From positions 96,001 through 160,000 of the IMG/VR virus record IMGVR_UViG_3300035182_000466: a stretch of DNA of 64,000 bases; one strand, written 5' to 3'. The notes beneath the pieces are model-generated. The model worked only from the letters and a program-made list of their open reading frames with translations. It ran no database searches and was not told the DNA's origin. Shown one piece after another: positions 1 to 64,000 of this stretch (within the stretch, counting starts at the first letter, position 1; each line of letters starts with the position of its first letter). Position numbers and translations under genes: made by a program. The DNA comes from a virus.

Positions 1-6
1 AGAAAA

Positions 7-456
7 GTGATAGGTTCTGAAAAAACTATAGCTGTTGATATTAGTTATGACAACATAAAACCAACTAATGATTTGAAGTTTATAAATATAGTAAAAGATA
101 ACTATAGCAGTATCTCAAAGGAGTTTGAAAGATATAGAAAATTAGTTAAGATAAAGTTAGACTCAACGTATGACAGGAAAGCACCTTCTAAAGGAAAAAC
201 CTGTAACTTATATGCAGTTAAAAAAATGAAACAGTCTTCAATATCTTCAGAAAAACAAGTTGCTAAAAGAGCTACAACTAAAGCCTCTATATCTTCTAAG
301 GTAGATCTAGATTTTATTAAGAGAATTAGTGTAAATGCTAGTGTAAAATCTAGCTTCTCTAAATACTTATTAGATAATAAAAAATCCTCTATGATATTTG
401 GCAAGACTCGTAGGATACTAATAACTTGCCGTCCTTATCAAGAGCAAGAGAATTAA
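7..456 (+). CDS. Lys/Ser-rich hypothetical protein (probably 5'-truncated by window edge)
   Basis: ORF at window start; stop falls inside second copy of a 50-bp direct repeat. Confidence 0.45.
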   Translation: MIGSEKTIAVDISYDNIKPTNDLKFINIVKDNYSSISKEFERYRKLVKIKLDSTYDRKAPSKGKTCNLYAVKKMKQSSISSEKQVAKRATTKASISSKVDLDFIKRISVNASVKSSFSKYLLDNKKSSMIFGKTRRILITCRPYQEQEN

Positions 457-495
457 TGTAAATGCTAGTGTAAAATCTAGCTTCTCTAAATACTT
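319..495 (+). repeat. 50-bp direct repeat, two copies (319-368, 446-495)
   Basis: aagagaatta(g/a)tgtaaatgctagtgtaaaatctagcttctctaaatactt, 49/50 identical. Confidence 0.9.
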
Positions 496-533
496 GATGA
501 ATACTATGACGGAGATGTGATAGGAAAACTATT

Positions 534-1673
534 ATGGCTATTTATGATCTTACACCTAATATTGGATTAAAAAATATAAAAATTGGTGAACGTCCTTGGG
601 GTAATGAAGAACGAGAGAATAAAATAATCTTAGATAGTGTTATATCTAACATATCTAACAGCGGGAAATTAAAGATAAGTTTAAAACCACAAAATGCAAT
701 TAAACTAGTAGTTTCTAGTGCTGTTATAGAAACATTAGCTCATAATGAACCAGTTGTATCATTTGAACCTATAACTGAAATTGGGTGGTTAATTACAGCC
801 GCTGAAACCTATGAATATTCACCAAGAGCAATACCATTTGTATCAAAAAGTTTAGTTACAACTAATATAGGAAAAACTTTTTTATATGGTGACACTGATA
901 GTAATTTTATCAATGAAATAATGCCTAATGATGAAATAAAAGTAGGAGAACTTACCTGTATTGTTAAAAATGTTACTGCAAGTGTATTAGAGGTAGATAA
1001 AACTTTCTCTGAACAGCTTAATGGTGTTCAGATGATAGTAAATCCTTCTGGATCAGATAGAGTAAAACTTGAAGTTAAATGGGTAGCACCTAGTGCATGT
1101 ACTAATGTGGCTTGGGGTTTTAACCTAAATACTTTACTTGATGGTGAAGAGTATGACATTCAAGATATTCTGGTAAAAAAGATTCATTCATTTGTGGACT
1201 TTACTTCTACTGAAGCAAATAAAGTAACTACTTCAACTTACATTTTTTCACCAGAAGTATTTGAAATAAATCCAGGTAAGCCAAGTATATTTAAATTATC
1301 TTATACTACAAGTTCACCAGAAACAACAATTAAAGTATTAAGTGTAGACTTTACACTAGCTAGAGAAAAGAACGTACCTTGCTTTTTAAATAATATTTAT
1401 AATATAAATGTCGAAGAATTAGATACAGTAACTACTGAGTATACTTATGATTCCGATGGAAATATTATAGAGAGCTCAGAAATTTTAGTAGGAGGTTTAA
1501 CTAGAATTACTAATTTTGTTTATGATGCAGAGTTTAATATAATACAGCAAAGAATTGACTTCGATAACTCAATTACAACAGAAGACTATACTTATGATAC
1601 ACTCGGTAATATAATTAGAATAGATAAAAGTATAGTACCTTCATATAAACCTAATACAGTAATTTTTCCATAA
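534..1673 (+). CDS. virion/tail-associated protein with C-terminal YD/RHS-like repeats
   Basis: EYTYDSDGNI, FVYDAEFNI, DYTYDTLGNI repeats; structural-gene context. Confidence 0.55.
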   Translation: MAIYDLTPNIGLKNIKIGERPWGNEERENKIILDSVISNISNSGKLKISLKPQNAIKLVVSSAVIETLAHNEPVVSFEPITEIGWLITAAETYEYSPRAIPFVSKSLVTTNIGKTFLYGDTDSNFINEIMPNDEIKVGELTCIVKNVTASVLEVDKTFSEQLNGVQMIVNPSGSDRVKLEVKWVAPSACTNVAWGFNLNTLLDGEEYDIQDILVKKIHSFVDFTSTEANKVTTSTYIFSPEVFEINPGKPSIFKLSYTTSSPETTIKVLSVDFTLAREKNVPCFLNNIYNINVEELDTVTTEYTYDSDGNIIESSEILVGGLTRITNFVYDAEFNIIQQRIDFDNSITTEDYTYDTLGNIIRIDKSIVPSYKPNTVIFP

Positions 1674-1691
1674 TTTATGTAGGAGCAAGTT

Positions 1692-2801
1692 ATGTCGCTT
1701 TCCTTACCTGTTGTTCTTACTTTTGTTAAGAACAAGTTAAAAGCTTATTATACTAAAATCCAAATAGATTCTCTTCTTAAACGTACAAAACAGAGTTGTA
1801 TAGTAGACTTTACTTTACCTGCACATTCTTTTACTGTAGGTAACTGGGTTATTCAAACATCTAGTGGATTAGAAAAAGGTATAGCTACAGCTCCAGAGAC
1901 TTCTGATGTTATAGGAGTAATAGTAGCTACAACTTTAGATACTATTTCAGTGTGCACTTCAGGATATATACAAGAATTAACAGGATTGATTCCAGGCTCA
2001 GTGTATTTTTTATCGGACGTTACTCCAGGAGAAATGATTATTAATGGTCCAACAGATTTAGATCATGTTAGTAAACCTGTATTTTTAGCAGTGTCTACAA
2101 CTTCAGGTGTAATTTTAAATCAGAGGGGTATAGTTTTAACTAACACTGATCTTGATTTAGGAATAAAAATTGCTAAAGACGGAACAGAATTTACTGATAC
2201 TGTAAAAGTTTTAAATTTTGAAAAAATGTTATGTACTGAGACTGATCCTGGAAAATTTACACTATCAGTAGATGATTCTCCATTAGATAAAAAAGAAGAT
2301 AAAATAAACAAAAACGTAGCAAATGGTTATTTAGGACTAGATACTGATGCTAAGGTTCCACCAGATTATTTAAGTAAACTTTTAAATGATTTAGACACAA
2401 CAGGATCTACTAATAGAGCGTGGAGTTCATCATATACCTTAAGTAGAATAAATAGTCCAAGTTTAAAGAACTATAAAGAAGTTTTAGTAAATTTAGGAAA
2501 TATATCTGGAAACGTAACGTTAGATCTTACTCAAGGTAATGTTTTTGTAGCTACACTTACAGGAAACGTGGTATTAAATCTTTCTGGAGCAACTTCTGGC
2601 TATGCACATAGTTGTACCTTTATACTGACAAATGACTCAGTGGCAAATAGGACATTAAATTTCTCTTCAACAGTAAAATATCAGAAAGGTATTGTACCAT
2701 CTAGGACACTTACTGCTAATGCTACAGATATATGGACATTTTATACTTGGTCTGCAGGAGCTACATGGTTGGCATCTATATCTATTCTGGATTTAAAGTG
2801 A
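1692..2801 (+). CDS. tail fibre / fibre adaptor protein
   Basis: GLIPGSVYFLS..PG motif, KNVANGYLGLD fibre motif, C-terminal LDLTQGNVF..TLTGN domain typical of phage fibres. Confidence 0.7.
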   Translation: MSLSLPVVLTFVKNKLKAYYTKIQIDSLLKRTKQSCIVDFTLPAHSFTVGNWVIQTSSGLEKGIATAPETSDVIGVIVATTLDTISVCTSGYIQELTGLIPGSVYFLSDVTPGEMIINGPTDLDHVSKPVFLAVSTTSGVILNQRGIVLTNTDLDLGIKIAKDGTEFTDTVKVLNFEKMLCTETDPGKFTLSVDDSPLDKKEDKINKNVANGYLGLDTDAKVPPDYLSKLLNDLDTTGSTNRAWSSSYTLSRINSPSLKNYKEVLVNLGNISGNVTLDLTQGNVFVATLTGNVVLNLSGATSGYAHSCTFILTNDSVANRTLNFSSTVKYQKGIVPSRTLTANATDIWTFYTWSAGATWLASISILDLK

Positions 2802-2808
2802 GATCCTT

Positions 2809-3747
2809 ATGTTCTTTGATAGATTTTTTTGGAGTTCAAATAGTGCTCCTAGTTATACAATATTAAAAGCAACAAACATAGCTACAACAAGTTGCACTTT
2901 ATCTTGGAGTGCTGCTACAGATATAAACAATGATCCTGTTACTTATTTTTTATATAGAGATGATATACTGATAGCCTCAAATTTACAAGTGTTGACTTAT
3001 TCTGTTACTGGAATGACTCCAGGATCATCTGTTACCTTTTCTATTGAAACTTATGATGGAAAAGTATATGGACCAAGAACTTCTATTGTAGTAACTTTCG
3101 TAAAAACATGGGCTCAAGTATATGAAAAATGGTATAGATTCTCTCATGATACTACAACGAATCAACCTGCCAATGCTTCAGAATTGACTACATGGACATA
3201 TGATGCCACTGGTGATTATATTCAGAATAACACTAATAGCGTTACCTACATTGGATTTATAAGTACTGAATACTACGAAAACTACTATTTTCAGATACAA
3301 TTAACTGCAAACTCTGATGATGATGACTGTATCTCTGTAGTTTTAGCTTTTGCAGTAGATGAAAAAGGTTTTGAGCATACACTATCAGCTGTACGATTAA
3401 GAAACAATAATCAATTCTATCCAAAATTACAATGGGCAATTGTTTATGACTATAATAGATCAACTCAAGCATTACTAGCTAATGGTGATAGTAAGATTGC
3501 TATTTCTGTTGGTAGTTGGAATACAGTACCTAATGGAACTACTGTAAGAGTGGAGAGAACTGGTGATATTTTTGTTGCTAAATGCTCACCATTTAATAGT
3601 ACCGTTGTATCTGATGCTTCAGCTTTAACTATTGACTTAAATTCAGATGCAAGATTAGCTGTTTTTAAAGGCCCTCAAAGATATGGAATAGGTTGTTTAA
3701 GTCAGCAATATTCTCGTTATTCAAATCTAATTTTTAATTATAGCTAA
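2809..3747 (+). CDS. Fn3 + lectin-like (thrombospondin C-terminal-like) receptor-binding protein
   Basis: Fn3 signature (TLSWSAATD...YSVTGMTPG), DDDD acidic Ca-binding-like motif; paralog of 5234-6166. Confidence 0.6.
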   Translation: MFFDRFFWSSNSAPSYTILKATNIATTSCTLSWSAATDINNDPVTYFLYRDDILIASNLQVLTYSVTGMTPGSSVTFSIETYDGKVYGPRTSIVVTFVKTWAQVYEKWYRFSHDTTTNQPANASELTTWTYDATGDYIQNNTNSVTYIGFISTEYYENYYFQIQLTANSDDDDCISVVLAFAVDEKGFEHTLSAVRLRNNNQFYPKLQWAIVYDYNRSTQALLANGDSKIAISVGSWNTVPNGTTVRVERTGDIFVAKCSPFNSTVVSDASALTIDLNSDARLAVFKGPQRYGIGCLSQQYSRYSNLIFNYS

Positions 3748-3758
3748 CTGGAGACATT

Positions 3759-5237
3759 ATGTCTAAACCAAGTACAATAATTTTATCTTCTTACTTTGCA
3801 AATTCAGGAGTAGATTCGAATTTAGTTTGGAAGAATCCTATTAGTAATAGAGGTCTATCAGACATAGATGCTTTAACTTTGACTTTTTTAAATCCAGTAG
3901 ATGGAACTACTTCTTCTATTATAGAAACTGGAAAAATATATAGATATAGTTCTGTGTCTTCTACTTGGATAGACATTTCTAGCTCACATGGATTTTCTGG
4001 ACATGAAATAATTGATGCCAAGACAAATTGTACTTTAAAACTAAACAGAGGACTAGATGCAGATAAACCTGTAACACTAGAGGAAGGTGAGCCATATTTC
4101 TCTTTAGATACAAATGCTTTATACATAGGAAATTCTGCTAAAAATTTAATTGAGATAAAAGATATTTATTTACAGAGTACAGAACCTATAAATAAGAATA
4201 AGTTATGGCTAGATCCAATACTTGGAACTTTTTATTTTTATGATTTTTCTGATTCTACTTGGAAAGATATTATACATTCAAAATTAGGTTCTTCTGATAT
4301 AACTGCACTACTTTCACAAAAAGCAGATAAAGCAACTACCTTATCTGGTTATGCTATTACAGATGCTTATACTAAGTCAGAAGTTAATTCAAGCCTGGAC
4401 TTAAAATTTGATAAAACTGGTGGTAAAATATCAGGAGCAGTTGAATTAGGATCATATCTTTTTAGAACTACTCAAGATGGTACTTCATATTTTATGCAGC
4501 AAGATGGCACAGGTAACTTACACTGGTATTGGAATACTATTGGTGGTACTTCTCCAGTTTTTGAAAGATCCAATACTGGTGCCTCTGATATAATGCAAGA
4601 TATAACATCTAATGGATTAGCATACTTTAAGTATAGATACTCTGATGGTTCAACTAAGTCGGCTGGTGATTCAATAAAATGGACTGATATACTTTACGCT
4701 GATTCAAATAATGTCTTTAAGTTTTTAGATAAGGATGTTTGGCACAAAGGCAATTTAGAATCTGCTTATACTAAGGCAGAGACTGATACACTACTATTAG
4801 AAAAAGAAAATAAATTACCTACTCCTACAAGTATAAGTCTTATACAAAAAAGTCCTGAAGGTGTTTACTCATTTGCTAAATATCCAAAAGAGTCTTTTGG
4901 TATAGCCTTGAGTGATGAAGTTACACCTTTAGTAGCAGGATCGAATAAACTTATTTTTAGGATGCCGTATGCTTTTAATCTATTAGAAATAAGAGCATCA
5001 GTAAGTTATGAGTCCACTTCTGGAAATATAACCCTAGATATAAAACATAATGGAGTAAGCGTAACAAATTCTTATGTAGTAATAGACGCAGGGTCTAAGA
5101 CTAGTTTAAATTCTAGTAGTAGCTTTGTTATAACAACTACCAGTCTATTAGATGACTCTGAGATAACTATAGACTTAGTTTCAGCAGGTACGAATAGTAC
5201 AGGACTCAAATTATGGTTAATAGGTAGACAGCTATGA
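3759..5237 (+). CDS. tail fibre protein
   Basis: LEEGEPYFSLDT, KADKATTLSGYAITDAYTKSE, KFDKTGG, VWHKGNL fibre motifs; C-terminal ALSDE..FRMPYAF..GLKLWLIG domain. Confidence 0.8.
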   Translation: MSKPSTIILSSYFANSGVDSNLVWKNPISNRGLSDIDALTLTFLNPVDGTTSSIIETGKIYRYSSVSSTWIDISSSHGFSGHEIIDAKTNCTLKLNRGLDADKPVTLEEGEPYFSLDTNALYIGNSAKNLIEIKDIYLQSTEPINKNKLWLDPILGTFYFYDFSDSTWKDIIHSKLGSSDITALLSQKADKATTLSGYAITDAYTKSEVNSSLDLKFDKTGGKISGAVELGSYLFRTTQDGTSYFMQQDGTGNLHWYWNTIGGTSPVFERSNTGASDIMQDITSNGLAYFKYRYSDGSTKSAGDSIKWTDILYADSNNVFKFLDKDVWHKGNLESAYTKAETDTLLLEKENKLPTPTSISLIQKSPEGVYSFAKYPKESFGIALSDEVTPLVAGSNKLIFRMPYAFNLLEIRASVSYESTSGNITLDIKHNGVSVTNSYVVIDAGSKTSLNSSSSFVITTTSLLDDSEITIDLVSAGTNSTGLKLWLIGRQL

Positions 5238-6166
5238 GTTTTATTTTAAATCCTTATACTTTTCAAACCGTGGCTCCTGAACCTTATTTAGTTTTAGATG
5301 TAACCAATATTACAGATGTTAGTTGTACTTTAAATTTTAACTTATACAATTTTTCTTCTCCTGTAACTTATACAATTTTAAGAGGCTCTGAAATATTAGC
5401 TCAAAATTATTCAGGAACATCGTTTAATGTAACGGAAAGCACTGCAGGATTAACTGTAAATTATACTATAGTGGCGTATAGTGGCTCCTTAGAAAAAGCT
5501 ACAACAAATAAAACTGTATCGTATGTTAAGACATGGGCTCAAGTATTTAATGACTGGAGAAGATTCTCTCATAATACTACTACTGAAAATCAACCTGCTA
5601 GTGCTACAGAAATATCTAGTTGGACCTATTCTTCTTCTACTAATAGTTTAAGTTGTCCAATTAATAGTTTAACTTATCTAGGATTAGTAAGCAATGAATT
5701 ATATACTTCTTATATACATAAAGCCCGGCTTACTTCTACAGCTTCCGATGATGACTTAATAGGTGTTATTATATCTTTTGCTGTAGACGGAAACGGAAGA
5801 GAGCATACATTATCTGCAGTCAGGACAAGAGGAGGTTTACAACCACGATGGGGTATTTATAAAAACTATAGAAGATCAGATCAGATACTTCTTATTGATG
5901 GCAACTCTAAAATAACTTCTCAGACTGGAGGATGGAATGCAGTATCTACAGGTACTACGGTTAAAATAACGAAGACAGACAATCTTATTGATGCACGTTG
6001 TTCTGTCTTTAATAGTACTTCTGTGCTATCTAGCTCCTCATTATTGCTAGACTTGTCTGCGGATCCAAACTTGTCTATTTTTAGGCAACCATGTGCATAT
6101 GGATATTCTGTATTTTCACAACCTAATACTACATACTCTAATATAGTTTTCTCTTATTCAGAATAA
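5234..6166 (+). CDS. Fn3 + lectin-like receptor-binding protein (paralog of 2809-3747)
   Basis: shares VKTWAQV, RFSH.T, DDD, EHTLSAVR blocks with 2809-3747; overlaps upstream fibre stop. Confidence 0.6.
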   Translation: MSFILNPYTFQTVAPEPYLVLDVTNITDVSCTLNFNLYNFSSPVTYTILRGSEILAQNYSGTSFNVTESTAGLTVNYTIVAYSGSLEKATTNKTVSYVKTWAQVFNDWRRFSHNTTTENQPASATEISSWTYSSSTNSLSCPINSLTYLGLVSNELYTSYIHKARLTSTASDDDLIGVIISFAVDGNGREHTLSAVRTRGGLQPRWGIYKNYRRSDQILLIDGNSKITSQTGGWNAVSTGTTVKITKTDNLIDARCSVFNSTSVLSSSSLLLDLSADPNLSIFRQPCAYGYSVFSQPNTTYSNIVFSYSE

Positions 6167-6204
6167 TAATATTATATTAATTAGGAAGAGGAAGGTATAA
6201 TTTT

Positions 6205-6966
6205 ATGGGACTAATAAATTCTACAAGAGATATTTTAAGGGTAGGTTTAAGAGAAGGTGTTAGATATAGAGCTATAGTTACAGATAATAAAGACCCGAAG
6301 CAACTAGGAAGAATAAAATTTAAGATACCAAAATTCTTTGAGTTAGAATTAAAAGATTCTCCTTGGGCTATCTGTGCAAATGCTGGCATAGATGGTGGAA
6401 CAAAAGAATCTGGAAGTCTTGATATTCCTAGAATAGACTCTTTTGTAGAGATAATGTTTATGCATGGTAGTCCATATCATCCAAAGTATTTCTCAACAAC
6501 TTTATTTAAACCAAATCAATTAAAACAAGCACAGGTTAACTATCCTGATAGAAAAATAATAAGACTAAGTAATAAAGCCTTCCTTGTAGTTGACCTACAT
6601 AATAATCTTATTCAAGTTTATAATCCTGGTGATGTATCTATTGAGATAAATGGGAGTTGTGGAATAAACGTGCAAGGAACGACTACTTTATCTTCAGTAG
6701 GTGATACGACTATCTCAGTTAGTAAAGGTAACTTAAATGCAACTGTATTAAAAGGTGATGCTAATGTAGTAACAGAGAAAGGGGATATTATAGCTTCAAG
6801 TGCAAATGATGTCTCAGTTATAGCATCACATAATATTTATTTAACTGGTGGAAGTGGTGATGGTGACTTAGCTGGAGTAGTTACCGGAGCTTGTACTTGT
6901 GCGTTTACTGGTGGACCACATCCTGACTATTCTAATAATGTATTTGCAACTACAGGAGGAAGTTAG
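6205..6966 (+). CDS. baseplate spike / gp5-VgrG-like OB-fold protein
   Basis: VTDNKDPKQLGRIKFKIP...PWA OB-fold motif; beta-helix-like repeats; C-terminal VVTGACTCAFTGGPH metal-binding apex. Confidence 0.8.
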   Translation: MGLINSTRDILRVGLREGVRYRAIVTDNKDPKQLGRIKFKIPKFFELELKDSPWAICANAGIDGGTKESGSLDIPRIDSFVEIMFMHGSPYHPKYFSTTLFKPNQLKQAQVNYPDRKIIRLSNKAFLVVDLHNNLIQVYNPGDVSIEINGSCGINVQGTTTLSSVGDTTISVSKGNLNATVLKGDANVVTEKGDIIASSANDVSVIASHNIYLTGGSGDGDLAGVVTGACTCAFTGGPHPDYSNNVFATTGGS

Positions 6967-6967
6967 T

Positions 6968-7234
6968 ATGCCTTCAGACATGACAGGTCTAAATTCAGAA
7001 CGCCTAACACTAGTTTTACAAGAAGCTATGCAAAAGAAAGTTATGCAGTCACAGACTATAATGTTCAGTCTTGGATTAGATGGTACTGCTGCATTATATG
7101 ACTTTTGTAACATCATAGCTGAAGCTGTTTCTGAAGAAGTAATTAAAGAAATAACAATGCATAGTAAATTAGAAGCAATGTCTAGAGATGCCGGAATTGC
7201 TGGTTCTGGTATTATAACCGGTTCAGTTAGTTAG
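6968..7234 (+). CDS. small baseplate-associated hypothetical protein
   Basis: ATG directly after spike stop; IAEAV..EI pattern common after spike genes. Confidence 0.5.
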   Translation: MPSDMTGLNSERLTLVLQEAMQKKVMQSQTIMFSLGLDGTAALYDFCNIIAEAVSEEVIKEITMHSKLEAMSRDAGIAGSGIITGSVS

Positions 7235-7243
7235 GAGTGAAGT

Positions 7244-9553
7244 ATGCCCTGGAGATCTGCAACGTTAGCTCAAATATTAGGACCAGCAAATGCTATGGTA
7301 GCAGCAGCTTTGGCTGCTGCTGAACTAGCCTTAGCTAAAGCACAGCTAGTATTAGCTTTATTGCAAGCTGCACTTAGTGCAATTTTAGATCAAATAAATA
7401 AGATACTAAGAATAGTAGAAATACTCGAAGCAACTGGTGCTTATGTTATTGTACTTAGTGGGGCTAAAGGATCATGGAATTCTCGAATGAGATTAGCTCC
7501 TAATGCTCCTCCAGAAGGAACCGATTGGTGCACTACAGGTGTAGCTTTAGTAGCGGTAGGTCCAGATCTTGCTGGTAATATTGCAGCTTTTAAACAAGCT
7601 ATGGATACGGTGAATAAAGGAATTAAAGAACTTTTTATTAAAAGAGACCAAAACCTTCCACCGCAAATTGCTCCAAAGCCACCTCAGCCACCACCTCAGT
7701 TTAATGTCTGGTATTCAATGACTTTAGGTGACATGTTTCCTGGATATTTTGCATTAGCTAAGAACGTTCTTAATACGGCTAAAGGATTTATAGGTAATTT
7801 AAAACATGATATAGCTAACGCTAGCAATGTTATAAATTCTGCAAATGGTGTATTATCTAGTATAGCTTCCTTTATGTCTGATCTAAATCAGACAGGAGCT
7901 TATGGTATAGTATTACCACCTAAAGCACTTGGTATAATGCAAAGATTAGAAACAGAAGCTAATGCTCCGCCCATGACTTCTCAATTTTACTCTATAGGTT
8001 TGTGCTTTTGTTTTTATTATCCTAATTGGAAAGCCTGTGATGATAAATATGCTTCATTGTGTCAAATTTTTGATCCTAATCCAAAAGAGATAACTATATC
8101 TAGACCTTCTGATCCTTTTAGACCGACAGATATATTTGAAATAGAAATACCAATAAAATCATGGGCTGTACCAAAAGGTGGTTATTATGATAAACAGGTA
8201 AGTGTACAGTTAAAGTGTAATGTAGCTAATGCAACTATTTTTTATACTATAAATGCAGAAAAACCTAGAACTAATCCTTTTAGACGTATTTATAGTGATC
8301 CAATTCTAGTTACTAAAAATAATACCGTAATAAGATTTTATGCAAAAACTTATTTACAAGAAGAAAAAAGAGATAGAGAAGAAGTTTATAAAATAATTGA
8401 ATATGCTCCTAATGCTAATTATTACTATGACTTAAATTATGGTTTATTACCAGGATTTCCTGTTGATGAACCACCTGATTGGTGGTTAGGAAAAACTCTG
8501 AATGAGTGTATTCAAGCAAGACATCAAGATGCTACTGATTTAGTATTAGATCCAGGTAATGCTACTAGAGACATTGATACATGTCCAGAGTATTATAATC
8601 CTGTAATACCTGATGATCCTACTTTAAAGGATTTAAAGATAGTAGCAAAAGTTCAGGATTCTCAAGCTGGAACTACTACTCCAAATAATCATGCTCTAAC
8701 TGCCTGTGACGCCTATGTAGATAGTGGCGGATTATCAGGATGGGCAGAGAGCAGTTTAATAGCTAGCTTTGGATTTGGTCCGTGGGGAGCTTACTCCGCT
8801 TTTCCTGATCCTACTGCTTATTGGATATGGAATGAAGCTGGTGCTTCAACAACAGCTTTAGTTAATACTTTCGTTGTATTTAAATATTGGTATAATAATA
8901 CTACTGGGCAGGATTTTACTTGTAATATTTGTTTTATGTGTGATAACACTGCAATGTTATTTAGTGATAATGCATATATAGTTGGTACAAATCCACTTAC
9001 AGTAGGAGAAAAAAGGTTATTAGATACTGACTCAGGATGGGATAGCATTAGCGGTACTGCAAAAGGTTCATGGGAGACTGAATACGGTTATAGAAATATA
9101 GAAATTATAATGCCTCAAGGTATTACTGAGTTTTCTTGGATAGGAACTAATTGGGGTGGTCCTGCAGGTTTAATATTTACTTGTATGGATTTATCTTCAG
9201 GTACTGTTTATTTTCATTCCGATGCTACTATAAAAACCATTGGAGCCTCGGACGATTGGTATACTAATTATATAGTAAACTATGTAGATAAAGGTTATGC
9301 TATAAATGGAAGTATCTCACAAACAGTAAGACCTGTAGTTGGAGAATACTTTTATATACCTGTTGTTTTAGGTGATTCTAAAATAACAGAAGCTTTAACT
9401 GATTTACACGGATTTGAAATACAATCTAACAAAAAAGGATTATATGGTAAAGTTGATGATCCATATCCTTTTAGCATTACGTTACTTGTAGATAACTCTG
9501 TACATTTTACTATAATTATTTCACCTAAGAATGATTTAGACACGTTAAGTTAA
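7244..9553 (+). CDS. multidomain baseplate-region protein (duplicated N-terminal module, Fn3-associated domain, lectin-like domain)
   Basis: two TGAY..VL...NAPP units; PKGGYY..IFYT..P chitobiase-C/Fn3-associated motif; AYWIW..CDN..GPAGL jelly-roll motif. Confidence 0.55.
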   Translation: MPWRSATLAQILGPANAMVAAALAAAELALAKAQLVLALLQAALSAILDQINKILRIVEILEATGAYVIVLSGAKGSWNSRMRLAPNAPPEGTDWCTTGVALVAVGPDLAGNIAAFKQAMDTVNKGIKELFIKRDQNLPPQIAPKPPQPPPQFNVWYSMTLGDMFPGYFALAKNVLNTAKGFIGNLKHDIANASNVINSANGVLSSIASFMSDLNQTGAYGIVLPPKALGIMQRLETEANAPPMTSQFYSIGLCFCFYYPNWKACDDKYASLCQIFDPNPKEITISRPSDPFRPTDIFEIEIPIKSWAVPKGGYYDKQVSVQLKCNVANATIFYTINAEKPRTNPFRRIYSDPILVTKNNTVIRFYAKTYLQEEKRDREEVYKIIEYAPNANYYYDLNYGLLPGFPVDEPPDWWLGKTLNECIQARHQDATDLVLDPGNATRDIDTCPEYYNPVIPDDPTLKDLKIVAKVQDSQAGTTTPNNHALTACDAYVDSGGLSGWAESSLIASFGFGPWGAYSAFPDPTAYWIWNEAGASTTALVNTFVVFKYWYNNTTGQDFTCNICFMCDNTAMLFSDNAYIVGTNPLTVGEKRLLDTDSGWDSISGTAKGSWETEYGYRNIEIIMPQGITEFSWIGTNWGGPAGLIFTCMDLSSGTVYFHSDATIKTIGASDDWYTNYIVNYVDKGYAINGSISQTVRPVVGEYFYIPVVLGDSKITEALTDLHGFEIQSNKKGLYGKVDDPYPFSITLLVDNSVHFTIIISPKNDLDTLS

Positions 9554-9579
9554 TAATTTATATTACATGAAGAAGTTAT

Positions 9580-9984
9580 ATGAGGTTAGAAATGGCAGAC
9601 TTATACGTTGATATAAATTCAAATTACACTGCAGATTATTCTTCCAATATCTTGTGTACTGGTGCACAAGCCTTATTAAACTCCCTTATAAACTTAATAA
9701 ACACAATAAAAGATGAAAATGGGATAAGTGAGAGACTTTTTAAACCATATTTAGGAACAGGTCTATATAGACTTCTTTTTGAACCTATTGATTCTATAAC
9801 TGCATATAAGATACGAATTTATATAGATCAATTAGTAGAACAAGAACCTAGAGTAATGCTAGTAAATAATGAGACTAGTATAATTGAAGATATTGAGAAT
9901 CAGTGCTACTATATTACATTAACTATTATTGATAAAGCTACACAGGAAAAGGCATCTTCAAATTTAATTTTAAGCAAGCCTTGA
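9580..9984 (+). CDS. gp25-like baseplate wedge protein
   Basis: ERLFKPYLGTGLYRLLFEP..EPRV signature; likely start at 9592. Confidence 0.85.
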   Translation: MRLEMADLYVDINSNYTADYSSNILCTGAQALLNSLINLINTIKDENGISERLFKPYLGTGLYRLLFEPIDSITAYKIRIYIDQLVEQEPRVMLVNNETSIIEDIENQCYYITLTIIDKATQEKASSNLILSKP

Positions 9985-9989
9985 GGTGA

Positions 9990-11843
9990 ATGATGATAAG
10001 AAAACCTGTAGACTTAAGTACAGTCGTTCCAAATTTTTCAGATTTTGTTGCAGCTTTACAGCAAGATCTTAGAGCACGAGACTCTTGGAAGGACCTTGTT
10101 GATGGTAGTACCGGAGAAACCTTAATAGAACATAATGCTGCTATTGGGACATTTCTACAGCAATCTTTAGAGACTGCCTTTAAAGAGTGTTTTACAGATA
10201 CAGCCTCCAGAGATAGTTCTATTTATGCAATAACTAGAATGTTGGGTATTAGAGTATCCAGAAAATTACCTGGAGTGCAAAGTTGTAACATTCAAAGATC
10301 CAATATGCTTAACTTGCCTATAAGTAATTCATTGGTTATTCCAGAATTTTCACAGTTTACTGTTGGTGATGATATTCCTTTTTATAATAGATCTACCTTG
10401 AACTTTGTAGAATCTAGTGCAACATTAAATAATGTTCTTTTATATCAAGGTAAAATTTATACTAAAAAGTATGTAAGCTCTGGAGAACCATTTCAGAGAA
10501 TAATAATTCAATCATCCTCACCAATGTCTATATCAGATATAGATATAATTGTTTATGTTGGAGATGAAAAATGGACTGTCGTTTATGATGGTTTATGGAA
10601 TTATGGAATAGATGATAAAGTTGTAGCAGATTCTACTTTAGGTACTGGTGACGTTATTCTTCAGTTTGGAAATGGCTATAATGGAGCATTACCTGCAACT
10701 AATCAAGATATAACCGTACAGTATGTAGAGACTTATGGTGCAAAATTAAGTATGATAGGTTCAGGTGCAAACGTTCAATTAAATAATCAACTTAATGGAT
10801 ACTCTATATCTGGTAATATTATACGACTACCAGATGTTACCCAAATTTTTACTACCTTAGGTGGTTTGAGTTTAACACTAAGTAGTTTAACTAATCCTAC
10901 TCCAGTAGTTTATTTACCTTCTGGAAATAGTTGGGACATAACTAATGTTGGTTTTCAATTAGAAGAGAGTAATGGAGGACTTGCTTTAATAACAGGAGTA
11001 AATGGAAATGAAGCAACCTTATCTGTAGTGTCTCCTTTTACGACAAAAAATTTATCTGCTGGATCCTGGTTTATGTCAGTACCAACTACGGGTCAAGATG
11101 AAAAACCTAGTTATTATTATAAGGTTCTATCACCTAACATGAGCAAGGCAATGGGAAGAGCTGTTACTACTCAAGACCACTCTGCTGTTATAATGCAATA
11201 CAGCGGAATAAGTGATGTTTTGGTAAGAACAGAAAAAGATATAATAAAAGCTTTGACGCAAAAAATACAGAAAAGTGCAGAGGTTATAGCTAGAGAACAG
11301 TCTCTCAATATTTATAACGGTGTGGATTACTATGAAATAGTTCCAGATATACATCCTGCACTTCAAAATGTGATATGGGTTTCATTTTTAACATCTAGTG
11401 GATTAAGTTTTAATTCACTTCAGAATACCGAATTTTTAAACTGGTTTAGATCTAAGCAATTTGATGGAACTACTATTAAACTTCAGGTTCCTACTAAAAA
11501 CATGGTAGATTTATCAATTTCTTTATATTGCAATTCTGGAAAAGATCTTCTGGTAGCACAATCATTGGCAGAGACTGCAATAAGAAAGATGTTTGCAACA
11601 GACAAGCCTATGTTGAGCAAAAAGATTGTAATGAATGATATTTATGATACTTTAAGTAATAGCCTTGATGACTTTTTAGATTATTCTTCTATAGAGGCTA
11701 AGTTAGATGGAGTAGCAACCTTTGAGTTAGTTCCAAAGAATGCAGCTATAGATGACTTCGGTTTTCCTGTACCACCTGGATACTTATATTTGCAGAATTT
11801 ATCTATAACAGCCAAAACTACAGATAGAAGAAGTAAAAGGTAG
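9990..11843 (+). CDS. baseplate wedge protein (T4 gp6 / baseplate J-like)
   Basis: TASRDSSIYAITRMLG, LQFGNGYNGALP, RAVTTQDH motifs; follows gp25. Confidence 0.85.
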   Translation: MMIRKPVDLSTVVPNFSDFVAALQQDLRARDSWKDLVDGSTGETLIEHNAAIGTFLQQSLETAFKECFTDTASRDSSIYAITRMLGIRVSRKLPGVQSCNIQRSNMLNLPISNSLVIPEFSQFTVGDDIPFYNRSTLNFVESSATLNNVLLYQGKIYTKKYVSSGEPFQRIIIQSSSPMSISDIDIIVYVGDEKWTVVYDGLWNYGIDDKVVADSTLGTGDVILQFGNGYNGALPATNQDITVQYVETYGAKLSMIGSGANVQLNNQLNGYSISGNIIRLPDVTQIFTTLGGLSLTLSSLTNPTPVVYLPSGNSWDITNVGFQLEESNGGLALITGVNGNEATLSVVSPFTTKNLSAGSWFMSVPTTGQDEKPSYYYKVLSPNMSKAMGRAVTTQDHSAVIMQYSGISDVLVRTEKDIIKALTQKIQKSAEVIAREQSLNIYNGVDYYEIVPDIHPALQNVIWVSFLTSSGLSFNSLQNTEFLNWFRSKQFDGTTIKLQVPTKNMVDLSISLYCNSGKDLLVAQSLAETAIRKMFATDKPMLSKKIVMNDIYDTLSNSLDDFLDYSSIEAKLDGVATFELVPKNAAIDDFGFPVPPGYLYLQNLSITAKTTDRRSKR

Positions 11844-11849
11844 GATGTT

Positions 11850-14018
11850 ATGATTCCGACTAAAGCTAGCAATTGGGAATATATCTATTTAGATACTAAT
11901 ACTAACTTGTATGTTCCACATTACTATAACATAACTGATAGAGTAATGTTTGAAGATAATGAGTACATAGCTCAAGTAAGTCATTATGCTACTAGTTCTT
12001 TCACGCAAGACTACTTAAATGGATATTGGAAACGTTGGAATCTTATAAAGACTAGAGAATGGCTTCCAGGAACAATTTATGCATCAGGAGATAAAATTAA
12101 GTATGGTCATATAACATATATATGTAAATATGGTCATTTATCTCAAGACTTATTTAGTAAAGATCTTAGTGTAAATTTAGATAACTTAAACTTCGATTTT
12201 TTATATAAGAGAAATGATTATAACAAAGTTTCAAAATCTTTTCCTTGGGCAGGCATAAAAGTATATACCAAAGATGAATTAGTAATAGATAGAGATATAA
12301 CATATAAGTGTTTACAAGATCACACAGTCAACACTCTTGCTGACATATATTCAACTAGACCTTTATATGGTGTAAATTGGAAAAGCTATTGGACTTTTAC
12401 TATTGAAGAACCTAAAGATTTAAACACTCGTTGGGCGCAAGGTCGTATCTTTAATATTAATGATCTGGTAGAAAATAATGGTAAGTTATATCTTTGTAAG
12501 AGCGCCTATAATGGATTATCTCCTGAGTATATAGATAATAATGAACCTGGAATGGGTTCTACTTGGAAAGATTTTTGGGATGAATTTGTACTATGGGATG
12601 TAGAACTAACCAGATGTGATTATGTCAACTGGATGAGTGATGTACCATTTCTTCGTGATTATTTAGAAGTTATTGATCTATTGCAAATAACTAATATAGA
12701 TCATCCAATAGTCAAATTGACAAAATTGAGATCATTAGATACAGAAACAGAGCAGGAGATATTAAAACTAACCACTAGCTTTTTAGGTTTTTCTTTCCTA
12801 GCCGAGTCTTCTTTAATAGATCCATCCTCATATTATCAATACATAAATTATTTGTCTATGTATAAGAGTGAGTCTGGAACTGAATCTTACTTAAAATTTT
12901 TAAACTTTATAGTAAGACATGATTTAGATATACCTTCAAACGATACTCCTCTATCTCAGTATATAGATAAAACTACAAAAGTTCCACTTTGGAAAATTAA
13001 AGAACTATATACTCATAATTATAAATCTTTTTGGACTAAAGAAGAAGTTATTTGTAAGTTAGGACTGAGCAAAAAATACTTTAAAACTACTTTCTTTAGA
13101 TCTAATGGACAAACAGTATATAATATGTTTGAAACAGTTGAATATATGGGTTGGGTTTGGAGTAGTCTTGTTGATAATAATGAAGACTTACCTACTTTAA
13201 CTTCTCCTTATTGGACCAGAGTTTCTGCTCTACCTGAATCTGAATTTGTAGATAGTTCATTACTTTCAAATTTTGATGATAGTGAGGTTTTGTATTTAAA
13301 TTTTCCTATGACATTTAGAGGAACTTGGTTCAAGCTAGAGTCTTATTATTTGAATGATACAGTAATATATAATGGTAAAATATGGAACTGTATTAAAGCT
13401 GGTGCTAAAGGATATATACCTTATGATGGAAGTTCTTACTGGAGTAAGGTTTCAGATATAAATCTTTTTGAAGTGTATAATAGTTATAAAACATACTATG
13501 TAGATGATAAAGTAATGTACAACAATGAAATTTGGCAGTGTACTAAAGCCAGAATAAAAGGTCAAGAACCATCTGACTCCAGTAGTTCTTGGAACAAGCT
13601 CTCTGACTCCAGTTCTGTAGCTAGTTCTGAATTTAAGAATTATGGTTATTATAGAACCAATAGAGTATATTTATATAGATCTGATGATATGCGTAAGATG
13701 GGTTCTGACTTAGAAAAGTATCCTGAATATGCAGGTATAACTAAAATATTTTATGAATTATCAATTGCAGCTAAAGTAATTTATATAAAGGAGATTGGAT
13801 ATGATTATGTATTATCTAACTTACCAAGACTTGTTCAGATAAATCCAGATAATAGTGAATTTGAAGAAGCTCACTATATACCATTTATTTGTAATAAAAA
13901 AATTACATATCCTACACCTGTAAGAGTAGGCAATTGGGTACCAGATGACCTTAGATCTTGTGTAACTTGTCCACAAAAATTATTTACACCTAATATTACC
14001 GAAAGTCAACAACTGTAA
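11850..14018 (+). CDS. baseplate wedge (gp7/tail protein I-like) with carbohydrate-binding-module-like repeats
   Basis: repeated W..G..Y..D.V.Y.G..Y.C (CBM5/12-like) units around a core with YKSESGTE; position after gp6-like gene. Confidence 0.6.
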   Translation: MIPTKASNWEYIYLDTNTNLYVPHYYNITDRVMFEDNEYIAQVSHYATSSFTQDYLNGYWKRWNLIKTREWLPGTIYASGDKIKYGHITYICKYGHLSQDLFSKDLSVNLDNLNFDFLYKRNDYNKVSKSFPWAGIKVYTKDELVIDRDITYKCLQDHTVNTLADIYSTRPLYGVNWKSYWTFTIEEPKDLNTRWAQGRIFNINDLVENNGKLYLCKSAYNGLSPEYIDNNEPGMGSTWKDFWDEFVLWDVELTRCDYVNWMSDVPFLRDYLEVIDLLQITNIDHPIVKLTKLRSLDTETEQEILKLTTSFLGFSFLAESSLIDPSSYYQYINYLSMYKSESGTESYLKFLNFIVRHDLDIPSNDTPLSQYIDKTTKVPLWKIKELYTHNYKSFWTKEEVICKLGLSKKYFKTTFFRSNGQTVYNMFETVEYMGWVWSSLVDNNEDLPTLTSPYWTRVSALPESEFVDSSLLSNFDDSEVLYLNFPMTFRGTWFKLESYYLNDTVIYNGKIWNCIKAGAKGYIPYDGSSYWSKVSDINLFEVYNSYKTYYVDDKVMYNNEIWQCTKARIKGQEPSDSSSSWNKLSDSSSVASSEFKNYGYYRTNRVYLYRSDDMRKMGSDLEKYPEYAGITKIFYELSIAAKVIYIKEIGYDYVLSNLPRLVQINPDNSEFEEAHYIPFICNKKITYPTPVRVGNWVPDDLRSCVTCPQKLFTPNITESQQL

Positions 14019-14023
14019 ATATA
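14012..14023 (+). promoter_or_regulatory. candidate phage promoter ACTGTAAATATA
   Basis: identical 12-mer at 61713-61724 (-) and 10-mer at 48764-48773 (-), each at a gene boundary; resembles T4 late TATAAATA. Confidence 0.4.
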
Positions 14024-14048
14024 ATATAATATAATAGGAGGTTTTACT

Positions 14049-16613
14049 ATGGCTACAATGCAAATAACTAAAGTCGGTTATGAGCAAATAACCGATGCAC
14101 TACAAAGTGGTTATACTTTAAAGATTACTAAAGTTAAATTTGGTACTGGATCAGATTATGTTCCAACAGCAGGAGATGTTGAACTTCATGGTCATATTCT
14201 ATATGAAGGCCCAATTAGTAATGTGGATGTAGTAAATGATGATATAATTGATTTTCTTTGTATTTGCCCTGAGAACTTAGGTGTAGACACAGTCACTATT
14301 GGTGAAGTTGGATTATATATAGAAAATACTGATGGAACCGATACTCTATTTGCATTAGCTTGTTATCCTTATCCTTTCAGTAAAGCACCAAATATGCGGT
14401 ATAAAACACACTGCTTAGTTTTGAATCCATATATAAGCAATGCAGTAGATTTAACTTTAACTTGGACTATGAGTTTACCACGAGTTAATTATTATGGAGA
14501 TTTACCTAATCCGGAAAGAACTGGAGATAATGCTTATATAGTAAACCACGGATTTACAGATAGTGGTGTTTTAAAACCTTCTTTAGTTACACGATACGCA
14601 ATGTCTGATACAGGCCCACTAGCGTGGGGGCTCTTAAATGGAGATTTATATTATGATGGCTATGTTACTCCAGTTGAAGGGGATCCAGCCAGTTTTAAAT
14701 TAGCTGGTTTACCATTGTCTAACTTTCCTGCCATAAATATTAAATTTGCTTTTGTTTATGTTTGTGAAGGTACAGGAAGAACTCAGTGTAGAGCATTATC
14801 TTATAATGCATCACTAGATTGCTTTACTACTTTGTATGAAGACTTTTCCTTAACTGTTAAGGGATCTGGAACTCCTTCCTATGAAGGAGCTTGTAATACA
14901 GGTAACACTGCAGGTACTGTGTTGCATATAACTAATCTAGATTCAAGCTCAAGAGTATTGATTTGGACAGCGGTAAGGATGGAAGCTACTGGTCTTGTTT
15001 TTAGAGGTCGTTGGGATGCAGCAGCAGGATATCCATCTAGTCCTATTCCAGGATCATACTGGGTAGTATCTGGTAATGGTATTATAAATGGAACCTGTTA
15101 TCAAGTTGGAGACTGGATGGTATTTTCTGGTGATGAACAGTGGGATAAGATTGATAACACTGAACTACCTTACTTACTATATCGTGGTGATTGGGATGCT
15201 TCTACCGGTCAAGCTCCACCGCCACAACCAATACAATATTATTGGCAGAATATTCGTCAAGGACATTATTGGGTAATAAGTACTGCTGGAGTTATAGCAG
15301 GAGTATGGTTTGATGTTGATGATTGGATAGTATGGAATGGAACAAAGTGGCAAAAAGTAGATAATAAAGGTGGTCTAAAATTTAGAGGGTATCATGCTAT
15401 AGTATCTGATAATCATGTGCCTACTGTTTTAACTGATGGTGACTATTGGATTGTGTCCCAAAAAGGAACTATTAATGGTATTCGTTATGATGTTAAAGAT
15501 ATCCTAGTATGGACAGGTTCAACCTTTATGCGGTTGATAAATCAAGAAGGCTTAGTTTATCAAGGTCTTTATGACCCAAGCATAACTGGTGAATATCCAG
15601 TGCCTTTCAAATCTGGTGATCTTTGGATTGTTAAAAAGAATGGTGAAGTAACTAATCAAGATGATCCTACAGTTAAAGATAACTTATATGTAGATGATTT
15701 TTTAGTAGCTATTCCAACTACTAGTACTACTTTTACCTGTGATACTAATAGTAATAGTACCATTTTAAATACTACTGGTAATATGCGTTGGAAAGTAATT
15801 TCAGCAGGAGGATTAACCTATCGTGGTACTCATGATGCATCTACTGGTATTATGCCAATTCCCCTGCATAAAGGAGACTATTGGGTTATTACTAATCCAG
15901 GTTATTTAAATGGTGTATATTATGAAACAAATGATTGGATTACATTTAATGGATCTTCTTTTAATAAAGTTAGTAATAGAGAAGGTCTTAAATATCAAGG
16001 ACTGTGGGAAATTGGTACCAACGGATCTGTACCTCCAACTCATCCAGTAGAAGGTGACTTTTGGATTGTTAGCTCTCCTGGATCTGTACAAGGCACTGGA
16101 TATAGTATAGGTGATTGGTTAGTTTGGACAAATTCTGGATGGACTAACGTTGATAATAGACCTGGATTCTATTATAGAGGAGACTGGAATCCAACTTCAG
16201 GAACAAATCCAGTTGCATTAAAAGAAGGCGATTTGTATCGTATTAACGCTGCTGGTACATTCAATGGCGAGCATGTAGCTCCTGGAGACTTCATTGTTTG
16301 GACAACAGCAGGATGGCTCCTGATCTTAGGAACTCTTGACCGTATAGATATTCCTAGATATAACATAACCACTAATGATTACATGCTCCGTGAGTATGAA
16401 TATGCAGATGCTTCTACTGGTAAAGTATATAACTCAGCTAAAAACCTTAAGATAGGATTTGCATTAGAGATTTTATTTAAAGATAGAACTAATCCAGTGT
16501 ATGTACCATATCTTGAACAATTGAACGAATTAGAGTTTTGTGGTTGTACTTGTACTTGTACTTGCCAATGTACGGCACCTTGTAACTGTTGTAAAGGCGC
16601 AGGTCCAGTTTAA
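14049..16613 (+). CDS. tail fibre: collar-type N-terminus, seven ~60-aa repeats, Cys-rich C-terminal tail
   Basis: ITKVG..KITKVKFG..IGEVGLY..LFALA tail-collar-fibre N-domain; seven G.Y.G.WD..GD.W.V..G..GDW.VW repeats; ends CGCTCTCTCQCTAPCNCCKGAGPV. Confidence 0.8.
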   Translation: MATMQITKVGYEQITDALQSGYTLKITKVKFGTGSDYVPTAGDVELHGHILYEGPISNVDVVNDDIIDFLCICPENLGVDTVTIGEVGLYIENTDGTDTLFALACYPYPFSKAPNMRYKTHCLVLNPYISNAVDLTLTWTMSLPRVNYYGDLPNPERTGDNAYIVNHGFTDSGVLKPSLVTRYAMSDTGPLAWGLLNGDLYYDGYVTPVEGDPASFKLAGLPLSNFPAINIKFAFVYVCEGTGRTQCRALSYNASLDCFTTLYEDFSLTVKGSGTPSYEGACNTGNTAGTVLHITNLDSSSRVLIWTAVRMEATGLVFRGRWDAAAGYPSSPIPGSYWVVSGNGIINGTCYQVGDWMVFSGDEQWDKIDNTELPYLLYRGDWDASTGQAPPPQPIQYYWQNIRQGHYWVISTAGVIAGVWFDVDDWIVWNGTKWQKVDNKGGLKFRGYHAIVSDNHVPTVLTDGDYWIVSQKGTINGIRYDVKDILVWTGSTFMRLINQEGLVYQGLYDPSITGEYPVPFKSGDLWIVKKNGEVTNQDDPTVKDNLYVDDFLVAIPTTSTTFTCDTNSNSTILNTTGNMRWKVISAGGLTYRGTHDASTGIMPIPLHKGDYWVITNPGYLNGVYYETNDWITFNGSSFNKVSNREGLKYQGLWEIGTNGSVPPTHPVEGDFWIVSSPGSVQGTGYSIGDWLVWTNSGWTNVDNRPGFYYRGDWNPTSGTNPVALKEGDLYRINAAGTFNGEHVAPGDFIVWTTAGWLLILGTLDRIDIPRYNITTNDYMLREYEYADASTGKVYNSAKNLKIGFALEILFKDRTNPVYVPYLEQLNELEFCGCTCTCTCQCTAPCNCCKGAGPV

Positions 16614-16630
16614 ATTAAAGTGAGGATAAT

Positions 16631-17368
16631 ATGTCAAGAGTATATTTTTGTGTTAAAAACAGTTATTCTTCTACCACTCCTAAACCTGCGAATATTACGT
16701 CTGTAGGAGATGTAACTATAACAGTATCTAATTCAAACATAATAATAAATCAACCCGATGTTCTTATAGACTCAGATAGAGATATACATTTAATAGTTGC
16801 TTCAGATTTTACATTTAATACTCCTGGTCTAGTTCAGACTTCGCATGTTTTTGGTTCAAAGGATTATTTTGATAAAGTACAGGTTTATTATTATAATAAT
16901 ACCTATTTCTATTATTTTGAAAGTGTAGAACATTACTGTGCCGTATATGAGCGTCACTTTTCTACAGTTTATTTTAGACATGATCCTACTAAAATATTCT
17001 GTGAAGTAACATCTAATGCGATAGCTATTCAAGGAGCAGGTAAATTTGTTTTTCTAATCAGAGGTCTTTTTGTTTCAGAAAATGTAGTTACCTTGAAAAT
17101 GCAAGATGAAGAAAAAACTGAAATACCAATATCTTTAATATCAGATAGTAATACACAAACTACGTTAAACTCTATAAATACTTCTTTCAATACGTTAGAA
17201 AATGGTACTATAGTAGATTCCTTTATTCAAAGTCGTGGATTCTTTTTAGAGCTAGACCCCGATGTTTTAAAAGGTGAAGGTTATCTAATAATAGAGAATG
17301 AATTACCTACAAGTTTTGCAATAACCGGTGTATCTAAGACTAGAAGTAAAATGATGTTCTTTATTTAA
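16631..17368 (+). CDS. hypothetical protein between tail fibre and radical SAM cluster
   Basis: 245-aa ORF with RBS (gagg); no recognisable motif. Confidence 0.6.
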   Translation: MSRVYFCVKNSYSSTTPKPANITSVGDVTITVSNSNIIINQPDVLIDSDRDIHLIVASDFTFNTPGLVQTSHVFGSKDYFDKVQVYYYNNTYFYYFESVEHYCAVYERHFSTVYFRHDPTKIFCEVTSNAIAIQGAGKFVFLIRGLFVSENVVTLKMQDEEKTEIPISLISDSNTQTTLNSINTSFNTLENGTIVDSFIQSRGFFLELDPDVLKGEGYLIIENELPTSFAITGVSKTRSKMMFFI

Positions 17369-17402
17369 AATAATAACTGATTACTGGTAAAGGAAAAATA
17401 AA

Positions 17403-18767
17403 ATGATAACTAAACATGATTTAGAAGATGATATTTTAACCTTTTCTAAAGATAGGTCTTTTAGGTATTTTAAAACAAAAGGCGGATTATTAGTAAAGAG
17501 CTTTCTTAATACAAATAGATACTATATAGAAAGTGCTGATGATGATTTACCTATTGCCTCTGTTTGTTTTGGAGAAGAAATATTTACTAATGATGAATTA
17601 GATCAACTATATGATATTATAAATCAAGATAAAAAACAGTTACGCCAAGATATATTTAGTTTAGGAATATTCAATTCTACCTGTAATGTTAGTTGTGAAT
17701 ATTGTACTAATGGCGATAGAACTAAAATGCTCCAGAAGCTACCAAGTATAGAACAACTACAAGAGGTCTTTAATACTTATAACATCAAATATGTAAGTGT
17801 AGCTGGAGGAGAACCATTAGTAGAATGGCCCCAACTAAAAAATATTCTGACATTTTTAGATGAACAACCTGGTATAAAAACAATGGAAATCTTATCAAAT
17901 GGAAGATTACTTAAGCCTGAGATACTTGAGTTTATATCTAGTTTAACACGAGACGTTAAGTTATTTTTAACTGTTACTACAAAAGAAGACTCAAAAGATC
18001 ACATGAATATACAAGAGCTTTATGAGTTATATCCGAAGTTGGTAGGACACCCTGTTGAAATAAATATTGTTATAGACCACTATAAATTTGATGTAGATAG
18101 ATTTTTATCTTTAATTGTAGAAATGGTTAAAAAAGGAAATTTTGGAGTAACCTTAAATGCAATACGCAGAGAAGACGCAACAGAAGAAGGACTATTGCAA
18201 TTAATAAATAATGTAAAAGCAATGATCCGAAGTCCTCATATTCGTGATTTGTCTTGCCCCGAAGACGATAATCCAACAACACCTTTTTATTATGCAACCG
18301 GAAGTTGTAGTAGTGGGATGATTTGTGCTTCATCTAAAGGTTATTCCTTTTGTTTGGCCTCTATGCCACAATATATAGAACAAACTGTAGAAGGTGTAAA
18401 GAATATAAGATATATGCAGTCTAAGCATGGATGTGAATCTTGTGATGCTTATTTTGATGATGTCTTATGTAAGAATAATATTTTCTCTGGTAGTTGTTAT
18501 AAACTAGAAAGATTCAACTGTTTAACTTGTCCTAATTTATGCCAATGCCAATATCAGAAGTGTTATTATCTTTCAGTGAAAAAAATAACAAATCCAGTTG
18601 CAGATTATAATAGAGACTTAAGATGTATAGCTTATGTTTTAATTTTCAATCTTATTGACTATATAAAACATCAACATATAGATTATTCTGATAGTAATAG
18701 TGTGTATAAAATAGACTCAAATAAAATACCGGAGAAATTAGTAAATGAATATTTTTCTACTAAATAA
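17403..18767 (+). CDS. radical SAM protein with Cys-rich SPASM-like C-terminus
   Basis: CNVSCEYC (CxxxCxxC), GGEP, SNG; many C-terminal Cys (CESC, CLTC..CQC..C). Confidence 0.9.
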   Translation: MITKHDLEDDILTFSKDRSFRYFKTKGGLLVKSFLNTNRYYIESADDDLPIASVCFGEEIFTNDELDQLYDIINQDKKQLRQDIFSLGIFNSTCNVSCEYCTNGDRTKMLQKLPSIEQLQEVFNTYNIKYVSVAGGEPLVEWPQLKNILTFLDEQPGIKTMEILSNGRLLKPEILEFISSLTRDVKLFLTVTTKEDSKDHMNIQELYELYPKLVGHPVEINIVIDHYKFDVDRFLSLIVEMVKKGNFGVTLNAIRREDATEEGLLQLINNVKAMIRSPHIRDLSCPEDDNPTTPFYYATGSCSSGMICASSKGYSFCLASMPQYIEQTVEGVKNIRYMQSKHGCESCDAYFDDVLCKNNIFSGSCYKLERFNCLTCPNLCQCQYQKCYYLSVKKITNPVADYNRDLRCIAYVLIFNLIDYIKHQHIDYSDSNSVYKIDSNKIPEKLVNEYFSTK

Positions 18768-19863
18768 ACATCACACTTGCTACCTATCAAATTCTGAGTT
18801 AAACTTTCTTAGGTTCTGTGCAGAGAAGCTTAAAGGTCTTGAATATGTAGAACAACCAGAGCTAGCAGATTTAATTGTTTATTCCGGATGTTCTGTTTCT
18901 GACGATTATATCATGAGGAATAATAAAGAGCTGGATAAACTTATAGCGCTATATCCAGAAAAGAAATTTATGTTATTTGGATGTGCTGCACCTTATGGTG
19001 AGCACTCAAATGTAATTAGTATTGTACATCTAGAACATTCTAAATTAGATGATCTCTTTAATTTACCTTCTGGTTCAATAAAGCAACTTCACTCTTATTA
19101 TTTCACCTATGAGAAAATTTTTGAAGATCAGAAAGCTATTTTTATATCTAGTGGTTGTGCTAGTAATTGTACTTATTGTAATATTAAGTTATCTAGACCT
19201 AAATTAAAATCAATGCCTTTAGAAGATATTCTTGAAAGAGTGAATCAGTTTTATGCAACTAATCATCATTATGTCTTATGCTCAGATGACTGTGGTTCAT
19301 ATGGATTAGATATAGGGACTAATTTTGCAGTTTTACTAGAAACTTTAGTTTTAAATTTTCCTGATATACTTATAAATATAAAGTGGGTTAATCCACAATG
19401 GTTTATAAAGTATTATGATGTTATAAAGAAATATGTGGATACAGGTAATGTTATAGGTATAGAATGTCCTATTCAGTCAGGATCAGATAGAATATTAAAG
19501 TTAATGAATCGTCCATATACTGTAGAAGAAGTCATTGATAAATGGACCAAGATAAAAGGAAAGTTACTATCTTCTAAAGGTACAGTCATAGTAAACTTTC
19601 CTGGAGAAACTTGGGAAGAATTTTTAGCTTCTATGTCTTTACGTAAACATTATGAAATTTTTATAGTATATATTTTCAAACTAAACAAAAATACAGCTAG
19701 TGCAAATCTTCCAGATAGACGAACAGAGGAGGATGCTAAGAGACGACTTGAATATCTAAAAGAACATTATCCAGACATATACTATGGTGGAGATCTTATA
19801 GATAATAACTTAGACCGCTGTATAGACAAACCTTATATGGTAGATAACTTAGAATATGATTGA
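18745..19863 (+). CDS. MiaB/RimO-like radical SAM methylthiotransferase lacking TRAM domain
   Basis: N-domain Cys (TCYLSNSE, SGCSV, FGC), GCASNCTYC, PIQSGSDRILKLMNRPYT, FPGET. Confidence 0.85.
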   Translation: MNIFLLNKHHTCYLSNSELNFLRFCAEKLKGLEYVEQPELADLIVYSGCSVSDDYIMRNNKELDKLIALYPEKKFMLFGCAAPYGEHSNVISIVHLEHSKLDDLFNLPSGSIKQLHSYYFTYEKIFEDQKAIFISSGCASNCTYCNIKLSRPKLKSMPLEDILERVNQFYATNHHYVLCSDDCGSYGLDIGTNFAVLLETLVLNFPDILINIKWVNPQWFIKYYDVIKKYVDTGNVIGIECPIQSGSDRILKLMNRPYTVEEVIDKWTKIKGKLLSSKGTVIVNFPGETWEEFLASMSLRKHYEIFIVYIFKLNKNTASANLPDRRTEEDAKRRLEYLKEHYPDIYYGGDLIDNNLDRCIDKPYMVDNLEYD

Positions 19864-21076
19864 TACTTTATCCATAAAAATGGTAGATATTCCAGGTGTT
19901 CTTGAATATCATTCTTCGACGCATTCTTTCAATTATTGTCCTGAAGTTATACAGACTGAAAGAATAAAATTTGAAGATAGAAATGAAATACAACAAGACT
20001 TCTCGAAAGAATATCTTAATAAACAAAAAGAAGAATCAGATAAAGTACCAATTATAGGTACAGTAACCATTACTAATGAATGTAACATGGGATGTTCTTT
20101 TTGTTATGCTCATAAAAATGAGCAACTAGGAAAAATAAATTTAGACTATCTTATACGATTAAAGGAAAAGCTTCCTAAAGAATGTTTTGATCATCTTATT
20201 TTATCTGGTGGTGAACCATTATTATATTTTGATACGGTTAAGTCAGTAAGAAAGTTATACTCAAAGGTTGTAATATATACTAATGGTAGTCTTTTAACAG
20301 AAGATATTATTAAATGGTGTATAGATACAAAGACATGGTTATACATAACGTTAGATTTTGATATTCCAGATTTTATTGGTCATCACTCTAGTCCTGTAAG
20401 AGATTTACTAGAAAAGTACATTTATAAGTATCCTAAATTGTTAGATATAATATCTTTTGGGACAGTTCTTCCAATAGAAGAACTTATAAATTTGCCTAAG
20501 CTTAGGCAACAACAAAAACCTTTTGAGTCAGGTATATGGAGACTATACAATTTTTTAGATCCAAAAGATAAAAATTATGTAGTTAGTTCTGAAGGTTTTG
20601 ATCTTGAAATGAGTAATATAGAAACTGGTTCTATTAGTCTTCAAGAATCAATATTTTTTAGATATTTGAACTATGTACAAACAGCTTCTACTAATGAATA
20701 CAACTATAGTTGTTGTGGAAATTCATTAGCCCTAACACCCAGTGGAAACTTAACTATCTGTAATGAGTTATCAAGTTTACCTGAGTCTCGTTTAAAAAAT
20801 ACAAAAGTATGGTCAATAGATTCATTAGATTTAGAAGAAGTTAAACAAGAACAATTAAGAGTAGGTAAATACGGTATTAAAAGTTTTTGTGGTTCATGTA
20901 TTATGAAATATTTTTGTTCAGGATTGTGTTGGCAGAAAAAGGGTAATCTTAAACATCAATGTCAAATGGCACGCTTCGGAATAGCATATAGTATGTATTA
21001 TAAGTTTAACTATTTGAATACTAATTCAATACTAAATCCGAATACAAAGTTATCAGAAATCTTAAGAGATAGGTAA
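19856..21076 (+). CDS. radical SAM/SPASM protein
   Basis: CNMGCSFC, GGEP, TNG; SPASM C..G.LTIC..CGSCIMKYFCSGLC..C. Confidence 0.9.
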   Translation: MIDTLSIKMVDIPGVLEYHSSTHSFNYCPEVIQTERIKFEDRNEIQQDFSKEYLNKQKEESDKVPIIGTVTITNECNMGCSFCYAHKNEQLGKINLDYLIRLKEKLPKECFDHLILSGGEPLLYFDTVKSVRKLYSKVVIYTNGSLLTEDIIKWCIDTKTWLYITLDFDIPDFIGHHSSPVRDLLEKYIYKYPKLLDIISFGTVLPIEELINLPKLRQQQKPFESGIWRLYNFLDPKDKNYVVSSEGFDLEMSNIETGSISLQESIFFRYLNYVQTASTNEYNYSCCGNSLALTPSGNLTICNELSSLPESRLKNTKVWSIDSLDLEEVKQEQLRVGKYGIKSFCGSCIMKYFCSGLCWQKKGNLKHQCQMARFGIAYSMYYKFNYLNTNSILNPNTKLSEILRDR

Positions 21077-21083
21077 TATATTT

Positions 21084-22352
21084 ATGTCTTCATCAAAAAT
21101 TTTAGTAAATGCTATTGGTATAAAAGATAATTCTACGGGATTTGCTATCTTATATGTTCCAGAATTTCATTTATTTTTAAAGTCTGAAATACGTCAAAAT
21201 AAACCTGTAGAATTTTATACTAATTATTCAATGCCTGTACTTTGTACTCATCAAAATGAGATATATGAAGAGTACAATAAACTAGAAACTCAGGCAGTAA
21301 ATAAAATTCCTAACATAGGTTATGTAATAGTTAATAATGTCTGTAATATGAATTGTACCTTTTGTTATGCTGCGGCTAATACTAATCATAAAAGAGTAGA
21401 CATTTCTGATCTAGAGCACCTGTCTAAGATATTGCCCAAAAATTCGTTTAGAAAAGTAATTATTTCTGGAGGAGAACCTTTATTAGACTTTGATCTTGTA
21501 AAACAAATAAGAACATTTTTTGATGAAATGACTATAAACTCTAATGGAATGCTTCTTACAGAAGATATAGCTAATTGGTTAGTAGAAACAAAGACAAAAA
21601 TGTATATCGCCTTAGATTATGAGATTAAAGATTTTGAAGGACATGACTTTAATGCTAAAGCGCATGTAGAAAGTATAATCGCTAAAGTTCCAGAAGTTCT
21701 TCCATTTATAGAAGTCGCTGTAACTTACCCTAGTGATAAACTAGATGAGTTAAAAGATATTAGAACTCAAAATCTTCCATTTGAAAAAGAACTGACCCAC
21801 GATTTTAATTACATTAAAGGAAAGGATCCTTTAGTTTTAACTAAATCTATATTTGAAAAAGAAATAGAAAGAATAGAAAGAGATGAAATTTCATTACAAG
21901 AATCTATCTTTCATAAACCTCTTAAATATATACGAAATACTTATAACTGGAGACTTAATATAGAGTCATGCTCTCCAGCCGTACATTTAAATCATCTTGG
22001 AGATTTACATCTATGTCAGGTTAGAGCCTCCAATACAAATAGACCTGAAGAGTATGAGAAAGATGTTATCTGTAAAGCTAAAGATTTTAATTTAGACATA
22101 TATAGACAAAGATCCAACAAAGATAAAAAGATTGGAGTTTGCACAATAGATAAAAATTGTAACTGTAGATGGTTTTGTGGAAATATATGTTGGGCTAATA
22201 TAAAACATAATAAACATAATTGTGAAGTTCTTAAATACTCGTTATTCTATTCTATGTATTTAGTTCATAATTATCTTTCTATGGAAGGTTTTAGTTTATT
22301 AAATTTAGATAGATTTTTCAATTCAAAACTAAAAGGATTGAACTATGTCTGA
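21084..22352 (+). CDS. radical SAM/SPASM protein (paralog of upstream gene)
   Basis: CNMNCTFC, GGEP, SNG; SPASM C..GDLHLC..CNCRWFCGNIC..C; shares ISLQESIF with 19856-21076. Confidence 0.9.
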   Translation: MSSSKILVNAIGIKDNSTGFAILYVPEFHLFLKSEIRQNKPVEFYTNYSMPVLCTHQNEIYEEYNKLETQAVNKIPNIGYVIVNNVCNMNCTFCYAAANTNHKRVDISDLEHLSKILPKNSFRKVIISGGEPLLDFDLVKQIRTFFDEMTINSNGMLLTEDIANWLVETKTKMYIALDYEIKDFEGHDFNAKAHVESIIAKVPEVLPFIEVAVTYPSDKLDELKDIRTQNLPFEKELTHDFNYIKGKDPLVLTKSIFEKEIERIERDEISLQESIFHKPLKYIRNTYNWRLNIESCSPAVHLNHLGDLHLCQVRASNTNRPEEYEKDVICKAKDFNLDIYRQRSNKDKKIGVCTIDKNCNCRWFCGNICWANIKHNKHNCEVLKYSLFYSMYLVHNYLSMEGFSLLNLDRFFNSKLKGLNYV

Positions 22353-25300
22353 TATTCGTCCTGTACTAAGTATTTTAGAAAAACCTGAAACCTTAAATAA
22401 AAGTAAGCAATGTTCTTTTACCTTTAAGTCATCTAAACCTTTGAAATATGTCTGGTGTGTTTTGGATAATAATCCAAGTTTTAAACTATATCCATCAAAA
22501 GATTATCCAGAAGGTGATATTGCTATTTTATCTTTAACCTATGATGATTCTGATGATAGAGTTAAACACGAGCTAACAGTTCAAGCAGTAGATACAGATG
22601 ATAATCTTGAGATATATAAAAATGTAATAGTTTGGACTAATGTTTTTATACCTATACAGTCTACATTAGTAGAACATCCTTCTGATCCAGATTTAGACTT
22701 AGCAAGTTATTTTCTAATTACTACAAATAAAACTGTATTGGGAGTAAGATATTCCTTAAATAATAATCCTTATGTTTTTGTCAAACCTTCAGATAGAGTT
22801 TCTGATAACAAGACAGTAGATATTTCATTATATGATCTATCAGAAAGATCATATACGATAAGATATAAAGCTGTAGATGAATTTGGATTCGAAGAATTAA
22901 CTGAACATGAATTTACTTGGAATAAAGTAGTACGTCCTATTACTACAATAGTAAATATATCTGAAACAAACGATCCAAAAGTAATAGAGTTATCTGTAAA
23001 TAAACAAGTTGCATATATTGAAAGTTATCATTATTACGGTGAAGATAAAGAATCTTTTAGCGAAATTTGTTCAGAAGTAAACTCCTCTGGACAAGAAAGA
23101 TTCTACTTTAGAATACCACAACCTTTTGAAGGTAAAAATGAAGTACAATTTACAGCTGTAGATACTAAAGGTTACAGAGAATTAGAACCCGTTGTTTATA
23201 CTTGGTATGAAGATAAAACAGTTTTATATTCTACCTTTATTGAGACACCAGCAAAAGTATCACAGATTACAGATTCTAAATTTACTATTGTAACTAATAA
23301 ACCAGTCGATCATATAGAATATACTTTAGACGATCAACCGGAGAATAAAATATACCCTTGGCCTGAAGATGTAACTAATAAAACGTTCAAGATAACATTT
23401 ACATCTATGCAAGAAGGGTTTCATAATCTATCTATAAGAGCAGTAGATGGGTCTGGATATTTGGAGGATGAGGCACGTGTTTATTCATGGAAAGTAGAAG
23501 ATCCACCAGTTTCAAATATAATAAAGTACCCAATTAGTCCTAGTACAGAATCAACTGCTACCTTTAAAATTGTTGCTAACAAACCATTGAGTCATGCATT
23601 ATACTCGTTGAACGGATCGTCTTGGAAAGTATTTAATATAGATCCTAATGACTCAACTAAGACAAGTGCAAGTATAACAATATCTAATTTAAAAAATGGC
23701 GATTATACTATACAGATAAAAGCAGTAGATTTATTTGGAGCTGTGGAGAGAGAATCAACTGAAAAATCTTGGAGTGTAGAAGGTATTGAAGTTGTTTATC
23801 CAAATGTAGGATATGGTTCATCTAAAACAATCTTACCAGATGGAGTTACAGAAGCATTTAGATTTCACCCATCTCCAGGTGTATATTTTCCAGAGAGCTT
23901 ACTTGAGTTACCATCTGTTAGATCAATAATATATCCAGATACATTTATTGTAACATTTCCCGAAAAGTTTTCTAATCAAACTTCAGGAGTATTTACATTT
24001 TCATCTACTAGAATTGGAGCAACCTACCAGATTAGTTTAGATGGTTCTGAGTGGAAAGATGTAGGTAATCTATATAAATTTAATGATCTAGTTTTAGGCT
24101 CTCATTTACTTAAAGTTAGATCTATAGATAGAGCTGGGAATATTGATCCATCACCAGCAGAGTATTCTTGGAGTATAGACACTAAAAAACCAGTTTCTAC
24201 CTTTGTAGAAACTCCACCTAATATATCTATCTCACAGGAAGCATCTATAAGAATAGAGGTAGATAAACCAGTTCAGTACGAGTTGTACTCTTTAGATAAT
24301 TCTATATGGTTAAAGTCTTATCCTTTAGAGTCAGATCCAGATAATAGAACGATATTAGTAGAATTATATAATCTAAATTCTGGACCGCATAATTTTAGAG
24401 TAAAGGCTTGTGATATATATGGTAATATAGAAGTACCAGAAAAGTATTATAACTGGTTTGTAAATACAGATAGGACTCCACCTGATACTATTATAACTAC
24501 TATAATTCCTGAATATACTAATAAAGTTAACTGGGATATAGACTTTATGTCACCTAAACTTGGTTGCACTTTTGAAGTAGCTTTAGACGTAACATTATCT
24601 AATACAGATATACGATATGGTGAATGGGTGTCTGCGAAAAGTCCTTATATTCTTTCTGATTTAGCTGATGGACATTATGTGATAAAGGTTAGAGCGATTG
24701 ATCTATTTGGAGATATAGATGTTACACCTGCTCAATTAGCTTGGAATATAGATACAGTTCCACCAAAATTATTTTTTGTTACAAAGCCGACAGGACCAAA
24801 TGGAACATTTGAAGTTGTCTCAAATAAAACAAATTGCAGCTATCATTTTATTTATAATGATAGTGATACAGAAAACGTAGTATACAGTCCTATCATACCA
24901 TATAGCAATTTACCTGAAGGAGTTAATATTGTAAAAATTTATGCTAAAGATATGGCAGGAAATTCTGGAGATGTTATTTCTTATACTTGGACTATTGATT
25001 CAGTAACACCTAATACCTTTATTGATACTTATCCAATAGATAATAGCTCAAGTGGGCAGTTTACTTATCACGCAGATAAACCTAATTGTGTCTTTGAAGT
25101 TACTTTGGACTCAGTTACAAGTTTTAAAGAAAGTCCTTTTACTTTCACTAATTTATCTTCAGGTTTTCATACCTTTTCAGTTAGAGCAAAGGACTTAAAT
25201 GGAAATTTTGATGTTAATCCCAAAACATATACTTGGGAAGTAAAGATTTTAAGTACGATAACTGTTACAGTTTTTAATGCAATTAATGCTAAAGCTATCT

Positions 25301-25920
25301 CAGGTGCACTTGTATCTATAGACACTGGAGAATCTAGTAATACAAATACTTCTGGTGAAGCTAAGTTTACTAGTATAAAGGCAGGACTTAGAACAGTCAC
25401 AATCGCTAAAGATCAATTTGTTACAGAAACCGTAACAGTTACTTTAACTGAAGCTGCGATAGCAATAACTGTTTTATTATCGCCCTCTCTATGGGATGGT
25501 GCCTATCGTGCTGTATTACGTTGGGGTTACAAACCTTCTGACTTAGATATCCATATGTATGTACCATCAGGATCAACTTACATAGACCGTAACTGGGCTA
25601 ATAAAGGAAGTGAAATTTCCACACCATCTGGATGGCTAGACATAGATGATACTGATGGTTATGGTCCAGAAACTGTTACTGCTAAAACTCCAAATATAGG
25701 TATTTATCAAATATGGGTGTACAATTATTCTCAAACACCAGATATAACATCTTCAAATGCTGAAGTTAGTATATACTCAGACCAAGGAAAACAGCGTACT
25801 TATAAAGTACCTTTAAACTTAGGTACAGGATATAAAGCTTGGCATATATGTGATATCGACTGTGTAAACAAAATTATAACTGATGTAAATTTATTAAGAA
25901 CAAATCTACCAAATATATAG
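22345..25920 (+). CDS. large Ig-like repeat virion protein with C-terminal carboxypeptidase-regulatory-like and YfaP/DUF2135-like domains
   Basis: repeated H.(F/L).V.A.D..GN.D..PA.Y.W.ID units; LRWG..DLDIH...DDTDGYGPE motif. Confidence 0.7.
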   Translation: MSDIRPVLSILEKPETLNKSKQCSFTFKSSKPLKYVWCVLDNNPSFKLYPSKDYPEGDIAILSLTYDDSDDRVKHELTVQAVDTDDNLEIYKNVIVWTNVFIPIQSTLVEHPSDPDLDLASYFLITTNKTVLGVRYSLNNNPYVFVKPSDRVSDNKTVDISLYDLSERSYTIRYKAVDEFGFEELTEHEFTWNKVVRPITTIVNISETNDPKVIELSVNKQVAYIESYHYYGEDKESFSEICSEVNSSGQERFYFRIPQPFEGKNEVQFTAVDTKGYRELEPVVYTWYEDKTVLYSTFIETPAKVSQITDSKFTIVTNKPVDHIEYTLDDQPENKIYPWPEDVTNKTFKITFTSMQEGFHNLSIRAVDGSGYLEDEARVYSWKVEDPPVSNIIKYPISPSTESTATFKIVANKPLSHALYSLNGSSWKVFNIDPNDSTKTSASITISNLKNGDYTIQIKAVDLFGAVERESTEKSWSVEGIEVVYPNVGYGSSKTILPDGVTEAFRFHPSPGVYFPESLLELPSVRSIIYPDTFIVTFPEKFSNQTSGVFTFSSTRIGATYQISLDGSEWKDVGNLYKFNDLVLGSHLLKVRSIDRAGNIDPSPAEYSWSIDTKKPVSTFVETPPNISISQEASIRIEVDKPVQYELYSLDNSIWLKSYPLESDPDNRTILVELYNLNSGPHNFRVKACDIYGNIEVPEKYYNWFVNTDRTPPDTIITTIIPEYTNKVNWDIDFMSPKLGCTFEVALDVTLSNTDIRYGEWVSAKSPYILSDLADGHYVIKVRAIDLFGDIDVTPAQLAWNIDTVPPKLFFVTKPTGPNGTFEVVSNKTNCSYHFIYNDSDTENVVYSPIIPYSNLPEGVNIVKIYAKDMAGNSGDVISYTWTIDSVTPNTFIDTYPIDNSSSGQFTYHADKPNCVFEVTLDSVTSFKESPFTFTNLSSGFHTFSVRAKDLNGNFDVNPKTYTWEVKILSTITVTVFNAINAKAISGALVSIDTGESSNTNTSGEAKFTSIKAGLRTVTIAKDQFVTETVTVTLTEAAIAITVLLSPSLWDGAYRAVLRWGYKPSDLDIHMYVPSGSTYIDRNWANKGSEISTPSGWLDIDDTDGYGPETVTAKTPNIGIYQIWVYNYSQTPDITSSNAEVSIYSDQGKQRTYKVPLNLGTGYKAWHICDIDCVNKIITDVNLLRTNLPNI

Positions 25921-25940
25921 TAGTATAATACGAGGACTTT

Positions 25941-26159
25941 ATGACAACTATTTTAGATCCTTATTACACTTTATTAAGTCAATATTACAATAATTATGAT
26001 CTATTCATATCTAAGTGTAAAGATAGTGGTTTAACAGTCTTAACCATAGTAGAGTTTAAAGATAAAATAAATACTTTATTTCCTAAAACTAGTAACGTTC
26101 ATAGAACACCTGTTACTCGTTCTCCACGAAGTTGCTGTGGAGGTGGAGCATCTCGTTGA
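25941..26159 (+). CDS. small protein ending RSCCGGGASR
   Basis: 72-aa ORF with RBS gagg. Confidence 0.6.
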   Translation: MTTILDPYYTLLSQYYNNYDLFISKCKDSGLTVLTIVEFKDKINTLFPKTSNVHRTPVTRSPRSCCGGGASR

Positions 26160-26202
26160 ACTATGTAATTTATTATGTAGTTAATATATTAACAAAAGGA
26201 GA

Positions 26203-26586
26203 ATGGAAATGGAAGACAATACTACTAAAACTGAAGAAAACGTAACTGCAAGTGAGGAAAAGCCAAGTGAGGAAAAGAAACAACAACCATTTATTAACCA
26301 TAATACTTTTGCATTAGCTTTTGTTATTATAACGGTAGTATATATTACACTAGTGTTTAAGTATTTTAATCCTACTACTGGTCCTGAGTACGGAACTGCA
26401 CTTAGAATAAGTGCAAGTTCTATGCAGTCTACAGCTTTATGGTTTATCTCTGCATTAGGTTTTGTGATTACTCTAAATGGTCTTAAATTCGATGTTTATA
26501 AAGAAATAGTAGATGAGCATAATATAGCATTAGCTCTTTTAGTTGGTTTTGCATGGTTAGCTCTTGCTTTAGTTATAGCACTATAA
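26203..26586 (+). CDS. membrane protein, DUF350-like; holin candidate
   Basis: three hydrophobic segments, EIVDEHNIALALL motif; directly upstream of endolysin. Confidence 0.55.
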   Translation: MEMEDNTTKTEENVTASEEKPSEEKKQQPFINHNTFALAFVIITVVYITLVFKYFNPTTGPEYGTALRISASSMQSTALWFISALGFVITLNGLKFDVYKEIVDEHNIALALLVGFAWLALALVIAL

Positions 26587-26598
26587 CTGGAATTAAAG

Positions 26599-27249
26599 AT
26601 GAAGAAGTTAATCTTGTTAATTTTAACTTTCTTGTTTTTATTTTCAGTACCTAACGTAGTATTTTCTGGACCTTATGATCTAGAGGTCTTAAAGAAAGCA
26701 GAATCTTACTTATATGTAAGAGAGCTTAATCCTATTAATGGTAATAGAAGTCCAGAGATAGATATGTGGCTTAAGTATGTAGGGCTACCACCTGGATTAT
26801 CTTATTGTGTTACTTTCAATGTCTATTGTGTTGGTAGTGTCTATGAAGCACATGGCAAAAGAAATCCTTTACCAAAAATTGGAAGAGTATCAACATTGCT
26901 AAAAATAGTAAAAAAAGATAAGTATGCTTTTACTGTAGTACCTGCAAAAGATGTAGAATATGGTTCGTATATTCTAAAACCTGGGATGATAGCTATTTGG
27001 TCTAACAATAAAAAATTAGATGGTTCTGGTTTAGATAAGTATGATTGGGCCGGTCATGCAGAGTTTGTAACAAGTCCGCTGGTTAAATCTAAATTTGGTT
27101 CTATTGGGGCTAACACTATAGGTGTAGATGACATACGTTCACAAAGAGAGCAAGCTAAGACTGGACCTGTAGGTGGAGTTTATAGAAAAAGTAGAAACAT
27201 AAGTAAACTTAAATCTTTTAATACAGAAGCATTTATTAAAATAAATTAA
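26599..27249 (+). CDS. CHAP-family peptidoglycan hydrolase (endolysin candidate) with signal peptide
   Basis: hydrophobic N-terminus; NRSPEID..SYCVTF catalytic Cys, GHAEFV His, IGANT. Confidence 0.7.
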   Translation: MKKLILLILTFLFLFSVPNVVFSGPYDLEVLKKAESYLYVRELNPINGNRSPEIDMWLKYVGLPPGLSYCVTFNVYCVGSVYEAHGKRNPLPKIGRVSTLLKIVKKDKYAFTVVPAKDVEYGSYILKPGMIAIWSNNKKLDGSGLDKYDWAGHAEFVTSPLVKSKFGSIGANTIGVDDIRSQREQAKTGPVGGVYRKSRNISKLKSFNTEAFIKIN

Positions 27250-27261
27250 CATAAGAGGTGT

Positions 27262-27693
27262 ATGATGCCCGAAGCAAGTAGAATTTTTATATCTGGACCA
27301 ATGATGTTCCAAGTAGACCAATATCTTATGACTCGGTATAAACTAGATCCAGTAGCTGCATCTACTACTCAAAGTTTTAGATTAGATTTAACTAGTACAA
27401 AAGGCGTTTTAATTTCTGTTAAAGTTCAGTGTTTATCTACTTCTTATGATGTTTATATCATGCCTTTTGAAAATGTAGACATAGATTCTTTAATGACAAT
27501 TTATAGAAAAACTGACATAAATAAACTATTAGAAGATACAAATTTATCTTCATTTTGGGCTAAGTTTAATCCTTTTCATTCACAGAAGTATGGAGAATTA
27601 GATACAGATAAGTGTCTATACTTTAAGATTGAAAATAAAGCTGAAGATACTGGAGATATTTATGTAGAACTTATTTATAGAGTAGCATTATAA
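27262..27693 (+). CDS. hypothetical protein
   Basis: 143-aa ORF with RBS gaggtg. Confidence 0.55.
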   Translation: MMPEASRIFISGPMMFQVDQYLMTRYKLDPVAASTTQSFRLDLTSTKGVLISVKVQCLSTSYDVYIMPFENVDIDSLMTIYRKTDINKLLEDTNLSSFWAKFNPFHSQKYGELDTDKCLYFKIENKAEDTGDIYVELIYRVAL

Positions 27694-28005
27694 ATGACTT
27701 CTTCTTGTTCAATAATACTTTTATTTGTTAAACAGGTTTTTGAAGTATATGCTATTACTTTGATTTTAGCTAGTAGTTCTATCTTAGAACCTTTTAGATA
27801 TGTTATTATAAAAAGATACCCAGGTCTTTACAGTCCGTTAAACTCATGGATAAAAGCTCCATTAGTTTATGAAAAACACTTTATCGAGTGTAGGATGTGT
27901 ATGGGATTCTGGGTATCTTTGTTTAGTTGTATTTATTATAACAATCTAAGCTATTTTGTAGTTGTTTTTGGTATAAGCTATTTTATTTGTACTCAAGAAA
28001 GGTAG
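27694..28005 (+). CDS. DUF1360-like membrane protein
   Basis: hydrophobic segments with CRMCMGFW motif. Confidence 0.55.
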   Translation: MTSSCSIILLFVKQVFEVYAITLILASSSILEPFRYVIIKRYPGLYSPLNSWIKAPLVYEKHFIECRMCMGFWVSLFSCIYYNNLSYFVVVFGISYFICTQER

Positions 28006-28015
28006 GTAGACAAAG

Positions 28016-30463
28016 ATGATTTTATTAAAAGATATGAAGACTAGTCTTTTTAAAAATGCTGATGCCTATTGGAAGAGTAATAGAAAAGATCATATCCAAC
28101 TTGAAAGTTATGATCTATATATAGGTGCTAGATTCAGATGTAAAGTACGAACAGGATCAACTTTAAAGTATTTATACTTTACTATAATATCTTTAGATCC
28201 TGCAGTTATAGCTTATTGGATTCAGGATGAATTTGCAATTTATCTAGCACCTGTAGATTTTGAGCAACTATTTATAAGAAGGATACTCAATAGACGTAAC
28301 CTTATAGAAAAAATGTTACATCCACAAGATATTCGAATTATACCCGTCAAAGTATTAAACTCCATACAGACTAGAAAAATGCTTTGGATGATACCTAGAT
28401 TAACACAGAAAGATGTTCAATCAGCGCCTTATAGCTTGAACATTATTTCTCCTAAACTGATTTACAACTTTAGTACCTACATTAGTGCAGGTAAAGAAGA
28501 TATCTTCGGGTGGTTACTTAATCTAGTAACACAAGCCAATTCTGATTATCATACAGGTAAAAAACAATCAAGTCTTACTGATGATCAATATGACGAACTA
28601 AAAGAACTGTTGCTATCTATAGATCCTAAAAAAGCTAAGATTTTAGAATCAGTTGGGGCACCAGTAATAGAAGAAAAAGATGTTAGGAAAAAGGTAGAAC
28701 TTGAATATAAAATGGGTTCATTACGTAAGATTAAACCAGATGGTTCTACTACAAATAAATTTATAAAAGATACAAAAGATGATGAGTATATAGTCTCTGA
28801 TAAGTTAGATGGATTAAGTCTGAGTTTAACTTATAGAAATTCAAATTTAGTAAAAGCTACAACTAGAGGTGATGGTTATATTGGACAAGATGTAACTAGG
28901 CATATACTTCAAGTTCCTTCTGTACCTAAGAAACTTAATTCTAAATATGCTAAAGAGAATCTAACTATACGAGCTGAAGGAATTTTAGCAAACTCTGATT
29001 TTGAGATGTTTAACAAACTCTTGGTTAAAGAAGGTAACTCGGAATTTGCTAATCCACGCAATATGATAGCTGGTGTATTTAATAGATTATCACCTAATAA
29101 AAAAGTTTTAGCTAAGTTAAATGTTGTAACTTATGCTATAATGAGTAGAGAAAAAGACTTAGATAAAAAGCAACAACTTAAACAACTTGAAGATATGGGT
29201 TTTCATGTAGTTCCTTACAAAGTATTTAAAGCTAAAGATATTTCAGAAGAGAAGTTAACAAAGTATATTTCTGATAGAAAGCTAATGGGTGACTTTGATT
29301 TAGATGGGGCTGTAATAGAAGTAAATAATGCTAAGATCAGACAATCCCTTGGTAATGAAACTAATTCAATAAATCCTAAATATGCTAAAGCATTTAAGAC
29401 TGGTGATACTGAAAAAGTTGAAGCTAAAGTACTAGAAGTTGTATGGGCTGTATCTAAACATGGATATTTAAAACCACGGATTCGTATTTTTCCTGTAAAA
29501 TTAGGTGGTGTTACTGTATCATATGCTACAGCTTTTAATGCCTCTTTTGTTTATGAAAATAAATTAGGTCCTGGAGCTAAGGTATTATTAACACGTTCTG
29601 GCGATGTAATTCCACATATACTTAAAGTAATAGATAAAGCTAAGAAACCTCAAATGCCAGATAAAGATGTAGTAGGTAATTATGAATGGAATGATACAAA
29701 AGTTGATTTAGTATTATCTGAACCACATGAGAATGATACTGTAAAGATAAAACAAATATCCGGATTCTTTAGTCGGATAGGAGTAGATTATCTTGGACGT
29801 GGCTTAATAACACGTTTTTATGAACACGGCTTTGACTCTATAGATAAAGTAATTCACATTACTGTAAAAGATTTATTATCTATTGATGGTATTCAAAAGA
29901 AAAGTGCAGAAAAATTATATGAAGGTATTACTAAAGCATTACAGACTGTAGACTTACCTACTCTAGCTTCTGCTACTCCATACTTTGGAGTAAACTTTGG
30001 AGAAACAAGACTAGATAAAATATACGAAGTTTATAAAGATGAAATGTTTAGTAGATGGAAAGGTTATACAGTAAGAACTGTAGCAGAAGAAATTTCTAAA
30101 ATACCTGGATTTAGTTCTAACACTGCAATTCAATTTGCAAAAGGTATTAAACCTTTTAATTCATTTTTGAAAAGAAATTCTGATGTATTAAAAATAAACA
30201 AGAAGAAGGAACAAAAGAAATTAAGTAATGTATTTTCAAATGTATCTATTTGTTGGACTGGCATTAGACAAAGAGACTTAGAAGAACTACTTATAGCAAA
30301 TGGCGGTAAAGTAGAATCATCTGTTAAAAATGGATTGACCTATCTTGTAGCAAAAGATCCGAATAGTACTAGTGCTAAAATGCAGAAAGCTAGAGATTTG
30401 AAGATAAAGATAATATCTCCAGACCAAGCAATAAAATTGTTTAAAGATAAAGGTGTTTTATAA
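28016..30463 (+). CDS. ligA: NAD-dependent DNA ligase
   Basis: KLDG adenylation motif, TRGDG..G.DVT, NPRN, RSGDVIP, HhH repeats, C-terminal BRCT. Confidence 0.95.
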   Translation: MILLKDMKTSLFKNADAYWKSNRKDHIQLESYDLYIGARFRCKVRTGSTLKYLYFTIISLDPAVIAYWIQDEFAIYLAPVDFEQLFIRRILNRRNLIEKMLHPQDIRIIPVKVLNSIQTRKMLWMIPRLTQKDVQSAPYSLNIISPKLIYNFSTYISAGKEDIFGWLLNLVTQANSDYHTGKKQSSLTDDQYDELKELLLSIDPKKAKILESVGAPVIEEKDVRKKVELEYKMGSLRKIKPDGSTTNKFIKDTKDDEYIVSDKLDGLSLSLTYRNSNLVKATTRGDGYIGQDVTRHILQVPSVPKKLNSKYAKENLTIRAEGILANSDFEMFNKLLVKEGNSEFANPRNMIAGVFNRLSPNKKVLAKLNVVTYAIMSREKDLDKKQQLKQLEDMGFHVVPYKVFKAKDISEEKLTKYISDRKLMGDFDLDGAVIEVNNAKIRQSLGNETNSINPKYAKAFKTGDTEKVEAKVLEVVWAVSKHGYLKPRIRIFPVKLGGVTVSYATAFNASFVYENKLGPGAKVLLTRSGDVIPHILKVIDKAKKPQMPDKDVVGNYEWNDTKVDLVLSEPHENDTVKIKQISGFFSRIGVDYLGRGLITRFYEHGFDSIDKVIHITVKDLLSIDGIQKKSAEKLYEGITKALQTVDLPTLASATPYFGVNFGETRLDKIYEVYKDEMFSRWKGYTVRTVAEEISKIPGFSSNTAIQFAKGIKPFNSFLKRNSDVLKINKKKEQKKLSNVFSNVSICWTGIRQRDLEELLIANGGKVESSVKNGLTYLVAKDPNSTSAKMQKARDLKIKIISPDQAIKLFKDKGVL

Positions 30464-30612
30464 AAGGAGAATTAGATGTTAAATTTTACTAAAAACTATA
30501 TGTTAAAAACAAAGGTAATAGTATACATTTGCATAGTGTTTATTTTATTCAGCTCTATAGGTTCAACTGTATTCATTGAAGAAGTAAAAGAATCTGTTTC
30601 GGTATTTAGGAT

Positions 30613-31776
30613 ATGAGAAAAGTATCTATAGCTGCTAGAAAAAATCCTACTCAAAATAAGAAAATATCTGCTGTTGATTATTTAAGGCAGTGGAAAAATG
30701 ATCCAAATGCCTATATTAGTTTCACTGAGATAAACAAGATAGGTATAAATCCTAAAAGTAAATATAATACCCCTTTAGGTATTTATACCTATCCATTAGC
30801 TACAGTATGGGTAGAATACGATTTAGACTATGCATCTTCACTTAACAAATTGCCTTTTGCAGCTAATTTACCTCATATTTGGATAATAACCCCAAAGTCT
30901 AACTCAAATATCTTTATAGATGATTTATACTCTGATTATACTTCTAAAAACTATGATAAGGATTCAGAACTTTTAAAAGATCTGTTTATAGAAGAATCTT
31001 TAAAAAACATGGAAGTAGATTTATCTTATACTAATACTCATGATGTAGCTTTTATAGAACGCTGGAAGAAAGAGTATAAACAAAAAGTGTATGATAAATG
31101 GGCAAATATTTATGCTAAGAATATAATAACTACAAAAGTAAAAAATCCTGGTGGTTTCTTTTGGAATTTATGCAGATTAATATCTATGAATTTAGCTGTC
31201 CCTTCAGAGGATAGTACTACACCAATTTTAAGTATAAATTCCTTTACAGATGTTGAAAGAAGAATAGCTTCTATCAAATGGAATTGGCTTTTGAGAAAAT
31301 GTGGTTATTCTGGTTTTGCAGACAAACACGGACAAGGTATTATACATGAGTCAGAACCAATTCAAGCTGTATTTTTATCAACAAGTTCTTTTAAAGTAAT
31401 AGGAAACTGCAATAACATTTCACCTGTGTATAAAGATAAAAGAAAATATATAAAAACTGCATCAGATCTGTTTCCTATTTTATCTAATGCTAAATATCAT
31501 CCAAGCAATTTAAATCAAGATGAAGATAGAGCTTTTGATAAATTACTATTAGGTTATTTGATTGGATTCTATAATGAATCAGTTTTAAAGGAACTACCTT
31601 TTAAGGTTGTTGTAGATAAAAACGTATTGTGGAATTCTTTTAATAAAATACAATATGAAGTTCTTTTGGACTATTGTAAAGAACATTCTTATGAAAATTT
31701 AAAGGAAAAGAAATGGTGGAGAAACACTGCAGTAACTTATTTAGAGTTGATAAAAGAAAAGCATGATTGGAGATAA
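30613..31776 (+). CDS. hypothetical phage protein
   Basis: 387-aa ORF; GINPKSKYNTPLGIYTYP and GYSGFAD..G.IH..EP.Q motifs. Confidence 0.6.
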   Translation: MRKVSIAARKNPTQNKKISAVDYLRQWKNDPNAYISFTEINKIGINPKSKYNTPLGIYTYPLATVWVEYDLDYASSLNKLPFAANLPHIWIITPKSNSNIFIDDLYSDYTSKNYDKDSELLKDLFIEESLKNMEVDLSYTNTHDVAFIERWKKEYKQKVYDKWANIYAKNIITTKVKNPGGFFWNLCRLISMNLAVPSEDSTTPILSINSFTDVERRIASIKWNWLLRKCGYSGFADKHGQGIIHESEPIQAVFLSTSSFKVIGNCNNISPVYKDKRKYIKTASDLFPILSNAKYHPSNLNQDEDRAFDKLLLGYLIGFYNESVLKELPFKVVVDKNVLWNSFNKIQYEVLLDYCKEHSYENLKEKKWWRNTAVTYLELIKEKHDWR

Positions 31777-31777
31777 G

Positions 31778-32014
31778 ATGAGACAGAGTGTATTGAGTGC
31801 TTCAAATTTAAAACTTAATAAAGTGTCAGTTAAAGATATAGTCGTATATTTAGATAAAACTATAGATGAAAAAGATGATTTCATGAGAAGTACAAAGTCG
31901 CATATCTCCAATCCTTCTATTAAAGAAAGCTATTTAAAAGCAGAATCAGTTAAAGATTTTGCTGAATATTTAAAAATGGCTATAAAAACTAATTCTCCAC
32001 ATTACTTAAAATAA
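31778..32014 (+). CDS. hypothetical protein
   Basis: RBS ggag before ATG 31778. Confidence 0.55.
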   Translation: MRQSVLSASNLKLNKVSVKDIVVYLDKTIDEKDDFMRSTKSHISNPSIKESYLKAESVKDFAEYLKMAIKTNSPHYLK

Positions 32015-32034
32015 CACTATAGTAGGAGGGGTTA

Positions 32035-32415
32035 ATGATGAATAAGCATCTACAACAACTTGTAGATATAGCTAGAGGGCTTGGAACTGAAGTTATTTTT
32101 ATAGATAATATTTCTGTTTTAGGTCGGTGCGATTATCAAAACAAGAAGATTTATGTTTCAAAAAATGAAAAACTAAGAAAGAAAATAATTATACTTGCTC
32201 ATGAACTAGGACACTGGCATTCATACTTATATAATAAAAAGAATACTAATATATCAAGAAATGATAGAGAAAAATTAGCGTATGAGTATGGTTGGAGAAT
32301 ACTTATAAATTTAAAACTTCATACTGTCTTTAATATTACGCCAGAAGATTGGTATAAAATAAATATGTATAATTTTACAAATACCGATCCAGATACAAAG
32401 GTGGCATGGACATGA
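32035..32415 (+). CDS. ImmA/IrrE-like zinc metallopeptidase
   Basis: LAHELGH (HExxH) followed by E..A. Confidence 0.75.
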   Translation: MMNKHLQQLVDIARGLGTEVIFIDNISVLGRCDYQNKKIYVSKNEKLRKKIIILAHELGHWHSYLYNKKNTNISRNDREKLAYEYGWRILINLKLHTVFNITPEDWYKINMYNFTNTDPDTKVAWT

Positions 32416-34163
32416 AACTAACTATTGCAGCAATTAAACTGTCAGATCTTAAAAAAGCTAATCAGAAATATGATTCAAGTAAAGATGATAAACCATCTAA
32501 AACTTGGTTAAAGATGTCAGATCAAGAGAAAGAAAACCTTGCGAATAAAGAGAAACAACGTAGATTAGAAAATGAACGTAAAATTGGTGAAAAAATAGAA
32601 CCATACAAAGCAGAACGTTTGTGGGAAAAAGAAAAGAAAGGTTCTGCGAATAAGAAGTCTAAAGCACCTGATAATACTAAAAATGAAGATAATGAAAAAG
32701 CTCCTGATAATGAAAAAAATGAAGATAATGAAAAAGCTCCTGATAATGAAAAAACATCAGATAATGAAAAAGAACCAGATAATACTAAAAAGGAAGATGT
32801 AGATGTAAAAACAGAGGAACAAAAAGAACAAGAACAAAAAGAGCCAGATAATATTTATTCAGAAGAAAAAGTTAAAAAGGACGCAGCAAAAATAACAGAA
32901 GAAGTAAAAGAAGAAATAAAGAAATTGCCTAGAGAAAAACGAAAAAAGATGGCAGAGGATATAGTAGCAAATAGATCAACCTATGTAAAAGACGGTAAAA
33001 TTTTCTTAACCGATACTTATAGAAAGATAGGTGAATCTACCTTTGCTAAATTAGCTTTGTTTTCAGCGGCTTTTATAATATTAGGTCCATTTGCTGCGGT
33101 ATTAGGTAGAGAAGCACTTGAAATAACAGATGACGTTCTTGAAGAAAGAAAAAGAAAACATCTTGAAAAGTTAGAAAGAGAAAGAGAAGAGCAAATAGAA
33201 AAACAGAGAAAGTATATAGAATCTATTACACCTAAGTCATTATCAATAGAAGATAAAGATACTTTCAGATCAGACTATGGTAATTTATCTAAAAAAGAAT
33301 TGTGGTCTAAATATAAGAAAGCAGGTTTAAATAAGAATGATCTTATTGGATATTTAACATATGAAGAACAACTAGAAAAACTTAAATCTGCAAAAGCAGA
33401 CAAAGATGGTATATACCATATTAAGTTATCTAAGAATATGCAATTTACTGGAAATGAAGATCAACTTAGGCAGTATATAGAAATGCTAGAATTGAAACGA
33501 GACAGTACAGGACAACCTGATACTTATTATCAAGATGATACTAATAGTAAAAGTAAAAAGAAGAAGATTAATAGTAAAAGAAAATCTAACAATAAGAAAA
33601 AGGTCGTGTCTGCTGATGACAATAAAAATGAGCTTGCGGAAAACTCCGACATTGAAGAAGTTACAGAAGATGAAGTCAATAGCAAAAAAGAATCCAATGA
33701 CCCGATTGAAGAGCTTAAAAACGTTACAGCCAAGAAAAAAGAAATAGAGGATAAAGATATAGAAGGTATTCCAGATGTTTTGAAGAAGAAATTGAAACAA
33801 GCTTTTGAAGATGCACCAGATAAGCTAGATGTTAAGTACATAGACACTGAAGATGAAGATGAATATGAAGATATTGATGATGAGAACGGAGAAAAGACAG
33901 AGGTTAGAGAACCTAAAAGTACAACTAAATACGGAGAAGAAATAGAAGATACTGAACCAATAGATGATGAAGAAGAGGAAAGTAAAGATGATAAGATTAT
34001 TGAGGATAAAATCTCTGAGGTAGTAAACTTTTATTTGAAGCGTGACCCAGTTAAACTAAAAGAATTCTTTGAGAAAAAGTATCCATCATTAGTTAATAAG
34101 AAGAAACAAGAAAAAACTGAGGCAGCAGATTATATAAATTCTTTAGAAGAAGTAGACATTTAG
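32406..34163 (+). CDS. highly charged low-complexity protein with one hydrophobic segment (possible internal virion protein)
   Basis: K/E/D-rich; xxDNEK repeats. Confidence 0.6.
   Translation: MDMKLTIAAIKLSDLKKANQKYDSSKDDKPSKTWLKMSDQEKENLANKEKQRRLENERKIGEKIEPYKAERLWEKEKKGSANKKSKAPDNTKNEDNEKAPDNEKNEDNEKAPDNEKTSDNEKEPDNTKKEDVDVKTEEQKEQEQKEPDNIYSEEKVKKDAAKITEEVKEEIKKLPREKRKKMAEDIVANRSTYVKDGKIFLTDTYRKIGESTFAKLALFSAAFIILGPFAAVLGREALEITDDVLEERKRKHLEKLEREREEQIEKQRKYIESITPKSLSIEDKDTFRSDYGNLSKKELWSKYKKAGLNKNDLIGYLTYEEQLEKLKSAKADKDGIYHIKLSKNMQFTGNEDQLRQYIEMLELKRDSTGQPDTYYQDDTNSKSKKKKINSKRKSNNKKKVVSADDNKNELAENSDIEEVTEDEVNSKKESNDPIEELKNVTAKKKEIEDKDIEGIPDVLKKKLKQAFEDAPDKLDVKYIDTEDEDEYEDIDDENGEKTEVREPKSTTKYGEEIEDTEPIDDEEEESKDDKIIEDKISEVVNFYLKRDPVKLKEFFEKKYPSLVNKKKQEKTEAADYINSLEEVDI
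32661..32790 (+). repeat. in-frame 18-bp tandem repeat (xxDNEK units)
   Basis: gataatgaaaaa repeated; KAPDNTKNEDNEKAPDNEKNEDNEKAPDNEK. Confidence 0.8.
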
Positions 34164-34174
34164 GTTATAGAGAA

Positions 34175-34200
34175 AGCCTGTGTAAAATTTTACACAGGCT
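34175..34200. terminator. bidirectional terminator between convergent blocks
   Basis: perfect palindrome agcctgtgtaaaattttacacaggct with pyrimidine runs downstream on both strands. Confidence 0.8.
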
Positions 34201-34224
34201 CTTTCTTTATCTTCATCTTCATCT

Positions 34225-34560
34225 TTATTTGTTGACAACCGGAACTTTTGATGATGATAGTTTATTTATTTCTAATAATGTATTATAGTTTTTATCTCCC
34301 CATAATAGAATCCTATTTAAGTTTTCTTGTAACAGTTCTAAATCTTTTCTACTTAAACCTCCTATTACTTCAGGATCATCTAAGCGTCTAGCTTTCACTT
34401 CTATTAATGAAGGTCTTTCTGAAACTGGCCATACTTTATACTGACAATTAATTGGTTCCGGTACTGGTGGGCAAACTATCGGTTTTTGGCACGCCGAAAG
34501 GAATAATAACAACAGGCTCAAGAATAGAATTTTTAGTGACATTACATTTAGTACCTTCAT
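34225..34560 (-). CDS. o-spanin (Rz1-like lipoprotein)
   Basis: lipobox LSAC then Pro-rich segment; overlaps i-spanin 3' end. Confidence 0.75.
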   Translation of the reverse strand: MKVLNVMSLKILFLSLLLLFLSACQKPIVCPPVPEPINCQYKVWPVSERPSLIEVKARRLDDPEVIGGLSRKDLELLQENLNRILLWGDKNYNTLLEINKLSSSKVPVVNK

Positions 34561-34936
34561 CTGTTAATCCTCCCAATTTTATTTCGCCTTGTGGAATTGA
34601 CTTTAAATACTTAATATAATTTGCATATAGATTATTATATTTAGTTTCTAGCTTTGAGTTCTTTTCTTGTATAACTTTAGTTGTATCTATATACTTTTTA
34701 AGATCTGCGGATAACAAGTCATTAGATTTACTCAAACGATCTACCGATATTTTTTCTCTTGTTATATCTTCATTTAGACTCTGAATCTTTACATCTTTGG
34801 CTCTATTATCTGCTAATACTTTCTTGAAATAATATCCAAATCCTATCAATATTAATACTAAAATTCCTATTATTATCTCTTTTTTATACTCCCATAAAAT
34901 GGACAGAATTTTAGCTCCAGTGAATACAAAAACCAT
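34448..34936 (-). CDS. i-spanin (Rz-like)
   Basis: N-terminal TM followed by coiled coil and one C-terminal Cys. Confidence 0.7.
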   Translation of the reverse strand: MVFVFTGAKILSILWEYKKEIIIGILVLILIGFGYYFKKVLADNRAKDVKIQSLNEDITREKISVDRLSKSNDLLSADLKKYIDTTKVIQEKNSKLETKYNNLYANYIKYLKSIPQGEIKLGGLTDEGTKCNVTKNSILEPVVIIPFGVPKTDSLPTSTGTN

Positions 34937-34937
34937 T

Positions 34938-35363
34938 TTAGTTTTCCTCCTTCATTCTTGATAACAACCACTTTGTTTCATACATAAGTTCTAACATCCA
35001 TATACCTTTAAATTTTTTACCTTTTAATTTAAAAATAAGTTTTTTGTTTGTAACTTCTAGTGGTATATATACACCACTGTCATATACTTTAACAATTCCT
35101 GCACCATACTCACCTTTAGGGATAACACCTTCAAAAGAAATCCAGGACATACTATGATCTTCAGTTCTAATAGCTAACCTTTTTACTTCAGGTTTTTTGG
35201 GAATACCTTTAGGTACAGCCCAGCTAAATAAAACCGTTCCAACTTGAAGTCTTAAATCATAATGTAATCCAGCTTTAAGTGCATTATGTTCTTGAACTAC
35301 AAATTTAGGAGCAAATTTCTCATTATCCTTATCAAGTGTATCTAGTTTAAACTTCATAGTCAT
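34938..35363 (-). CDS. stand-alone LigD-type DNA 3'-phosphoesterase
   Basis: FVVQEH..LHYDLRL..SWAVPKG..RLA..EDH..FEG.IP.G.YGAG. Confidence 0.9.
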   Translation of the reverse strand: MTMKFKLDTLDKDNEKFAPKFVVQEHNALKAGLHYDLRLQVGTVLFSWAVPKGIPKKPEVKRLAIRTEDHSMSWISFEGVIPKGEYGAGIVKVYDSGVYIPLEVTNKKLIFKLKGKKFKGIWMLELMYETKWLLSRMKEEN

Positions 35364-35369
35364 TTCTTT

Positions 35370-35588
35370 CTATTCATATACTAAACGAGGATATTTTTCA
35401 TTTACTATAGTTTTTGAATTTGTACACTTTGTGCATACGTGTTCATAGAGAGTAATATACTTAGATGTATCTTTAATATCTTTTTGAGACTCTACCTTAC
35501 CTGTAAATTCTAAGTATCCATCGCAGTTTTTCTCTTCACATTTTAAAACTTCTTTAAAGGTTTTAACTTCATACTTTTCAATTTTCAT
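35370..35588 (-). CDS. small zinc-ribbon protein
   Basis: C....C / CTKC pairs. Confidence 0.55.
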   Translation of the reverse strand: MKIEKYEVKTFKEVLKCEEKNCDGYLEFTGKVESQKDIKDTSKYITLYEHVCTKCTNSKTIVNEKYPRLVYE

Positions 35589-36045
35589 TGGATTGCCAAT
35601 TAACTGAAATTGAATATTTAAGATCTAAAAATTTAAGCCAAACAGGAATTCCTTTTATTATATGTGATCTAAGCTGATCACAGCTTATTGTCTCAATATC
35701 TTCTATAGAATACTCTACTATTGATCCTGCAATTAAAACTATCTTTTTTACATGCTGTTTCTTTTTAATCTGGCTCTTTTCATATACATCTAGCATTAAA
35801 GATACGAAAGTATAATATTGTTTATTATTGCAGTTAAAACAACCTATATCTAACATGCTAAATACTTTATCTTGAATAGGATTATATTTAAAATATACTT
35901 CTCCACAAGATTCACACTTAACCATTGAAGTTAAACCTTGTGCAACTACATACTGATAATTGTCATTTTCCAAATTTTCAGTTTTTGTTTGTCTAATTGT
36001 TAAGAGATCTTTTATCTTATTTTTTATGCTCATGATTTCCTCCAT
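35578..36045 (-). CDS. hypothetical protein with CxxC pairs
   Basis: CESC, CFNC; RBS ggag. Confidence 0.5.
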   Translation of the reverse strand: MEEIMSIKNKIKDLLTIRQTKTENLENDNYQYVVAQGLTSMVKCESCGEVYFKYNPIQDKVFSMLDIGCFNCNNKQYYTFVSLMLDVYEKSQIKKKQHVKKIVLIAGSIVEYSIEDIETISCDQLRSHIIKGIPVWLKFLDLKYSISVNWQSNEN

Positions 36046-36065
36046 TTTTTATATATTATAAATTA

Positions 36066-36842
36066 TTAAATATCAGTTTTGTGAGGGCGTAGCCCACAGT
36101 GCTTTGCTTTAGCTTCAGGGCAGTATCCTAGTTTAATACACTTAGGTCCAGCATTTTCAAATACTACAGGATCTAGTTCTTTACAGATTCTAAGCATTTC
36201 TCTAGCCATACCTCGGATTTCCCATTGAGCGCAACTGCAGGTACGTTCAGCAAAGAAATCAAGAAGAGCATGACTATTCATCTGAATCATTATCTTTGTT
36301 TTTGATGCTTCTAGGAGACCAAAGCGACTGTCTTCATTAGGCACAGACTTAGCCTGCATTCCTTCGTACCATTGATGAGATATATCCGCTAATTCTTCTA
36401 AAGATACTTGTATATCCATACCTTTCTTAAATTCAGGACTCTCTTGTAAATTACCAGGTAAACAATTAAAAGGTATACGAATAGTAGCAGTTTTACCTTC
36501 AAGACTCTTAGGTACAATTATCTGATATTCCCCATCTTGACTTGTGTAGCGCATACTTTCTTGGGCGTAACTAGCAATCCTTTTTCTTACAAGTTGATGA
36601 GTCAATGTTCTTGATACTCCCTCTACACCAAAAATCCAATTATCAAACTCTAGTACAGATAAATGGCCGTAGCCTACTACTCGTTTAAGAATAGCTTCAT
36701 CATCACTATCGTCATTCATTATTTCAGTTATAGACTTCGGGCTGGTACAGAACTTAGCGGCCTTTGCACTCAAGCGTTCTTGGCTACGGATAGTAGGTGC
36801 TTGCAGACAAACAACCTTACACTCAACGACCTTTACACTCAC
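36066..36842 (-). CDS. thyX: FAD-dependent thymidylate synthase
   Basis: GHLSVLEF, GVSRTLTHQLVRKRIASYAQESMRY, AQWEIR. Confidence 0.92.
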   Translation of the reverse strand: MSVKVVECKVVCLQAPTIRSQERLSAKAAKFCTSPKSITEIMNDDSDDEAILKRVVGYGHLSVLEFDNWIFGVEGVSRTLTHQLVRKRIASYAQESMRYTSQDGEYQIIVPKSLEGKTATIRIPFNCLPGNLQESPEFKKGMDIQVSLEELADISHQWYEGMQAKSVPNEDSRFGLLEASKTKIMIQMNSHALLDFFAERTCSCAQWEIRGMAREMLRICKELDPVVFENAGPKCIKLGYCPEAKAKHCGLRPHKTDI

Positions 36843-37092
36843 AATTATTCTCCTTACCTAGTCTTAGTTCAATTAAATTATCTATTACTAATATTAGTTC
36901 TTCAACAGTTACACCCTCGCTAATCTTTTGCTCTAAATGTTCAATAGTTAAACCACTAGCCTTATGTAGTAGTTCTAAAAAATTAAATTCCTCATCTGTG
37001 ATACTTTCAAAGTCTGTACTAACTAGATACTCAACAAATTTTTTAATTTGTACTGCATATTTACTACATTCAATCTGATCTTTAAAAGTCAT
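36823..37092 (-). CDS. hypothetical protein
   Basis: ORF in operon-like packing. Confidence 0.5.
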   Translation of the reverse strand: MTFKDQIECSKYAVQIKKFVEYLVSTDFESITDEEFNFLELLHKASGLTIEHLEQKISEGVTVEELILVIDNLIELRLGKENNCECKGR

Positions 37093-37102
37093 TTTAACCC
37101 TC

Positions 37103-37516
37103 TTAAATTAGAATCAAGGCTTCCCTAGTATTTTTAGTCAAAAACTTTTTAATTGTATCCTCAGTTCCTCCTTCACGATTACTACTAACTAAGGCAATAA
37201 GAATATTAGCTTTATCCGCTATTTTAGTATTTCGTGCATAAGCAACTTGGGCATAAGCTGCTTTACCATTTATTTCAGCTAAATTTTTATCAATGTTCCA
37301 TATCTGAGGATAATAAATAAGAATGGGTAATCCTAGTTCTCTTGCTAGTTCTTCCGCAAAATGATCTCCACCAGTAAGACAACCTCCAGAGACTATTCTT
37401 ATTTTAGAGAAGTTATTTCCTAATCTAGCTATCTCTTCTAACAGGGTTTTCTTTAATACCTTTTTATCATGATCCGAATTTCTAGTACGGCTTCCAATTA
37501 TACCTATATAAGTCAT
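37103..37516 (-). CDS. SLOG-superfamily (DprA/YspA-like) protein
   Basis: IGIIGSR, IVSGGC..GGD, RNTKIA, GGTEDTI. Confidence 0.75.
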   Translation of the reverse strand: MTYIGIIGSRTRNSDHDKKVLKKTLLEEIARLGNNFSKIRIVSGGCLTGGDHFAEELARELGLPILIYYPQIWNIDKNLAEINGKAAYAQVAYARNTKIADKANILIALVSSNREGGTEDTIKKFLTKNTREALILI

Positions 37517-37519
37517 CGC

Positions 37520-38017
37520 TTAATCCTCATGAGGTTTATAAATCTCAATAATTATTTCATCTGAAATAGGTGTAAGTACTTTGTTCATTAGTGAACTTAC
37601 TTGCATCCAATCTAATCCTCCATTTGAACACCCTAATGCAGGAATAGCTATTGAAAGTTTAGTATGGTCTTTAACTGTTGTTAACCGACCATTCAACTCT
37701 CCTAGTTTGAATACTAAGTCAATTAGTCCTTGTTCAATATATTCAAGCTTAGAACTATTTCTCCATAGAACTTTGGTGGGGAAGTTAAAGATATATTTAG
37801 GATTATCTAGCAAGCTATAGGTCTTGTGTACACCTATTTTTCCTACTCGCACTTCATTATTTTTACAAGACACCTTATACTCTTTAAACATCTCCGGAAA
37901 TCGTTTCTTAAATTCAAGAGCAATACCTTTACCCATTACACCTTCACAATTAACGGTATTAACCCATATCATGCATCCACTATCAAATAGATTACCATCA
38001 ATAAACTTAATGGCCAT
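37520..38017 (-). CDS. macrodomain ADP-ribose-processing protein (DarG-like)
   Basis: NTVNCEGVMGKGIALEFKKRFP, NFPTK..W, IPALGCSNGGLDW. Confidence 0.88.
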   Translation of the reverse strand: MAIKFIDGNLFDSGCMIWVNTVNCEGVMGKGIALEFKKRFPEMFKEYKVSCKNNEVRVGKIGVHKTYSLLDNPKYIFNFPTKVLWRNSSKLEYIEQGLIDLVFKLGELNGRLTTVKDHTKLSIAIPALGCSNGGLDWMQVSSLMNKVLTPISDEIIIEIYKPHED

Positions 38018-38045
38018 AACTAGTATTCCTTAGGTGTAACGTTAT

Positions 38046-38225
38046 CTAGTCTACCTTGTCCATAGGTATCTGTATATTATTTGTAAGTATTCTCGGCCTA
38101 TTTGCACACATCCTAAACAAGCGCAAGGACCCAACTCTCATCCACACCAGTGAGACTCCATTTTTTTTTCAGGGATAGTTTCCATAAATTTCATCAATAA
38201 GAGCATCTGATTTTACATTACTCAT
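38046..38225 (-). pseudogene. disrupted small Cys-rich gene
   Basis: MSNVKSDALIDE then frameshift into FMETIPE..HWCG*ELGPCACLGCVQIG with in-frame TGA. Confidence 0.35.
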
Positions 38226-38455
38226 AAAGCTCTCCAATTATGCAGCACTTCATCTACTCCATATGGTATAAAAGTCTCATTCTGTCCGATGTATACTTCT
38301 TCACAATTCTCACATTGGTATGCTGACCCGTCATAAGATAGAAGTTTAGTAAAACCTATGTATCCACATTCTGCACAACAGTAAGTACATCCATTTATCC
38401 AAACACTACCTTTTTCATTAGTGGAAATTAAACCTTTACTCATTGTTGCCCCCAT
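38222..38455 (-). CDS. zinc-ribbon protein
   Basis: CAECG..YQCENC. Confidence 0.55.
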   Translation of the reverse strand: MGATMSKGLISTNEKGSVWINGCTYCCAECGYIGFTKLLSYDGSAYQCENCEEVYIGQNETFIPYGVDEVLHNWRAL

Positions 38456-39083
38456 TTAGTTTATTCAATACATTCTGTAGAGAATACTGCATAGAAGGCA
38501 TCAAGGCATTCATGTTATTTAACTGATTTGCCATTCCATTCATATTAGCAATAAAATAAGATACTAAGGCATGTTGAGCCATTTCAGGGAAGGCTCTAAC
38601 TACTTCTTGCAGTGCAGTATTCTTTATTTCTTCCATTTGAGGATCTTCTTTTACAAAGGTAGAAACGTGAGTATTGAATACCTTTCGAGCTTCCTCTATT
38701 ACTATCTGTACCATCATATCTCTAGTAGACGTAAAATTTTGTACCATATATTTTTGGAACTCAGCGCTAAACATTATTTCTTCATCTGTGGCGATTCCTT
38801 TTTCAATCTTACTTTTTAAGGTCCAGTCGAGATTAAAACTCTTAAACTTTTCAGGTACACTCGGACTCCAATAATCATTACCGCAGGGTTTTGTCCAAGT
38901 CTTTTTAATATCCATAATTTCTTGCTGAATCCAATTAGCTTTTTCAAAATCAATAGGATCAGCAAACCATTGTTTCATCATTGACATTGCAAGTTCTGAT
39001 CTTTGTTCAGTAGTAAGATTTTTAAAAATATCTAGAACTGTATCGCCCATTTGTGATGCGTCTATGTTTAGTGTTACTTGCAT
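38436..39083 (-). CDS. hypothetical protein
   Basis: 215-aa ORF with RBS aaggag. Confidence 0.6.
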   Translation of the reverse strand: MQVTLNIDASQMGDTVLDIFKNLTTEQRSELAMSMMKQWFADPIDFEKANWIQQEIMDIKKTWTKPCGNDYWSPSVPEKFKSFNLDWTLKSKIEKGIATDEEIMFSAEFQKYMVQNFTSTRDMMVQIVIEEARKVFNTHVSTFVKEDPQMEEIKNTALQEVVRAFPEMAQHALVSYFIANMNGMANQLNNMNALMPSMQYSLQNVLNKLNGGNNE

Positions 39084-39327
39084 ATTGTTTCTCCTTTATT
39101 GTGTTTTTAGCTTCTTCATAAGTCATTGTAAACTGATAGTATGGTTTAATACCTGCGTCTAATTTACCAATAATAATATCTAAAATGTTTTTTATTTTAG
39201 CTTTTTCTTCTTCAATATAAAATATTTCTAGTTCTTCCCGTGTACAATTTTCAATAATAAAAGAATTAGTATTTGAACTAAATACAGCGTATTTACCATT
39301 AGGCTGTTTAATTATCTGTCTTGACAT
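39022..39327 (-). CDS. hypothetical phage protein
   Basis: IIKQPNGKYAVFSS N-terminus. Confidence 0.55.
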   Translation of the reverse strand: MSRQIIKQPNGKYAVFSSNTNSFIIENCTREELEIFYIEEEKAKIKNILDIIIGKLDAGIKPYYQFTMTYEEAKNTIKEKQYASNTKHRRITNGRYSSRYF

Positions 39328-39817
39328 TTTGAGTCCTTACAATCTCAAGATCAACATTAGTGCTTGAACAGGATAAGGTAACTACTCCAGAAGCACATTC
39401 AATACAGAATGATATAAGCACTTCCGTAATAGGCATAAAGGTAAGAATATCATAATGTTTATCCAGTTTTCTATTATGTATTGATATGCCATTAGCTATT
39501 AAATATTTATGATCTAAGGGTGTTGTAAGATAGTCACCATAAAAGCATTTATTGAATGTAATCTCATATTTTTTATTTTTTGCTTCTACTATAATGGTAT
39601 AATCTACTGAATCCTTTATTTCACTTAGCTTGAGCTTTGTCTTTTTAAGTTCAGAGACAGTATCCATAAATTCTTTACATGACTTTATGGTATGTTCAAT
39701 ATTAAGCCATTGTAAATTATGAGCTTGCTTCTTTTGTTTAGATTCAAGCCTCTTTACTTTGGCTTTAAAAGATTTAATAAGTTTATTAGACTCAGTAATT
39801 ATTAGTTTAATTTTCAT
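39308..39817 (-). CDS. hypothetical protein
   Basis: ORF overlapping neighbours. Confidence 0.5.
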   Translation of the reverse strand: MKIKLIITESNKLIKSFKAKVKRLESKQKKQAHNLQWLNIEHTIKSCKEFMDTVSELKKTKLKLSEIKDSVDYTIIVEAKNKKYEITFNKCFYGDYLTTPLDHKYLIANGISIHNRKLDKHYDILTFMPITEVLISFCIECASGVVTLSCSSTNVDLEIVRTQNVKTDN

Positions 39818-40422
39818 CCTAGATCCTTATTTTCCTTTACTATAGAAAATTCTTTACCACACTCAGGGCACGTAACTTGATAATATTTTATTAGTCCTTC
39901 TTCTCTACATATTCGCTTACCATCAGCTTGTTCCCATATTACTTCAATTCTTTCTTTAGGTTTCTTATTCATTTGACAAGCACAATATGGACTTTTTTCT
40001 GTAGCTTTATATTTTCTTTTCTTTGTCTGTTGTGTACCAAATATACCACCAAGGTCTTTTTCAAGTAAGTATATTGCTCTAAATCTATCCATTTCTTTTA
40101 TCAATGGAGCATCATTATCTTTTCCTTTGTTGCATGTTCTACAAGCGAGTACCATATTTGATTCCAAAGGGTTATTAAACATTTTTGGATAAAAATGATC
40201 CCTTGTCCAACCATCCAAATACTTTTTAGAGTAAGGTGCAGGAGACATAGGATTAAAACAATAAAAACAGCAGCCATTTTGACGTACATACAATTCCCTT
40301 TCTGACAAAACGATATTTTTACCATTCAAAATATCCTCATGTCTTTTGTGTTGTCTTTTTAGTGTTTTATTTTTTGTTTTAGACATAAGTATAGGGATTC
40401 CATTTTTAAGTTCTTTACACAT
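39814..40422 (-). CDS. HNH endonuclease-domain protein
   Basis: CFYC..TRDHFYPK..NMVLACRTCNKGK. Confidence 0.8.
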   Translation of the reverse strand: MCKELKNGIPILMSKTKNKTLKRQHKRHEDILNGKNIVLSERELYVRQNGCCFYCFNPMSPAPYSKKYLDGWTRDHFYPKMFNNPLESNMVLACRTCNKGKDNDAPLIKEMDRFRAIYLLEKDLGGIFGTQQTKKRKYKATEKSPYCACQMNKKPKERIEVIWEQADGKRICREEGLIKYYQVTCPECGKEFSIVKENKDLG

Positions 40423-40451
40423 AACTTATTTAATCCTCCTTAACAAGAAAT

Positions 40452-40480
40452 AGGGTAGCCAGCACTTGGCTAACTACCCT
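40452..40480 (-). terminator. intrinsic terminator
   Basis: agggtag...ctaccct stem with inner ccag/ttgg pairing; T-rich run downstream on - strand. Confidence 0.55.
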
Positions 40481-40487
40481 TTTATGA

Positions 40488-41042
40488 TTATTCAAATCTA
40501 AGTTTATGCTGAATAGCACCATAACCAAGTTCATCTCGTAAGTGATCTGGATTATCAGGACTATACTTATCACGAATAAGCTTAACAGCTTTCATGGTCT
40601 TTAATACTTTCTCTGTAGACATACGTCCATCTGTCATCTCATCCTTAGTGAAGGTTAAATTACACAACAAGGCAATTTCAGTAAAGGACTCTGCTATATC
40701 TCCATATTTAGCTTGACGACTTTCAACAATATCATTAGCTTCAAGAAGAACTGATTTAATATTAGCTTTTGTTTCGTTACTAGATTTAGGCTGATACACA
40801 AAAAGTAAGATACTCTTAGTAGAAGCCTTAGGCATAGCAGAAAGTATAATGTGTTCTTTACCTATACAATTTTTTGGGACAATTTCTCCATCACATAATA
40901 CCATATAATTCTCTAAAGGTTCAGCCAAACACGTATAAGGAATAATAACTTTTTCTTTTACTACTTTCAAGGATACTACACAAACCTCATAATTTACATC
41001 TACAATTTGTGCTCGCATGTTTAAGTCCTTTCTATATTTCAA
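40488..41042 (-). CDS. phage protein with C-terminal DUF6378-like domain
   Basis: LLEANDIVESRQAKYGD..F.EIA...K..R...D..GY. Confidence 0.6.
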   Translation of the reverse strand: MKYRKDLNMRAQIVDVNYEVCVVSLKVVKEKVIIPYTCLAEPLENYMVLCDGEIVPKNCIGKEHIILSAMPKASTKSILLFVYQPKSSNETKANIKSVLLEANDIVESRQAKYGDIAESFTEIALLCNLTFTKDEMTDGRMSTEKVLKTMKAVKLIRDKYSPDNPDHLRDELGYGAIQHKLRFE

Positions 41043-41493
41043 AATATTCTGAAATCATTGCTAAAGTAATGCTACCAAAAATTGCATCTTTTGCTCTTAC
41101 TTGTGGTGGTAGCTTTGAATACTCTAGCAAGTAAGGATGTGTCTTTAAATCCTCATCTTTAACTTCACCATAACTCCATCCTTCTGACATTCTTTGTTTC
41201 ATCCATTGATTATGATTTTCTTCATCTGAAATATTTGGATTACTAAGTCTTGCTATAACACCTTGTCTCATTGAATTTAATACTTCTGGATTGGCATTTT
41301 CATACTCAGGAAAAGAAAAGTCACCGATAACATAACTATACTGCTTATTAGCGTAATAACAGACTTTTACTATCTGATCAATCAGACTATTTAAGAAATC
41401 AGAGTTTAAAGCTAAAGCTATTCCTTCTCTTTGTTGTTGTTGACTTTCACTCATGTAAGTTCTCCTTTTTTTAATTATAACCCAAGCATCCAC
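41032..41493 (-). CDS. RyR-domain protein
   Basis: HNQWM..R..EGWSYG.VKD...KTHP.L..Y..LP...AKD. Confidence 0.85.
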   Translation of the reverse strand: MDAWVIIKKRRTYMSESQQQQREGIALALNSDFLNSLIDQIVKVCYYANKQYSYVIGDFSFPEYENANPEVLNSMRQGVIARLSNPNISDEENHNQWMKQRMSEGWSYGEVKDEDLKTHPYLLEYSKLPPQVRAKDAIFGSITLAMISEYFEI

Positions 41494-41495
41494 TG

Positions 41496-42230
41496 TTATT
41501 TTTGAGCTAGTGATAAATAATTAGTTATAACTTTAACAACATCTAAGTATACTTCCCGTAGCGGTTTGTTAGCATCTATGTGGACTAAATTCTTTACATA
41601 AAAATTGGGTCGTAATTGTGAATATTCTTTATTCACAGTTTTATGAAATTCTAGGGTTTCATTATCTAGTCGTACTTGCTGATTATTTTGGTCTACATTT
41701 CTCTTAGTAGAACGACTTAAACCTGTTTCCGTGTCTACATCAAATACTAATACTAAACCTGGATGATATGCTACTTTATCCACCGAAATAGCTTTAGTAT
41801 TTAGATCATCAAAATCACGCTCATTGACACATTTACGGGTACGGCATTGATAGATATAGGTACTATGATAATACCTATCACATAGTACAAGTTTATTATC
41901 CTTCAAAGCAGGTATAACTGTATCTACTAAATGTTGCTGACGTGCTGCACAAAACAAAAAGAACTCAGTTACTCCATTCATTGTAATATTATCACGATGA
42001 AGAATAACATTCCTAATCTGTTCTGCTATTTGACAACCACCAGGTTCACGAGTCAGTATAGTACCTTTAGCATCTGTAAGGTATGCTTTTAAAAATTCAT
42101 TTTCTTCCTTGCATGTTTCCCTATTATAGATATCTCTACACTCAATCTCTCTTATAAGTGCATCTACTTTTTTAATAATAGTAGTCTTACCACTCCCTTC
42201 TCCACCTTCAAATGTAATAAAGTTTTTCAT
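41496..42230 (-). CDS. tmk: thymidylate kinase
   Basis: FEGGEGSGKTT, TREPGG, LCDRY. Confidence 0.93.
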   Translation of the reverse strand: MKNFITFEGGEGSGKTTIIKKVDALIREIECRDIYNRETCKEENEFLKAYLTDAKGTILTREPGGCQIAEQIRNVILHRDNITMNGVTEFFLFCAARQQHLVDTVIPALKDNKLVLCDRYYHSTYIYQCRTRKCVNERDFDDLNTKAISVDKVAYHPGLVLVFDVDTETGLSRSTKRNVDQNNQQVRLDNETLEFHKTVNKEYSQLRPNFYVKNLVHIDANKPLREVYLDVVKVITNYLSLAQK

Positions 42231-42328
42231 TACAATCTATCCTCCACAAGTTTTCTTCCAACATTATTAATTTCACAGGCTTTTACACTTGTTATGTCTA
42301 ATTACTTGGCGTTCATAAATTTCTCCTT

Positions 42329-42745
42329 TTAGTAATGAGGCTTTACTGCATCTAGTAATCTCTTAACAACATCTTGCGAGGTATGTCCATCCCATTCAGG
42401 AGCATTTTCTAGTTCTTTAATACCTGCAACTTTTAGATACTCGATATACATATTTTTAAAATGGTATGTAATCATTCCAGTAGGTAATTGAATACCTGCA
42501 ATAACATAACCTTCAAACATTGTTCCATCATAATGTAAACGACTCCACCAGCTAATTTTAGTATTACAACTCATTAATGCTATAAAGAGTGCAATACGGT
42601 GTTTGTACAATTCATCAATGGTATGGTATCCATCACTAATTTGCTGAATATCATGGATAAGAAGTTCACCACAATTCTGACAATATACTTGATCTTGATA
42701 AATATCTACTTTAAACACTTGCTTTTTCTCCACTAGCTTGTTCAT
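42329..42745 (-). CDS. WDGH-domain phage protein
   Basis: SDGYHT..ELY.HR..LF, ITYH, EWDGHT. Confidence 0.75.
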   Translation of the reverse strand: MNKLVEKKQVFKVDIYQDQVYCQNCGELLIHDIQQISDGYHTIDELYKHRIALFIALMSCNTKISWWSRLHYDGTMFEGYVIAGIQLPTGMITYHFKNMYIEYLKVAGIKELENAPEWDGHTSQDVVKRLLDAVKPHY

Positions 42746-43106
42746 CTTTTTCTAATATTAGTTTATATCCCTGAGATTGTGCCCATAAACTGAATCCAGT
42801 AAAAATAACACTTCTAATAAAGTCCTTATTATCCTGTAGATTAAAAGGAGGACTATCATAGACTAAACTATCTACATTCCCATCATGGTCTTGAAAAGTT
42901 ATACTAAATTTACAAGAAGTCAAATCCTGTCGTTTATGGTATTCTTTAGTAATAAGAAACAAATTTTTCTTATTGCGCTTATTTAATAAACGATATAGTT
43001 TCCTGCACGTATTAATTAAGCTCATAATTATTAGTTCTATAGTTCTACTTTTATTTATATTTGGTAAGTCTTCTTCTATCTGATCTAGTTCTTTAACTTT
43101 ATACAT
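42711..43106 (-). CDS. hypothetical protein
   Basis: ORF in packed operon. Confidence 0.5.
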   Translation of the reverse strand: MYKVKELDQIEEDLPNINKSRTIELIIMSLINTCRKLYRLLNKRNKKNLFLITKEYHKRQDLTSCKFSITFQDHDGNVDSLVYDSPPFNLQDNKDFIRSVIFTGFSLWAQSQGYKLILEKDEQASGEKASV

Positions 43107-43348
43107 TAAGGTTTACCCTTCCTTGAAAAGTGTTCACATCCTATACTATGCTCTCCTGTAAGCATACACTCGCCTTTGTTATCTTTATCTGCTATACAAA
43201 CATAAATCCCAGTATGTTTACTAATACTTTGTTTATTAAACCACGGATGTCCCATTAATCTTTTTCTATTGATGCATACACAACAACATTGGTGTGCTTT
43301 AGATTCAAGATAACATTTATTATGTGGTAGATACTCTAACCTAAGCAT
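43106..43348 (-). CDS. small Cys-rich protein
   Basis: CCCVC..C..C..CEHF. Confidence 0.5.
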   Translation of the reverse strand: MLRLEYLPHNKCYLESKAHQCCCVCINRKRLMGHPWFNKQSISKHTGIYVCIADKDNKGECMLTGEHSIGCEHFSRKGKP

Positions 43349-43357
43349 ACATACTCC

Positions 43358-44353
43358 CTATTTATATTTTCCTGATTTAACTGCAAGATAAGTATCTTCA
43401 ACAAAGCCATTCCATATATCTTTATTTGGCTCTTCTGGAAGTCCACTATTATCTTTTAATTCTAGTACTTCTTGAATCAACTCTTCTAGTTTTGTTTCAA
43501 GTTCAGAATAATCTAATATACCTAATTTAATTTGAATTAGCTCTTGTGCTTCTTTTAATGGAAATGTAATAGTGCCTTTAGTAAATAGCTCTCGTACTTG
43601 GTAGGCTGCTCTAAAGGCATGACTGATTGCTTTCCAATCAATATTAGCGTTATCCTTTGCCTGTCTGGCTCTTACTCCATATTCTGAATCATATTTAACC
43701 AGTGGTGCTAGTATAAAATTAAGCGGCGTAGTAACAGTAAATGTTTTTTCACATATTTTTACACTTGGAATTATTTGTAGATCAGGATGTGCAGTGCTAG
43801 AGTCTGGTGCTTCCAACCATTTAATATAATCTCCTTTAGGAAAGGTATCTAAATCAGCATCCCTTAATTTAGTACGTGGACCATATTTTGATATTTGCTG
43901 CTCCATCCACTGTATTACTTCTTGAACATTAGCTAGTCTACTTCCTTTTAGGCCATACTTTGCTGCTTGCCTACGAGCATACCCAATAAAGGAATGAAGA
44001 TTTTTAGAATAAAAGGATGAACGATTGCTATAGATATAATACCAAAGTAGATGATGTAACATCCAAAATTCTTTTGGTGCATGTAGCATGTCTAAGGCTA
44101 CCGTTTGACCTTCTAACGCAAGTTCAATAAAGTATTTTAAACTATAGATTTCAGTATCAACATCTTCACTAGTATTTTTATTATTATTTTTACCAGTTGA
44201 ATGTCGATAGATTATCTTCATCTTTTTTCCTGTTTTTTCCTCATGTAATATCTGGTCAATAGTGGGAAGTCCAATACCTTTAAGATCAAGATCACTTTTA
44301 TCTGTATTAGTACCGTATAAATGTGATCCAAATATTGTTTTAAAGATTTCCAT
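43358..44353 (-). CDS. nucleotidyltransferase (Pol-beta superfamily, T4 NrdC.11-like)
   Basis: FGSHLYGT...SDLDLKG, GYARRQAAKYG.KGSR, DWKAISHA. Confidence 0.85.
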   Translation of the reverse strand: MEIFKTIFGSHLYGTNTDKSDLDLKGIGLPTIDQILHEEKTGKKMKIIYRHSTGKNNNKNTSEDVDTEIYSLKYFIELALEGQTVALDMLHAPKEFWMLHHLLWYYIYSNRSSFYSKNLHSFIGYARRQAAKYGLKGSRLANVQEVIQWMEQQISKYGPRTKLRDADLDTFPKGDYIKWLEAPDSSTAHPDLQIIPSVKICEKTFTVTTPLNFILAPLVKYDSEYGVRARQAKDNANIDWKAISHAFRAAYQVRELFTKGTITFPLKEAQELIQIKLGILDYSELETKLEELIQEVLELKDNSGLPEEPNKDIWNGFVEDTYLAVKSGKYK

Positions 44354-44873
44354 ATTCGCTATATATCCCTTCTTGCTTACGACTAATCATTTCCATTAGA
44401 TCATCAAAAAGAATCGGCATGTACTCATGAAACTCACAGTTGATATTAAAGTAATTAACATCATGGATAAACAGCAAAGGTTCATTCCTATGAATATGAC
44501 CATGTATATTTACATGATCTAAGTATCTATGTTTTAGTTGAGAAGGATGTATAGGTATATGAGTAAGAACCAACTTGTTAGCATAAGTAAGAAGACTGGA
44601 AATTTTATTAAAAAAGTTTTGATACCTGGATACAGAAGTATGTTCATGATTACCTAAAACTAAATGTTTTATACCATTTAATTCAGACAAAATATTAAGA
44701 TTATTTGTTTGAAAACAAACGTCTCCAGTAATTATTACTTTATCTTTATCTCGTACTCTTGAGTTCCAGTTATCTATAATAAATTCATCATGCTCATCTA
44801 AAGATGAAAATCCTCTCCACTCTGCACAATTTTTGTGTTGTAAATGAAGATCAGAAATAAAAAATGTACGCAT
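44340..44873 (-). CDS. calcineurin-like metallophosphoesterase
   Basis: SDLH, GD, GNHE, THIP, HGHIH. Confidence 0.9.
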   Translation of the reverse strand: MRTFFISDLHLQHKNCAEWRGFSSLDEHDEFIIDNWNSRVRDKDKVIITGDVCFQTNNLNILSELNGIKHLVLGNHEHTSVSRYQNFFNKISSLLTYANKLVLTHIPIHPSQLKHRYLDHVNIHGHIHRNEPLLFIHDVNYFNINCEFHEYMPILFDDLMEMISRKQEGIYSEYGNL

Positions 44874-44890
44874 ATATTCCTCTTGAAATT

Positions 44891-44916
44891 AAGAGAGGTG
44901 TATATACACCTCTCTT
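44891..44916 (-). terminator. terminator-like palindrome after nrdJ
   Basis: perfect palindrome aagagaggtgtatatacacctctctt. Confidence 0.7.
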
Positions 44917-44927
44917 CTTAATTACTA

Positions 44928-47900
44928 TCAGGCACATTCAGAATATCCACATACGTGGCATATATTACATCCACCTTCATGCTCTACAATTCCACCGCAC
45001 TCAGGACAGGCACCACGTTCAATAGTAGCTTTGTGAACTTTGTCAATATGTCCTACCTCAAGTAGATGCAGTTGAATAGCCTTAGCAACTGCATCGGAAC
45101 AGGATAGAATACGATTATCGCCAAATCCACTAGGGATGTGACAAGATATACCAAGTAATTGTTTAACTACTTGTTTGGCTTGCACACCTGTTCGCCAGTT
45201 AAGACTAATCATGCGTCCCAAGGCTTCAGCTTGAGAAGCTGCACATCCTCCAGCCTTACCCATAGTAGTAAACAGTTCAAAAAGCCCATCTTTATCTTCA
45301 TTTATTGTAACATAAAGTGGACCGCAGCCTGTTTGCATTTGGTAAGTAGCACCTTTTAGAGCTTTAGGCCGTTCTTTTACTCCGCTATCTACTTTTTCTT
45401 CTGGTGTATTTTCTACTTTAGTTATAGTAGATAATACTTGTTCATCTCTTGATCCATCACGATAAATCGTAACTCCTTTACAGCCTGTTTTATACGCCAG
45501 CATGTATACTTCTTCTACATCTTTAATAGTGGCACTATTACAGAAGTTTACTGTTTTAGAAACAGCATTATCAGTGTACATCTGAAAAGCTGCTTGCATA
45601 CGCACATGATACTCAGGGCTAATATCATGAGATGTTACAAATACTTTACGAACATCTTCTGGAATTTCAAGAATGTTCTGAATAGTACCATGTTCTGCAA
45701 TTTTTTCCATTAGCTGTGGTGAATAGAATCCACGTGACTTAGCTATATATTCAAACATAGGATTTACTTCAATTAGACGGGTTCCATCCATTACTGTTTT
45801 TACATAAGATACTGCAAATAATGGCTCAATACCTGATGATGCATTTGCTATCATGGATATTGTTCCAGTGGGAGCAATAGTTGTAACAGTAGCATTTCTC
45901 ATGTTCTTGTCAAAGATAGAACCTTTAATGTTAGGGAATGATCCACGTATTTTTGCTAGTTCTAATGATTTTAAAATAGCGTGATCTTGAATAAACCGCA
46001 TCACATCTTTTGCGAGATTTATAGCTTCTTCAGAGTTGTATGGGATACCTAACAAGATAAGCATGTCTGCCCATCCCATTACACCTAAGCCAATTTTTCT
46101 ATTTGCTTTAGTCATTTCATCAATTTGCTTTAAAGGATACTTATTTACTTCAATAACGTTATCTAAAAATTCTACAGATAAATTTACTATTTCTTTTAAT
46201 CCTTCATAATCAATAGTAGAATTTACTACAAATTTGGATAGATTAATAGAACCTAAGTTACAACTTTCATAAGGTAGCAACGGCTGCTCACCGCACTGTC
46301 CAGTCATAATGCCATTAAAGATACCTGTATGCTTTTTAGGCTCAGTAAAGCAATAAACTGTATTTTCTTTTTTATTTCTTTTTATAATGCTTGTAATAGT
46401 TATAAACCTAGAGGCATCCCTATTAGGCTCTTTATCTTCAATTTTGACCCGATTAAGCTTGAGTCCCAAATCTAACAATTTAAAAGTATTAAACTTGTTA
46501 ATAGCAAGTCTATAACAATCTTGTACGTTATATTTTTTAGGCTCTCCATTAGTATCTGGTAGATAAGAAATACCTGCTTCTTTTCCAAGACTTAGCGTTG
46601 AGAAACAACCTAAAGTAGAAAGCATCAACTTTACGTCAGACAAAAATGCCCTATCTACTGACCAAATAGTAAGCCCATTCTCATTCTGATAGGAGCCATC
46701 ACTATCAACTAACCCAGCAAACCAACTAAGACGAGTATCAACTGTATATTTACTTGATGGAACCCAACATTTATCTCGTACAGAGAATGCCGTTTCTACC
46801 ATAAGTCTATTCTGGCGGTCATTACTACAGTCGATACATTTTTTTATTAGAAGCTTGTCTTTAAGTTTAATCTTGTCTTCATATAACCAAATATCATTAT
46901 GACCTTTACTTCCATCTCCACTATAAAAACCTTGAGTATAGGCTTTCTTAGATTTTATTTGCTTAATACCCTTAATGATGGGAAAACTCCACTTTTGAAG
47001 TTTTGCACCTTCTTCTAATTCTTGAGCTTCACGTTTAGACCCATCAGCTAATACAAATTTATGCTTTGGGGTACAAGATAAACAGGAGCCATCTGAAAAT
47101 TGAATTTTAAGAATATTTTGGTTATATCCTGTAATCTCAGGTATAGTCGTAGACCATTCTTCTCCATTCCAGATCTTTGTTTTCTTGCCTACTCTGGAAG
47201 CAATTTTCTTATAGCCCTTCTTGGTAAGAATAAGAGTGTCACCTGTAACACATGGATTTGTAGACTCAATCTCACCAATATGTGGAGTAGGATTATCTTT
47301 ATTTATTCTATCTAAAAATACTATTCCAGGTTCACCGTTTCTCCATGCTTGTTTCACAATAAGGTCAAATACTTCTTTTGCATTGAGTACTCCTACTTCT
47401 TTTTTATCTCTCGGATTATATAGTTTATACGTTTTATTAGTCTCTACAGCTTCCATAAATTTTTCTGTTATCCCAATAGAGATATTAAAGTTATTTAAAA
47501 CCTTCATATCATCTTTACATTTAATGAAACTCATAATATCGGGATGATCTACTCTAAGTATACCCATATTAGCACCACGTCTTGTGCCACCCTGTTTGAT
47601 ACATTCAGTAGCCTTATCAAAAACACTCATAAAAGATATAGGCCCACTCGACACACCACTTGTAGTTTTTACTAAGTCATTAGCTGGGCGTAGACGAGAA
47701 AATGAAAATCCTGTCCCTCCTCCACTCTTATGGATCATAGCCGTATGTTTAATAGTTTCAAATATCTCTTCAATAGAATCACCTACAGGTAGAACAAAGC
47801 AAGCGCTTAACTGGCCCAATTCACGCCCTGCATTCATTAATGTCGGGCTATTAGGCAAAAATTTTAAAGAAGTCATCATATTATAAAATGCATTTGTTTT

Positions 47901-48056
47901 CGCCGTAATTTCTTTTTTAGGACTAACACTAGCAATTGTTGAAGCTACTCTACTAAACATATCTTCAGGTTTTTCAATTACTTTACCTGTCGCATCTTTA
48001 ATAAGATAGCGTTTCTCAAGTACAGTCCTAGCATTTTGTGTAAGTTCCAGTTTCAT
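44928..48056 (-). CDS. nrdJ: class II (B12-dependent) ribonucleotide reductase, intein-containing
   Basis: [23 protein letters not shown][intein]CGEQPL, TIAPTG, YRDGSR; C-terminal TSCPD-like domain and Zn ribbon. Confidence 0.93.
46296..47252 (-). mobile_element. intein (319 aa) with LAGLIDADG homing endonuclease
   Basis: starts CVTGDT after NP, ends [16 protein letters not shown] before CGEQ; motifs GFYSGDGS and AGLVDSDGS. Confidence 0.9.
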
Positions 48057-48091
48057 TTACATCTCCCTTTGGTAGTAGTGTTAGAAGCTTT

Positions 48092-48328
48092 TTACTTCAA
48101 GTAAGTTTTTACATGTTCTTTTTGTTTTCCAACATTTTTAATATCTCTATGAGTTAATCCTGCTTTAGCTAAAGCAAAACGTATATCAGTTCCACAGTCA
48201 ATAAGTAAATTAAACTCAGGACGTACTTCATCCAGAAGAAGCATATTAGTCTGGTAGCCTTTCATGGTAAAAGCACTACCCGTTCCTAAAAACTTAATAT
48301 ACTTTGTATTAAAGTTATCTGCTTTCAT
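48092..48328 (-). pseudogene. truncated metallo-beta-lactamase/RNase Z-like gene
   Basis: FLGTGSAF..LLIDCG..DI..V then stops before the HxHxDH motif. Confidence 0.6.
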
Positions 48329-48352
48329 TTTAACTCTTTCTTTATCTATGAA

Positions 48353-48464
48353 GTGGAGTACTTAACCAAACATTTGATTTAACCTCAACTCTAGGTTACT
48401 CTAAGCTTTTCTCTTGTTCAGTAGAATAACCTGGAGTCAATAATCGAATGTAGTTTACCTCCAT
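48353..48464 (+). ncRNA. candidate structured RNA (three nested stems)
   Basis: gtggag/ctccat, acatttgatt/aatcgaatgt, actctaggtta/taacctggagt; intergenic. Confidence 0.3.
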
Positions 48465-48473
48465 GTAGTACTA

Positions 48474-48647
48474 CTATATTGCCAATTTCATACTGAAAAT
48501 ATCTTTTAGTTTTTGTAGATCATCTTCTGTAGGTTCTCCTACTACTGATAGATATATTGTATTCTTTTTTAGTGGTTCTGGTGTTACTTTGGATTCTGTA
48601 GCACAGGTGGGTTGAATAAAATTTTGAGAGGGTACTGATATTTCCAT
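48474..48647 (-). CDS. 57-aa hypothetical protein (not in ORF track)
   Basis: aaggag RBS then MEISVPSQNF...MKLAI*. Confidence 0.5.
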   Translation of the reverse strand: MEISVPSQNFIQPTCATESKVTPEPLKKNTIYLSVVGEPTEDDLQKLKDIFSMKLAI

Positions 48648-48774
48648 TAGCTTCTCCTTTAAAAAGAATATTAGATAAAAAGAATATTAGGAAGCTGTTT
48701 AAAAATATCAATAATATATTGGCAGGATATTTATAAACAAACTTCAATACTTCCGATATTACTTATTTACAGTT

Positions 48775-49146
48775 TTAACTTCTTATTACTTTTGGTAGTT
48801 CACTCATTGATCTTTGCATTTGATTAATATCATTAGTCAGTGTCCTAACTTCTGATAACACCAATTTTAGACTTTTATTAAAAAAAGTAGTCATTTTCTC
48901 AACATTATTATTTATTTCTGATAACTTTGAGATAAGTTCGTCTGGATGTGATTCTTGTACATCCTTTATTAAATCTTTTAATTTAGTTACTTCTAAATCT
49001 ACTTGATCCTGCTTTTCTTCTATATCATTTTTATATTGATCTAGTAACCACTCTATAAATTCATCTTTATCTTTTATCAAACCTAATTTCCAATAGCTAT
49101 ATATGGTTTCAAAAGTATAGTCTTCTGTATTTAAAAGTACACTCAT
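48775..49146 (-). CDS. coiled-coil hypothetical protein
   Basis: heptad-rich ORF. Confidence 0.55.
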   Translation of the reverse strand: MSVLLNTEDYTFETIYSYWKLGLIKDKDEFIEWLLDQYKNDIEEKQDQVDLEVTKLKDLIKDVQESHPDELISKLSEINNNVEKMTTFFNKSLKLVLSEVRTLTNDINQMQRSMSELPKVIRS

Positions 49147-49764
49147 TTATAGTCTCCTGTTTCATCATAATACTGGTCTGGTTTATCAGCTACTCTGATA
49201 CATACTTTATCTCCACTAATTATTTCTAGTTCATTATCAGTTATTGAAAATACCATTGAGGGTGCATAAAAGATAAAGCTAACTATAACTTCTGTATCGG
49301 TAACATTTTGTACTTTTCCTAATCCTAATCGTTTATGCCAAACTAATAAATCCTTAATTAAGCTCATTGCAGTCAACCTCCTTATAGTCTTCTGGATATA
49401 ATGCAGCCTGTGCAACTATACAAATATAGTCTCTTTGTCTTTTTACATCTACTGAACTGATAGTACATAAGATAATTAAATTTAGAGCTTTTCGCATACG
49501 CAAATTACTGTCTTCTATGTTTGCTATCTCTAAAATTTTATTTGATAAGTCCTCCTTTTGATTAGTGCTAGTACTCCACATTATATTCTCACTTTTCTAG
49601 GAGGCTTATTCTTAAATACCTCTTTAATATCTGGAGTTATATCATATTTCTTTAATATTTGATAAGGAATACTATTTAGAACTATATTAATATGTGCTCT
49701 TGCATCTGCATCATCTAATGCATTAAGATTTAATCTTAGGACTGCATTATACTCTGGTTTCATA

Positions 49765-50313
49765 TTAGTCCTCTTCTGTTTTAGAATTTTTAGTGAAGTA
49801 TTCAGAAGATAAATTTTTAGCAATGTCTACTACAGATTTGGCATCAGAATTAAAATAATAAGGATTAGATACTAAAGAACAAAGTAGATTTCTAGTAAAA
49901 AATTCTTTTTGTTCTTTGGAACTTGATAGCCTACTTTGCATATCATTTAAAGCTTCCTGTAGCATAATTCCTGCTTGTTTCAAATTGTTAATGTCTTTAG
50001 TCATAGACTCAATATTTAACCTAAGTTGTTTATTCTCCTGTTCATAAAAATCTTTTGAAGTTTTAAAACCTGCCTTGCACTCTGTACAATATACTTCATT
50101 TCCTAAGTTATGGACATTAAAGGATCTCGATCCACAAGTACAAGACATGATATTAAGTTTATTTAAAGCCCCATCATTAGATACTAAAGATTCATCTTTT
50201 GTATATCTAGCTTCAATTAATTCTTGAATTAACTGCATATCTTCTTTATGCAATACTTCTGATTCTGACCATTTCTTAAATTCTTCTAAAGTAATATTAG
50301 ATGGGTTGCTCAT
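49765..50313 (-). CDS. zinc-ribbon plus coiled-coil protein
   Basis: CTCGS..CTEC then heptads; RBS aaggag. Confidence 0.55.
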   Translation of the reverse strand: MSNPSNITLEEFKKWSESEVLHKEDMQLIQELIEARYTKDESLVSNDGALNKLNIMSCTCGSRSFNVHNLGNEVYCTECKAGFKTSKDFYEQENKQLRLNIESMTKDINNLKQAGIMLQEALNDMQSRLSSSKEQKEFFTRNLLCSLVSNPYYFNSDAKSVVDIAKNLSSEYFTKNSKTEED

Positions 50314-50399
50314 TAGAATGCTCCTTTTTTGGCTATTCCTTCTTGGATTCTTTGTTCTAGTGTTCCTCTTCTTTTAGCTTATCCCATATACTATCCTTT

Positions 50400-50581
50400 T
50401 TAGTCCAAAATATAACTTTTTGCTAGAGGACAATCCTCTGGTATAATTATCTCACCACGTTCATTTATACGGCTTTTGAAAGATCAACACCTTCATGACA
50501 ATAGCTACCAATTTCATCTCGTCCAGTTGGATACTCAAGACACTCTTGACAATATTCTACTTGAGTTACACAGATTCTCAT
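50400..50581 (-). pseudogene. frameshifted small Cys-containing gene
   Basis: MRICVTQVEYCQEC...LSKAV*; continuation RINERGEIIIPEDCPL in another frame. Confidence 0.4.
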
Positions 50582-51132
50582 TTAGTATTCTCTATTACAG
50601 TAGGTATCTCTTTCCACTCTCCACCTCCACCATTACTGCTGTGCCATGCAAAGTATCCTTGAAGTACTGTATATCCATCTAATGTTTTAAACAGTCTATA
50701 GTCCTCAGGCTTATTACTACAAATACGAATATCTCCTATACTACTTGCAATTTGTGTTGGATAACCTATTTGTGAGGTCACATTTGAAGAAGTGAAAATT
50801 GGTTTACCTTGTTCTGCTTCAATATAATTATGATAGTCAACTAAGTCCTCACTTGTTTTAAACCAAGTTTTTCCTTTTCTCCAAACACCTATACTTTTCT
50901 TTTTGGTGCTAGGATTGTTCACTTTCCATATTAGTAATGGAATACCTTCTAAATCTTGAGGAGGTTCTTTAACTGGAAGATTAATAACTACATCAATATG
51001 AGTATAAGTATATCCTAGCTGTTCTGCAGATTTTTCACTACAACAACAGTCACGTTCTCGTTCACTACAATAAATACAGTATCCATGTCCATCATTTATA
51101 AATTTTTTATACTTCATTATCCTCGTCATCAT
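50578..51132 (-). CDS. hypothetical protein
   Basis: 184-aa ORF; C-terminus paralogous to upstream frameshifted gene. Confidence 0.55.
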   Translation of the reverse strand: MMTRIMKYKKFINDGHGYCIYCSERERDCCCSEKSAEQLGYTYTHIDVVINLPVKEPPQDLEGIPLLIWKVNNPSTKKKSIGVWRKGKTWFKTSEDLVDYHNYIEAEQGKPIFTSSNVTSQIGYPTQIASSIGDIRICSNKPEDYRLFKTLDGYTVLQGYFAWHSSNGGGGEWKEIPTVIENTK

Positions 51133-51144
51133 AATAAAGTTCTC

Positions 51145-51362
51145 CTACTCTTCTTTTACATTAGGTAATTCTTTCCAATAAGAACCATAACTATATTGTT
51201 CACGCCAATTAAATAAGCCCTCTAAAACAAAGGTACCATCTTTTTCTCTTTAAGTCTATACTCTTTAGGTACAGTATCTCCTATCCTATAAGTACTTCCT
51301 GAAGTTAAAAAATTTGCTTTCAAAATTCTAAATTCTTTCTTCTGTATAACACCATCTGACAT
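51145..51362 (-). pseudogene. frameshifted paralog of the C-terminal domain of 50578-51132
   Basis: ..PKEYRLKEK / DGTFVLEGLFNW..WKELPNV split by one missing A. Confidence 0.55.
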
Positions 51363-51366
51363 ATAG

Positions 51367-51888
51367 TTATCCTTTATCTAATTTAGTTTCCCAAAAGTAA
51401 TCTATCCAAATATTTGAGTCTACTTCATTTTTTGATACATTAATGATGTATGCATCTAGTTCTTTAGAAAGATCTTTAACAAAATTGGTTGATTTATGTA
51501 AGGTTATCCAACATATTACTTTTGGAGTTTTTGACTTTACCATGCGTAGATAACGTTTAGTTATTTCTACTAAAGTATCTCCAGTATCTAGTATATCATC
51601 TACTATAAACACTGTATCCAACTTAGGCATACCCAACATTGTAAATTCAGGTTTTCTTTGATTGTTAAACCACATTAGTGGTACAGGAGATGTTTTTGAA
51701 TAGTAACTTACTAACCTATCGGTTAACATCTTTCCACCATTTTTTATTCCTACAATTATGTTTGGATTAAGATTTAAACTATCTAAAGTCTTTATCAGAT
51801 CTTCACAGTCTTTTTCAAAAGAAGCTGAGTCATAAAATAAGTGTTGTTGATTATCAGTAGAATTGTGTACAATCATTTTAGTATCCAT
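51367..51888 (-). CDS. phosphoribosyltransferase
   Basis: IVDDILDTGDT PRPP-binding motif; WIDYFWE C-terminus like Gpt-type PRTases. Confidence 0.85.
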   Translation of the reverse strand: MDTKMIVHNSTDNQQHLFYDSASFEKDCEDLIKTLDSLNLNPNIIVGIKNGGKMLTDRLVSYYSKTSPVPLMWFNNQRKPEFTMLGMPKLDTVFIVDDILDTGDTLVEITKRYLRMVKSKTPKVICWITLHKSTNFVKDLSKELDAYIINVSKNEVDSNIWIDYFWETKLDKG

Positions 51889-51953
51889 CCTGTAAGGCTT
51901 CCTGTAAAGTTTCTATTTTAGTCTCTTGTATAAATCATATCTACTAGATTTTT

Positions 51954-52499
51954 TTAAATTGGTACTTTTGGAACAATGTCTATGTCTACATTTATGTAAT
52001 AGTTCGTGTGAGGTTTTATCAAACATGCACTAACGTACACTTTTTTAAGTGTTTCAGAATACATAATCACTAGTTTATATGGAAATAAAAGGTGATACCA
52101 TTTTAATGGGATATCTTTATTATCCATGATGTACGCATCTACTGGTTTAAAAATTTTAAAACCCTCAAGCAAGTCTGCAAGCTGTGCCATCCATCTTTTA
52201 GGAAAATCAGGATATAGATCAAACCAGTCTAAACGTTCTCTAGTTGTATTACACTTTGTAGCAGATGATATTGTTTTACTTTCCAATAAACGTTCAATAT
52301 AGCTATCACAGCAATCAGACATTTGAGACTCTATTGGTTCTTGGGAGTCACCAAATATTCGATTTAAATTAGTATCATCTACTATTTTAGATCTAATTGT
52401 ATCTATCACCCTCTTCTTATATGTTGGACTTTCAACTTTTAAAGTTTTATTTCCCCATACCAATATACCAGAGTCTTTTACAGTAAATTTCTCGGACAT
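51954..52499 (-). CDS. hypothetical protein
   Basis: RBS aggag; 181 aa. Confidence 0.55.
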   Translation of the reverse strand: MSEKFTVKDSGILVWGNKTLKVESPTYKKRVIDTIRSKIVDDTNLNRIFGDSQEPIESQMSDCCDSYIERLLESKTISSATKCNTTRERLDWFDLYPDFPKRWMAQLADLLEGFKIFKPVDAYIMDNKDIPLKWYHLLFPYKLVIMYSETLKKVYVSACLIKPHTNYYINVDIDIVPKVPI

Positions 52500-52721
52500 A
52501 ATTTTTTCTCCTAATCCTTACATTCGCCTAGCATCTGGATTATATAGTATGATTTATAATCAGACAGCCATTTATATAATGAGTCTAATCATTGTTTTCA
52601 TTCTTTATCAAAAAGTCCTACTGTATCCTTGCACCAATAGATAGCCTATTACAAGTTGACCTAGTAGCAATATCTTTTGTTATCTTAATAAAATACTCAT
52701 CCCACATTGGTCGCATATTTA

Positions 52722-52979
52722 TCACCATTCAATACAATAGTTTTTCATGTTTACTAAAGAACAAGTGCTACCACTACGGGTAATTACATATCCCAAATTC
52801 GTTAATGTATCTACTTCTGTTTGGGTCATAGTTCTTTCTATTCTTCGTAGTCCATTAGCACAAGCTTCTCTGATTTCTTTATATACATAAAGATTATCAT
52901 TGACAATTGATCTTGCTTGTTCCGCAGTTAAAGGTCGTAAATTATTAGAATCATTTGAAGCAAGTGGTTTATCACACAT
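52722..52979 (-). CDS. hypothetical protein
   Basis: LTAEQAR..LGY.I..IEW pattern. Confidence 0.5.
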   Translation of the reverse strand: MCDKPLASNDSNNLRPLTAEQARSIVNDNLYVYKEIREACANGLRRIERTMTQTEVDTLTNLGYVITRSGSTCSLVNMKNYCIEW

Positions 52980-53101
52980 ATTTATTTATCCTCTACTTTG
53001 CTTAAAGTTATTCCCATATTAATAATGCTTCCACCAAAAGTCTCTGATAAAATATTTGTATTATTTGTAATAGGTTTACTCATATTAGTATCTAAAGGAT
53101 A

Positions 53102-54085
53102 CTAAGGAATATGTGGATTAGTTTTTGATTTAATTACGGCATAAACAAAGGTTGGAATTGGTTCAGTTCTTACAGGTAATGAAGGTTCAGAAAGTTTAAT
53201 CCTGTCTATTAAATCTTGTCTGTTTATTGGAGTCTCCATACACTTAGTAATATCTTTACAGCATACAAATTCTTTGCATCTAAACTCCGAAAAATTATAT
53301 ACCCAATTATCCTCTAATGACTTTTGTAGAATGTTTCCTATTATAGGGAGTTCTCTATAATAGCTTCTCATTGATAAACATGGTACAATATCTCCATTAG
53401 CTAAAATACCAATAGACTTTAATCCAGCAGTACACGGTCCGCTATTCATATTATCTGCACATATAATAGTAGCTTTAGAAGTATAGACATATTGCATCAA
53501 CAACTTCTGCGCTTCTTCATTTTGATATACCGCATTTTCAGATTTATCTTCATCCTCATACATAGTGTACTGTATTTGCCATGTCAAGTTATTAGCTAAT
53601 ACAAATTCTTCAATCTTCTTAAATTGAAAAATATTTTTAATATTAAAGTTTGAAATAATGGTACATTTATAAATTAAAGATTTAAAACACTTTGTAGTTT
53701 TAAATCTTTTAAGTTCAGCCAGAGTATTTATTGATACTCCAATCCAATCGTATAGTTCTAAAACACTTTGACTATCATCCATACTACAAGTGTTATAGGT
53801 ACAAATGTTATAAGGATTAATAAGTATCTTACATACTACATCTTTTTGCTCTAACTTATTGATCAAGTGTTCATGGCTTATATATGGTACTATAAGAGGA
53901 TTACCTCCAGAAATACTAATTTCTTTGGGAGGATAATCGTATATAGCATCAACAATACTGGCAATAGATTCTTTATCTATCTTAGTTTTGTTTAAAGAAT
54001 CTTTTGATCCGCAGTAAGTACAACCTGCTTCACAATTATCAGTTATCTCCCAAATAATTTCTTCTAGTTTAATGTGAGATTTCAT
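53102..54085 (-). CDS. radical SAM/SPASM protein
   Basis: WEITDNCEAGCTYCGS, SGGNP, CTAG..GILANGDIVPCLS. Confidence 0.88.
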   Translation of the reverse strand: MKSHIKLEEIIWEITDNCEAGCTYCGSKDSLNKTKIDKESIASIVDAIYDYPPKEISISGGNPLIVPYISHEHLINKLEQKDVVCKILINPYNICTYNTCSMDDSQSVLELYDWIGVSINTLAELKRFKTTKCFKSLIYKCTIISNFNIKNIFQFKKIEEFVLANNLTWQIQYTMYEDEDKSENAVYQNEEAQKLLMQYVYTSKATIICADNMNSGPCTAGLKSIGILANGDIVPCLSMRSYYRELPIIGNILQKSLEDNWVYNFSEFRCKEFVCCKDITKCMETPINRQDLIDRIKLSEPSLPVRTEPIPTFVYAVIKSKTNPHIP

Positions 54086-55322
54086 GTTGTCTCCAGTTGT
54101 TCTCTAGTCATTTCAACTTGTTGTTTATTGTCTTTAAACCAAATGATATTTTCTTCATCTACGAACATCAATTTGACGTTTGCTATGTTTATCCATATAC
54201 TAGAATAATGCGTAGTGGTATCTACTTCCTGAATAAGTATTCAGGCTTTCACTAAATGTTCCTCGAGCACTATAACTCCTTTAACGGCGCTGTCTCTTTC
54301 TTCAAAATACGTGTAGATCACGTTACCTATCTTATTTCCATCTTGGTCCAAAAAATGGAATGTTATCTGAAATCTTAAGACCCTCTGAGGAGAATATCTC
54401 TCCATTTTGATTACACTTATTCATGTTTAAGATAGGAACTGTTATTTGCATATTGAACACTTACCTTTTAGTATGACTACCTTTTTGTATTAAATGAAAA
54501 ATCTCTGAACTTCATTCTATCTAATTCTTTATGAACCTTTGGATCAAGAACAACTAGAGTATCATCAGGCATCTTGTGGTGAATACCTCACTTCTCTCTT
54601 TATCTGTAATGGAAATAGTTTTATTAACATGTTTGTTCTATTTACAGTTTTGACCTACCTCATAATACTACACGTTTATTTGTAAGAATATCTTAGGACT
54701 TACAGTAACATACGCAGTTCTTTTGTGACTTAGAGAACATGCGACAGAATACTTTTGGGTTATGATTTAGTGGAAGTTTATAGATACAGGTGTAGCAAGT
54801 ATTACTATTACTCCACCAAACCTTGAGCCTATTTACCTGTTCTATATGCTTTTGATACAAGCTCTTCATGGTTAATCCTTAAATTATTTCTGTCCAATAG
54901 TCATAAATAATATCCATAGAGGTTTCTAACTGATTTATTAGTGTGCATGGTTTAGTATTTATGTCAAAAGGTTTTATCCATAATCCAAAATAACGTCGTC
55001 CATGTAGATCTGCATCTACTTTACGCTCAGTAGTTCTCTTTCTTATATTTTTGAATCCGGCATGTTTTAAAACAGTAACTATGTCACTCTGTGTCATAAT
55101 AGCCTCTATTGATTTGATGAAAAGCTTCCTGTTTAAACCAGGATCTTTTAACAATATTACGAGAGGCAATTAAGGTATTACCTAAACCTCGTCTGCCCAT
55201 CTGTTCACCTTTATGATAAAAATGAACAGTATTATTTATGGCATCTTGCTCAGGTATTCCTTGCTCTATTTGAAGTAATAAATAGTCTTCCCAATTATAT
55301 GGTAGCAGTATCTTATTCATAT

Positions 55323-55742
55323 TTATCCCAATCCAAAATTACAAGTACATTCAATCCCTATATCTTGTGGTTTATCACAAGTTACATAGCATATATATCC
55401 ACCTTGTTCTACAAGTCTATACCATTGACACTCTTCACAATAATAAACAAATGGACCTTCGTGTATTTCTTCAATTAATGCGTACTCATTGGTTTTACCT
55501 TCAGATATATCACCAGCATCTTCTTTTACCCATCTATCTGCTTGTTCAAAAGACATTGAAAAGCCATGAGCTCTATGTTTTACTTCATTATAATAATGTA
55601 TACCCATAAATAGCAAATGTCTTAACGACCCGATTCCATATCCAGGTTTACTAAATAGCTTAAGAAGCTTATAAAGAATACCCCATTGCTTATTTTTATA
55701 CTTTCTTGTATCAAATGTGGATATAACAAATATAGAGTTCAT
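55323..55742 (-). CDS. hypothetical protein
   Basis: 139-aa ORF. Confidence 0.5.
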   Translation of the reverse strand: MNSIFVISTFDTRKYKNKQWGILYKLLKLFSKPGYGIGSLRHLLFMGIHYYNEVKHRAHGFSMSFEQADRWVKEDAGDISEGKTNEYALIEEIHEGPFVYYCEECQWYRLVEQGGYICYVTCDKPQDIGIECTCNFGLG

Positions 55743-55744
55743 GA

Positions 55745-56356
55745 TTAGTTCTTTGTAGACAATGATTTAAACTGATCACAGTATTTGCCATTAAAATCCT
55801 TGAATAGCTCACACCAGTTGTTTAACTTGTTATTAAATTTTCGCCATTCACAATTATCACACATATCAAAATGATGTTCTACAAAGAGAGTAGGATCATA
55901 AAAATAAGCATAAGTCTTTGAAGCCTTATATCCTTCTTTTGTAATAAGAAAATCTATACTTTCTTTTAACTTATCAAATGCTCTTGTACAAACATCGAAG
56001 CGAATTGGACAGTTTGTCCATTTATCAAATAGCTTACAGTGGTCAATAACCAGATGTTGGTTAATATAGGAATAGCAATCCTTACTCTTTGTACTGTATC
56101 CACCTTGTAGTTTACTTGTCTTAATACTTAAAAACAAACTATTTTTATATCTATGAACAGAATATTTGATAGAATGCTGACGTAAAAAATTTGTAATTAA
56201 AAGCCACTTCTCTTGTTGTTCATTGTCTAGTTGTACAAATTCTTTATTTAACCCAATTGGAAACACTCTATACTCATTATCATTAGTCCAAACTTTTGTC
56301 CAATATTTCTTATCACTGTAAGTTTGAAAGCATTTAACACCTTTTTTGTTAATCAT
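55745..56356 (-). CDS. hypothetical protein with C-terminal Cys cluster
   Basis: CDNC..WC..YCDQF. Confidence 0.5.
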   Translation of the reverse strand: MINKKGVKCFQTYSDKKYWTKVWTNDNEYRVFPIGLNKEFVQLDNEQQEKWLLITNFLRQHSIKYSVHRYKNSLFLSIKTSKLQGGYSTKSKDCYSYINQHLVIDHCKLFDKWTNCPIRFDVCTRAFDKLKESIDFLITKEGYKASKTYAYFYDPTLFVEHHFDMCDNCEWRKFNNKLNNWCELFKDFNGKYCDQFKSLSTKN

Positions 56357-57300
56357 TTATCTATCCTTTCTATAGCCTAAGTACACAACAAGATTTACCA
56401 TCTATACCTTTCATTAGCTTTAAGCATTTAGGACAATATGACCTAATTGGTTCTACAGGATAGGTAAATACCTGCTATCTATATATACCTTCCCATTCAC
56501 AATGCGGATATTTAATTTTTTCTATCCGCAATACTATATTATCTCAGTTATTATTTTCTAACCTTTCAATACGAAAGTTTAAGTTTTCTTCTAGTCTTTC
56601 TACTTCACAAGATAGTCTACCTATGGTCTTAATAAAGATCATGGACTCAACTTGTTTCATTTTATACATTAATTGACACAAGTGCTGTATACTTTCATTA
56701 TCTAAATCCTTTGCTTCAAGATCAGATAAAAACTGTATTACCTTTAATACTTTATTCTGACTCATGCTTTTATTTCCTTCCATAGTAAAATCTGGTCTAA
56801 AGTAAACATACTAAACTTTTCAAGTGTTTCATAATTATAGATGATAGCAACAGTATGTAAGTCTAAAGGACCCACATGAGATAAACTAGCAGTCTTGCCT
56901 TTAACTTTTTCACCAAGCTTAGTTATCACAGAAATAGGTATTCCGAAAGGAGGAATCGTTCCATCTAAAGTATGTATCTCTTTATACCCATCTCGTATAG
57001 CCTCTAGTATGATGTCCTCAATTTCATCGGTAAGTAATTCTTCTATCATAGCTAACCTCTTCTAGCTCAAATGTATAAAATCCTCTATATGATATTCCTT
57101 TTCATAATACCAAAATTCACACCATTTAAAACGATTATAAATTTGTAACCAATAGCGTTGGTAGTGTTCTTTATCTGCATCTTCAAATGTATTATCATAA
57201 GTGTTTCTATGGTATATATCTATAAGCGCTTTATTATAGATTTTTCTACGTTCTGCTCCTATTTTACTCATTTTATATACCTCTGCTATTATAATAATCA

Positions 57301-57681
57301 CTAACTAACTAACCTTGTCCAAGTACCTTTAGTGCCTATATAATCATCCATAGTATCCTCCACTCTAGCAAGAATAAATTCTTTATCAGAAATAGGTGGA
57401 GTGGGCAGATTACTTTCAGTACATACTTTAATGTTACCTTTATATTCTCCATCATAAAAAGCTTTTACTCTATTTTCACTATTTTTATTTTCTGATACTA
57501 TTGCTAATAGATCTTCATACTCTTTATCTCTGTTAGCTTCATTATCATAAATCCAAGTTAGCCTATAATTTTCAAATGCAAATAGTATTACTGGTTTTTC
57601 ATTCTCTTTTATTTTACGGAAAAATTGACATTGTGCTAAGTTAATTGCACTATTTCCTGATCTGCTTGTAACATAATACAT
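57301..57681 (-). CDS. hypothetical protein
   Basis: RBS aggag. Confidence 0.5.
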   Translation of the reverse strand: MYYVTSRSGNSAINLAQCQFFRKIKENEKPVILFAFENYRLTWIYDNEANRDKEYEDLLAIVSENKNSENRVKAFYDGEYKGNIKVCTESNLPTPPISDKEFILARVEDTMDDYIGTKGTWTRLVS

Positions 57682-57691
57682 AATTATTCTC

Positions 57692-58039
57692 CTAGACTTT
57701 AAGTTTTCGTTCTTTGTCTATATGTAAAACTAAATTTGGGAAAGATTTATGTAGATAAGAATCTAACCACATTAAGTACATTTCATGCATAGTATCTTGA
57801 TCTTCTTCTAAGAAGGCTTTATAAAAGATCTGCCGTTCTTCGATAGAAGCAAGCTCTCCACCACAGCAAGAAAAATCTGGACAACACTCGCCTCCTTCTA
57901 ATTTAAAAGGACCTTCCTTATCTCCAAATCCATCAATAATAGAATAAAGGTTATTATTATTATGAATTGATTTACCATTTAACCACTTTTCAAGTTGTTC
58001 TTTTGTAGTCATCTTAATCACCAGTCTTAATCCGTTCAT
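57692..58039 (-). CDS. hypothetical phage protein
   Basis: QL.KW..G.SIH...ECCPDFSCC motif. Confidence 0.55.
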   Translation of the reverse strand: MNGLRLVIKMTTKEQLEKWLNGKSIHNNNNLYSIIDGFGDKEGPFKLEGGECCPDFSCCGGELASIEERQIFYKAFLEEDQDTMHEMYLMWLDSYLHKSFPNLVLHIDKERKLKV

Positions 58040-58421
58040 AATAAGGATATTCAGGTACTGTATATATTACTTCTCTTATTCCTAATTCACGTATCATCCA
58101 CATACACTGATCGCAAGGTTTAGCTAATGCTAAGTCATTATTCTTTTTAACTCGCAAAATAAATAAGGTTTTACCTTTAACTATTTCCTTATCCAGTTTT
58201 CTTAAACAGTCTCGTTCTGCATGTAAGGTTTCTTCAAACTTTGCATATTTATTTCCACGGCCACAATAACGAATTTGATTATATCCTGTAGATAATACTT
58301 TTCGTTTGTTACAACAAACTGAACCTAACCTTTGTTGGTAATCACTTTTTTGTGCTTCATTGTAAGCAGTAAGAAATTGAGGATACTTAGCTACTAATAT
58401 TGCAAGTTTATTTGTACTCAT
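58014..58421 (-). CDS. cytidine/dCMP deaminase-fold protein
   Basis: GYN, HAE, PCDQC, GIREVIY. Confidence 0.85.
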   Translation of the reverse strand: MSTNKLAILVAKYPQFLTAYNEAQKSDYQQRLGSVCCNKRKVLSTGYNQIRYCGRGNKYAKFEETLHAERDCLRKLDKEIVKGKTLFILRVKKNNDLALAKPCDQCMWMIRELGIREVIYTVPEYPYYERIKTGD

Positions 58422-58425
58422 AATA

Positions 58426-59178
58426 TTACTCGTCTAATTTTAAAAGATCTATATGAAGAGGAACCGAAATTCTATTTCTAACTAGTTCATCCTCTAGTTC
58501 TTCTTTAGTATATTGTACACAAAATTCAAAAGATACTTCTGGATTAAGAATATAATCAATTAGCTGCTGTTCATTAGTTATCAAGGTACTAATAATATTA
58601 TAACATCTCCTAAGTTGTCTAACTCCATGAGCATCGGAATTACATACTCGTTTTAGTTTAAATCTTTCATAAGGATCTTTTGATCTAAATACCTGTCTAC
58701 GATTATGTATAAATTCATATCCATCAATAACTAAATGACCTAGTTTAGATATGAACCTCTTGGCATTCATTGGATGACATAGAATAATAGCACAATCATA
58801 ATTATGCCTTGATCTGACATAAGCTAAATCATTTACACCAATAGAACCTTTTTCTTCTCTTATTCTAAATATATCTCTTATAGCTTCTGTTCCAAATACA
58901 AGTACTTCCTCGTAACCTTTTACTGAAAGTTCTATTCCATTTATAATTGGATAATTCAAGTCTATAGAAACATTATGAGATTCAAGAATTTGTCTATTAA
59001 AGGATTGAGGAGTCAAACTGTATTCTGGATAAGTTTTACCTTCACTCTTAGAGTATAAATGGTCAGTAATTACTAAACAAGAGTGATTGAGTTCTTTACA
59101 TGCGATAGCAAGTTCTCTAATAGTATTAGAGCCATCACTAAAATCACTATGAGTGTGAAGATTTATTTTATAATACAT
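58426..59178 (-). CDS. PHP-domain phosphoesterase
   Basis: LHTHS.FSDG, ITDH, GIE, CHP, NSDAH. Confidence 0.88.
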   Translation of the reverse strand: MYYKINLHTHSDFSDGSNTIRELAIACKELNHSCLVITDHLYSKSEGKTYPEYSLTPQSFNRQILESHNVSIDLNYPIINGIELSVKGYEEVLVFGTEAIRDIFRIREEKGSIGVNDLAYVRSRHNYDCAIILCHPMNAKRFISKLGHLVIDGYEFIHNRRQVFRSKDPYERFKLKRVCNSDAHGVRQLRRCYNIISTLITNEQQLIDYILNPEVSFEFCVQYTKEELEDELVRNRISVPLHIDLLKLDE

Positions 59179-59235
59179 CTCTTTTTATCTTATCTTCGCT
59201 TCATAGTCATATTTAAAATCTATTTTCTCTTTCAT

Positions 59236-59691
59236 TTAATTTTCCTTTAAATATTCATAAATAGCACTAGCAAATCTATCTGGATTTACATATTTTATAT
59301 CTATAGCAATATGAGTATAATGACTTGCTTGACAATGTTTTATCAAAAACTGTTCCCACCAACTTTGTTCTTTTGCCCAATCCAAAAGTTTAAAGAAACC
59401 TTCAGGTGTAGAAAAATCAATAAAATAAAAAGTACCATTTTGCCTTCCTATAGTATTGGCATGTTCAACAAACCCTTCAGCTACTCTAGCTGCTACTTTT
59501 TTTGAGAGTTCTTTATAACCTTGTCTGTATACTAAACCACATTTTGAACAAAATACTTTCCAATCACAACCAATTAAGGAATTATTTTCACTTGAAGTAT
59601 ACTCTTTACCTACTTCAGAAATAAAATTATGCCAGCATTCATTAATTGCTTCTGTTAGAAACTTATTCTGTTCTAATCTTAACACTTTCAT
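59236..59691 (-). CDS. hypothetical protein
   Basis: ECWH..CSKC..DFSTPEGFFKL pattern. Confidence 0.5.
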   Translation of the reverse strand: MKVLRLEQNKFLTEAINECWHNFISEVGKEYTSSENNSLIGCDWKVFCSKCGLVYRQGYKELSKKVAARVAEGFVEHANTIGRQNGTFYFIDFSTPEGFFKLLDWAKEQSWWEQFLIKHCQASHYTHIAIDIKYVNPDRFASAIYEYLKEN

Positions 59692-59829
59692 ATCTTGTTC
59701 CTTTAAGTAATATAAAGAGTATCTACTGCTTTAGCTTCTTCAGGATGCTCAGAAATAATGTTAGATGTTTAACCATTACATAGATATGCCTATCTATTTT
59801 TGATCTAAATGAAATAAATTCAAATATAT

Positions 59830-60477
59830 CTATGCATCCAGTAGCTTAACTTCATCAGTATTCTCAGAAATTAAATAAAATGGTCTACGTGTTCCTGTAG
59901 TTAAGTATTCCGCAGCTTTAAGAGCCATCAGTATCTTGTCTTCTGCATAAAGCTTTACTCTTCTAGGTTTCTCATCAAATTCGTAAGAGTATAAAACTCC
60001 TCTTGCTACGTCATCACCAGATCCAATAGCATGACCCCAATTTTCACAGTCAATAACAGAAAGATTACAGCATATCTCGTAAATCTGTCCATTATAGCCT
60101 ATGATAATATCTGCATCCATTTCAGGTTCTTCATTCTCATGTTTTAATAAGTTATATCGAGATAAAGTCTTTTGTAGGAAAGGAACGAAGGTACAACGGA
60201 GATAACTAGAAAATTGTGTATTAATATCTAAAGCAACTGTAGCAGTAGTAGGCTTAAATGATAAGAAATTAGGTAAAGTATTCTCAATCTCCTGTGCATA
60301 AGATTCATAAAAAAGTGTATCAGCTACTCGTCCTGAACCTGTTACTCCAATTACCATTTGGCTAAGTTTAGCAATCTTTGCGTTGTTTCCGGTAATTCGT
60401 GTACTTCTATTTTGATATAATGAATCTGCACCCATTGATACTATTTCATTTTCTACAACAGCTACAATTGTTGACAT
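59830..60477 (-). CDS. HslV/proteasome-beta-like Ntn peptidase
   Basis: MSTIVAV..MGADS, KI, GVTGS, AIGSG..A.G, AL.AA. Confidence 0.8.
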   Translation of the reverse strand: MSTIVAVVENEIVSMGADSLYQNRSTRITGNNAKIAKLSQMVIGVTGSGRVADTLFYESYAQEIENTLPNFLSFKPTTATVALDINTQFSSYLRCTFVPFLQKTLSRYNLLKHENEEPEMDADIIIGYNGQIYEICCNLSVIDCENWGHAIGSGDDVARGVLYSYEFDEKPRRVKLYAEDKILMALKAAEYLTTGTRRPFYLISENTDEVKLLDA

Positions 60478-60941
60478 ATATTACTCCTATATTTATAAAT
60501 ATAGTATCTCTTTTATTAACTATTAGTAATATGGATATAGGCAGTTTATTAGATAGGTTAGAATGTATTGATTAGGATAATACATTACTATTGGTTGTAG
60601 GTAGTAAGCTTATTCCTATGGTATTTATATCCATATTTATTGCAATCTGAGTTTTTGATATGTGAAACTTCTGATAAATATATTCAATAATACATTCTGG
60701 ACTCATAGTATGTTCTTTATATAAAAGATATATGTGTTTTACAGATAAAGCATAATCTTTCTGTGTAAATAAGTCCATTTAAATCATATATAGTATTGTG
60801 TTCACATACTTTAGTTTTTTCTATATGCTTTATCTACATCTTCAACTTCTTGTTCTGTAGCAGGTCTTACTTTAGACACTAGTACATAAGGACCCTAATA
60901 TTCTTTATCATATTCTACGAATGGAGCAGGCATGTTTCCTC

Positions 60942-61208
60942 TTATAACCAATGTTCTATATCTTTACGAAGAATAGTTGCACGTTCTACCTGCATTGCAT
61001 TACCTGAAGTAAAATACTTTCTCACAATAGCTGCAAGTTGTCTATCACGTTCAATAGGATCAACTACTTCAAGATATGTTGTTCCATCATAGATATAGAT
61101 AGTAGTTCCGTAACGATTAACTACTTTAGCGTAGTCACCTCTACTTGCAGGTATCTTACAAAGTTCTTCATAAGAACTAGCTACTTTATCAGTATGAGTG
61201 TTTAGCAT
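60942..61208 (-). CDS. hypothetical protein
   Basis: RBS aaggag. Confidence 0.5.
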   Translation of the reverse strand: MLNTHTDKVASSYEELCKIPASRGDYAKVVNRYGTTIYIYDGTTYLEVVDPIERDRQLAAIVRKYFTSGNAMQVERATILRKDIEHWL

Positions 61209-61331
61209 TTTACTAGCTCCTTAAAAGCTACTACAAATTCATCCTCATGAAGATGAATAGGTTGATTTTTATTTGATAGATAGTTACCAGGAGCATCCAT
61301 CTATGCTTGCCCATATCCTTCTGGACATTTA

Positions 61332-61667
61332 TTATTCGGTTTCTGATTCATTAGATTTAAGCCTCTCTTTCCAAGTGTTAATATATTGTTGACAAATAAG
61401 ACATGTTACTTTATCAATATCGTAAGTTATTCTATTTCTATCACCTACAGGTGTTTTACATATAGCTCTACCATTATCTGCTTCTAAATGTATTTTTAGC
61501 TCATTTAAAATAAGTATATTACAGCCATTTTTATCACATACTCTTTTCATAGAGTCAATTGCACTATATACATGTCCTGCAACTAAACCATTTGCTAGAA
61601 GCCTTATAACACGCAAGCGATCTTTATGTGGAATAATTTTTACTAGTTCTTCATAATTATTAGACAT
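61332..61667 (-). CDS. hypothetical protein
   Basis: RBS gagg; H..C..VTC..C. Confidence 0.5.
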   Translation of the reverse strand: MSNNYEELVKIIPHKDRLRVIRLLANGLVAGHVYSAIDSMKRVCDKNGCNILILNELKIHLEADNGRAICKTPVGDRNRITYDIDKVTCLICQQYINTWKERLKSNESETE

Positions 61668-61737
61668 AATGTTAAACCTCGTTACTACATATTTTTAAAT
61701 ATTTTTATATTGTATATTTACAGTATTAAAAATAAAA

Positions 61738-61763
61738 AAGTAGCATAGATATCTATGCTACTT
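61738..61763 (-). terminator. intrinsic terminator
   Basis: perfect palindrome aagtagcatagatatctatgctactt followed by T-run on - strand. Confidence 0.8.
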
Positions 61764-61768
61764 CTAGT

Positions 61769-62053
61769 TTAAACTTTTACTATTGTTCTAGCCCTGTGTA
61801 TTTCTTGTTTACGCCTAACTCGTATGTATTCCTCACTAGGAACTGTAGTTGCATTAGTTATGTCTATAAAACCATTATTATAAAAATATGTTAGTTTTGT
61901 ATATTCTTTCTTATTATTATGATCATCAAAAAATTTAATTTCAGCTAAGTCTCCATACTTAAATTCTTTGATCTTTAAATTTTCCAACTCCCTTAGTTTA
62001 AGTAAGGCCAAGTCCTTTGTATCTTCTACTATTTTAAAGACCTTAACTTTCAT
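61769..62053 (-). CDS. hypothetical protein
   Basis: RBS aggag. Confidence 0.5.
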   Translation of the reverse strand: MKVKVFKIVEDTKDLALLKLRELENLKIKEFKYGDLAEIKFFDDHNNKKEYTKLTYFYNNGFIDITNATTVPSEEYIRVRRKQEIHRARTIVKV

Positions 62054-62069
62054 ATATCACTCCTAATTC

Positions 62070-62768
62070 TTATATAGAAGAAGAATCATATTCAAAATAT
62101 GGAGTACAATCTTTATAATACTTTTTACAACGAGCACTAAATCTTTTAAGATCATCTTTTAGATCCGGAGGAAGTTCATTGAAAAATTTTTCTTTGATAA
62201 CTGACTTATCTTCACCTGAATTTAAAAGATCTAAAATATTTTTAATTCGTCCCATAGCAAGTTGCCTACCTTGTAACTTAGAAAAATGATCTTGAGTATC
62301 ACACTTTGACCATCCGATTAGATAGCTGTTTGAAGGAACATGCAAAACAGATACAAACATAGCAACAGGATTGCCTTTAGTTTCTTTTAATGTAATAGTC
62401 TTTCTTTTTGTTTTTTCATCTACAACTACAGATGAAATAAATACTGGTTTACGTGCATAATCTACAAGATAATTTTTAACTAGTTCTTTCATTCTCTCAT
62501 CTCCTTGTTGTTTTTTGTTTACTAGATCATCTACGAATGAAACTATGTCTTCTACCCTATTCCAGCTGTCTATTACTTCTTCTGAAATTCCTGAATCATC
62601 ATACTCTCCTTCATGGTCATAATTATCTAAAATGTCTAGTATAATGTCTTGTATCTCTTCTTCATAGATGCCTATAAAATTAAGTTTATCTGATAACTTT
62701 ATATCTTCTACATCTACATATGAGTATACAGAAATTAAATCTATTACATCATCTTCTACATTCATCAT
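62070..62768 (-). CDS. acyl-carrier-protein-like acidic domain in frame with a phage domain
   Basis: ACP-like pattern in first ~85 aa; second half has GWSKC...DHFSK..GR..A..R; internal RBS and ATG at 62492. Confidence 0.5.
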   Translation of the reverse strand: MMNVEDDVIDLISVYSYVDVEDIKLSDKLNFIGIYEEEIQDIILDILDNYDHEGEYDDSGISEEVIDSWNRVEDIVSFVDDLVNKKQQGDERMKELVKNYLVDYARKPVFISSVVVDEKTKRKTITLKETKGNPVAMFVSVLHVPSNSYLIGWSKCDTQDHFSKLQGRQLAMGRIKNILDLLNSGEDKSVIKEKFFNELPPDLKDDLKRFSARCKKYYKDCTPYFEYDSSSI

Positions 62769-63463
62769 GATATTACCTCCTCCTTTTCCTCATCCTTTTT
62801 CTTTCTTAAAATTGCATATCTTTCTTTTTCTACTTCGTCTTCAATTAAGTTATAAAAATATACAGTTCTGTCTAACTCATAGTTACAGGCATCTTCACTT
62901 GAAATTTCTGACCAAATTTGTCTTTCTATATTTTTATCTACATTATTTTTAGAACATAAATCATAGTTTGTCTTTATTTCAAAAAGTTCTGAAACATCTA
63001 TTGCGTAAATAACTTGTCTCATAGAGTGATTAGGAACTTTGATTGAGCCTTTTACTATTTGTATTTCAGAAGGTAGTATATTTACTAAAGGCTTTATAAT
63101 AGTTTTAAGCCTGTTTAGTCTTGTAGTATATGCTCGTATCTTTCGATAAGGCATTTCTAAAAACATTTGGTCAGAACCTTTATCATTTTTTACTGATAAA
63201 ACTTTTTCTGTTACATAATTGTTTACGGTTTTACCATATTGTCCATCAAAACCTCCAGCTTGAACATACTCTTTAAAGAAGCATGGGAATTTTCTTTGTC
63301 TAGGTTCAAAAACATATACACATAAACCATTTATAACATGGTCACAGCCTTCGCAATTTTCATGTAATTGTCTTTTAGGAGGACGCTTTAAATCTGCACA
63401 ATAATAAGTAGAGCTGTTTACTTCATTTTTTGGTATTGTTGCAAAAATTGGATCTTTAGGCAT
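62765..63463 (-). CDS. hypothetical protein
   Basis: 232 aa, N-terminal Cys cluster, RBS aaggag. Confidence 0.55.
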   Translation of the reverse strand: MPKDPIFATIPKNEVNSSTYYCADLKRPPKRQLHENCEGCDHVINGLCVYVFEPRQRKFPCFFKEYVQAGGFDGQYGKTVNNYVTEKVLSVKNDKGSDQMFLEMPYRKIRAYTTRLNRLKTIIKPLVNILPSEIQIVKGSIKVPNHSMRQVIYAIDVSELFEIKTNYDLCSKNNVDKNIERQIWSEISSEDACNYELDRTVYFYNLIEDEVEKERYAILRKKKDEEKEEVIS

Positions 63464-63478
63464 AAATTACTCCTTAAA

Positions 63479-63754
63479 TTAGTGCTTTAATTCTTTTCGT
63501 TTTATTGTCCATTTATAAATACCTAAGATATTTATCACCATAAAAATAACGTTAGTTAAAACAAAACTAATATCCTTTGTTATAAATCCATATATAAAAA
63601 ATATTATTGTGGCTATACCAGACAATGGATAGGCTATTTTTAATTGCCCTTTTAAGTTATAAATAGCTGCAGATAAGATACATCCATTTGCTAATAACGA
63701 AATAAAATTTTCTGGTTTACTAAATTCAAACCATTTTTCTAATAACATATACAC
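63479..63754 (-). CDS. small membrane protein (PnuC/PQ-loop-like)
   Basis: three TM segments ending N..F..IN.LG.YKW. Confidence 0.5.
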   Translation of the reverse strand: MYMLLEKWFEFSKPENFISLLANGCILSAAIYNLKGQLKIAYPLSGIATIIFFIYGFITKDISFVLTNVIFMVINILGIYKWTIKRKELKH

Positions 63755-64000
63755 CTCTTATTTAGAAGGTTTTAAAGCCTTCTTTATCTTAGCTTCCAGG
63801 TTATATATTTCTTTTCCTGAGAGTTTTATATGTATAGTATCTTTATAGTTAAGTCTTTCGTTATGTATAAATATTTTTAAACAATTATCATCATTACTAA
63901 TTTCCATGTCTATAAAAGAATGATTCGGATGAGGTGAAGTCTCTTTACTATATACTTCTTGTGAGGATGAAGGAAAATAACTTGGAGGTGAATAAAATAA

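Follow-up and report, generated by a model that had tools for sequence, protein, structure and literature searches.

Cys-repeat tails of phage fibres and their neighbouring radical SAM enzymes: a probable RiPP-like maturation module for a virion protein

Relation to described radical SAM systems

Thermocellin, the product of the radical SAM/SPASM enzyme CteB, carries an S-to-Cγ thioether, and QhpD, likewise a radical SAM/SPASM enzyme, installs thioether bridges inside a protein that is kept in a larger assembly (PMC10114670). The locus described here was found in a window of 64,000 nucleotides (positions 96,001 to 160,000 of IMG/VR record IMGVR_UViG_3300035182_000466) from a giant phage of anoxic sediment with a record of ca. 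170 kb. It encodes a tail fibre with a Cys-repeat C-terminus (P0001), a family-less protein (P0002) and four radical SAM enzymes (P0003 to P0006, Table 1). As in the SCIFF/thermocellin pair CteA/CteB, a radical SAM/SPASM enzyme is encoded next to a Cys-rich target sequence, and CteB ranks first among the structural matches of P0006 and, at 1.2e-24, among the solved relatives of an enzyme from another lineage with such a tail, L060. The SCIFF substrate is a peptide of about 45 amino acids, whereas the Cys run is here the end of an 854-residue virion fibre, with Cys at every second residue and, set beside the S-to-Cγ thioether of thermocellin, a dominance of Thr between the Cys. A leader protease is absent, the window enzymes reach 30-37 bits against TIGR03974 (cut-off 425), and, unlike CteA/CteB, the cassettes each hold two to four different radical SAM enzymes.

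PapA/PapB (freyrasin) and the CXXX-repeat system (NF047865, TIGR04115), in which one SPASM enzyme cross-links repeatedly, likewise feature a repetitive Cys motif. Enzymes of L060 and of the L288 cassette match PapB (1.4e-61 and 2.2e-17) and TIGR04115 (9e-41 and 4e-11), and the tail of L291, with Cys at every fourth residue, resembles the CXXX repeats. The window tail is of the C-x type, as opposed to the C-x3-Asp of PapA-type targets, and is fused to the fibre; the enzymes of the P0005/P0006 type (B family) form a rare clade separate from PapB. QhpD provides a precedent through its action on QhpC, the gamma subunit of quinohemoprotein amine dehydrogenase, and a partner enzyme in L289 matches the QhpD model TIGR03906 (2.4e-11); a tendency towards PapB or QhpD is seen in the partner enzymes of L288, L289, L318 and L335. 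Whereas QhpC belongs to a bacterial enzyme, as a small subunit in the periplasm, the proposed target here is the low-complexity Cys-Thr run of a phage virion fibre; no specific QhpD signal was obtained with the enzymes of the window itself. We found no description in the published literature of a chemically modified Cys fibre tip with radical SAM enzymes.

RimO methylthiolates Asp88 of ribosomal protein S12, which shows that the MiaB/RimO family can modify a protein. P0004 shares with this family the UPF0004 domain with three Cys and the radical SAM core. The three N-terminal cluster Cys are kept, C12, C49 and C80 being common to the L007 orthologue, and the RimO model TIGR01125 matches at 2.8e-28. 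Unlike RimO, P0004 has no TRAM domain according to Pfam and NCBIfam profiles and alignment with the L007 orthologue, and it stays under the TIGR00089 family cut-off (149 vs 251 bits). Among solved structures RimO chains are its best relatives (ca. 4e-19), followed by MiaB (9e-16); RimO is thus a best solved relative that acts on a protein.

The fibre and the enzyme cassette

An earlier note on this DNA had placed the locus inside a run of baseplate and tail genes. Baseplate wedge proteins are indeed encoded 5′ of P0001 (phrog_261 at 5e-19 and phrog_219 at 1.5e-38), the next gene after the cassette starts at 22345, and an Ig-repeat virion-type protein is encoded downstream. The cassette genes overlap the structural operon, and the gene order (fibre, P0002, radical SAM, methylthiotransferase-like, two radical SAM, next gene), coordinates and overlaps are all as first described. 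In profile searches P0001 reaches 22.6 bits with PF12571 (cut-off 23) and 4e-7 with PHROG tail-fibre families; an NCBIfam search gave no match to RiPP target families. The conserved fibre N-terminus of P0001 leads into about eight Trp/Gly-rich repeats; a recognition-like segment and the Cys run together form its C-terminal module.

Table 1. Features of the fibre gene and the enzyme cassette, with positions in the window.
Feature	Position	Strand	Basis or remark
Tail fibre P0001, 854 aa	14049..16613	+	PF12571 and PHROG tail-fibre matches; position after baseplate wedge genes
Leader-like segment of P0001, residues 798-812	16440..16484	+	Predicted docking site on SPASM enzyme; complex prediction and tail alignments
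Cys-repeat core of P0001, residues 831-854	16539..16610	+	9 Cys in 24 residues; proposed substrate
P0002, 245 aa, family-less	16631..17368	+	Protein of 239-275 aa occupies the same position in most cassettes
P0003, radical SAM, 454 aa, A family	17403..18767	+	PF04055 at 7e-10; Cys-rich C-terminal SPASM-like region
P0004, MiaB/RimO-like radical SAM methylthiotransferase, 372 aa	18745..19863	+	TIGR00089 at 1.5e-43
P0005, radical SAM/SPASM, 406 aa, B family	19856..21076	+	Paralogue of P0006, 35% identity
P0006, radical SAM/SPASM, 422 aa, B family	21084..22352	+	AF2 model, pLDDT 77.7

The Cys-rich fibre end reported earlier is exactly the tail that terminates P0001: six Cys in strict C-x alternation, a short spacer and a C-x-C-C end motif. 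Tail alignments revealed a G-x-x-L-x-hydrophobic pattern, similar to the leader-like segment of P0001, in front of most tails in other lineages. That the cluster lacks a separate short precursor was confirmed by a six-frame scan of the whole 170-kb record. In the cassette region the only coding Cys-dense stretches are the fibre tail and the Fe-S motifs of the enzymes themselves, with no separate Cys-rich small ORF, and the intergenic gaps measure only 7-34 nt. The possibility that the tail is a chance microsatellite product was rejected, as the tail is found in 12 lineages, where its synonymous codons are mixed, and Thr occupies 61 of the 89 positions between tail cysteines.

The CX3CX2C motif is present in all four enzymes, as are matches to PF04055 (E 7e-10 to 5.5e-19), in agreement with the four radical SAM enzymes first recognised behind the fibre. 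They represent two kinds of radical SAM/SPASM protein, one of them in two copies, and one TRAM-less methylthiotransferase. The SPASM status of the window enzymes rests on the Cys pattern, already pointed out in the earlier note, and on the predicted fold; the Pfam SPASM model gave no match to them at E ≤ 0.01. All scores with curated maturase families are far under the respective cut-offs and come from matches that span the radical SAM core only. P0006 is the universal enzyme of the module. In the B-family alignment P0005 conserves CX3CX2C, GGEP and the full SPASM Cys pattern. Orthologues of P0003, for which the AF2 model is poor, occur in L007 (33% identity) and L010 (21-22% identity), with CX3CX2C and six C-terminal Cys invariant. 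The P0004-type enzyme is confined to some cassettes (window, L007 and the P0012 contig). P0002 has no match in Pfam, NCBIfam or PHROG and a low-confidence Atlas model; its only significant homologue in a phmmer search is a 241-residue protein of L007 (1e-11).

The P0006 model is most similar to CteB (5wgg, Z 21.8, rmsd 4.1, 352 residues aligned, including the N-terminal domain), followed by ChlB, anSME and TigE. Predicted fold and family resemblance both suggest thioether enzymes that modify peptides. In a controlled complex prediction P0006 was co-folded with the 60 C-terminal residues of the fibre, and the pair passed with a score of 0.64, against 0.20 for the best control; among solved complexes 58 of 80 attain this mark, among mismatched pairs 2 of 110. 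At least 31% of the contacts agreed between runs, with a partner pLDDT of at least 42. The predicted interface joins P0006 residues 264-287 and 393-403 to fibre residues 798-812; its confident contacts exclude the Cys run, and the partner's own fold is uncertain. The prediction may pass through likeness to solved maturase-peptide complexes, and the docking segment might be inaccessible in the folded trimeric fibre.

Distribution of tail and cassette

The B family is rare, with 22 clusters at E ≤ 1e-30 among 1.84 billion representatives (1.84e9). Ten contexts with enough DNA are informative (the window, L005, L007, L010, L288, L289, L290, L334, L335 and L291), and in all ten a Cys-repeat-tailed protein occupies the fibre position directly upstream of the enzymes; a B-family cassette without one was not found among them. 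Nine of these tails are of the alternating C-x type, that of L291 being the exception mentioned above. Loci with only distant radical SAM relatives carry the tail in 0 of 157 cases, a contrast for which a rough Fisher test gives p = 4e-14. In the reverse direction, two blind DNA-pattern scans for the tail alone found genuine C-terminal tails in L060, L123, L322 and L318, and radical SAM genes adjoin each of these wherever the contig extends past the gene; in L060 and L318 these are other radical SAM enzymes. The scans added two further lineages, one of them with a PapB/CteB-type thioether maturase.

Tail and enzymes are also absent together, in two close relatives. The fibres of L001 share 57% identity with residues 1-440 of P0001 and end in other tip domains, one of them Gp53-like_C; the only radical SAM gene of the L001 genome (295 kb) is a distant one, which lies some 130 kb away from those for the fibres. 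P0165, whose identity with the fibre body of L007 is 63%, contains no Cys, and no radical SAM gene is present within 10 kb of it. The co-occurrence proposed in the earlier note is therefore strict in both directions: enzymes without a Cys tail, or the reverse, were not encountered in the ten contexts, the reverse scans agree, and the tail-less L001 and P0165 are without the cassette.

Fibre bodies are unrelated across lineages; tail and enzymes travel together, the tail invariably as part of a protein encoded where tail operons have their fibre gene. The combination is found again in about a dozen unrelated lineages of phages, and therefore chemical modification of the fibre tip is the most likely role of the enzymes. 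All loci are metagenomic. The source samples are sediment and microbial mat, an origin that fits oxygen-sensitive enzymes.

Proposed maturation of the fibre tip and alternatives

Genomic association, enzyme likeness and modelling suggest that the phage probably encodes, at this locus, a RiPP-like module for the maturation of a virion protein. It is very likely that the fibre C-terminus is the substrate of the adjacent enzymes, as had been supposed from the start; co-occurrence, co-absence, enzyme likeness and the complex prediction all argue for this. The best reading of the chemistry would be RiPP-like thioether cross-linking and methylthiolation of the fibre tip, of which thioether formation may well be correct. 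There is a good chance that the tail is retained on the virion, with a role in stability or adsorption.

According to this proposal, the fibre would be made with its C-terminal module, a recognition-like segment followed by alternating Cys and mostly Thr. Late in infection, in an anoxic host, the co-transcribed P0003, P0005 and P0006 would dock on the recognition-like segment, after which 5′-deoxyadenosyl radical chemistry would link Cys sulfurs to carbons of neighbouring residues. This would yield thioether bridges like those of ranthipeptides or sactipeptides, with the Thr side chain as the obvious acceptor, and P0004 would add a methylthio group. The product would remain at the distal fibre end as a compact polycyclic tip, independent of redox state, and take the place of the ordinary receptor-binding domain of related fibres.

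The same enzymes could act on the same tail through other chemistry, such as conversion of Cys to formylglycine, epimerisation or formation of carbon-carbon links, with no thioether bridges. anSME, which converts Cys to formylglycine, strongly resembles P0006 in structure (Z 18.1-18.7 for its chains) and is nearly as good a match as CteB; one source labels two family members as sulfatase maturation enzyme AslB, and the epimerase YydG/EpeE and cyclophane enzymes are among the weaker matches. Sulfatase sites carry a C/S-x-P/A-x-R motif, however, and the tail lacks this context. The top fold match, N-terminal domain included, is a thioether synthase, the independent L060-type cassettes employ a clear PapB/CteB relative, and the dense Cys repeats, the invariant feature common to all tails, are as in thioether peptide precursors, which makes other chemistry rather unlikely.

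Metal sites are known in phage fibre and spike tips, and the Cys run could mainly be a metal or iron-sulfur tip on the trimer axis, the radical SAM enzymes building or inserting the centre with no cross-linking. Alternating Cys would set all thiols on one face of a β-strand, as a thiolate counterpart of the His-x-His metal sites in other phage fibres, and the tails contain 9-16 Cys in their last 45 residues. We consider this unlikely, since two to four dedicated radical SAM enzymes would be superfluous for metal binding, the enzymes resemble peptide-modifying maturases, unlike cluster-assembly proteins, and the dominance of Thr between the Cys suits an acceptor better than a spacer.

Still less probable is that the fibre is a carrier or giant leader from which the modified tail is cleaved and released as a free toxin or signal peptide. 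Leader removal is the usual final step in RiPP logic, the L060-type precursor has just 191 amino acids, and there are fibres and spikes that lose a C-terminal chaperone domain. Against release, every cassette is devoid of a protease or exporter, a Pfam search found no peptidase S74 match in P0001, the tail is restricted to fibre-position proteins, and the genes downstream encode the Ig-repeat protein in the window and, in L007, lysis functions (a membrane protein and an endolysin).

Finally, it is highly improbable that the enzymes are auxiliary metabolic or nucleic-acid-modifying proteins (tRNA methylthiolation, nucleotide or cofactor chemistry) with an incidental position next to the fibre: tRNA enzymes dominate the family of P0004 and all radical SAM proteins show weak matches to MoaA, viperin, QueE and NrdG, but these are limited to the common radical SAM core, P0004 lacks the RNA-binding TRAM domain, nucleotide-acting enzymes are much weaker structural matches of P0006 (Z 11-14 against 18-22), with ChlB, anSME and TigE well above nucleotide- or cofactor-acting enzymes, and tail and enzymes occur and are missing together across lineages with unrelated fibre bodies.

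The fibre gene and its Cys-rich end

The 170-kb viral metagenome record, of which the window covers bases 96001-160000, is estimated to be 63% complete and is part of a giant phage with ca. 31% G+C; sediment and microbial-mat samples contain the same DNA, and among the sequencing runs listed with it there is none of RNA. Re-analysis of the ORFs gave the same gene positions as quoted in an earlier note on this DNA. The protein P0001 is a phage tail fibre by its N-domain, by the position of its gene behind the baseplate genes and by homology to a tip-bearing fibre. The match to the tail-collar fibre N-domain PF12571 is borderline, with 22.6 bits where the cut-off is 23; the protein also matches tail-fibre families of PHROG. 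Its first 440 residues (479 aligned) are 57% identical to P0009, the fibre of the 295-kb relative L001, which ends in the recognised fibre tip domain Gp53-like_C (1.9e-11). The C-terminus of a fibre is generally its distal end, and since the L001 homologue carries Gp53-like_C there, the Cys tail of P0001 is probably distal and stands at the place of the receptor-binding tip. The P0001 shaft (residues ca. 320-760, window 15000-16400) holds about eight Trp/Gly-rich, weakly DUF2793-like repeats of ca. 55-60 residues each, of which the L001 relative has only two to three. The carbohydrate-binding modules of the upstream tail proteins hint at a polysaccharide receptor.

The 24-residue tail described in the earlier note is indeed present, with 9 Cys, six of them strictly alternating. 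The note had also seen no separate short precursor in the cluster, and this agrees with the ORF analysis and a scan of Cys-dense frames: there is no separate small Cys-rich precursor ORF, and the only candidate is the C-terminus of the fibre itself. The remaining Cys-dense frames in the genome were dismissed as opposite-strand or out-of-frame readings of repeats. Across the tails compared, the longest alternating run comprises 6-12 cysteines, and 61 of the 89 residues between cysteines are Thr. Mixed synonymous codons are used in the tails, which are thus maintained at the protein level rather than being slippage artefacts. Tail alignments A3 and A6 showed a G-x-x-L-x-hydrophobic segment 15-35 residues upstream of most tails, often together with a Tyr/Val-Ile/Val-Pro turn. 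The end motif P-C-x-C-C-x-G-x-G-P is common to the tails of the window and of locus L007; with two cases, its link to the methylthiotransferase described below is a guess.

Features of the window and of the loci compared with it
Contig	Feature	Position	Remarks
Window	Tail protein	7244-9553	chitobiase C-terminal-like domain, 8e-12
Window	Baseplate wedge genes	9580-11843	phrog_261 5e-19, phrog_219 1.5e-38; tail protein gene next
Window	Tail protein	11850-14018	CBM_5_12, 1e-17
Window	P0001 fibre, 854 aa	14049-16613	directly 3' of baseplate/tail genes
Window	P0002, 245 aa		between P0001 gene and first radical SAM gene
Window	Four radical SAM genes		overlapping or near-abutting
Window	1191-aa protein	22345-25920	Ig-like repeats (Y_Y_Y, Big_13, Ig_J), carboxypeptidase-regulatory-like domain; gene start overlaps stop of last radical SAM gene
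Window	NAD-dependent DNA ligase	28016-30463	phrog_3869, 3e-142; N-terminal extension of ca. 165 residues without match to anything
Window	Flip of gene orientation and GC skew	ca. 34160-34230	plus-strand late/structural genes stop, long minus-strand block starts
L007 (also L008, L009)	Upstream Cys-tailed protein, 407 aa
L005	Upstream Cys-tailed protein, 643 aa		behind Baseplate_J gene
L010	Upstream Cys-tailed protein, 720 aa		N-terminal part 45% identical to P0001
L288	Upstream Cys-tailed protein, 355 aa
L289	Upstream Cys-tailed protein, 447 aa		adjoins phrog_11439 tail fibre
L290	Upstream Cys-tailed protein, 370 aa		5' end lost at contig edge
L335	Upstream Cys-tailed protein, 660 aa
L334	Tail		contig begins within tail; tail ends 20 nt before enzyme gene
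L291	Variant cassette with upstream protein, 888 aa	3-11314	14 Cys among the final 120 residues of the 888-aa protein, spaced mostly four apart; then four radical SAM genes; two weakly alike Cys-rich proteins (276 and 281 aa) also behind the 888-aa gene
L060	Short Cys-tailed protein of a siphophage	11183-11794 (minus strand)	lambda-type tail-tip gene set; J-like protein phrog_31, 2e-151
L331	Ribonucleotide reductase large-subunit gene	12340-15793	tail-less L007 relative; gene apparently split by LAGLIDADG-type gene (faint match)
RP12 (NC_041911.1; L336)	Four CX3CX2C genes	82427-89997 (L336: 5260-12830)	cultured, phiKZ-like; directly behind virion structural genes

The radical SAM enzymes

All four enzymes carry CX3CX2C, as had been noted before for three of them, and match PF04055 with 39.8-69.4 bits (cut-off 29.5), which places them in the radical SAM superfamily; the motif is invariant in the enzyme alignments A1, A4 and A5. 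P0005 and P0006 are paralogues with 35% identity, and in A1, where they are aligned with four relatives, CX3CX2C, GGEP and the full Cys pattern of a SPASM domain are kept. This domain, which binds auxiliary clusters, is defined by seven Cys in the order C-x9-15-G-x4-C, then C-x2-C-x5-C-x3-C, then C. P0005 and P0006 qualify by this pattern and by the predicted fold, which matches CteB along residues 7-398 and anSME along residues 76-402; the Pfam SPASM model gave no match at E<=0.01. The best structural match of the AF2 model of P0006 (pLDDT 77.7) is the thioether synthase CteB (5wgg; Z 21.8, rmsd 4.1, 352 residues), with the N-terminal domain included, followed by ChlB, anSME and TigE (Z 18-20); radical SAM enzymes acting on nucleotides or cofactors reach Z 11-14. 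The second family, represented by P0003, has a Cys-rich C-terminal part with a SPASM-like Cys pattern, and its AF2 model (pLDDT 47) is too poor to confirm the fold. Of the three SPASM-type enzymes claimed earlier, P0005 and P0006 thus stand and P0003 shows a similar Cys pattern only.

The two paralogues resemble SCIFF and PapB maturases in predicted fold and probable mode of action, not by family membership: the models TIGR03974 (SCIFF maturase) and NF047865 (PapB) score 37 and 35 bits with P0005 and 30 and 31 bits with P0006, against cut-offs of 425 and 340, with the radical SAM core alone being matched. Other curated models, too, match no more than the shared core, with scores far short of the cut-offs; the window enzymes probably act like peptide maturases and belong to no named family.

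P0004 had been called methylthiotransferase-like, which its TIGR00089 match (1.5e-43; 149.2 bits, below the cut-off of 251) and three auxiliary-cluster cysteines bear out. C12, C49 and C80 are kept in the orthologue, and the matches to UPF0004 (1.7e-4) and PF04055 (5.5e-19) give the architecture of MiaB/RimO proteins. No TRAM domain match was obtained in P0004, which stops at residue 372, and its closest solved relatives are RimO chains; the substrate of RimO is a protein. The methylthiotransferase is present in the cassettes, i.e. the radical SAM genes adjoining a Cys-tailed gene, of the window, L007 and the P0012 contig (the latter by its gene map). P0002 gave no family match and no usable Atlas match, its Atlas model being of low confidence, and its homology was traced to the L007 copy alone.

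When the complex of P0006 and the final 60 fibre residues was predicted, a co-folding of the kind proposed in the earlier note, the score was 0.64 compared to 0.20 for the best of three controls, a mark attained by 58 out of 80 solved complexes and by 2 out of 110 mismatched pairs. At least 31% of the contacts agree between runs, with a partner pLDDT of at least 42. In the confident predicted contacts, the conserved segment upstream of the tail (fibre residues 798-812) meets enzyme residues 264-287, which include the invariant Ser-Ile-Phe of the P0005/P0006 family, and 393-403; the Cys run itself is placed without confidence. The predicted docking looks like leader recognition, though it may in part be due to resemblance to maturase-peptide complexes of solved structure.

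Co-occurrence of tails and enzymes

All loci compared are metagenomic. The P0005/P0006 family is rare: an exhaustive search with the A1 profile among 1.84 billion representatives gave 22 clusters in all at E<=1e-30, clearly set apart from the weaker matches. In 10 of 10 informative contexts, the window included, the cassette is immediately preceded by a gene whose product has a Cys-repeat C-terminus, with an alternating run in nine; L333 is outside this set as its contig is too short to reach the fibre. None of the 157 listed loci with distant radical SAM relatives only has a Cys tail; these were matches of genome and metagenome profile scans to the generic radical SAM core, with no close homologue among the matches listed. 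A rough Fisher test for association of tail and enzyme family, with loci treated as independent and relatedness ignored, gave p = 4e-14.

For the reverse test, two enzyme-blind DNA-pattern scans for the tail alone were used (ca. 120 loci listed each). Among the matches listed, mostly microsatellites and out-of-frame readings, genuine C-terminal tails are present at least in L060, L123, L322 and L318, the census being a lower bound. The first three form a lambda-like siphophage group, in which a 191-aa protein encoded after the J-type central fibre bears the tail, and L318 is a 363-kb phage. Radical SAM genes follow the tail wherever the contig extends further. The first enzyme of L060 is a clear PapB/CteB relative (NF047865 1.4e-61; 5wgg 1.2e-24) and the second is of the B12 type. 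As this siphophage carries both a Cys-tailed protein and a lambda-type tail tip, the module is not limited to giant myophages.

Tail and cassette are also absent together. L001 has homologous fibre bodies without tails and a single distant radical SAM gene ca. 130 kb from the fibre genes. P0165, 63% identical to the body of the L007 fibre, contains zero Cys, and within 10 kb of its gene on the 83-kb contig radical SAM genes are missing. The association of (Cx)n fibre ends with adjacent rSAM/SPASM genes that the earlier note had proposed to look for is found from the enzyme side and, among the matches listed, from the tail side; in the informative contexts no cassette of this family lacked a tail, and among the matches listed no tail on a contig that extends further lacked radical SAM genes. 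The fibre bodies of different lineages are otherwise unrelated, so that the shared tail and enzymes act like a single mobile C-terminal module. L007 and L010 lack the 1191-aa Ig-repeat protein 3' of the cassette and instead encode a small membrane protein and an endolysin homologue there.

Proposed maturation and relation to known systems

From the gene set, the motifs, the likeness in fold and family and the pattern of presence and absence we infer a possible route of maturation. The SPASM enzymes would bind the segment upstream of the Cys run and join Cys sulfur to carbons of nearby residues, with Thr as the likely acceptor, as in thermocellin, where the link is from S to C-gamma (PMC10114670). 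QhpD is a precedent for thioether bridges within a protein (PMC10114670). Where present, P0004 would add a methylthio group. The modified product would remain on the fibre, since no leader peptidase, other protease or exporter is encoded in the window or related cassettes, whose neighbours are virion and lysis genes. The Cys-Thr run might in this way become a methylthio-capped thioether ladder, possibly across three fibre chains: the tip by which the virion recognises its host would then be enzyme-built and non-proteinogenic, a redox-inert substitute for disulfides that would suit anoxic, reducing habitats, on a swappable C-terminal cassette that moves with its maturases from one unrelated fibre to another. 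This complete picture is tentative, and we give it rather less than an even chance. Its purpose, speculatively, could be a rigid tip or a trimer lock independent of disulfides, which would fail in reducing sediments.

The likeliest of the alternatives is that the same tail undergoes other chemistry, for example of the formylglycine type, to which the close structural match with anSME would also fit. A metal- or Fe-S-binding tip comes next, and then release of a free peptide, for which the cassettes supply neither protease nor exporter. That these are unrelated metabolic enzymes is unlikely, as the co-occurrence data speak against it.

The proposed system is similar to ranthipeptide and sactipeptide maturation (CteB, PapB) and to QhpD/QhpC in its way of working. 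RiPP systems in the strict sense have a short leader and core precursor and remove the leader, unlike the window module, whose enzymes also fall short of every curated family score. In the CXXX-repeat target system (TIGR04114/TIGR04115) Cys occurs at every fourth residue, whereas the window tail alternates C-x; P0001 gave no NCBIfam match, and TIGR04115 is not among the reported matches of the window enzymes. Intermediates toward that system are L291, by tail spacing, and L060 and L288, by their enzymes. The window variant is distinguished by an alternating Cys-Thr run fused to a fibre, two copies of its own rare SPASM family, a second SPASM-like family and a methylthiotransferase.

To our knowledge, known virion cross-links such as the capsid chainmail form by themselves. 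A full-text literature search gave no published account of phage fibres being modified by radical SAM enzymes, and enzymatic radical chemistry on a receptor-binding fibre is, as far as the literature searched goes, outside current phage biology. If true, it would extend RiPP chemistry from small secreted peptides to viral structural proteins, explain the several radical SAM genes within tail operons of some large phages, add a hidden layer to the prediction of host range from fibre sequence, and offer a compact tag and enzyme set for putting thioether staples on proteins.

Cultured phage records gave no megablast match to the region, a single-sequence locus search of viral contigs with P0005 gave no match, and a word-based search with the last 65 fibre residues returned the query itself only. 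With tblastn, P0005 found only weak matches among cultured phages, in the Ralstonia phages RP12 and RP31, where four radical SAM enzymes are clustered next to virion genes and no Cys tail is present; the similarity is too distant for this to count for or against the proposal. Three of the four RP12 genes are annotated as radical SAM, and just upstream of them lies a 125-aa protein that lacks Cys and has much His, Tyr and Trp, possibly a substrate of another type.

Follow-up and report, generated by a model that had tools for sequence, protein, structure and literature searches.

A TRAM-less methylthiotransferase-like radical SAM protein linked to a Cys/Thr-tailed fibre in a phage virion-structure module

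The 372-residue protein P0001, encoded in the 64,000-nucleotide stretch of giant-phage DNA analysed here (the window, part of a 170-kb record), is a radical SAM protein built like a methylthiotransferase (MTTase), with two clusters. Gene comparisons among related phages establish it as a conserved member of a module linked to a tail fibre that ends in a Cys/Thr-rich tail. Because P0001 is TRAM-less and travels with this fibre, it probably modifies the tip of the phage's own fibre, and the reading that we favour is that of a putative dedicated maturase of the Cys/Thr tail, making a C-S bond (methylthio or thioether). It is from synteny that we infer the tail to be the substrate, and the choice between the two kinds of C-S bond is speculative. 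The features of the module are as follows.

14049..16613, plus strand: tail fibre of 854 aa, the proposed substrate protein (Pfam Phage_tail_fib N-terminal domain, PHROG tail-fibre families)
16539..16613, plus strand: Cys/Thr-rich C-terminal tail of the fibre and proposed core, CGCTCTCTCQCTAPCNCCKGAGPV, with 9 Cys in 18 residues
16631..17368, plus strand: 245-aa protein, a syntenic module member (no family match)
17403..18767, plus strand: radical SAM protein of 454 aa with a Cys-rich C-terminal region (Pfam Radical_SAM, Fer4_12)
18745..19863, plus strand: P0001, TRAM-less MTTase-like radical SAM protein of 372 aa (uninterrupted ORF)
18745..19029, plus strand: N-terminal UPF0004-type domain of P0001, about aa 1-95, with auxiliary-cluster ligands C12/C49/C80 (Pfam, alignment)
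19132..19767, plus strand: radical SAM core of P0001, about aa 130-341, with C138/C142/C145, QSGS..MNR.YT and FPGET (Pfam, model)
19768..19860, plus strand: short C-terminal tail of P0001, aa 342-372, where TRAM would be (model, alignments)
19856..21076, plus strand: radical SAM protein of 406 aa with a SPASM-type motif, CX2CX5CX3C, at residue 345 (profiles, motif)
21084..22352, plus strand: paralogous radical SAM protein of 422 aa, found in this phage only (profiles)
22345..25920, plus strand: Ig-like / Y_Y_Y repeat protein of 1191 aa, the last of the module (Pfam Y_Y_Y, Big_13, Ig_J)

The radical SAM core of P0001 is matched by the Pfam profile PF04055 (aa 133-297, E 5.5e-19, 69.4 bits against a cut-off of 29.5), while the UPF0004 profile matches aa 30-83 below its threshold (22 bits against 27). 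The NCBIfam model of the MiaB/RimO family, TIGR00089, matches with 149.2 bits (E 1.5e-43) over profile positions 25-358 of 429. When P0001 was aligned with E. coli MiaB, E. coli RimO, one MtaB and one archaeal e-MtaB, C12, C49 and C80 fell into the three auxiliary-cluster Cys columns and C138/C142/C145 into the CxxxCxxC triad of the SAM cluster. Among 66 relatives each of the six cysteines is invariant or reaches at least 90% conservation. Q244, R256, P286 and E288, in the motifs IQSGSDRILKLMNRPYT (residues 243-259) and FPGET (285-289), are conserved as well; the three auxiliary-cluster cysteines are strictly retained in the phage copies. Alignment and profiles thus confirm the auxiliary cysteines, the SAM triad and the QSGS/MNR.YT and FPGET motifs that a sequence-only reading of this gene had picked out.

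The AlphaFold2 model of P0001 has a pLDDT of 88.5 and a pTM of 0.87, with pLDDT above 90 across most of the radical SAM core. Its closest folds are MtaB, MiaB and RimO (VIA Z 28–30, Foldseek E 1e-17 to 4e-23), and the next structural family after the MTTases is reached at VIA Z 21.8 with MgmA. The B12-binding profile PF02310 gave no match in Pfam at E <= 0.01, and matches to B12-dependent radical SAM equivalogs are weak (20–52 bits) and cover the radical SAM core only. The fold starts at residue 2 of the model with the UPF0004 domain, and no RiPP recognition element of the RRE/PqqD-like kind is seen.

After the last core helix P0001 has just 31 more residues. The last 20 of them (353–372) are predicted to be disordered. 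Y371 within this tail is conserved in the three phage copies described below. The AlphaFold2 model, a check that the sequence-only reading had proposed, contains no C-terminal beta-barrel. VIA-align placed residues 1–346 of the model onto residues 18–388 of MiaB and left the TRAM domain of MiaB unaligned, and since the TIGR00089 match ends at profile position 358, the TRAM part of that profile is unmatched. A six-frame search of the whole 170-kb record with the TRAM profile PF01938 returned no match at E <= 1; the same search found matches in 14 of 14 control genomes. A frameshifted or split TRAM is ruled out by this six-frame result. Profile coverage, alignment, model and search therefore agree that the protein ends at 372 aa without TRAM. 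The wording "loss of TRAM", however, is not supported, because about 225 of the 258 best relatives of P0001 are missing TRAM too. As judged from these sequences, TRAM-lessness is the normal state in a very large, deep MTTase-like group and not an event in this phage.

The position of P0001 relative to the canonical enzymes was assessed by profile scores and phylogeny, as the earlier reading had called for. The TIGR00089 score lies under the curated cut-off of 251 bits, which canonical controls exceed (337–424 bits). Scores against the equivalog models are far under their cut-offs: 99.2 bits for RimO (TIGR01125, cut-off 357), 90.6 for MiaB (TIGR01574, 355), 106.5 for MtaB (TIGR01579, 357) and 109.6 for e-MtaB (TIGR01578, 315). 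In both FastTree and IQ-TREE trees the TRAM-bearing canonical MTTases form one supported clade, with the phage enzymes outside. A branching inside canonical MiaB/RimO, which the sequence-only reading had named as the outcome that would speak against it, is not what these trees give: a tree constrained to group the phage enzymes with canonical MiaB/RimO/MtaB/e-MtaB was rejected (delta lnL 47, p-AU 0.011; AU test on 36 rows under LG+G4). That P0001 is a tRNA or S12 methylthiotransferase is very unlikely. MiaB, MtaB and e-MtaB/CDKAL1 (PDB 7MJV) share its architecture and motifs and supply its best structural matches (Z 28–30), but they act on C2 of tRNA A37 via TRAM, whereas P0001 is TRAM-less and lies in a virion operon. 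Canonical MTTases dock tRNA or protein S12 through TRAM, and we know of only two established substrate classes for the architecture, tRNA A37 and one S12 aspartate.

The genes of the module overlap or abut. The P0001 gene shares its first 23 bases with the upstream gene for the 454-aa radical SAM protein and its last 8 bases with the downstream gene for the 406-aa protein. All three radical SAM neighbours show weak NCBIfam matches to SPASM/twitch peptide-maturase families, and P0001 is translationally coupled to these peptide-maturase-like enzymes. The 454-aa protein has 12 Cys beyond residue 285; on the 406-aa protein the Pfam SPASM profile gave no match at E <= 0.01. The 245-aa protein, besides matching no family, returned nothing from the ESM Atlas and has an AlphaFold pLDDT of 44.6; as a partner of P0001 it would be the candidate carrier of a RiPP recognition element. 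A promoter and terminator scan was uninformative, since sites were no commoner than in shuffled sequence; it placed no plus-strand terminator-like site between the module genes in excess of chance. No sugar or cofactor genes were found within the module with Pfam, NCBIfam and PHROG. The cassette is flanked by a baseplate wedge protein (phrog_219, E 1.5e-38) and tail-fibre proteins, which bears out the virion-structure context first proposed for P0001.

Among 1.8 billion representatives, the nearest relatives of P0001 are P0124 and P0133 (31–36% identity), from two other metagenomic phage fragments, L014 and L015. Both lie directly downstream of homologous fibres, which end in EYCSCTCTCTGPCNCCDGSGPI and EYCSCTCTCTSPCDCCDGSGPI, and in both the enzyme gene begins immediately after the stop codon of the tailed fibre. 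The fibre tail is nearly identical in all three loci, E[FY]C[GS]CTCT..CTxPC[ND]CCxGxGP[VI], and no other short element of the module is so well conserved; the fibres of the window and of L014 are 48% identical over 446 aa. The tail holds no invariant Asp; apart from Cys, only Thr, Pro and Gly are invariant in it. Of the two fragments only L014 is long enough to display partner radical SAM genes. It carries counterparts of the 454-aa protein (31% identity) and the 406-aa protein (42%), the latter being a single homologue that is also 32% identical to the 422-aa paralogue, and a homologue of the Ig protein comes after these genes. The 245-aa protein has 20–24% identity to genes of 233 aa and 267 aa at equivalent places in L014 and L015. 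Gene order in the two fragments is unlike that of the window, so the set has survived rearrangement. Since the three phage loci share common ancestry, this is a matter of retention and not of independent association.

A related phage, G001 (295 kb, 100% complete), provides a control without the tail. Its baseplate wedge protein is 47% identical to that of the window, and its orthologous fibre (locus L296) is 61% identical to the N-terminus of the window fibre over 439 aa. The C-terminus of that fibre differs, however, and the Cys/Thr tail is missing. No P0001 homologue or cassette is present in the complete genome, nor was a homologue of the Ig-repeat protein found in it; its one radical SAM gene is located elsewhere. 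The module is an indel relative to G001, and P0001 is adjacent to, and co-conserved with, the putative substrate core in the window, L014 and L015. A 72-aa peptide ending RSCCGGGASR, considered as a substrate, was rejected because a homologue is present in the cassette-less G001. Of the earlier proposal that P0001 has a new substrate, a protein of the fibre operon is now the best-supported version, on the strength of the non-canonical clade, the tailed fibres beside close relatives and the comparison with G001, while its premise of a lost TRAM is not supported.

It is rather unlikely that P0001 acts within the module on something other than the tail, such as the 1191-aa Ig protein, the 245-aa protein, or a small molecule or cofactor that the four radical SAM enzymes would produce, for attachment to the fibre or for its use. 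Like the tail, the Ig protein and the 245-aa protein are specific to the module, and parts of the wider family offer further grounds for this alternative. In favour of the fibre-tail reading, the closest non-phage relatives of P0001 occur in clusters of 3–10 radical SAM genes, where YcaO or HxsD is sometimes present, and not near translation genes. In favour of another substrate, the non-phage multi-radical-SAM clusters have no obvious Cys-rich peptide; what they encode instead is a protein of about 290 aa with KSGYYGTF at its end. Several TRAM-less cluster proteins (P0003, P0009, P0006; loci L009, L017–L021) share with P0001 a length of about 360–390 aa, the domain set, a larger clade and the vicinity of several further radical SAM genes, but they are cellular, at most 36% identical to it in two database searches, and neither a tail fibre nor a Cys/Thr tail lies near them. 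Some wider TRAM-less relatives lie in sugar contexts (glycosyltransferase/aminotransferase clusters) or housekeeping contexts, and family membership is therefore no predictor of a peptide substrate. Against another substrate, the tailed fibre of L014 and of L015 is followed directly after its stop codon by the enzyme gene, the tail exceeds every other short element of the module in conservation, and the module has neither sugar nor cofactor genes.

The favoured fibre-tail maturase would have been without TRAM from the outset and would carry one auxiliary [4Fe-4S] cluster on C12/C49/C80 and a SAM cluster on C138/C142/C145. Besides P0001 the module comprises the tailed fibre, a protein of ~240 aa, the Ig-repeat protein and two or three other radical SAM proteins whose C-termini are Cys-rich (SPASM-type). 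Maturation of the tail would take place in the infected cell, either ahead of fibre assembly or in its course. A 5'-deoxyadenosyl radical would take a hydrogen from a tail residue, and the resulting carbon radical would capture a sulfur ligand on the open iron of the auxiliary cluster. This ligand may be a methylthio group, as in the RimO reaction at Asp89 of S12; if a cysteine of the tail supplied it as a thiolate, the product would be a thioether. RimO is the beta-methylthiotransferase of Asp89 in ribosomal protein S12, and being the sole characterised MTTase that acts on a protein, it is the best mechanistic precedent. Like P0001, RimO (TIGR01125, PDB 4JC0) combines a UPF0004 domain with three Cys and a radical SAM core (VIA Z 28.5, rmsd 3.8 over 341 residues). 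It differs in its TRAM domain, in sequence (22–23% identity), in belonging to the canonical clade, outside which P0001 falls, and in modifying Asp, where the proposed fibre-tail substrate has no invariant one.

Further parallels are found among SPASM/twitch maturases of sactipeptides, ranthipeptides and SCIFF peptides (CteB, PapB), whose Cys-rich ribosomal peptide substrates are encoded beside the enzyme and whose auxiliary cluster has an open site that binds a sulfur ligand, as proposed for P0001. In those enzymes the auxiliary cluster resides in a C-terminal SPASM domain, whereas that of P0001 would sit in the N-terminal Rossmann-like domain, and the putative core is here fused to an 854-aa structural protein in place of a short leader peptide. 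One tentative extension, for which we see somewhat less than an even chance, is a RiPP-like maturation of the receptor-facing fibre tip, in which the Cys/Thr core would be rewritten by the phage radical SAM set and P0001 would carry out a methylthiolation of a virion protein, or a thioether formation with a substrate Cys as cluster ligand, that is novel for its architecture.

P0001 might also act on the fibre tail without transferring sulfur, its auxiliary cluster serving in electron transfer or anchoring and its chemistry being C-methylation, epimerisation, or C-C or C-O cross-linking; this we regard as unlikely. The tail already offers 7–9 thiols, so that external sulfur may be unnecessary. 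In locus L157, from another phage type, a (CT)n-tailed fibre-like protein is followed by a SPASM-type radical SAM protein and by a B12-domain radical SAM protein at the place equivalent to P0001, and B12-domain radical SAM proteins are a class mostly methylating carbon; as an analogous module, L157 also lends support to the fibre-tail reading. MTTases and B12 radical SAM enzymes are, moreover, structural neighbours, as the MgmA match (Z 21.8) indicates: the class B cobalamin methylases MgmA and Mmp10 likewise join an N-terminal Rossmann-like domain to a radical SAM core, and their targets are unactivated carbons in a folded protein, methyl-coenzyme M reductase. P0001 differs from them in keeping three cluster Cys, strictly retained in the phage copies, and in giving no B12-binding match. 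To our knowledge, in all characterised enzymes of the MTTase architecture the sulfur that is transferred sits on the auxiliary cluster (MiaB and RimO, with which structure titles agree), and this too argues for sulfur transfer.

On a trimeric fibre, a Cys-x-Cys tail might do no more than bind metal, and the radical SAM enzymes might then act elsewhere. The tail would in that case be an unmodified metal-binding or disulfide-knot tip, and the cassette, P0001 included, an unrelated cargo island. His-x-His repeats bind metal at the tip of T4 gp37, so metal-binding repeats at fibre tips have a precedent, and the module is an indel relative to G001; yet tail and cassette come and go together (window, L014 and L015 versus G001), and in L157 a different (CT)n-tailed fibre-like protein again abuts a SPASM-type enzyme, which makes this alternative quite improbable. 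Scarcely any credence can be given to a host-takeover tRNA or ribosomal-protein methylthiotransferase placed among structural genes by chance: tRNA-modifying genes occur in phages, one phage record has a full-length mtaB and the MiaB/RimO subfamily model is the best family-level match to P0001, but TRAM is absent from the whole record, all scores are far under curated cut-offs, and P0001 is excluded from the canonical clade, coupled to peptide-maturase-like enzymes and co-varies with the fibre tail, not with translation genes.

On the fibre-tail reading, a large and uncharacterised TRAM-less MTTase-like branch gains a concrete candidate substrate, a fibre tail of 20–25 residues. If true, a virion protein of a phage would for the first time be known to undergo radical-SAM modification, and a way would open to the function of the thousands of TRAM-less relatives that multi-radical-SAM clusters contain; phage-host recognition and virion stability would then gain a new variable in fibre tips that are cross-linked or thio-decorated. 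No report of a radical-SAM-modified phage fibre system was found in the literature. Campylobacter phages CP220/CPt10 have many radical SAM genes, for which a possible metabolic role is still the only description given (PMC2853527).

Database searches returned few further loci. Megablast of the 12-kb module against phage records gave no match, and tblastn of P0001 against them gave distant matches only (23–29% identity), most of them MTTases of bacterial type from 'Bacteriophage sp.' fragments that lack annotation. IMG/VR yielded no relatives when queried with P0001 or with the three-phage alignment. The DNA pattern for C-x-C-T-C-T-C-T occurs there at no fewer than 119 loci, nearly all by chance, and L157 alone passed the filters among the matches listed. 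Among 185,579 species genomes the best match to P0001 has 30% identity and comes from an Omnitrophota MAG; no P0001-like locus in this set has fibre or partner genes, and so there is no prophage or host clue from it. The sister protein P0163 lies in an unrelated PLD/RNase T/TniQ context. Four DNA runs among the sequencing matches listed come from sediment and microbial-mat metagenomes and may be the source samples; no RNA run appears in that list.

P0001, a 372-aa radical SAM protein resembling methylthiotransferases, is encoded within a run of plus-strand structural genes. The window comprises bases 96001–160000 of a 170-kb IMG/VR virus record with an estimated completeness of 63%, and its G+C content is ~31% throughout, the radical SAM cassette included. 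The genes of the region are listed below.

Genes surrounding P0001 in the window
9990–11843, +, baseplate wedge protein (phrog_219, E 1.5e-38)
11850–14018, +, tail protein
14049–16613, +, tail fibre, 854 aa
between the fibre and the 454-aa radical SAM gene, +, unknown protein, 245 aa
immediately before P0001 in gene order, +, radical SAM protein, 454 aa
18745–19863, +, P0001, ORF of 372 aa
after P0001 in gene order, +, two radical SAM proteins, 406 aa and 422 aa
after the 406-aa and 422-aa genes, +, Ig/Y_Y_Y repeat protein, 1191 aa
25941–26159, +, 72-aa ORF after the module, ending SPRSCCGGGASR (RSCCG…)

From the first of the four radical SAM genes to the Ig gene, neighbouring genes overlap or leave almost no gap. 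The only other radical SAM gene of the whole record, the fifth (53102–54085, minus strand; a 327-aa product matching phrog_16999 'Fe-S oxidoreductase' at E 1e-8), is distant from the cassette, amid minus-strand early-type genes. Elsewhere in the window, the ribonucleotide reductase large subunit (44928–48056, minus strand, 1042 aa) matches its profile at residues 4–218 and 584–1041; the unmatched insert of ~365 aa between these stretches could be an intein or other inserted domain.

P0001 matches the Pfam Radical_SAM family (E 5.5e-19) and, below threshold, UPF0004, while the NCBIfam MiaB/RimO subfamily model (E 1.5e-43) is matched only over profile positions 25–358 of 429. When P0001 is aligned with four references (MiaB and RimO of E. 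coli, an MtaB, an archaeal e-MtaB), C12, C49 and C80 coincide with the three auxiliary-cluster cysteines and C138, C142 and C145 with the SAM-cluster triad. Every sequence element listed in the sequence-only reading is present, and among 66 relatives each of the six cluster cysteines is either invariant or conserved to at least 90%. A confident AlphaFold2 model built on the alignment of these 66 sequences (pLDDT 88.5, pTM 0.87) most closely resembles MtaB, MiaB and RimO (Foldseek E 4e-23 to 2e-17; VIA-align Z 28–30), the next structural family being the B12-dependent methylase MgmA (Z 21.8). Once the low-confidence end is trimmed, residues 1–346 align to MiaB 18–388, leaving the MiaB TRAM domain outside the alignment. 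Past the last core helix (328–341) the model has a short stretch and then a disordered end (353–372), with no C-terminal beta-barrel. A TRAM profile search across all frames of the 170-kb record gave no match, which excludes a split or frameshifted TRAM; structure prediction and profile search together bear out the reported absence of this domain.

The short C-terminus is, however, not peculiar to this phage. Among the 258 best hits from two very large protein libraries (<700 aa, with CxxxCxxC), ~225 have only 210–250 residues past that motif, like P0001 (235), and ~16 have the 270–290 residues of TRAM-bearing enzymes. P0001 scores 91–110 bits on the equivalog models (cut-offs 315–357) and 149 bits on the MiaB/RimO subfamily model (cut-off 251), against 337–447 bits for genuine methylthiotransferases on their best models. 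In both a 251-row FastTree and a 74-row IQ-TREE (LG+C20) phylogeny, the reference enzymes with TRAM group in a single supported clade, and P0001 lies far from it, inside an almost entirely TRAM-less group. A tree constrained to place the phage enzymes among the canonical ones is worse by 47 log-likelihood units, and the AU test rejects it (p-AU 0.011; 36 rows, LG+G4). The lack of TRAM therefore characterises a large and deep branch, itself uncharacterised, and is not the loss in this phage that the earlier reading had supposed. P0001 adds a new variant to the methylthiotransferase architecture.

The closest relatives, P0124 and P0133 (31–36% identity over aligned columns), form a clade with P0001 (SH-aLRT 92–99) and come from short but clearly phage metagenome contigs, L014 and L015. 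In all three phage enzymes the six cluster cysteines are conserved and TRAM is missing. The L014 fibre is 48% identical to that of the window over 446 residues and is followed directly by the methylthiotransferase-like gene, a 233-aa unknown, homologues of the 454-aa (31%) and 406-aa (42%) radical SAM proteins, and an Ig-protein homologue. In L015 the fibre end is likewise followed by the methylthiotransferase-like gene, then by a 267-aa unknown and the beginning of a further radical SAM gene. Gene order in the window differs, so the gene set has survived rearrangement. The three fibres have near-identical C-termini, a Cys/Thr-rich tail:

Fibre C-terminal ends
Window: EFCGCTCTCTCQCTAPCNCCKGAGPV
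L014: EYCSCTCTCTGPCNCCDGSGPI
L015: EYCSCTCTCTSPCDCCDGSGPI

A natural control is provided by the complete 295-kb phage L296/G001, the one further relative returned from IMG/VR by the fibre N-terminus (61% identical; baseplate wedge 47%). Its fibre has a different, cysteine-free C-terminus followed by a small gene rather than enzymes. The whole G001 genome contains no homologue of P0001 or of the Ig protein, and its only radical SAM gene is located away from the fibre locus. Across these phages, tail and cassette thus occur or are missing together. Compared with G001 (window 14049–25920 against L296), the C-terminal half of the fibre behaves as a single replaceable unit with the 245-aa gene, the four radical SAM genes and the gene for the Ig repeats; on one side lies the conserved N-terminal part of the fibre, on the other a region, likewise conserved, from the small peptide to the NAD ligase. 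The 72-aa peptide is disfavoured as a cassette substrate: its homologue in the cassette-less G001 (L296:15972–16274, ending KRSCCGNTKVI, pairwise E 2e-9) marks it as a conserved small gene of the lineage. The G001 baseplate wedge homologue (G001:C1:153180–155009, minus strand) contains one in-frame TGA, read through in the search output, which could be a sequencing error, frameshift or recoding.

By homology, P0001 would bind SAM on its core cluster, and its auxiliary cluster would leave one iron site open. It is established for MiaB and RimO that sulfur sits on this open iron, in methylthio or polysulfide form, and is captured by the substrate radical; the structure titles of the Foldseek matches reflect this. 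P0001 would abstract hydrogen from a tail residue, after which a C–S bond would form. The conservative reading would be SCH3, as made by RimO; a thioether, with a cysteine of the tail as ligand of the auxiliary cluster, is attractive, since the putative substrate has 7–9 thiols and no invariant Asp. Without a TRAM, docking would have to come from elsewhere, candidates being ~40 conserved residues upstream of the tail, the 245-aa protein or partner enzymes.

The earlier proposal of a new protein substrate, if not its premise of domain loss, pointed in the right direction: the enzyme accompanies the tailed fibre in the window, L014 and L015, and is absent from G001. The same co-occurrence would accommodate a substrate elsewhere within the module, such as the Ig protein, also missing from G001; given the near-identical tails we consider this unlikely, though it is the strongest competitor. 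Somewhat less probable is non-sulfur chemistry on the tail, since the phage copies keep the cysteines of the cluster that carries sulfur in MiaB and RimO. That the cysteine-rich tail is an unmodified metal-binding element beside an unrelated cargo island is improbable, set against the joint absence of tail and cassette in G001. A tRNA or S12 role, despite the fold, is very improbable for an enzyme placed outside the canonical clade.

Literature searches found no description of the fibre and radical SAM module, which appears undescribed, and no characterised member of the TRAM-less branch; we know of none. The branch is functionally heterogeneous. The closest non-phage relatives occur in clusters of 3–10 radical SAM genes, often with a second methylthiotransferase-like paralogue and a B12-domain radical SAM protein and sometimes with YcaO or HxsD, while others lie in sugar-modification clusters or archaeal housekeeping neighbourhoods. 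A 280–330-aa protein that no Pfam family matches recurs in these non-phage radical SAM clusters (L009:163–1008; L020:10658–11551; also L018, L019 and L062) and may be a substrate or partner there. Its C-terminus reads ...D[VA]G[IF]DY.M....L.[IV]LKSGYYG[TIY]F, and the L019 version carries a fused radical SAM domain. The highest-scoring non-self hits of P0001, P0122 (1245 aa, 214 bits) and P0123 (1019 aa, 186 bits), are long fusions with a methylthiotransferase-like module among other parts. An independently assembled analogue of the module is found in another phage type, on a siphovirus-like contig (L157:2898–6114, minus strand; IMGVR_UViG_3300029286_003688), where the gene for a fibre-like protein of 191 aa, with the C-terminus CCECECTCTCTCTCTCTCTCTCTEQCCSECDCGD, directly precedes a SPASM-type and then a B12-binding-domain radical SAM gene.
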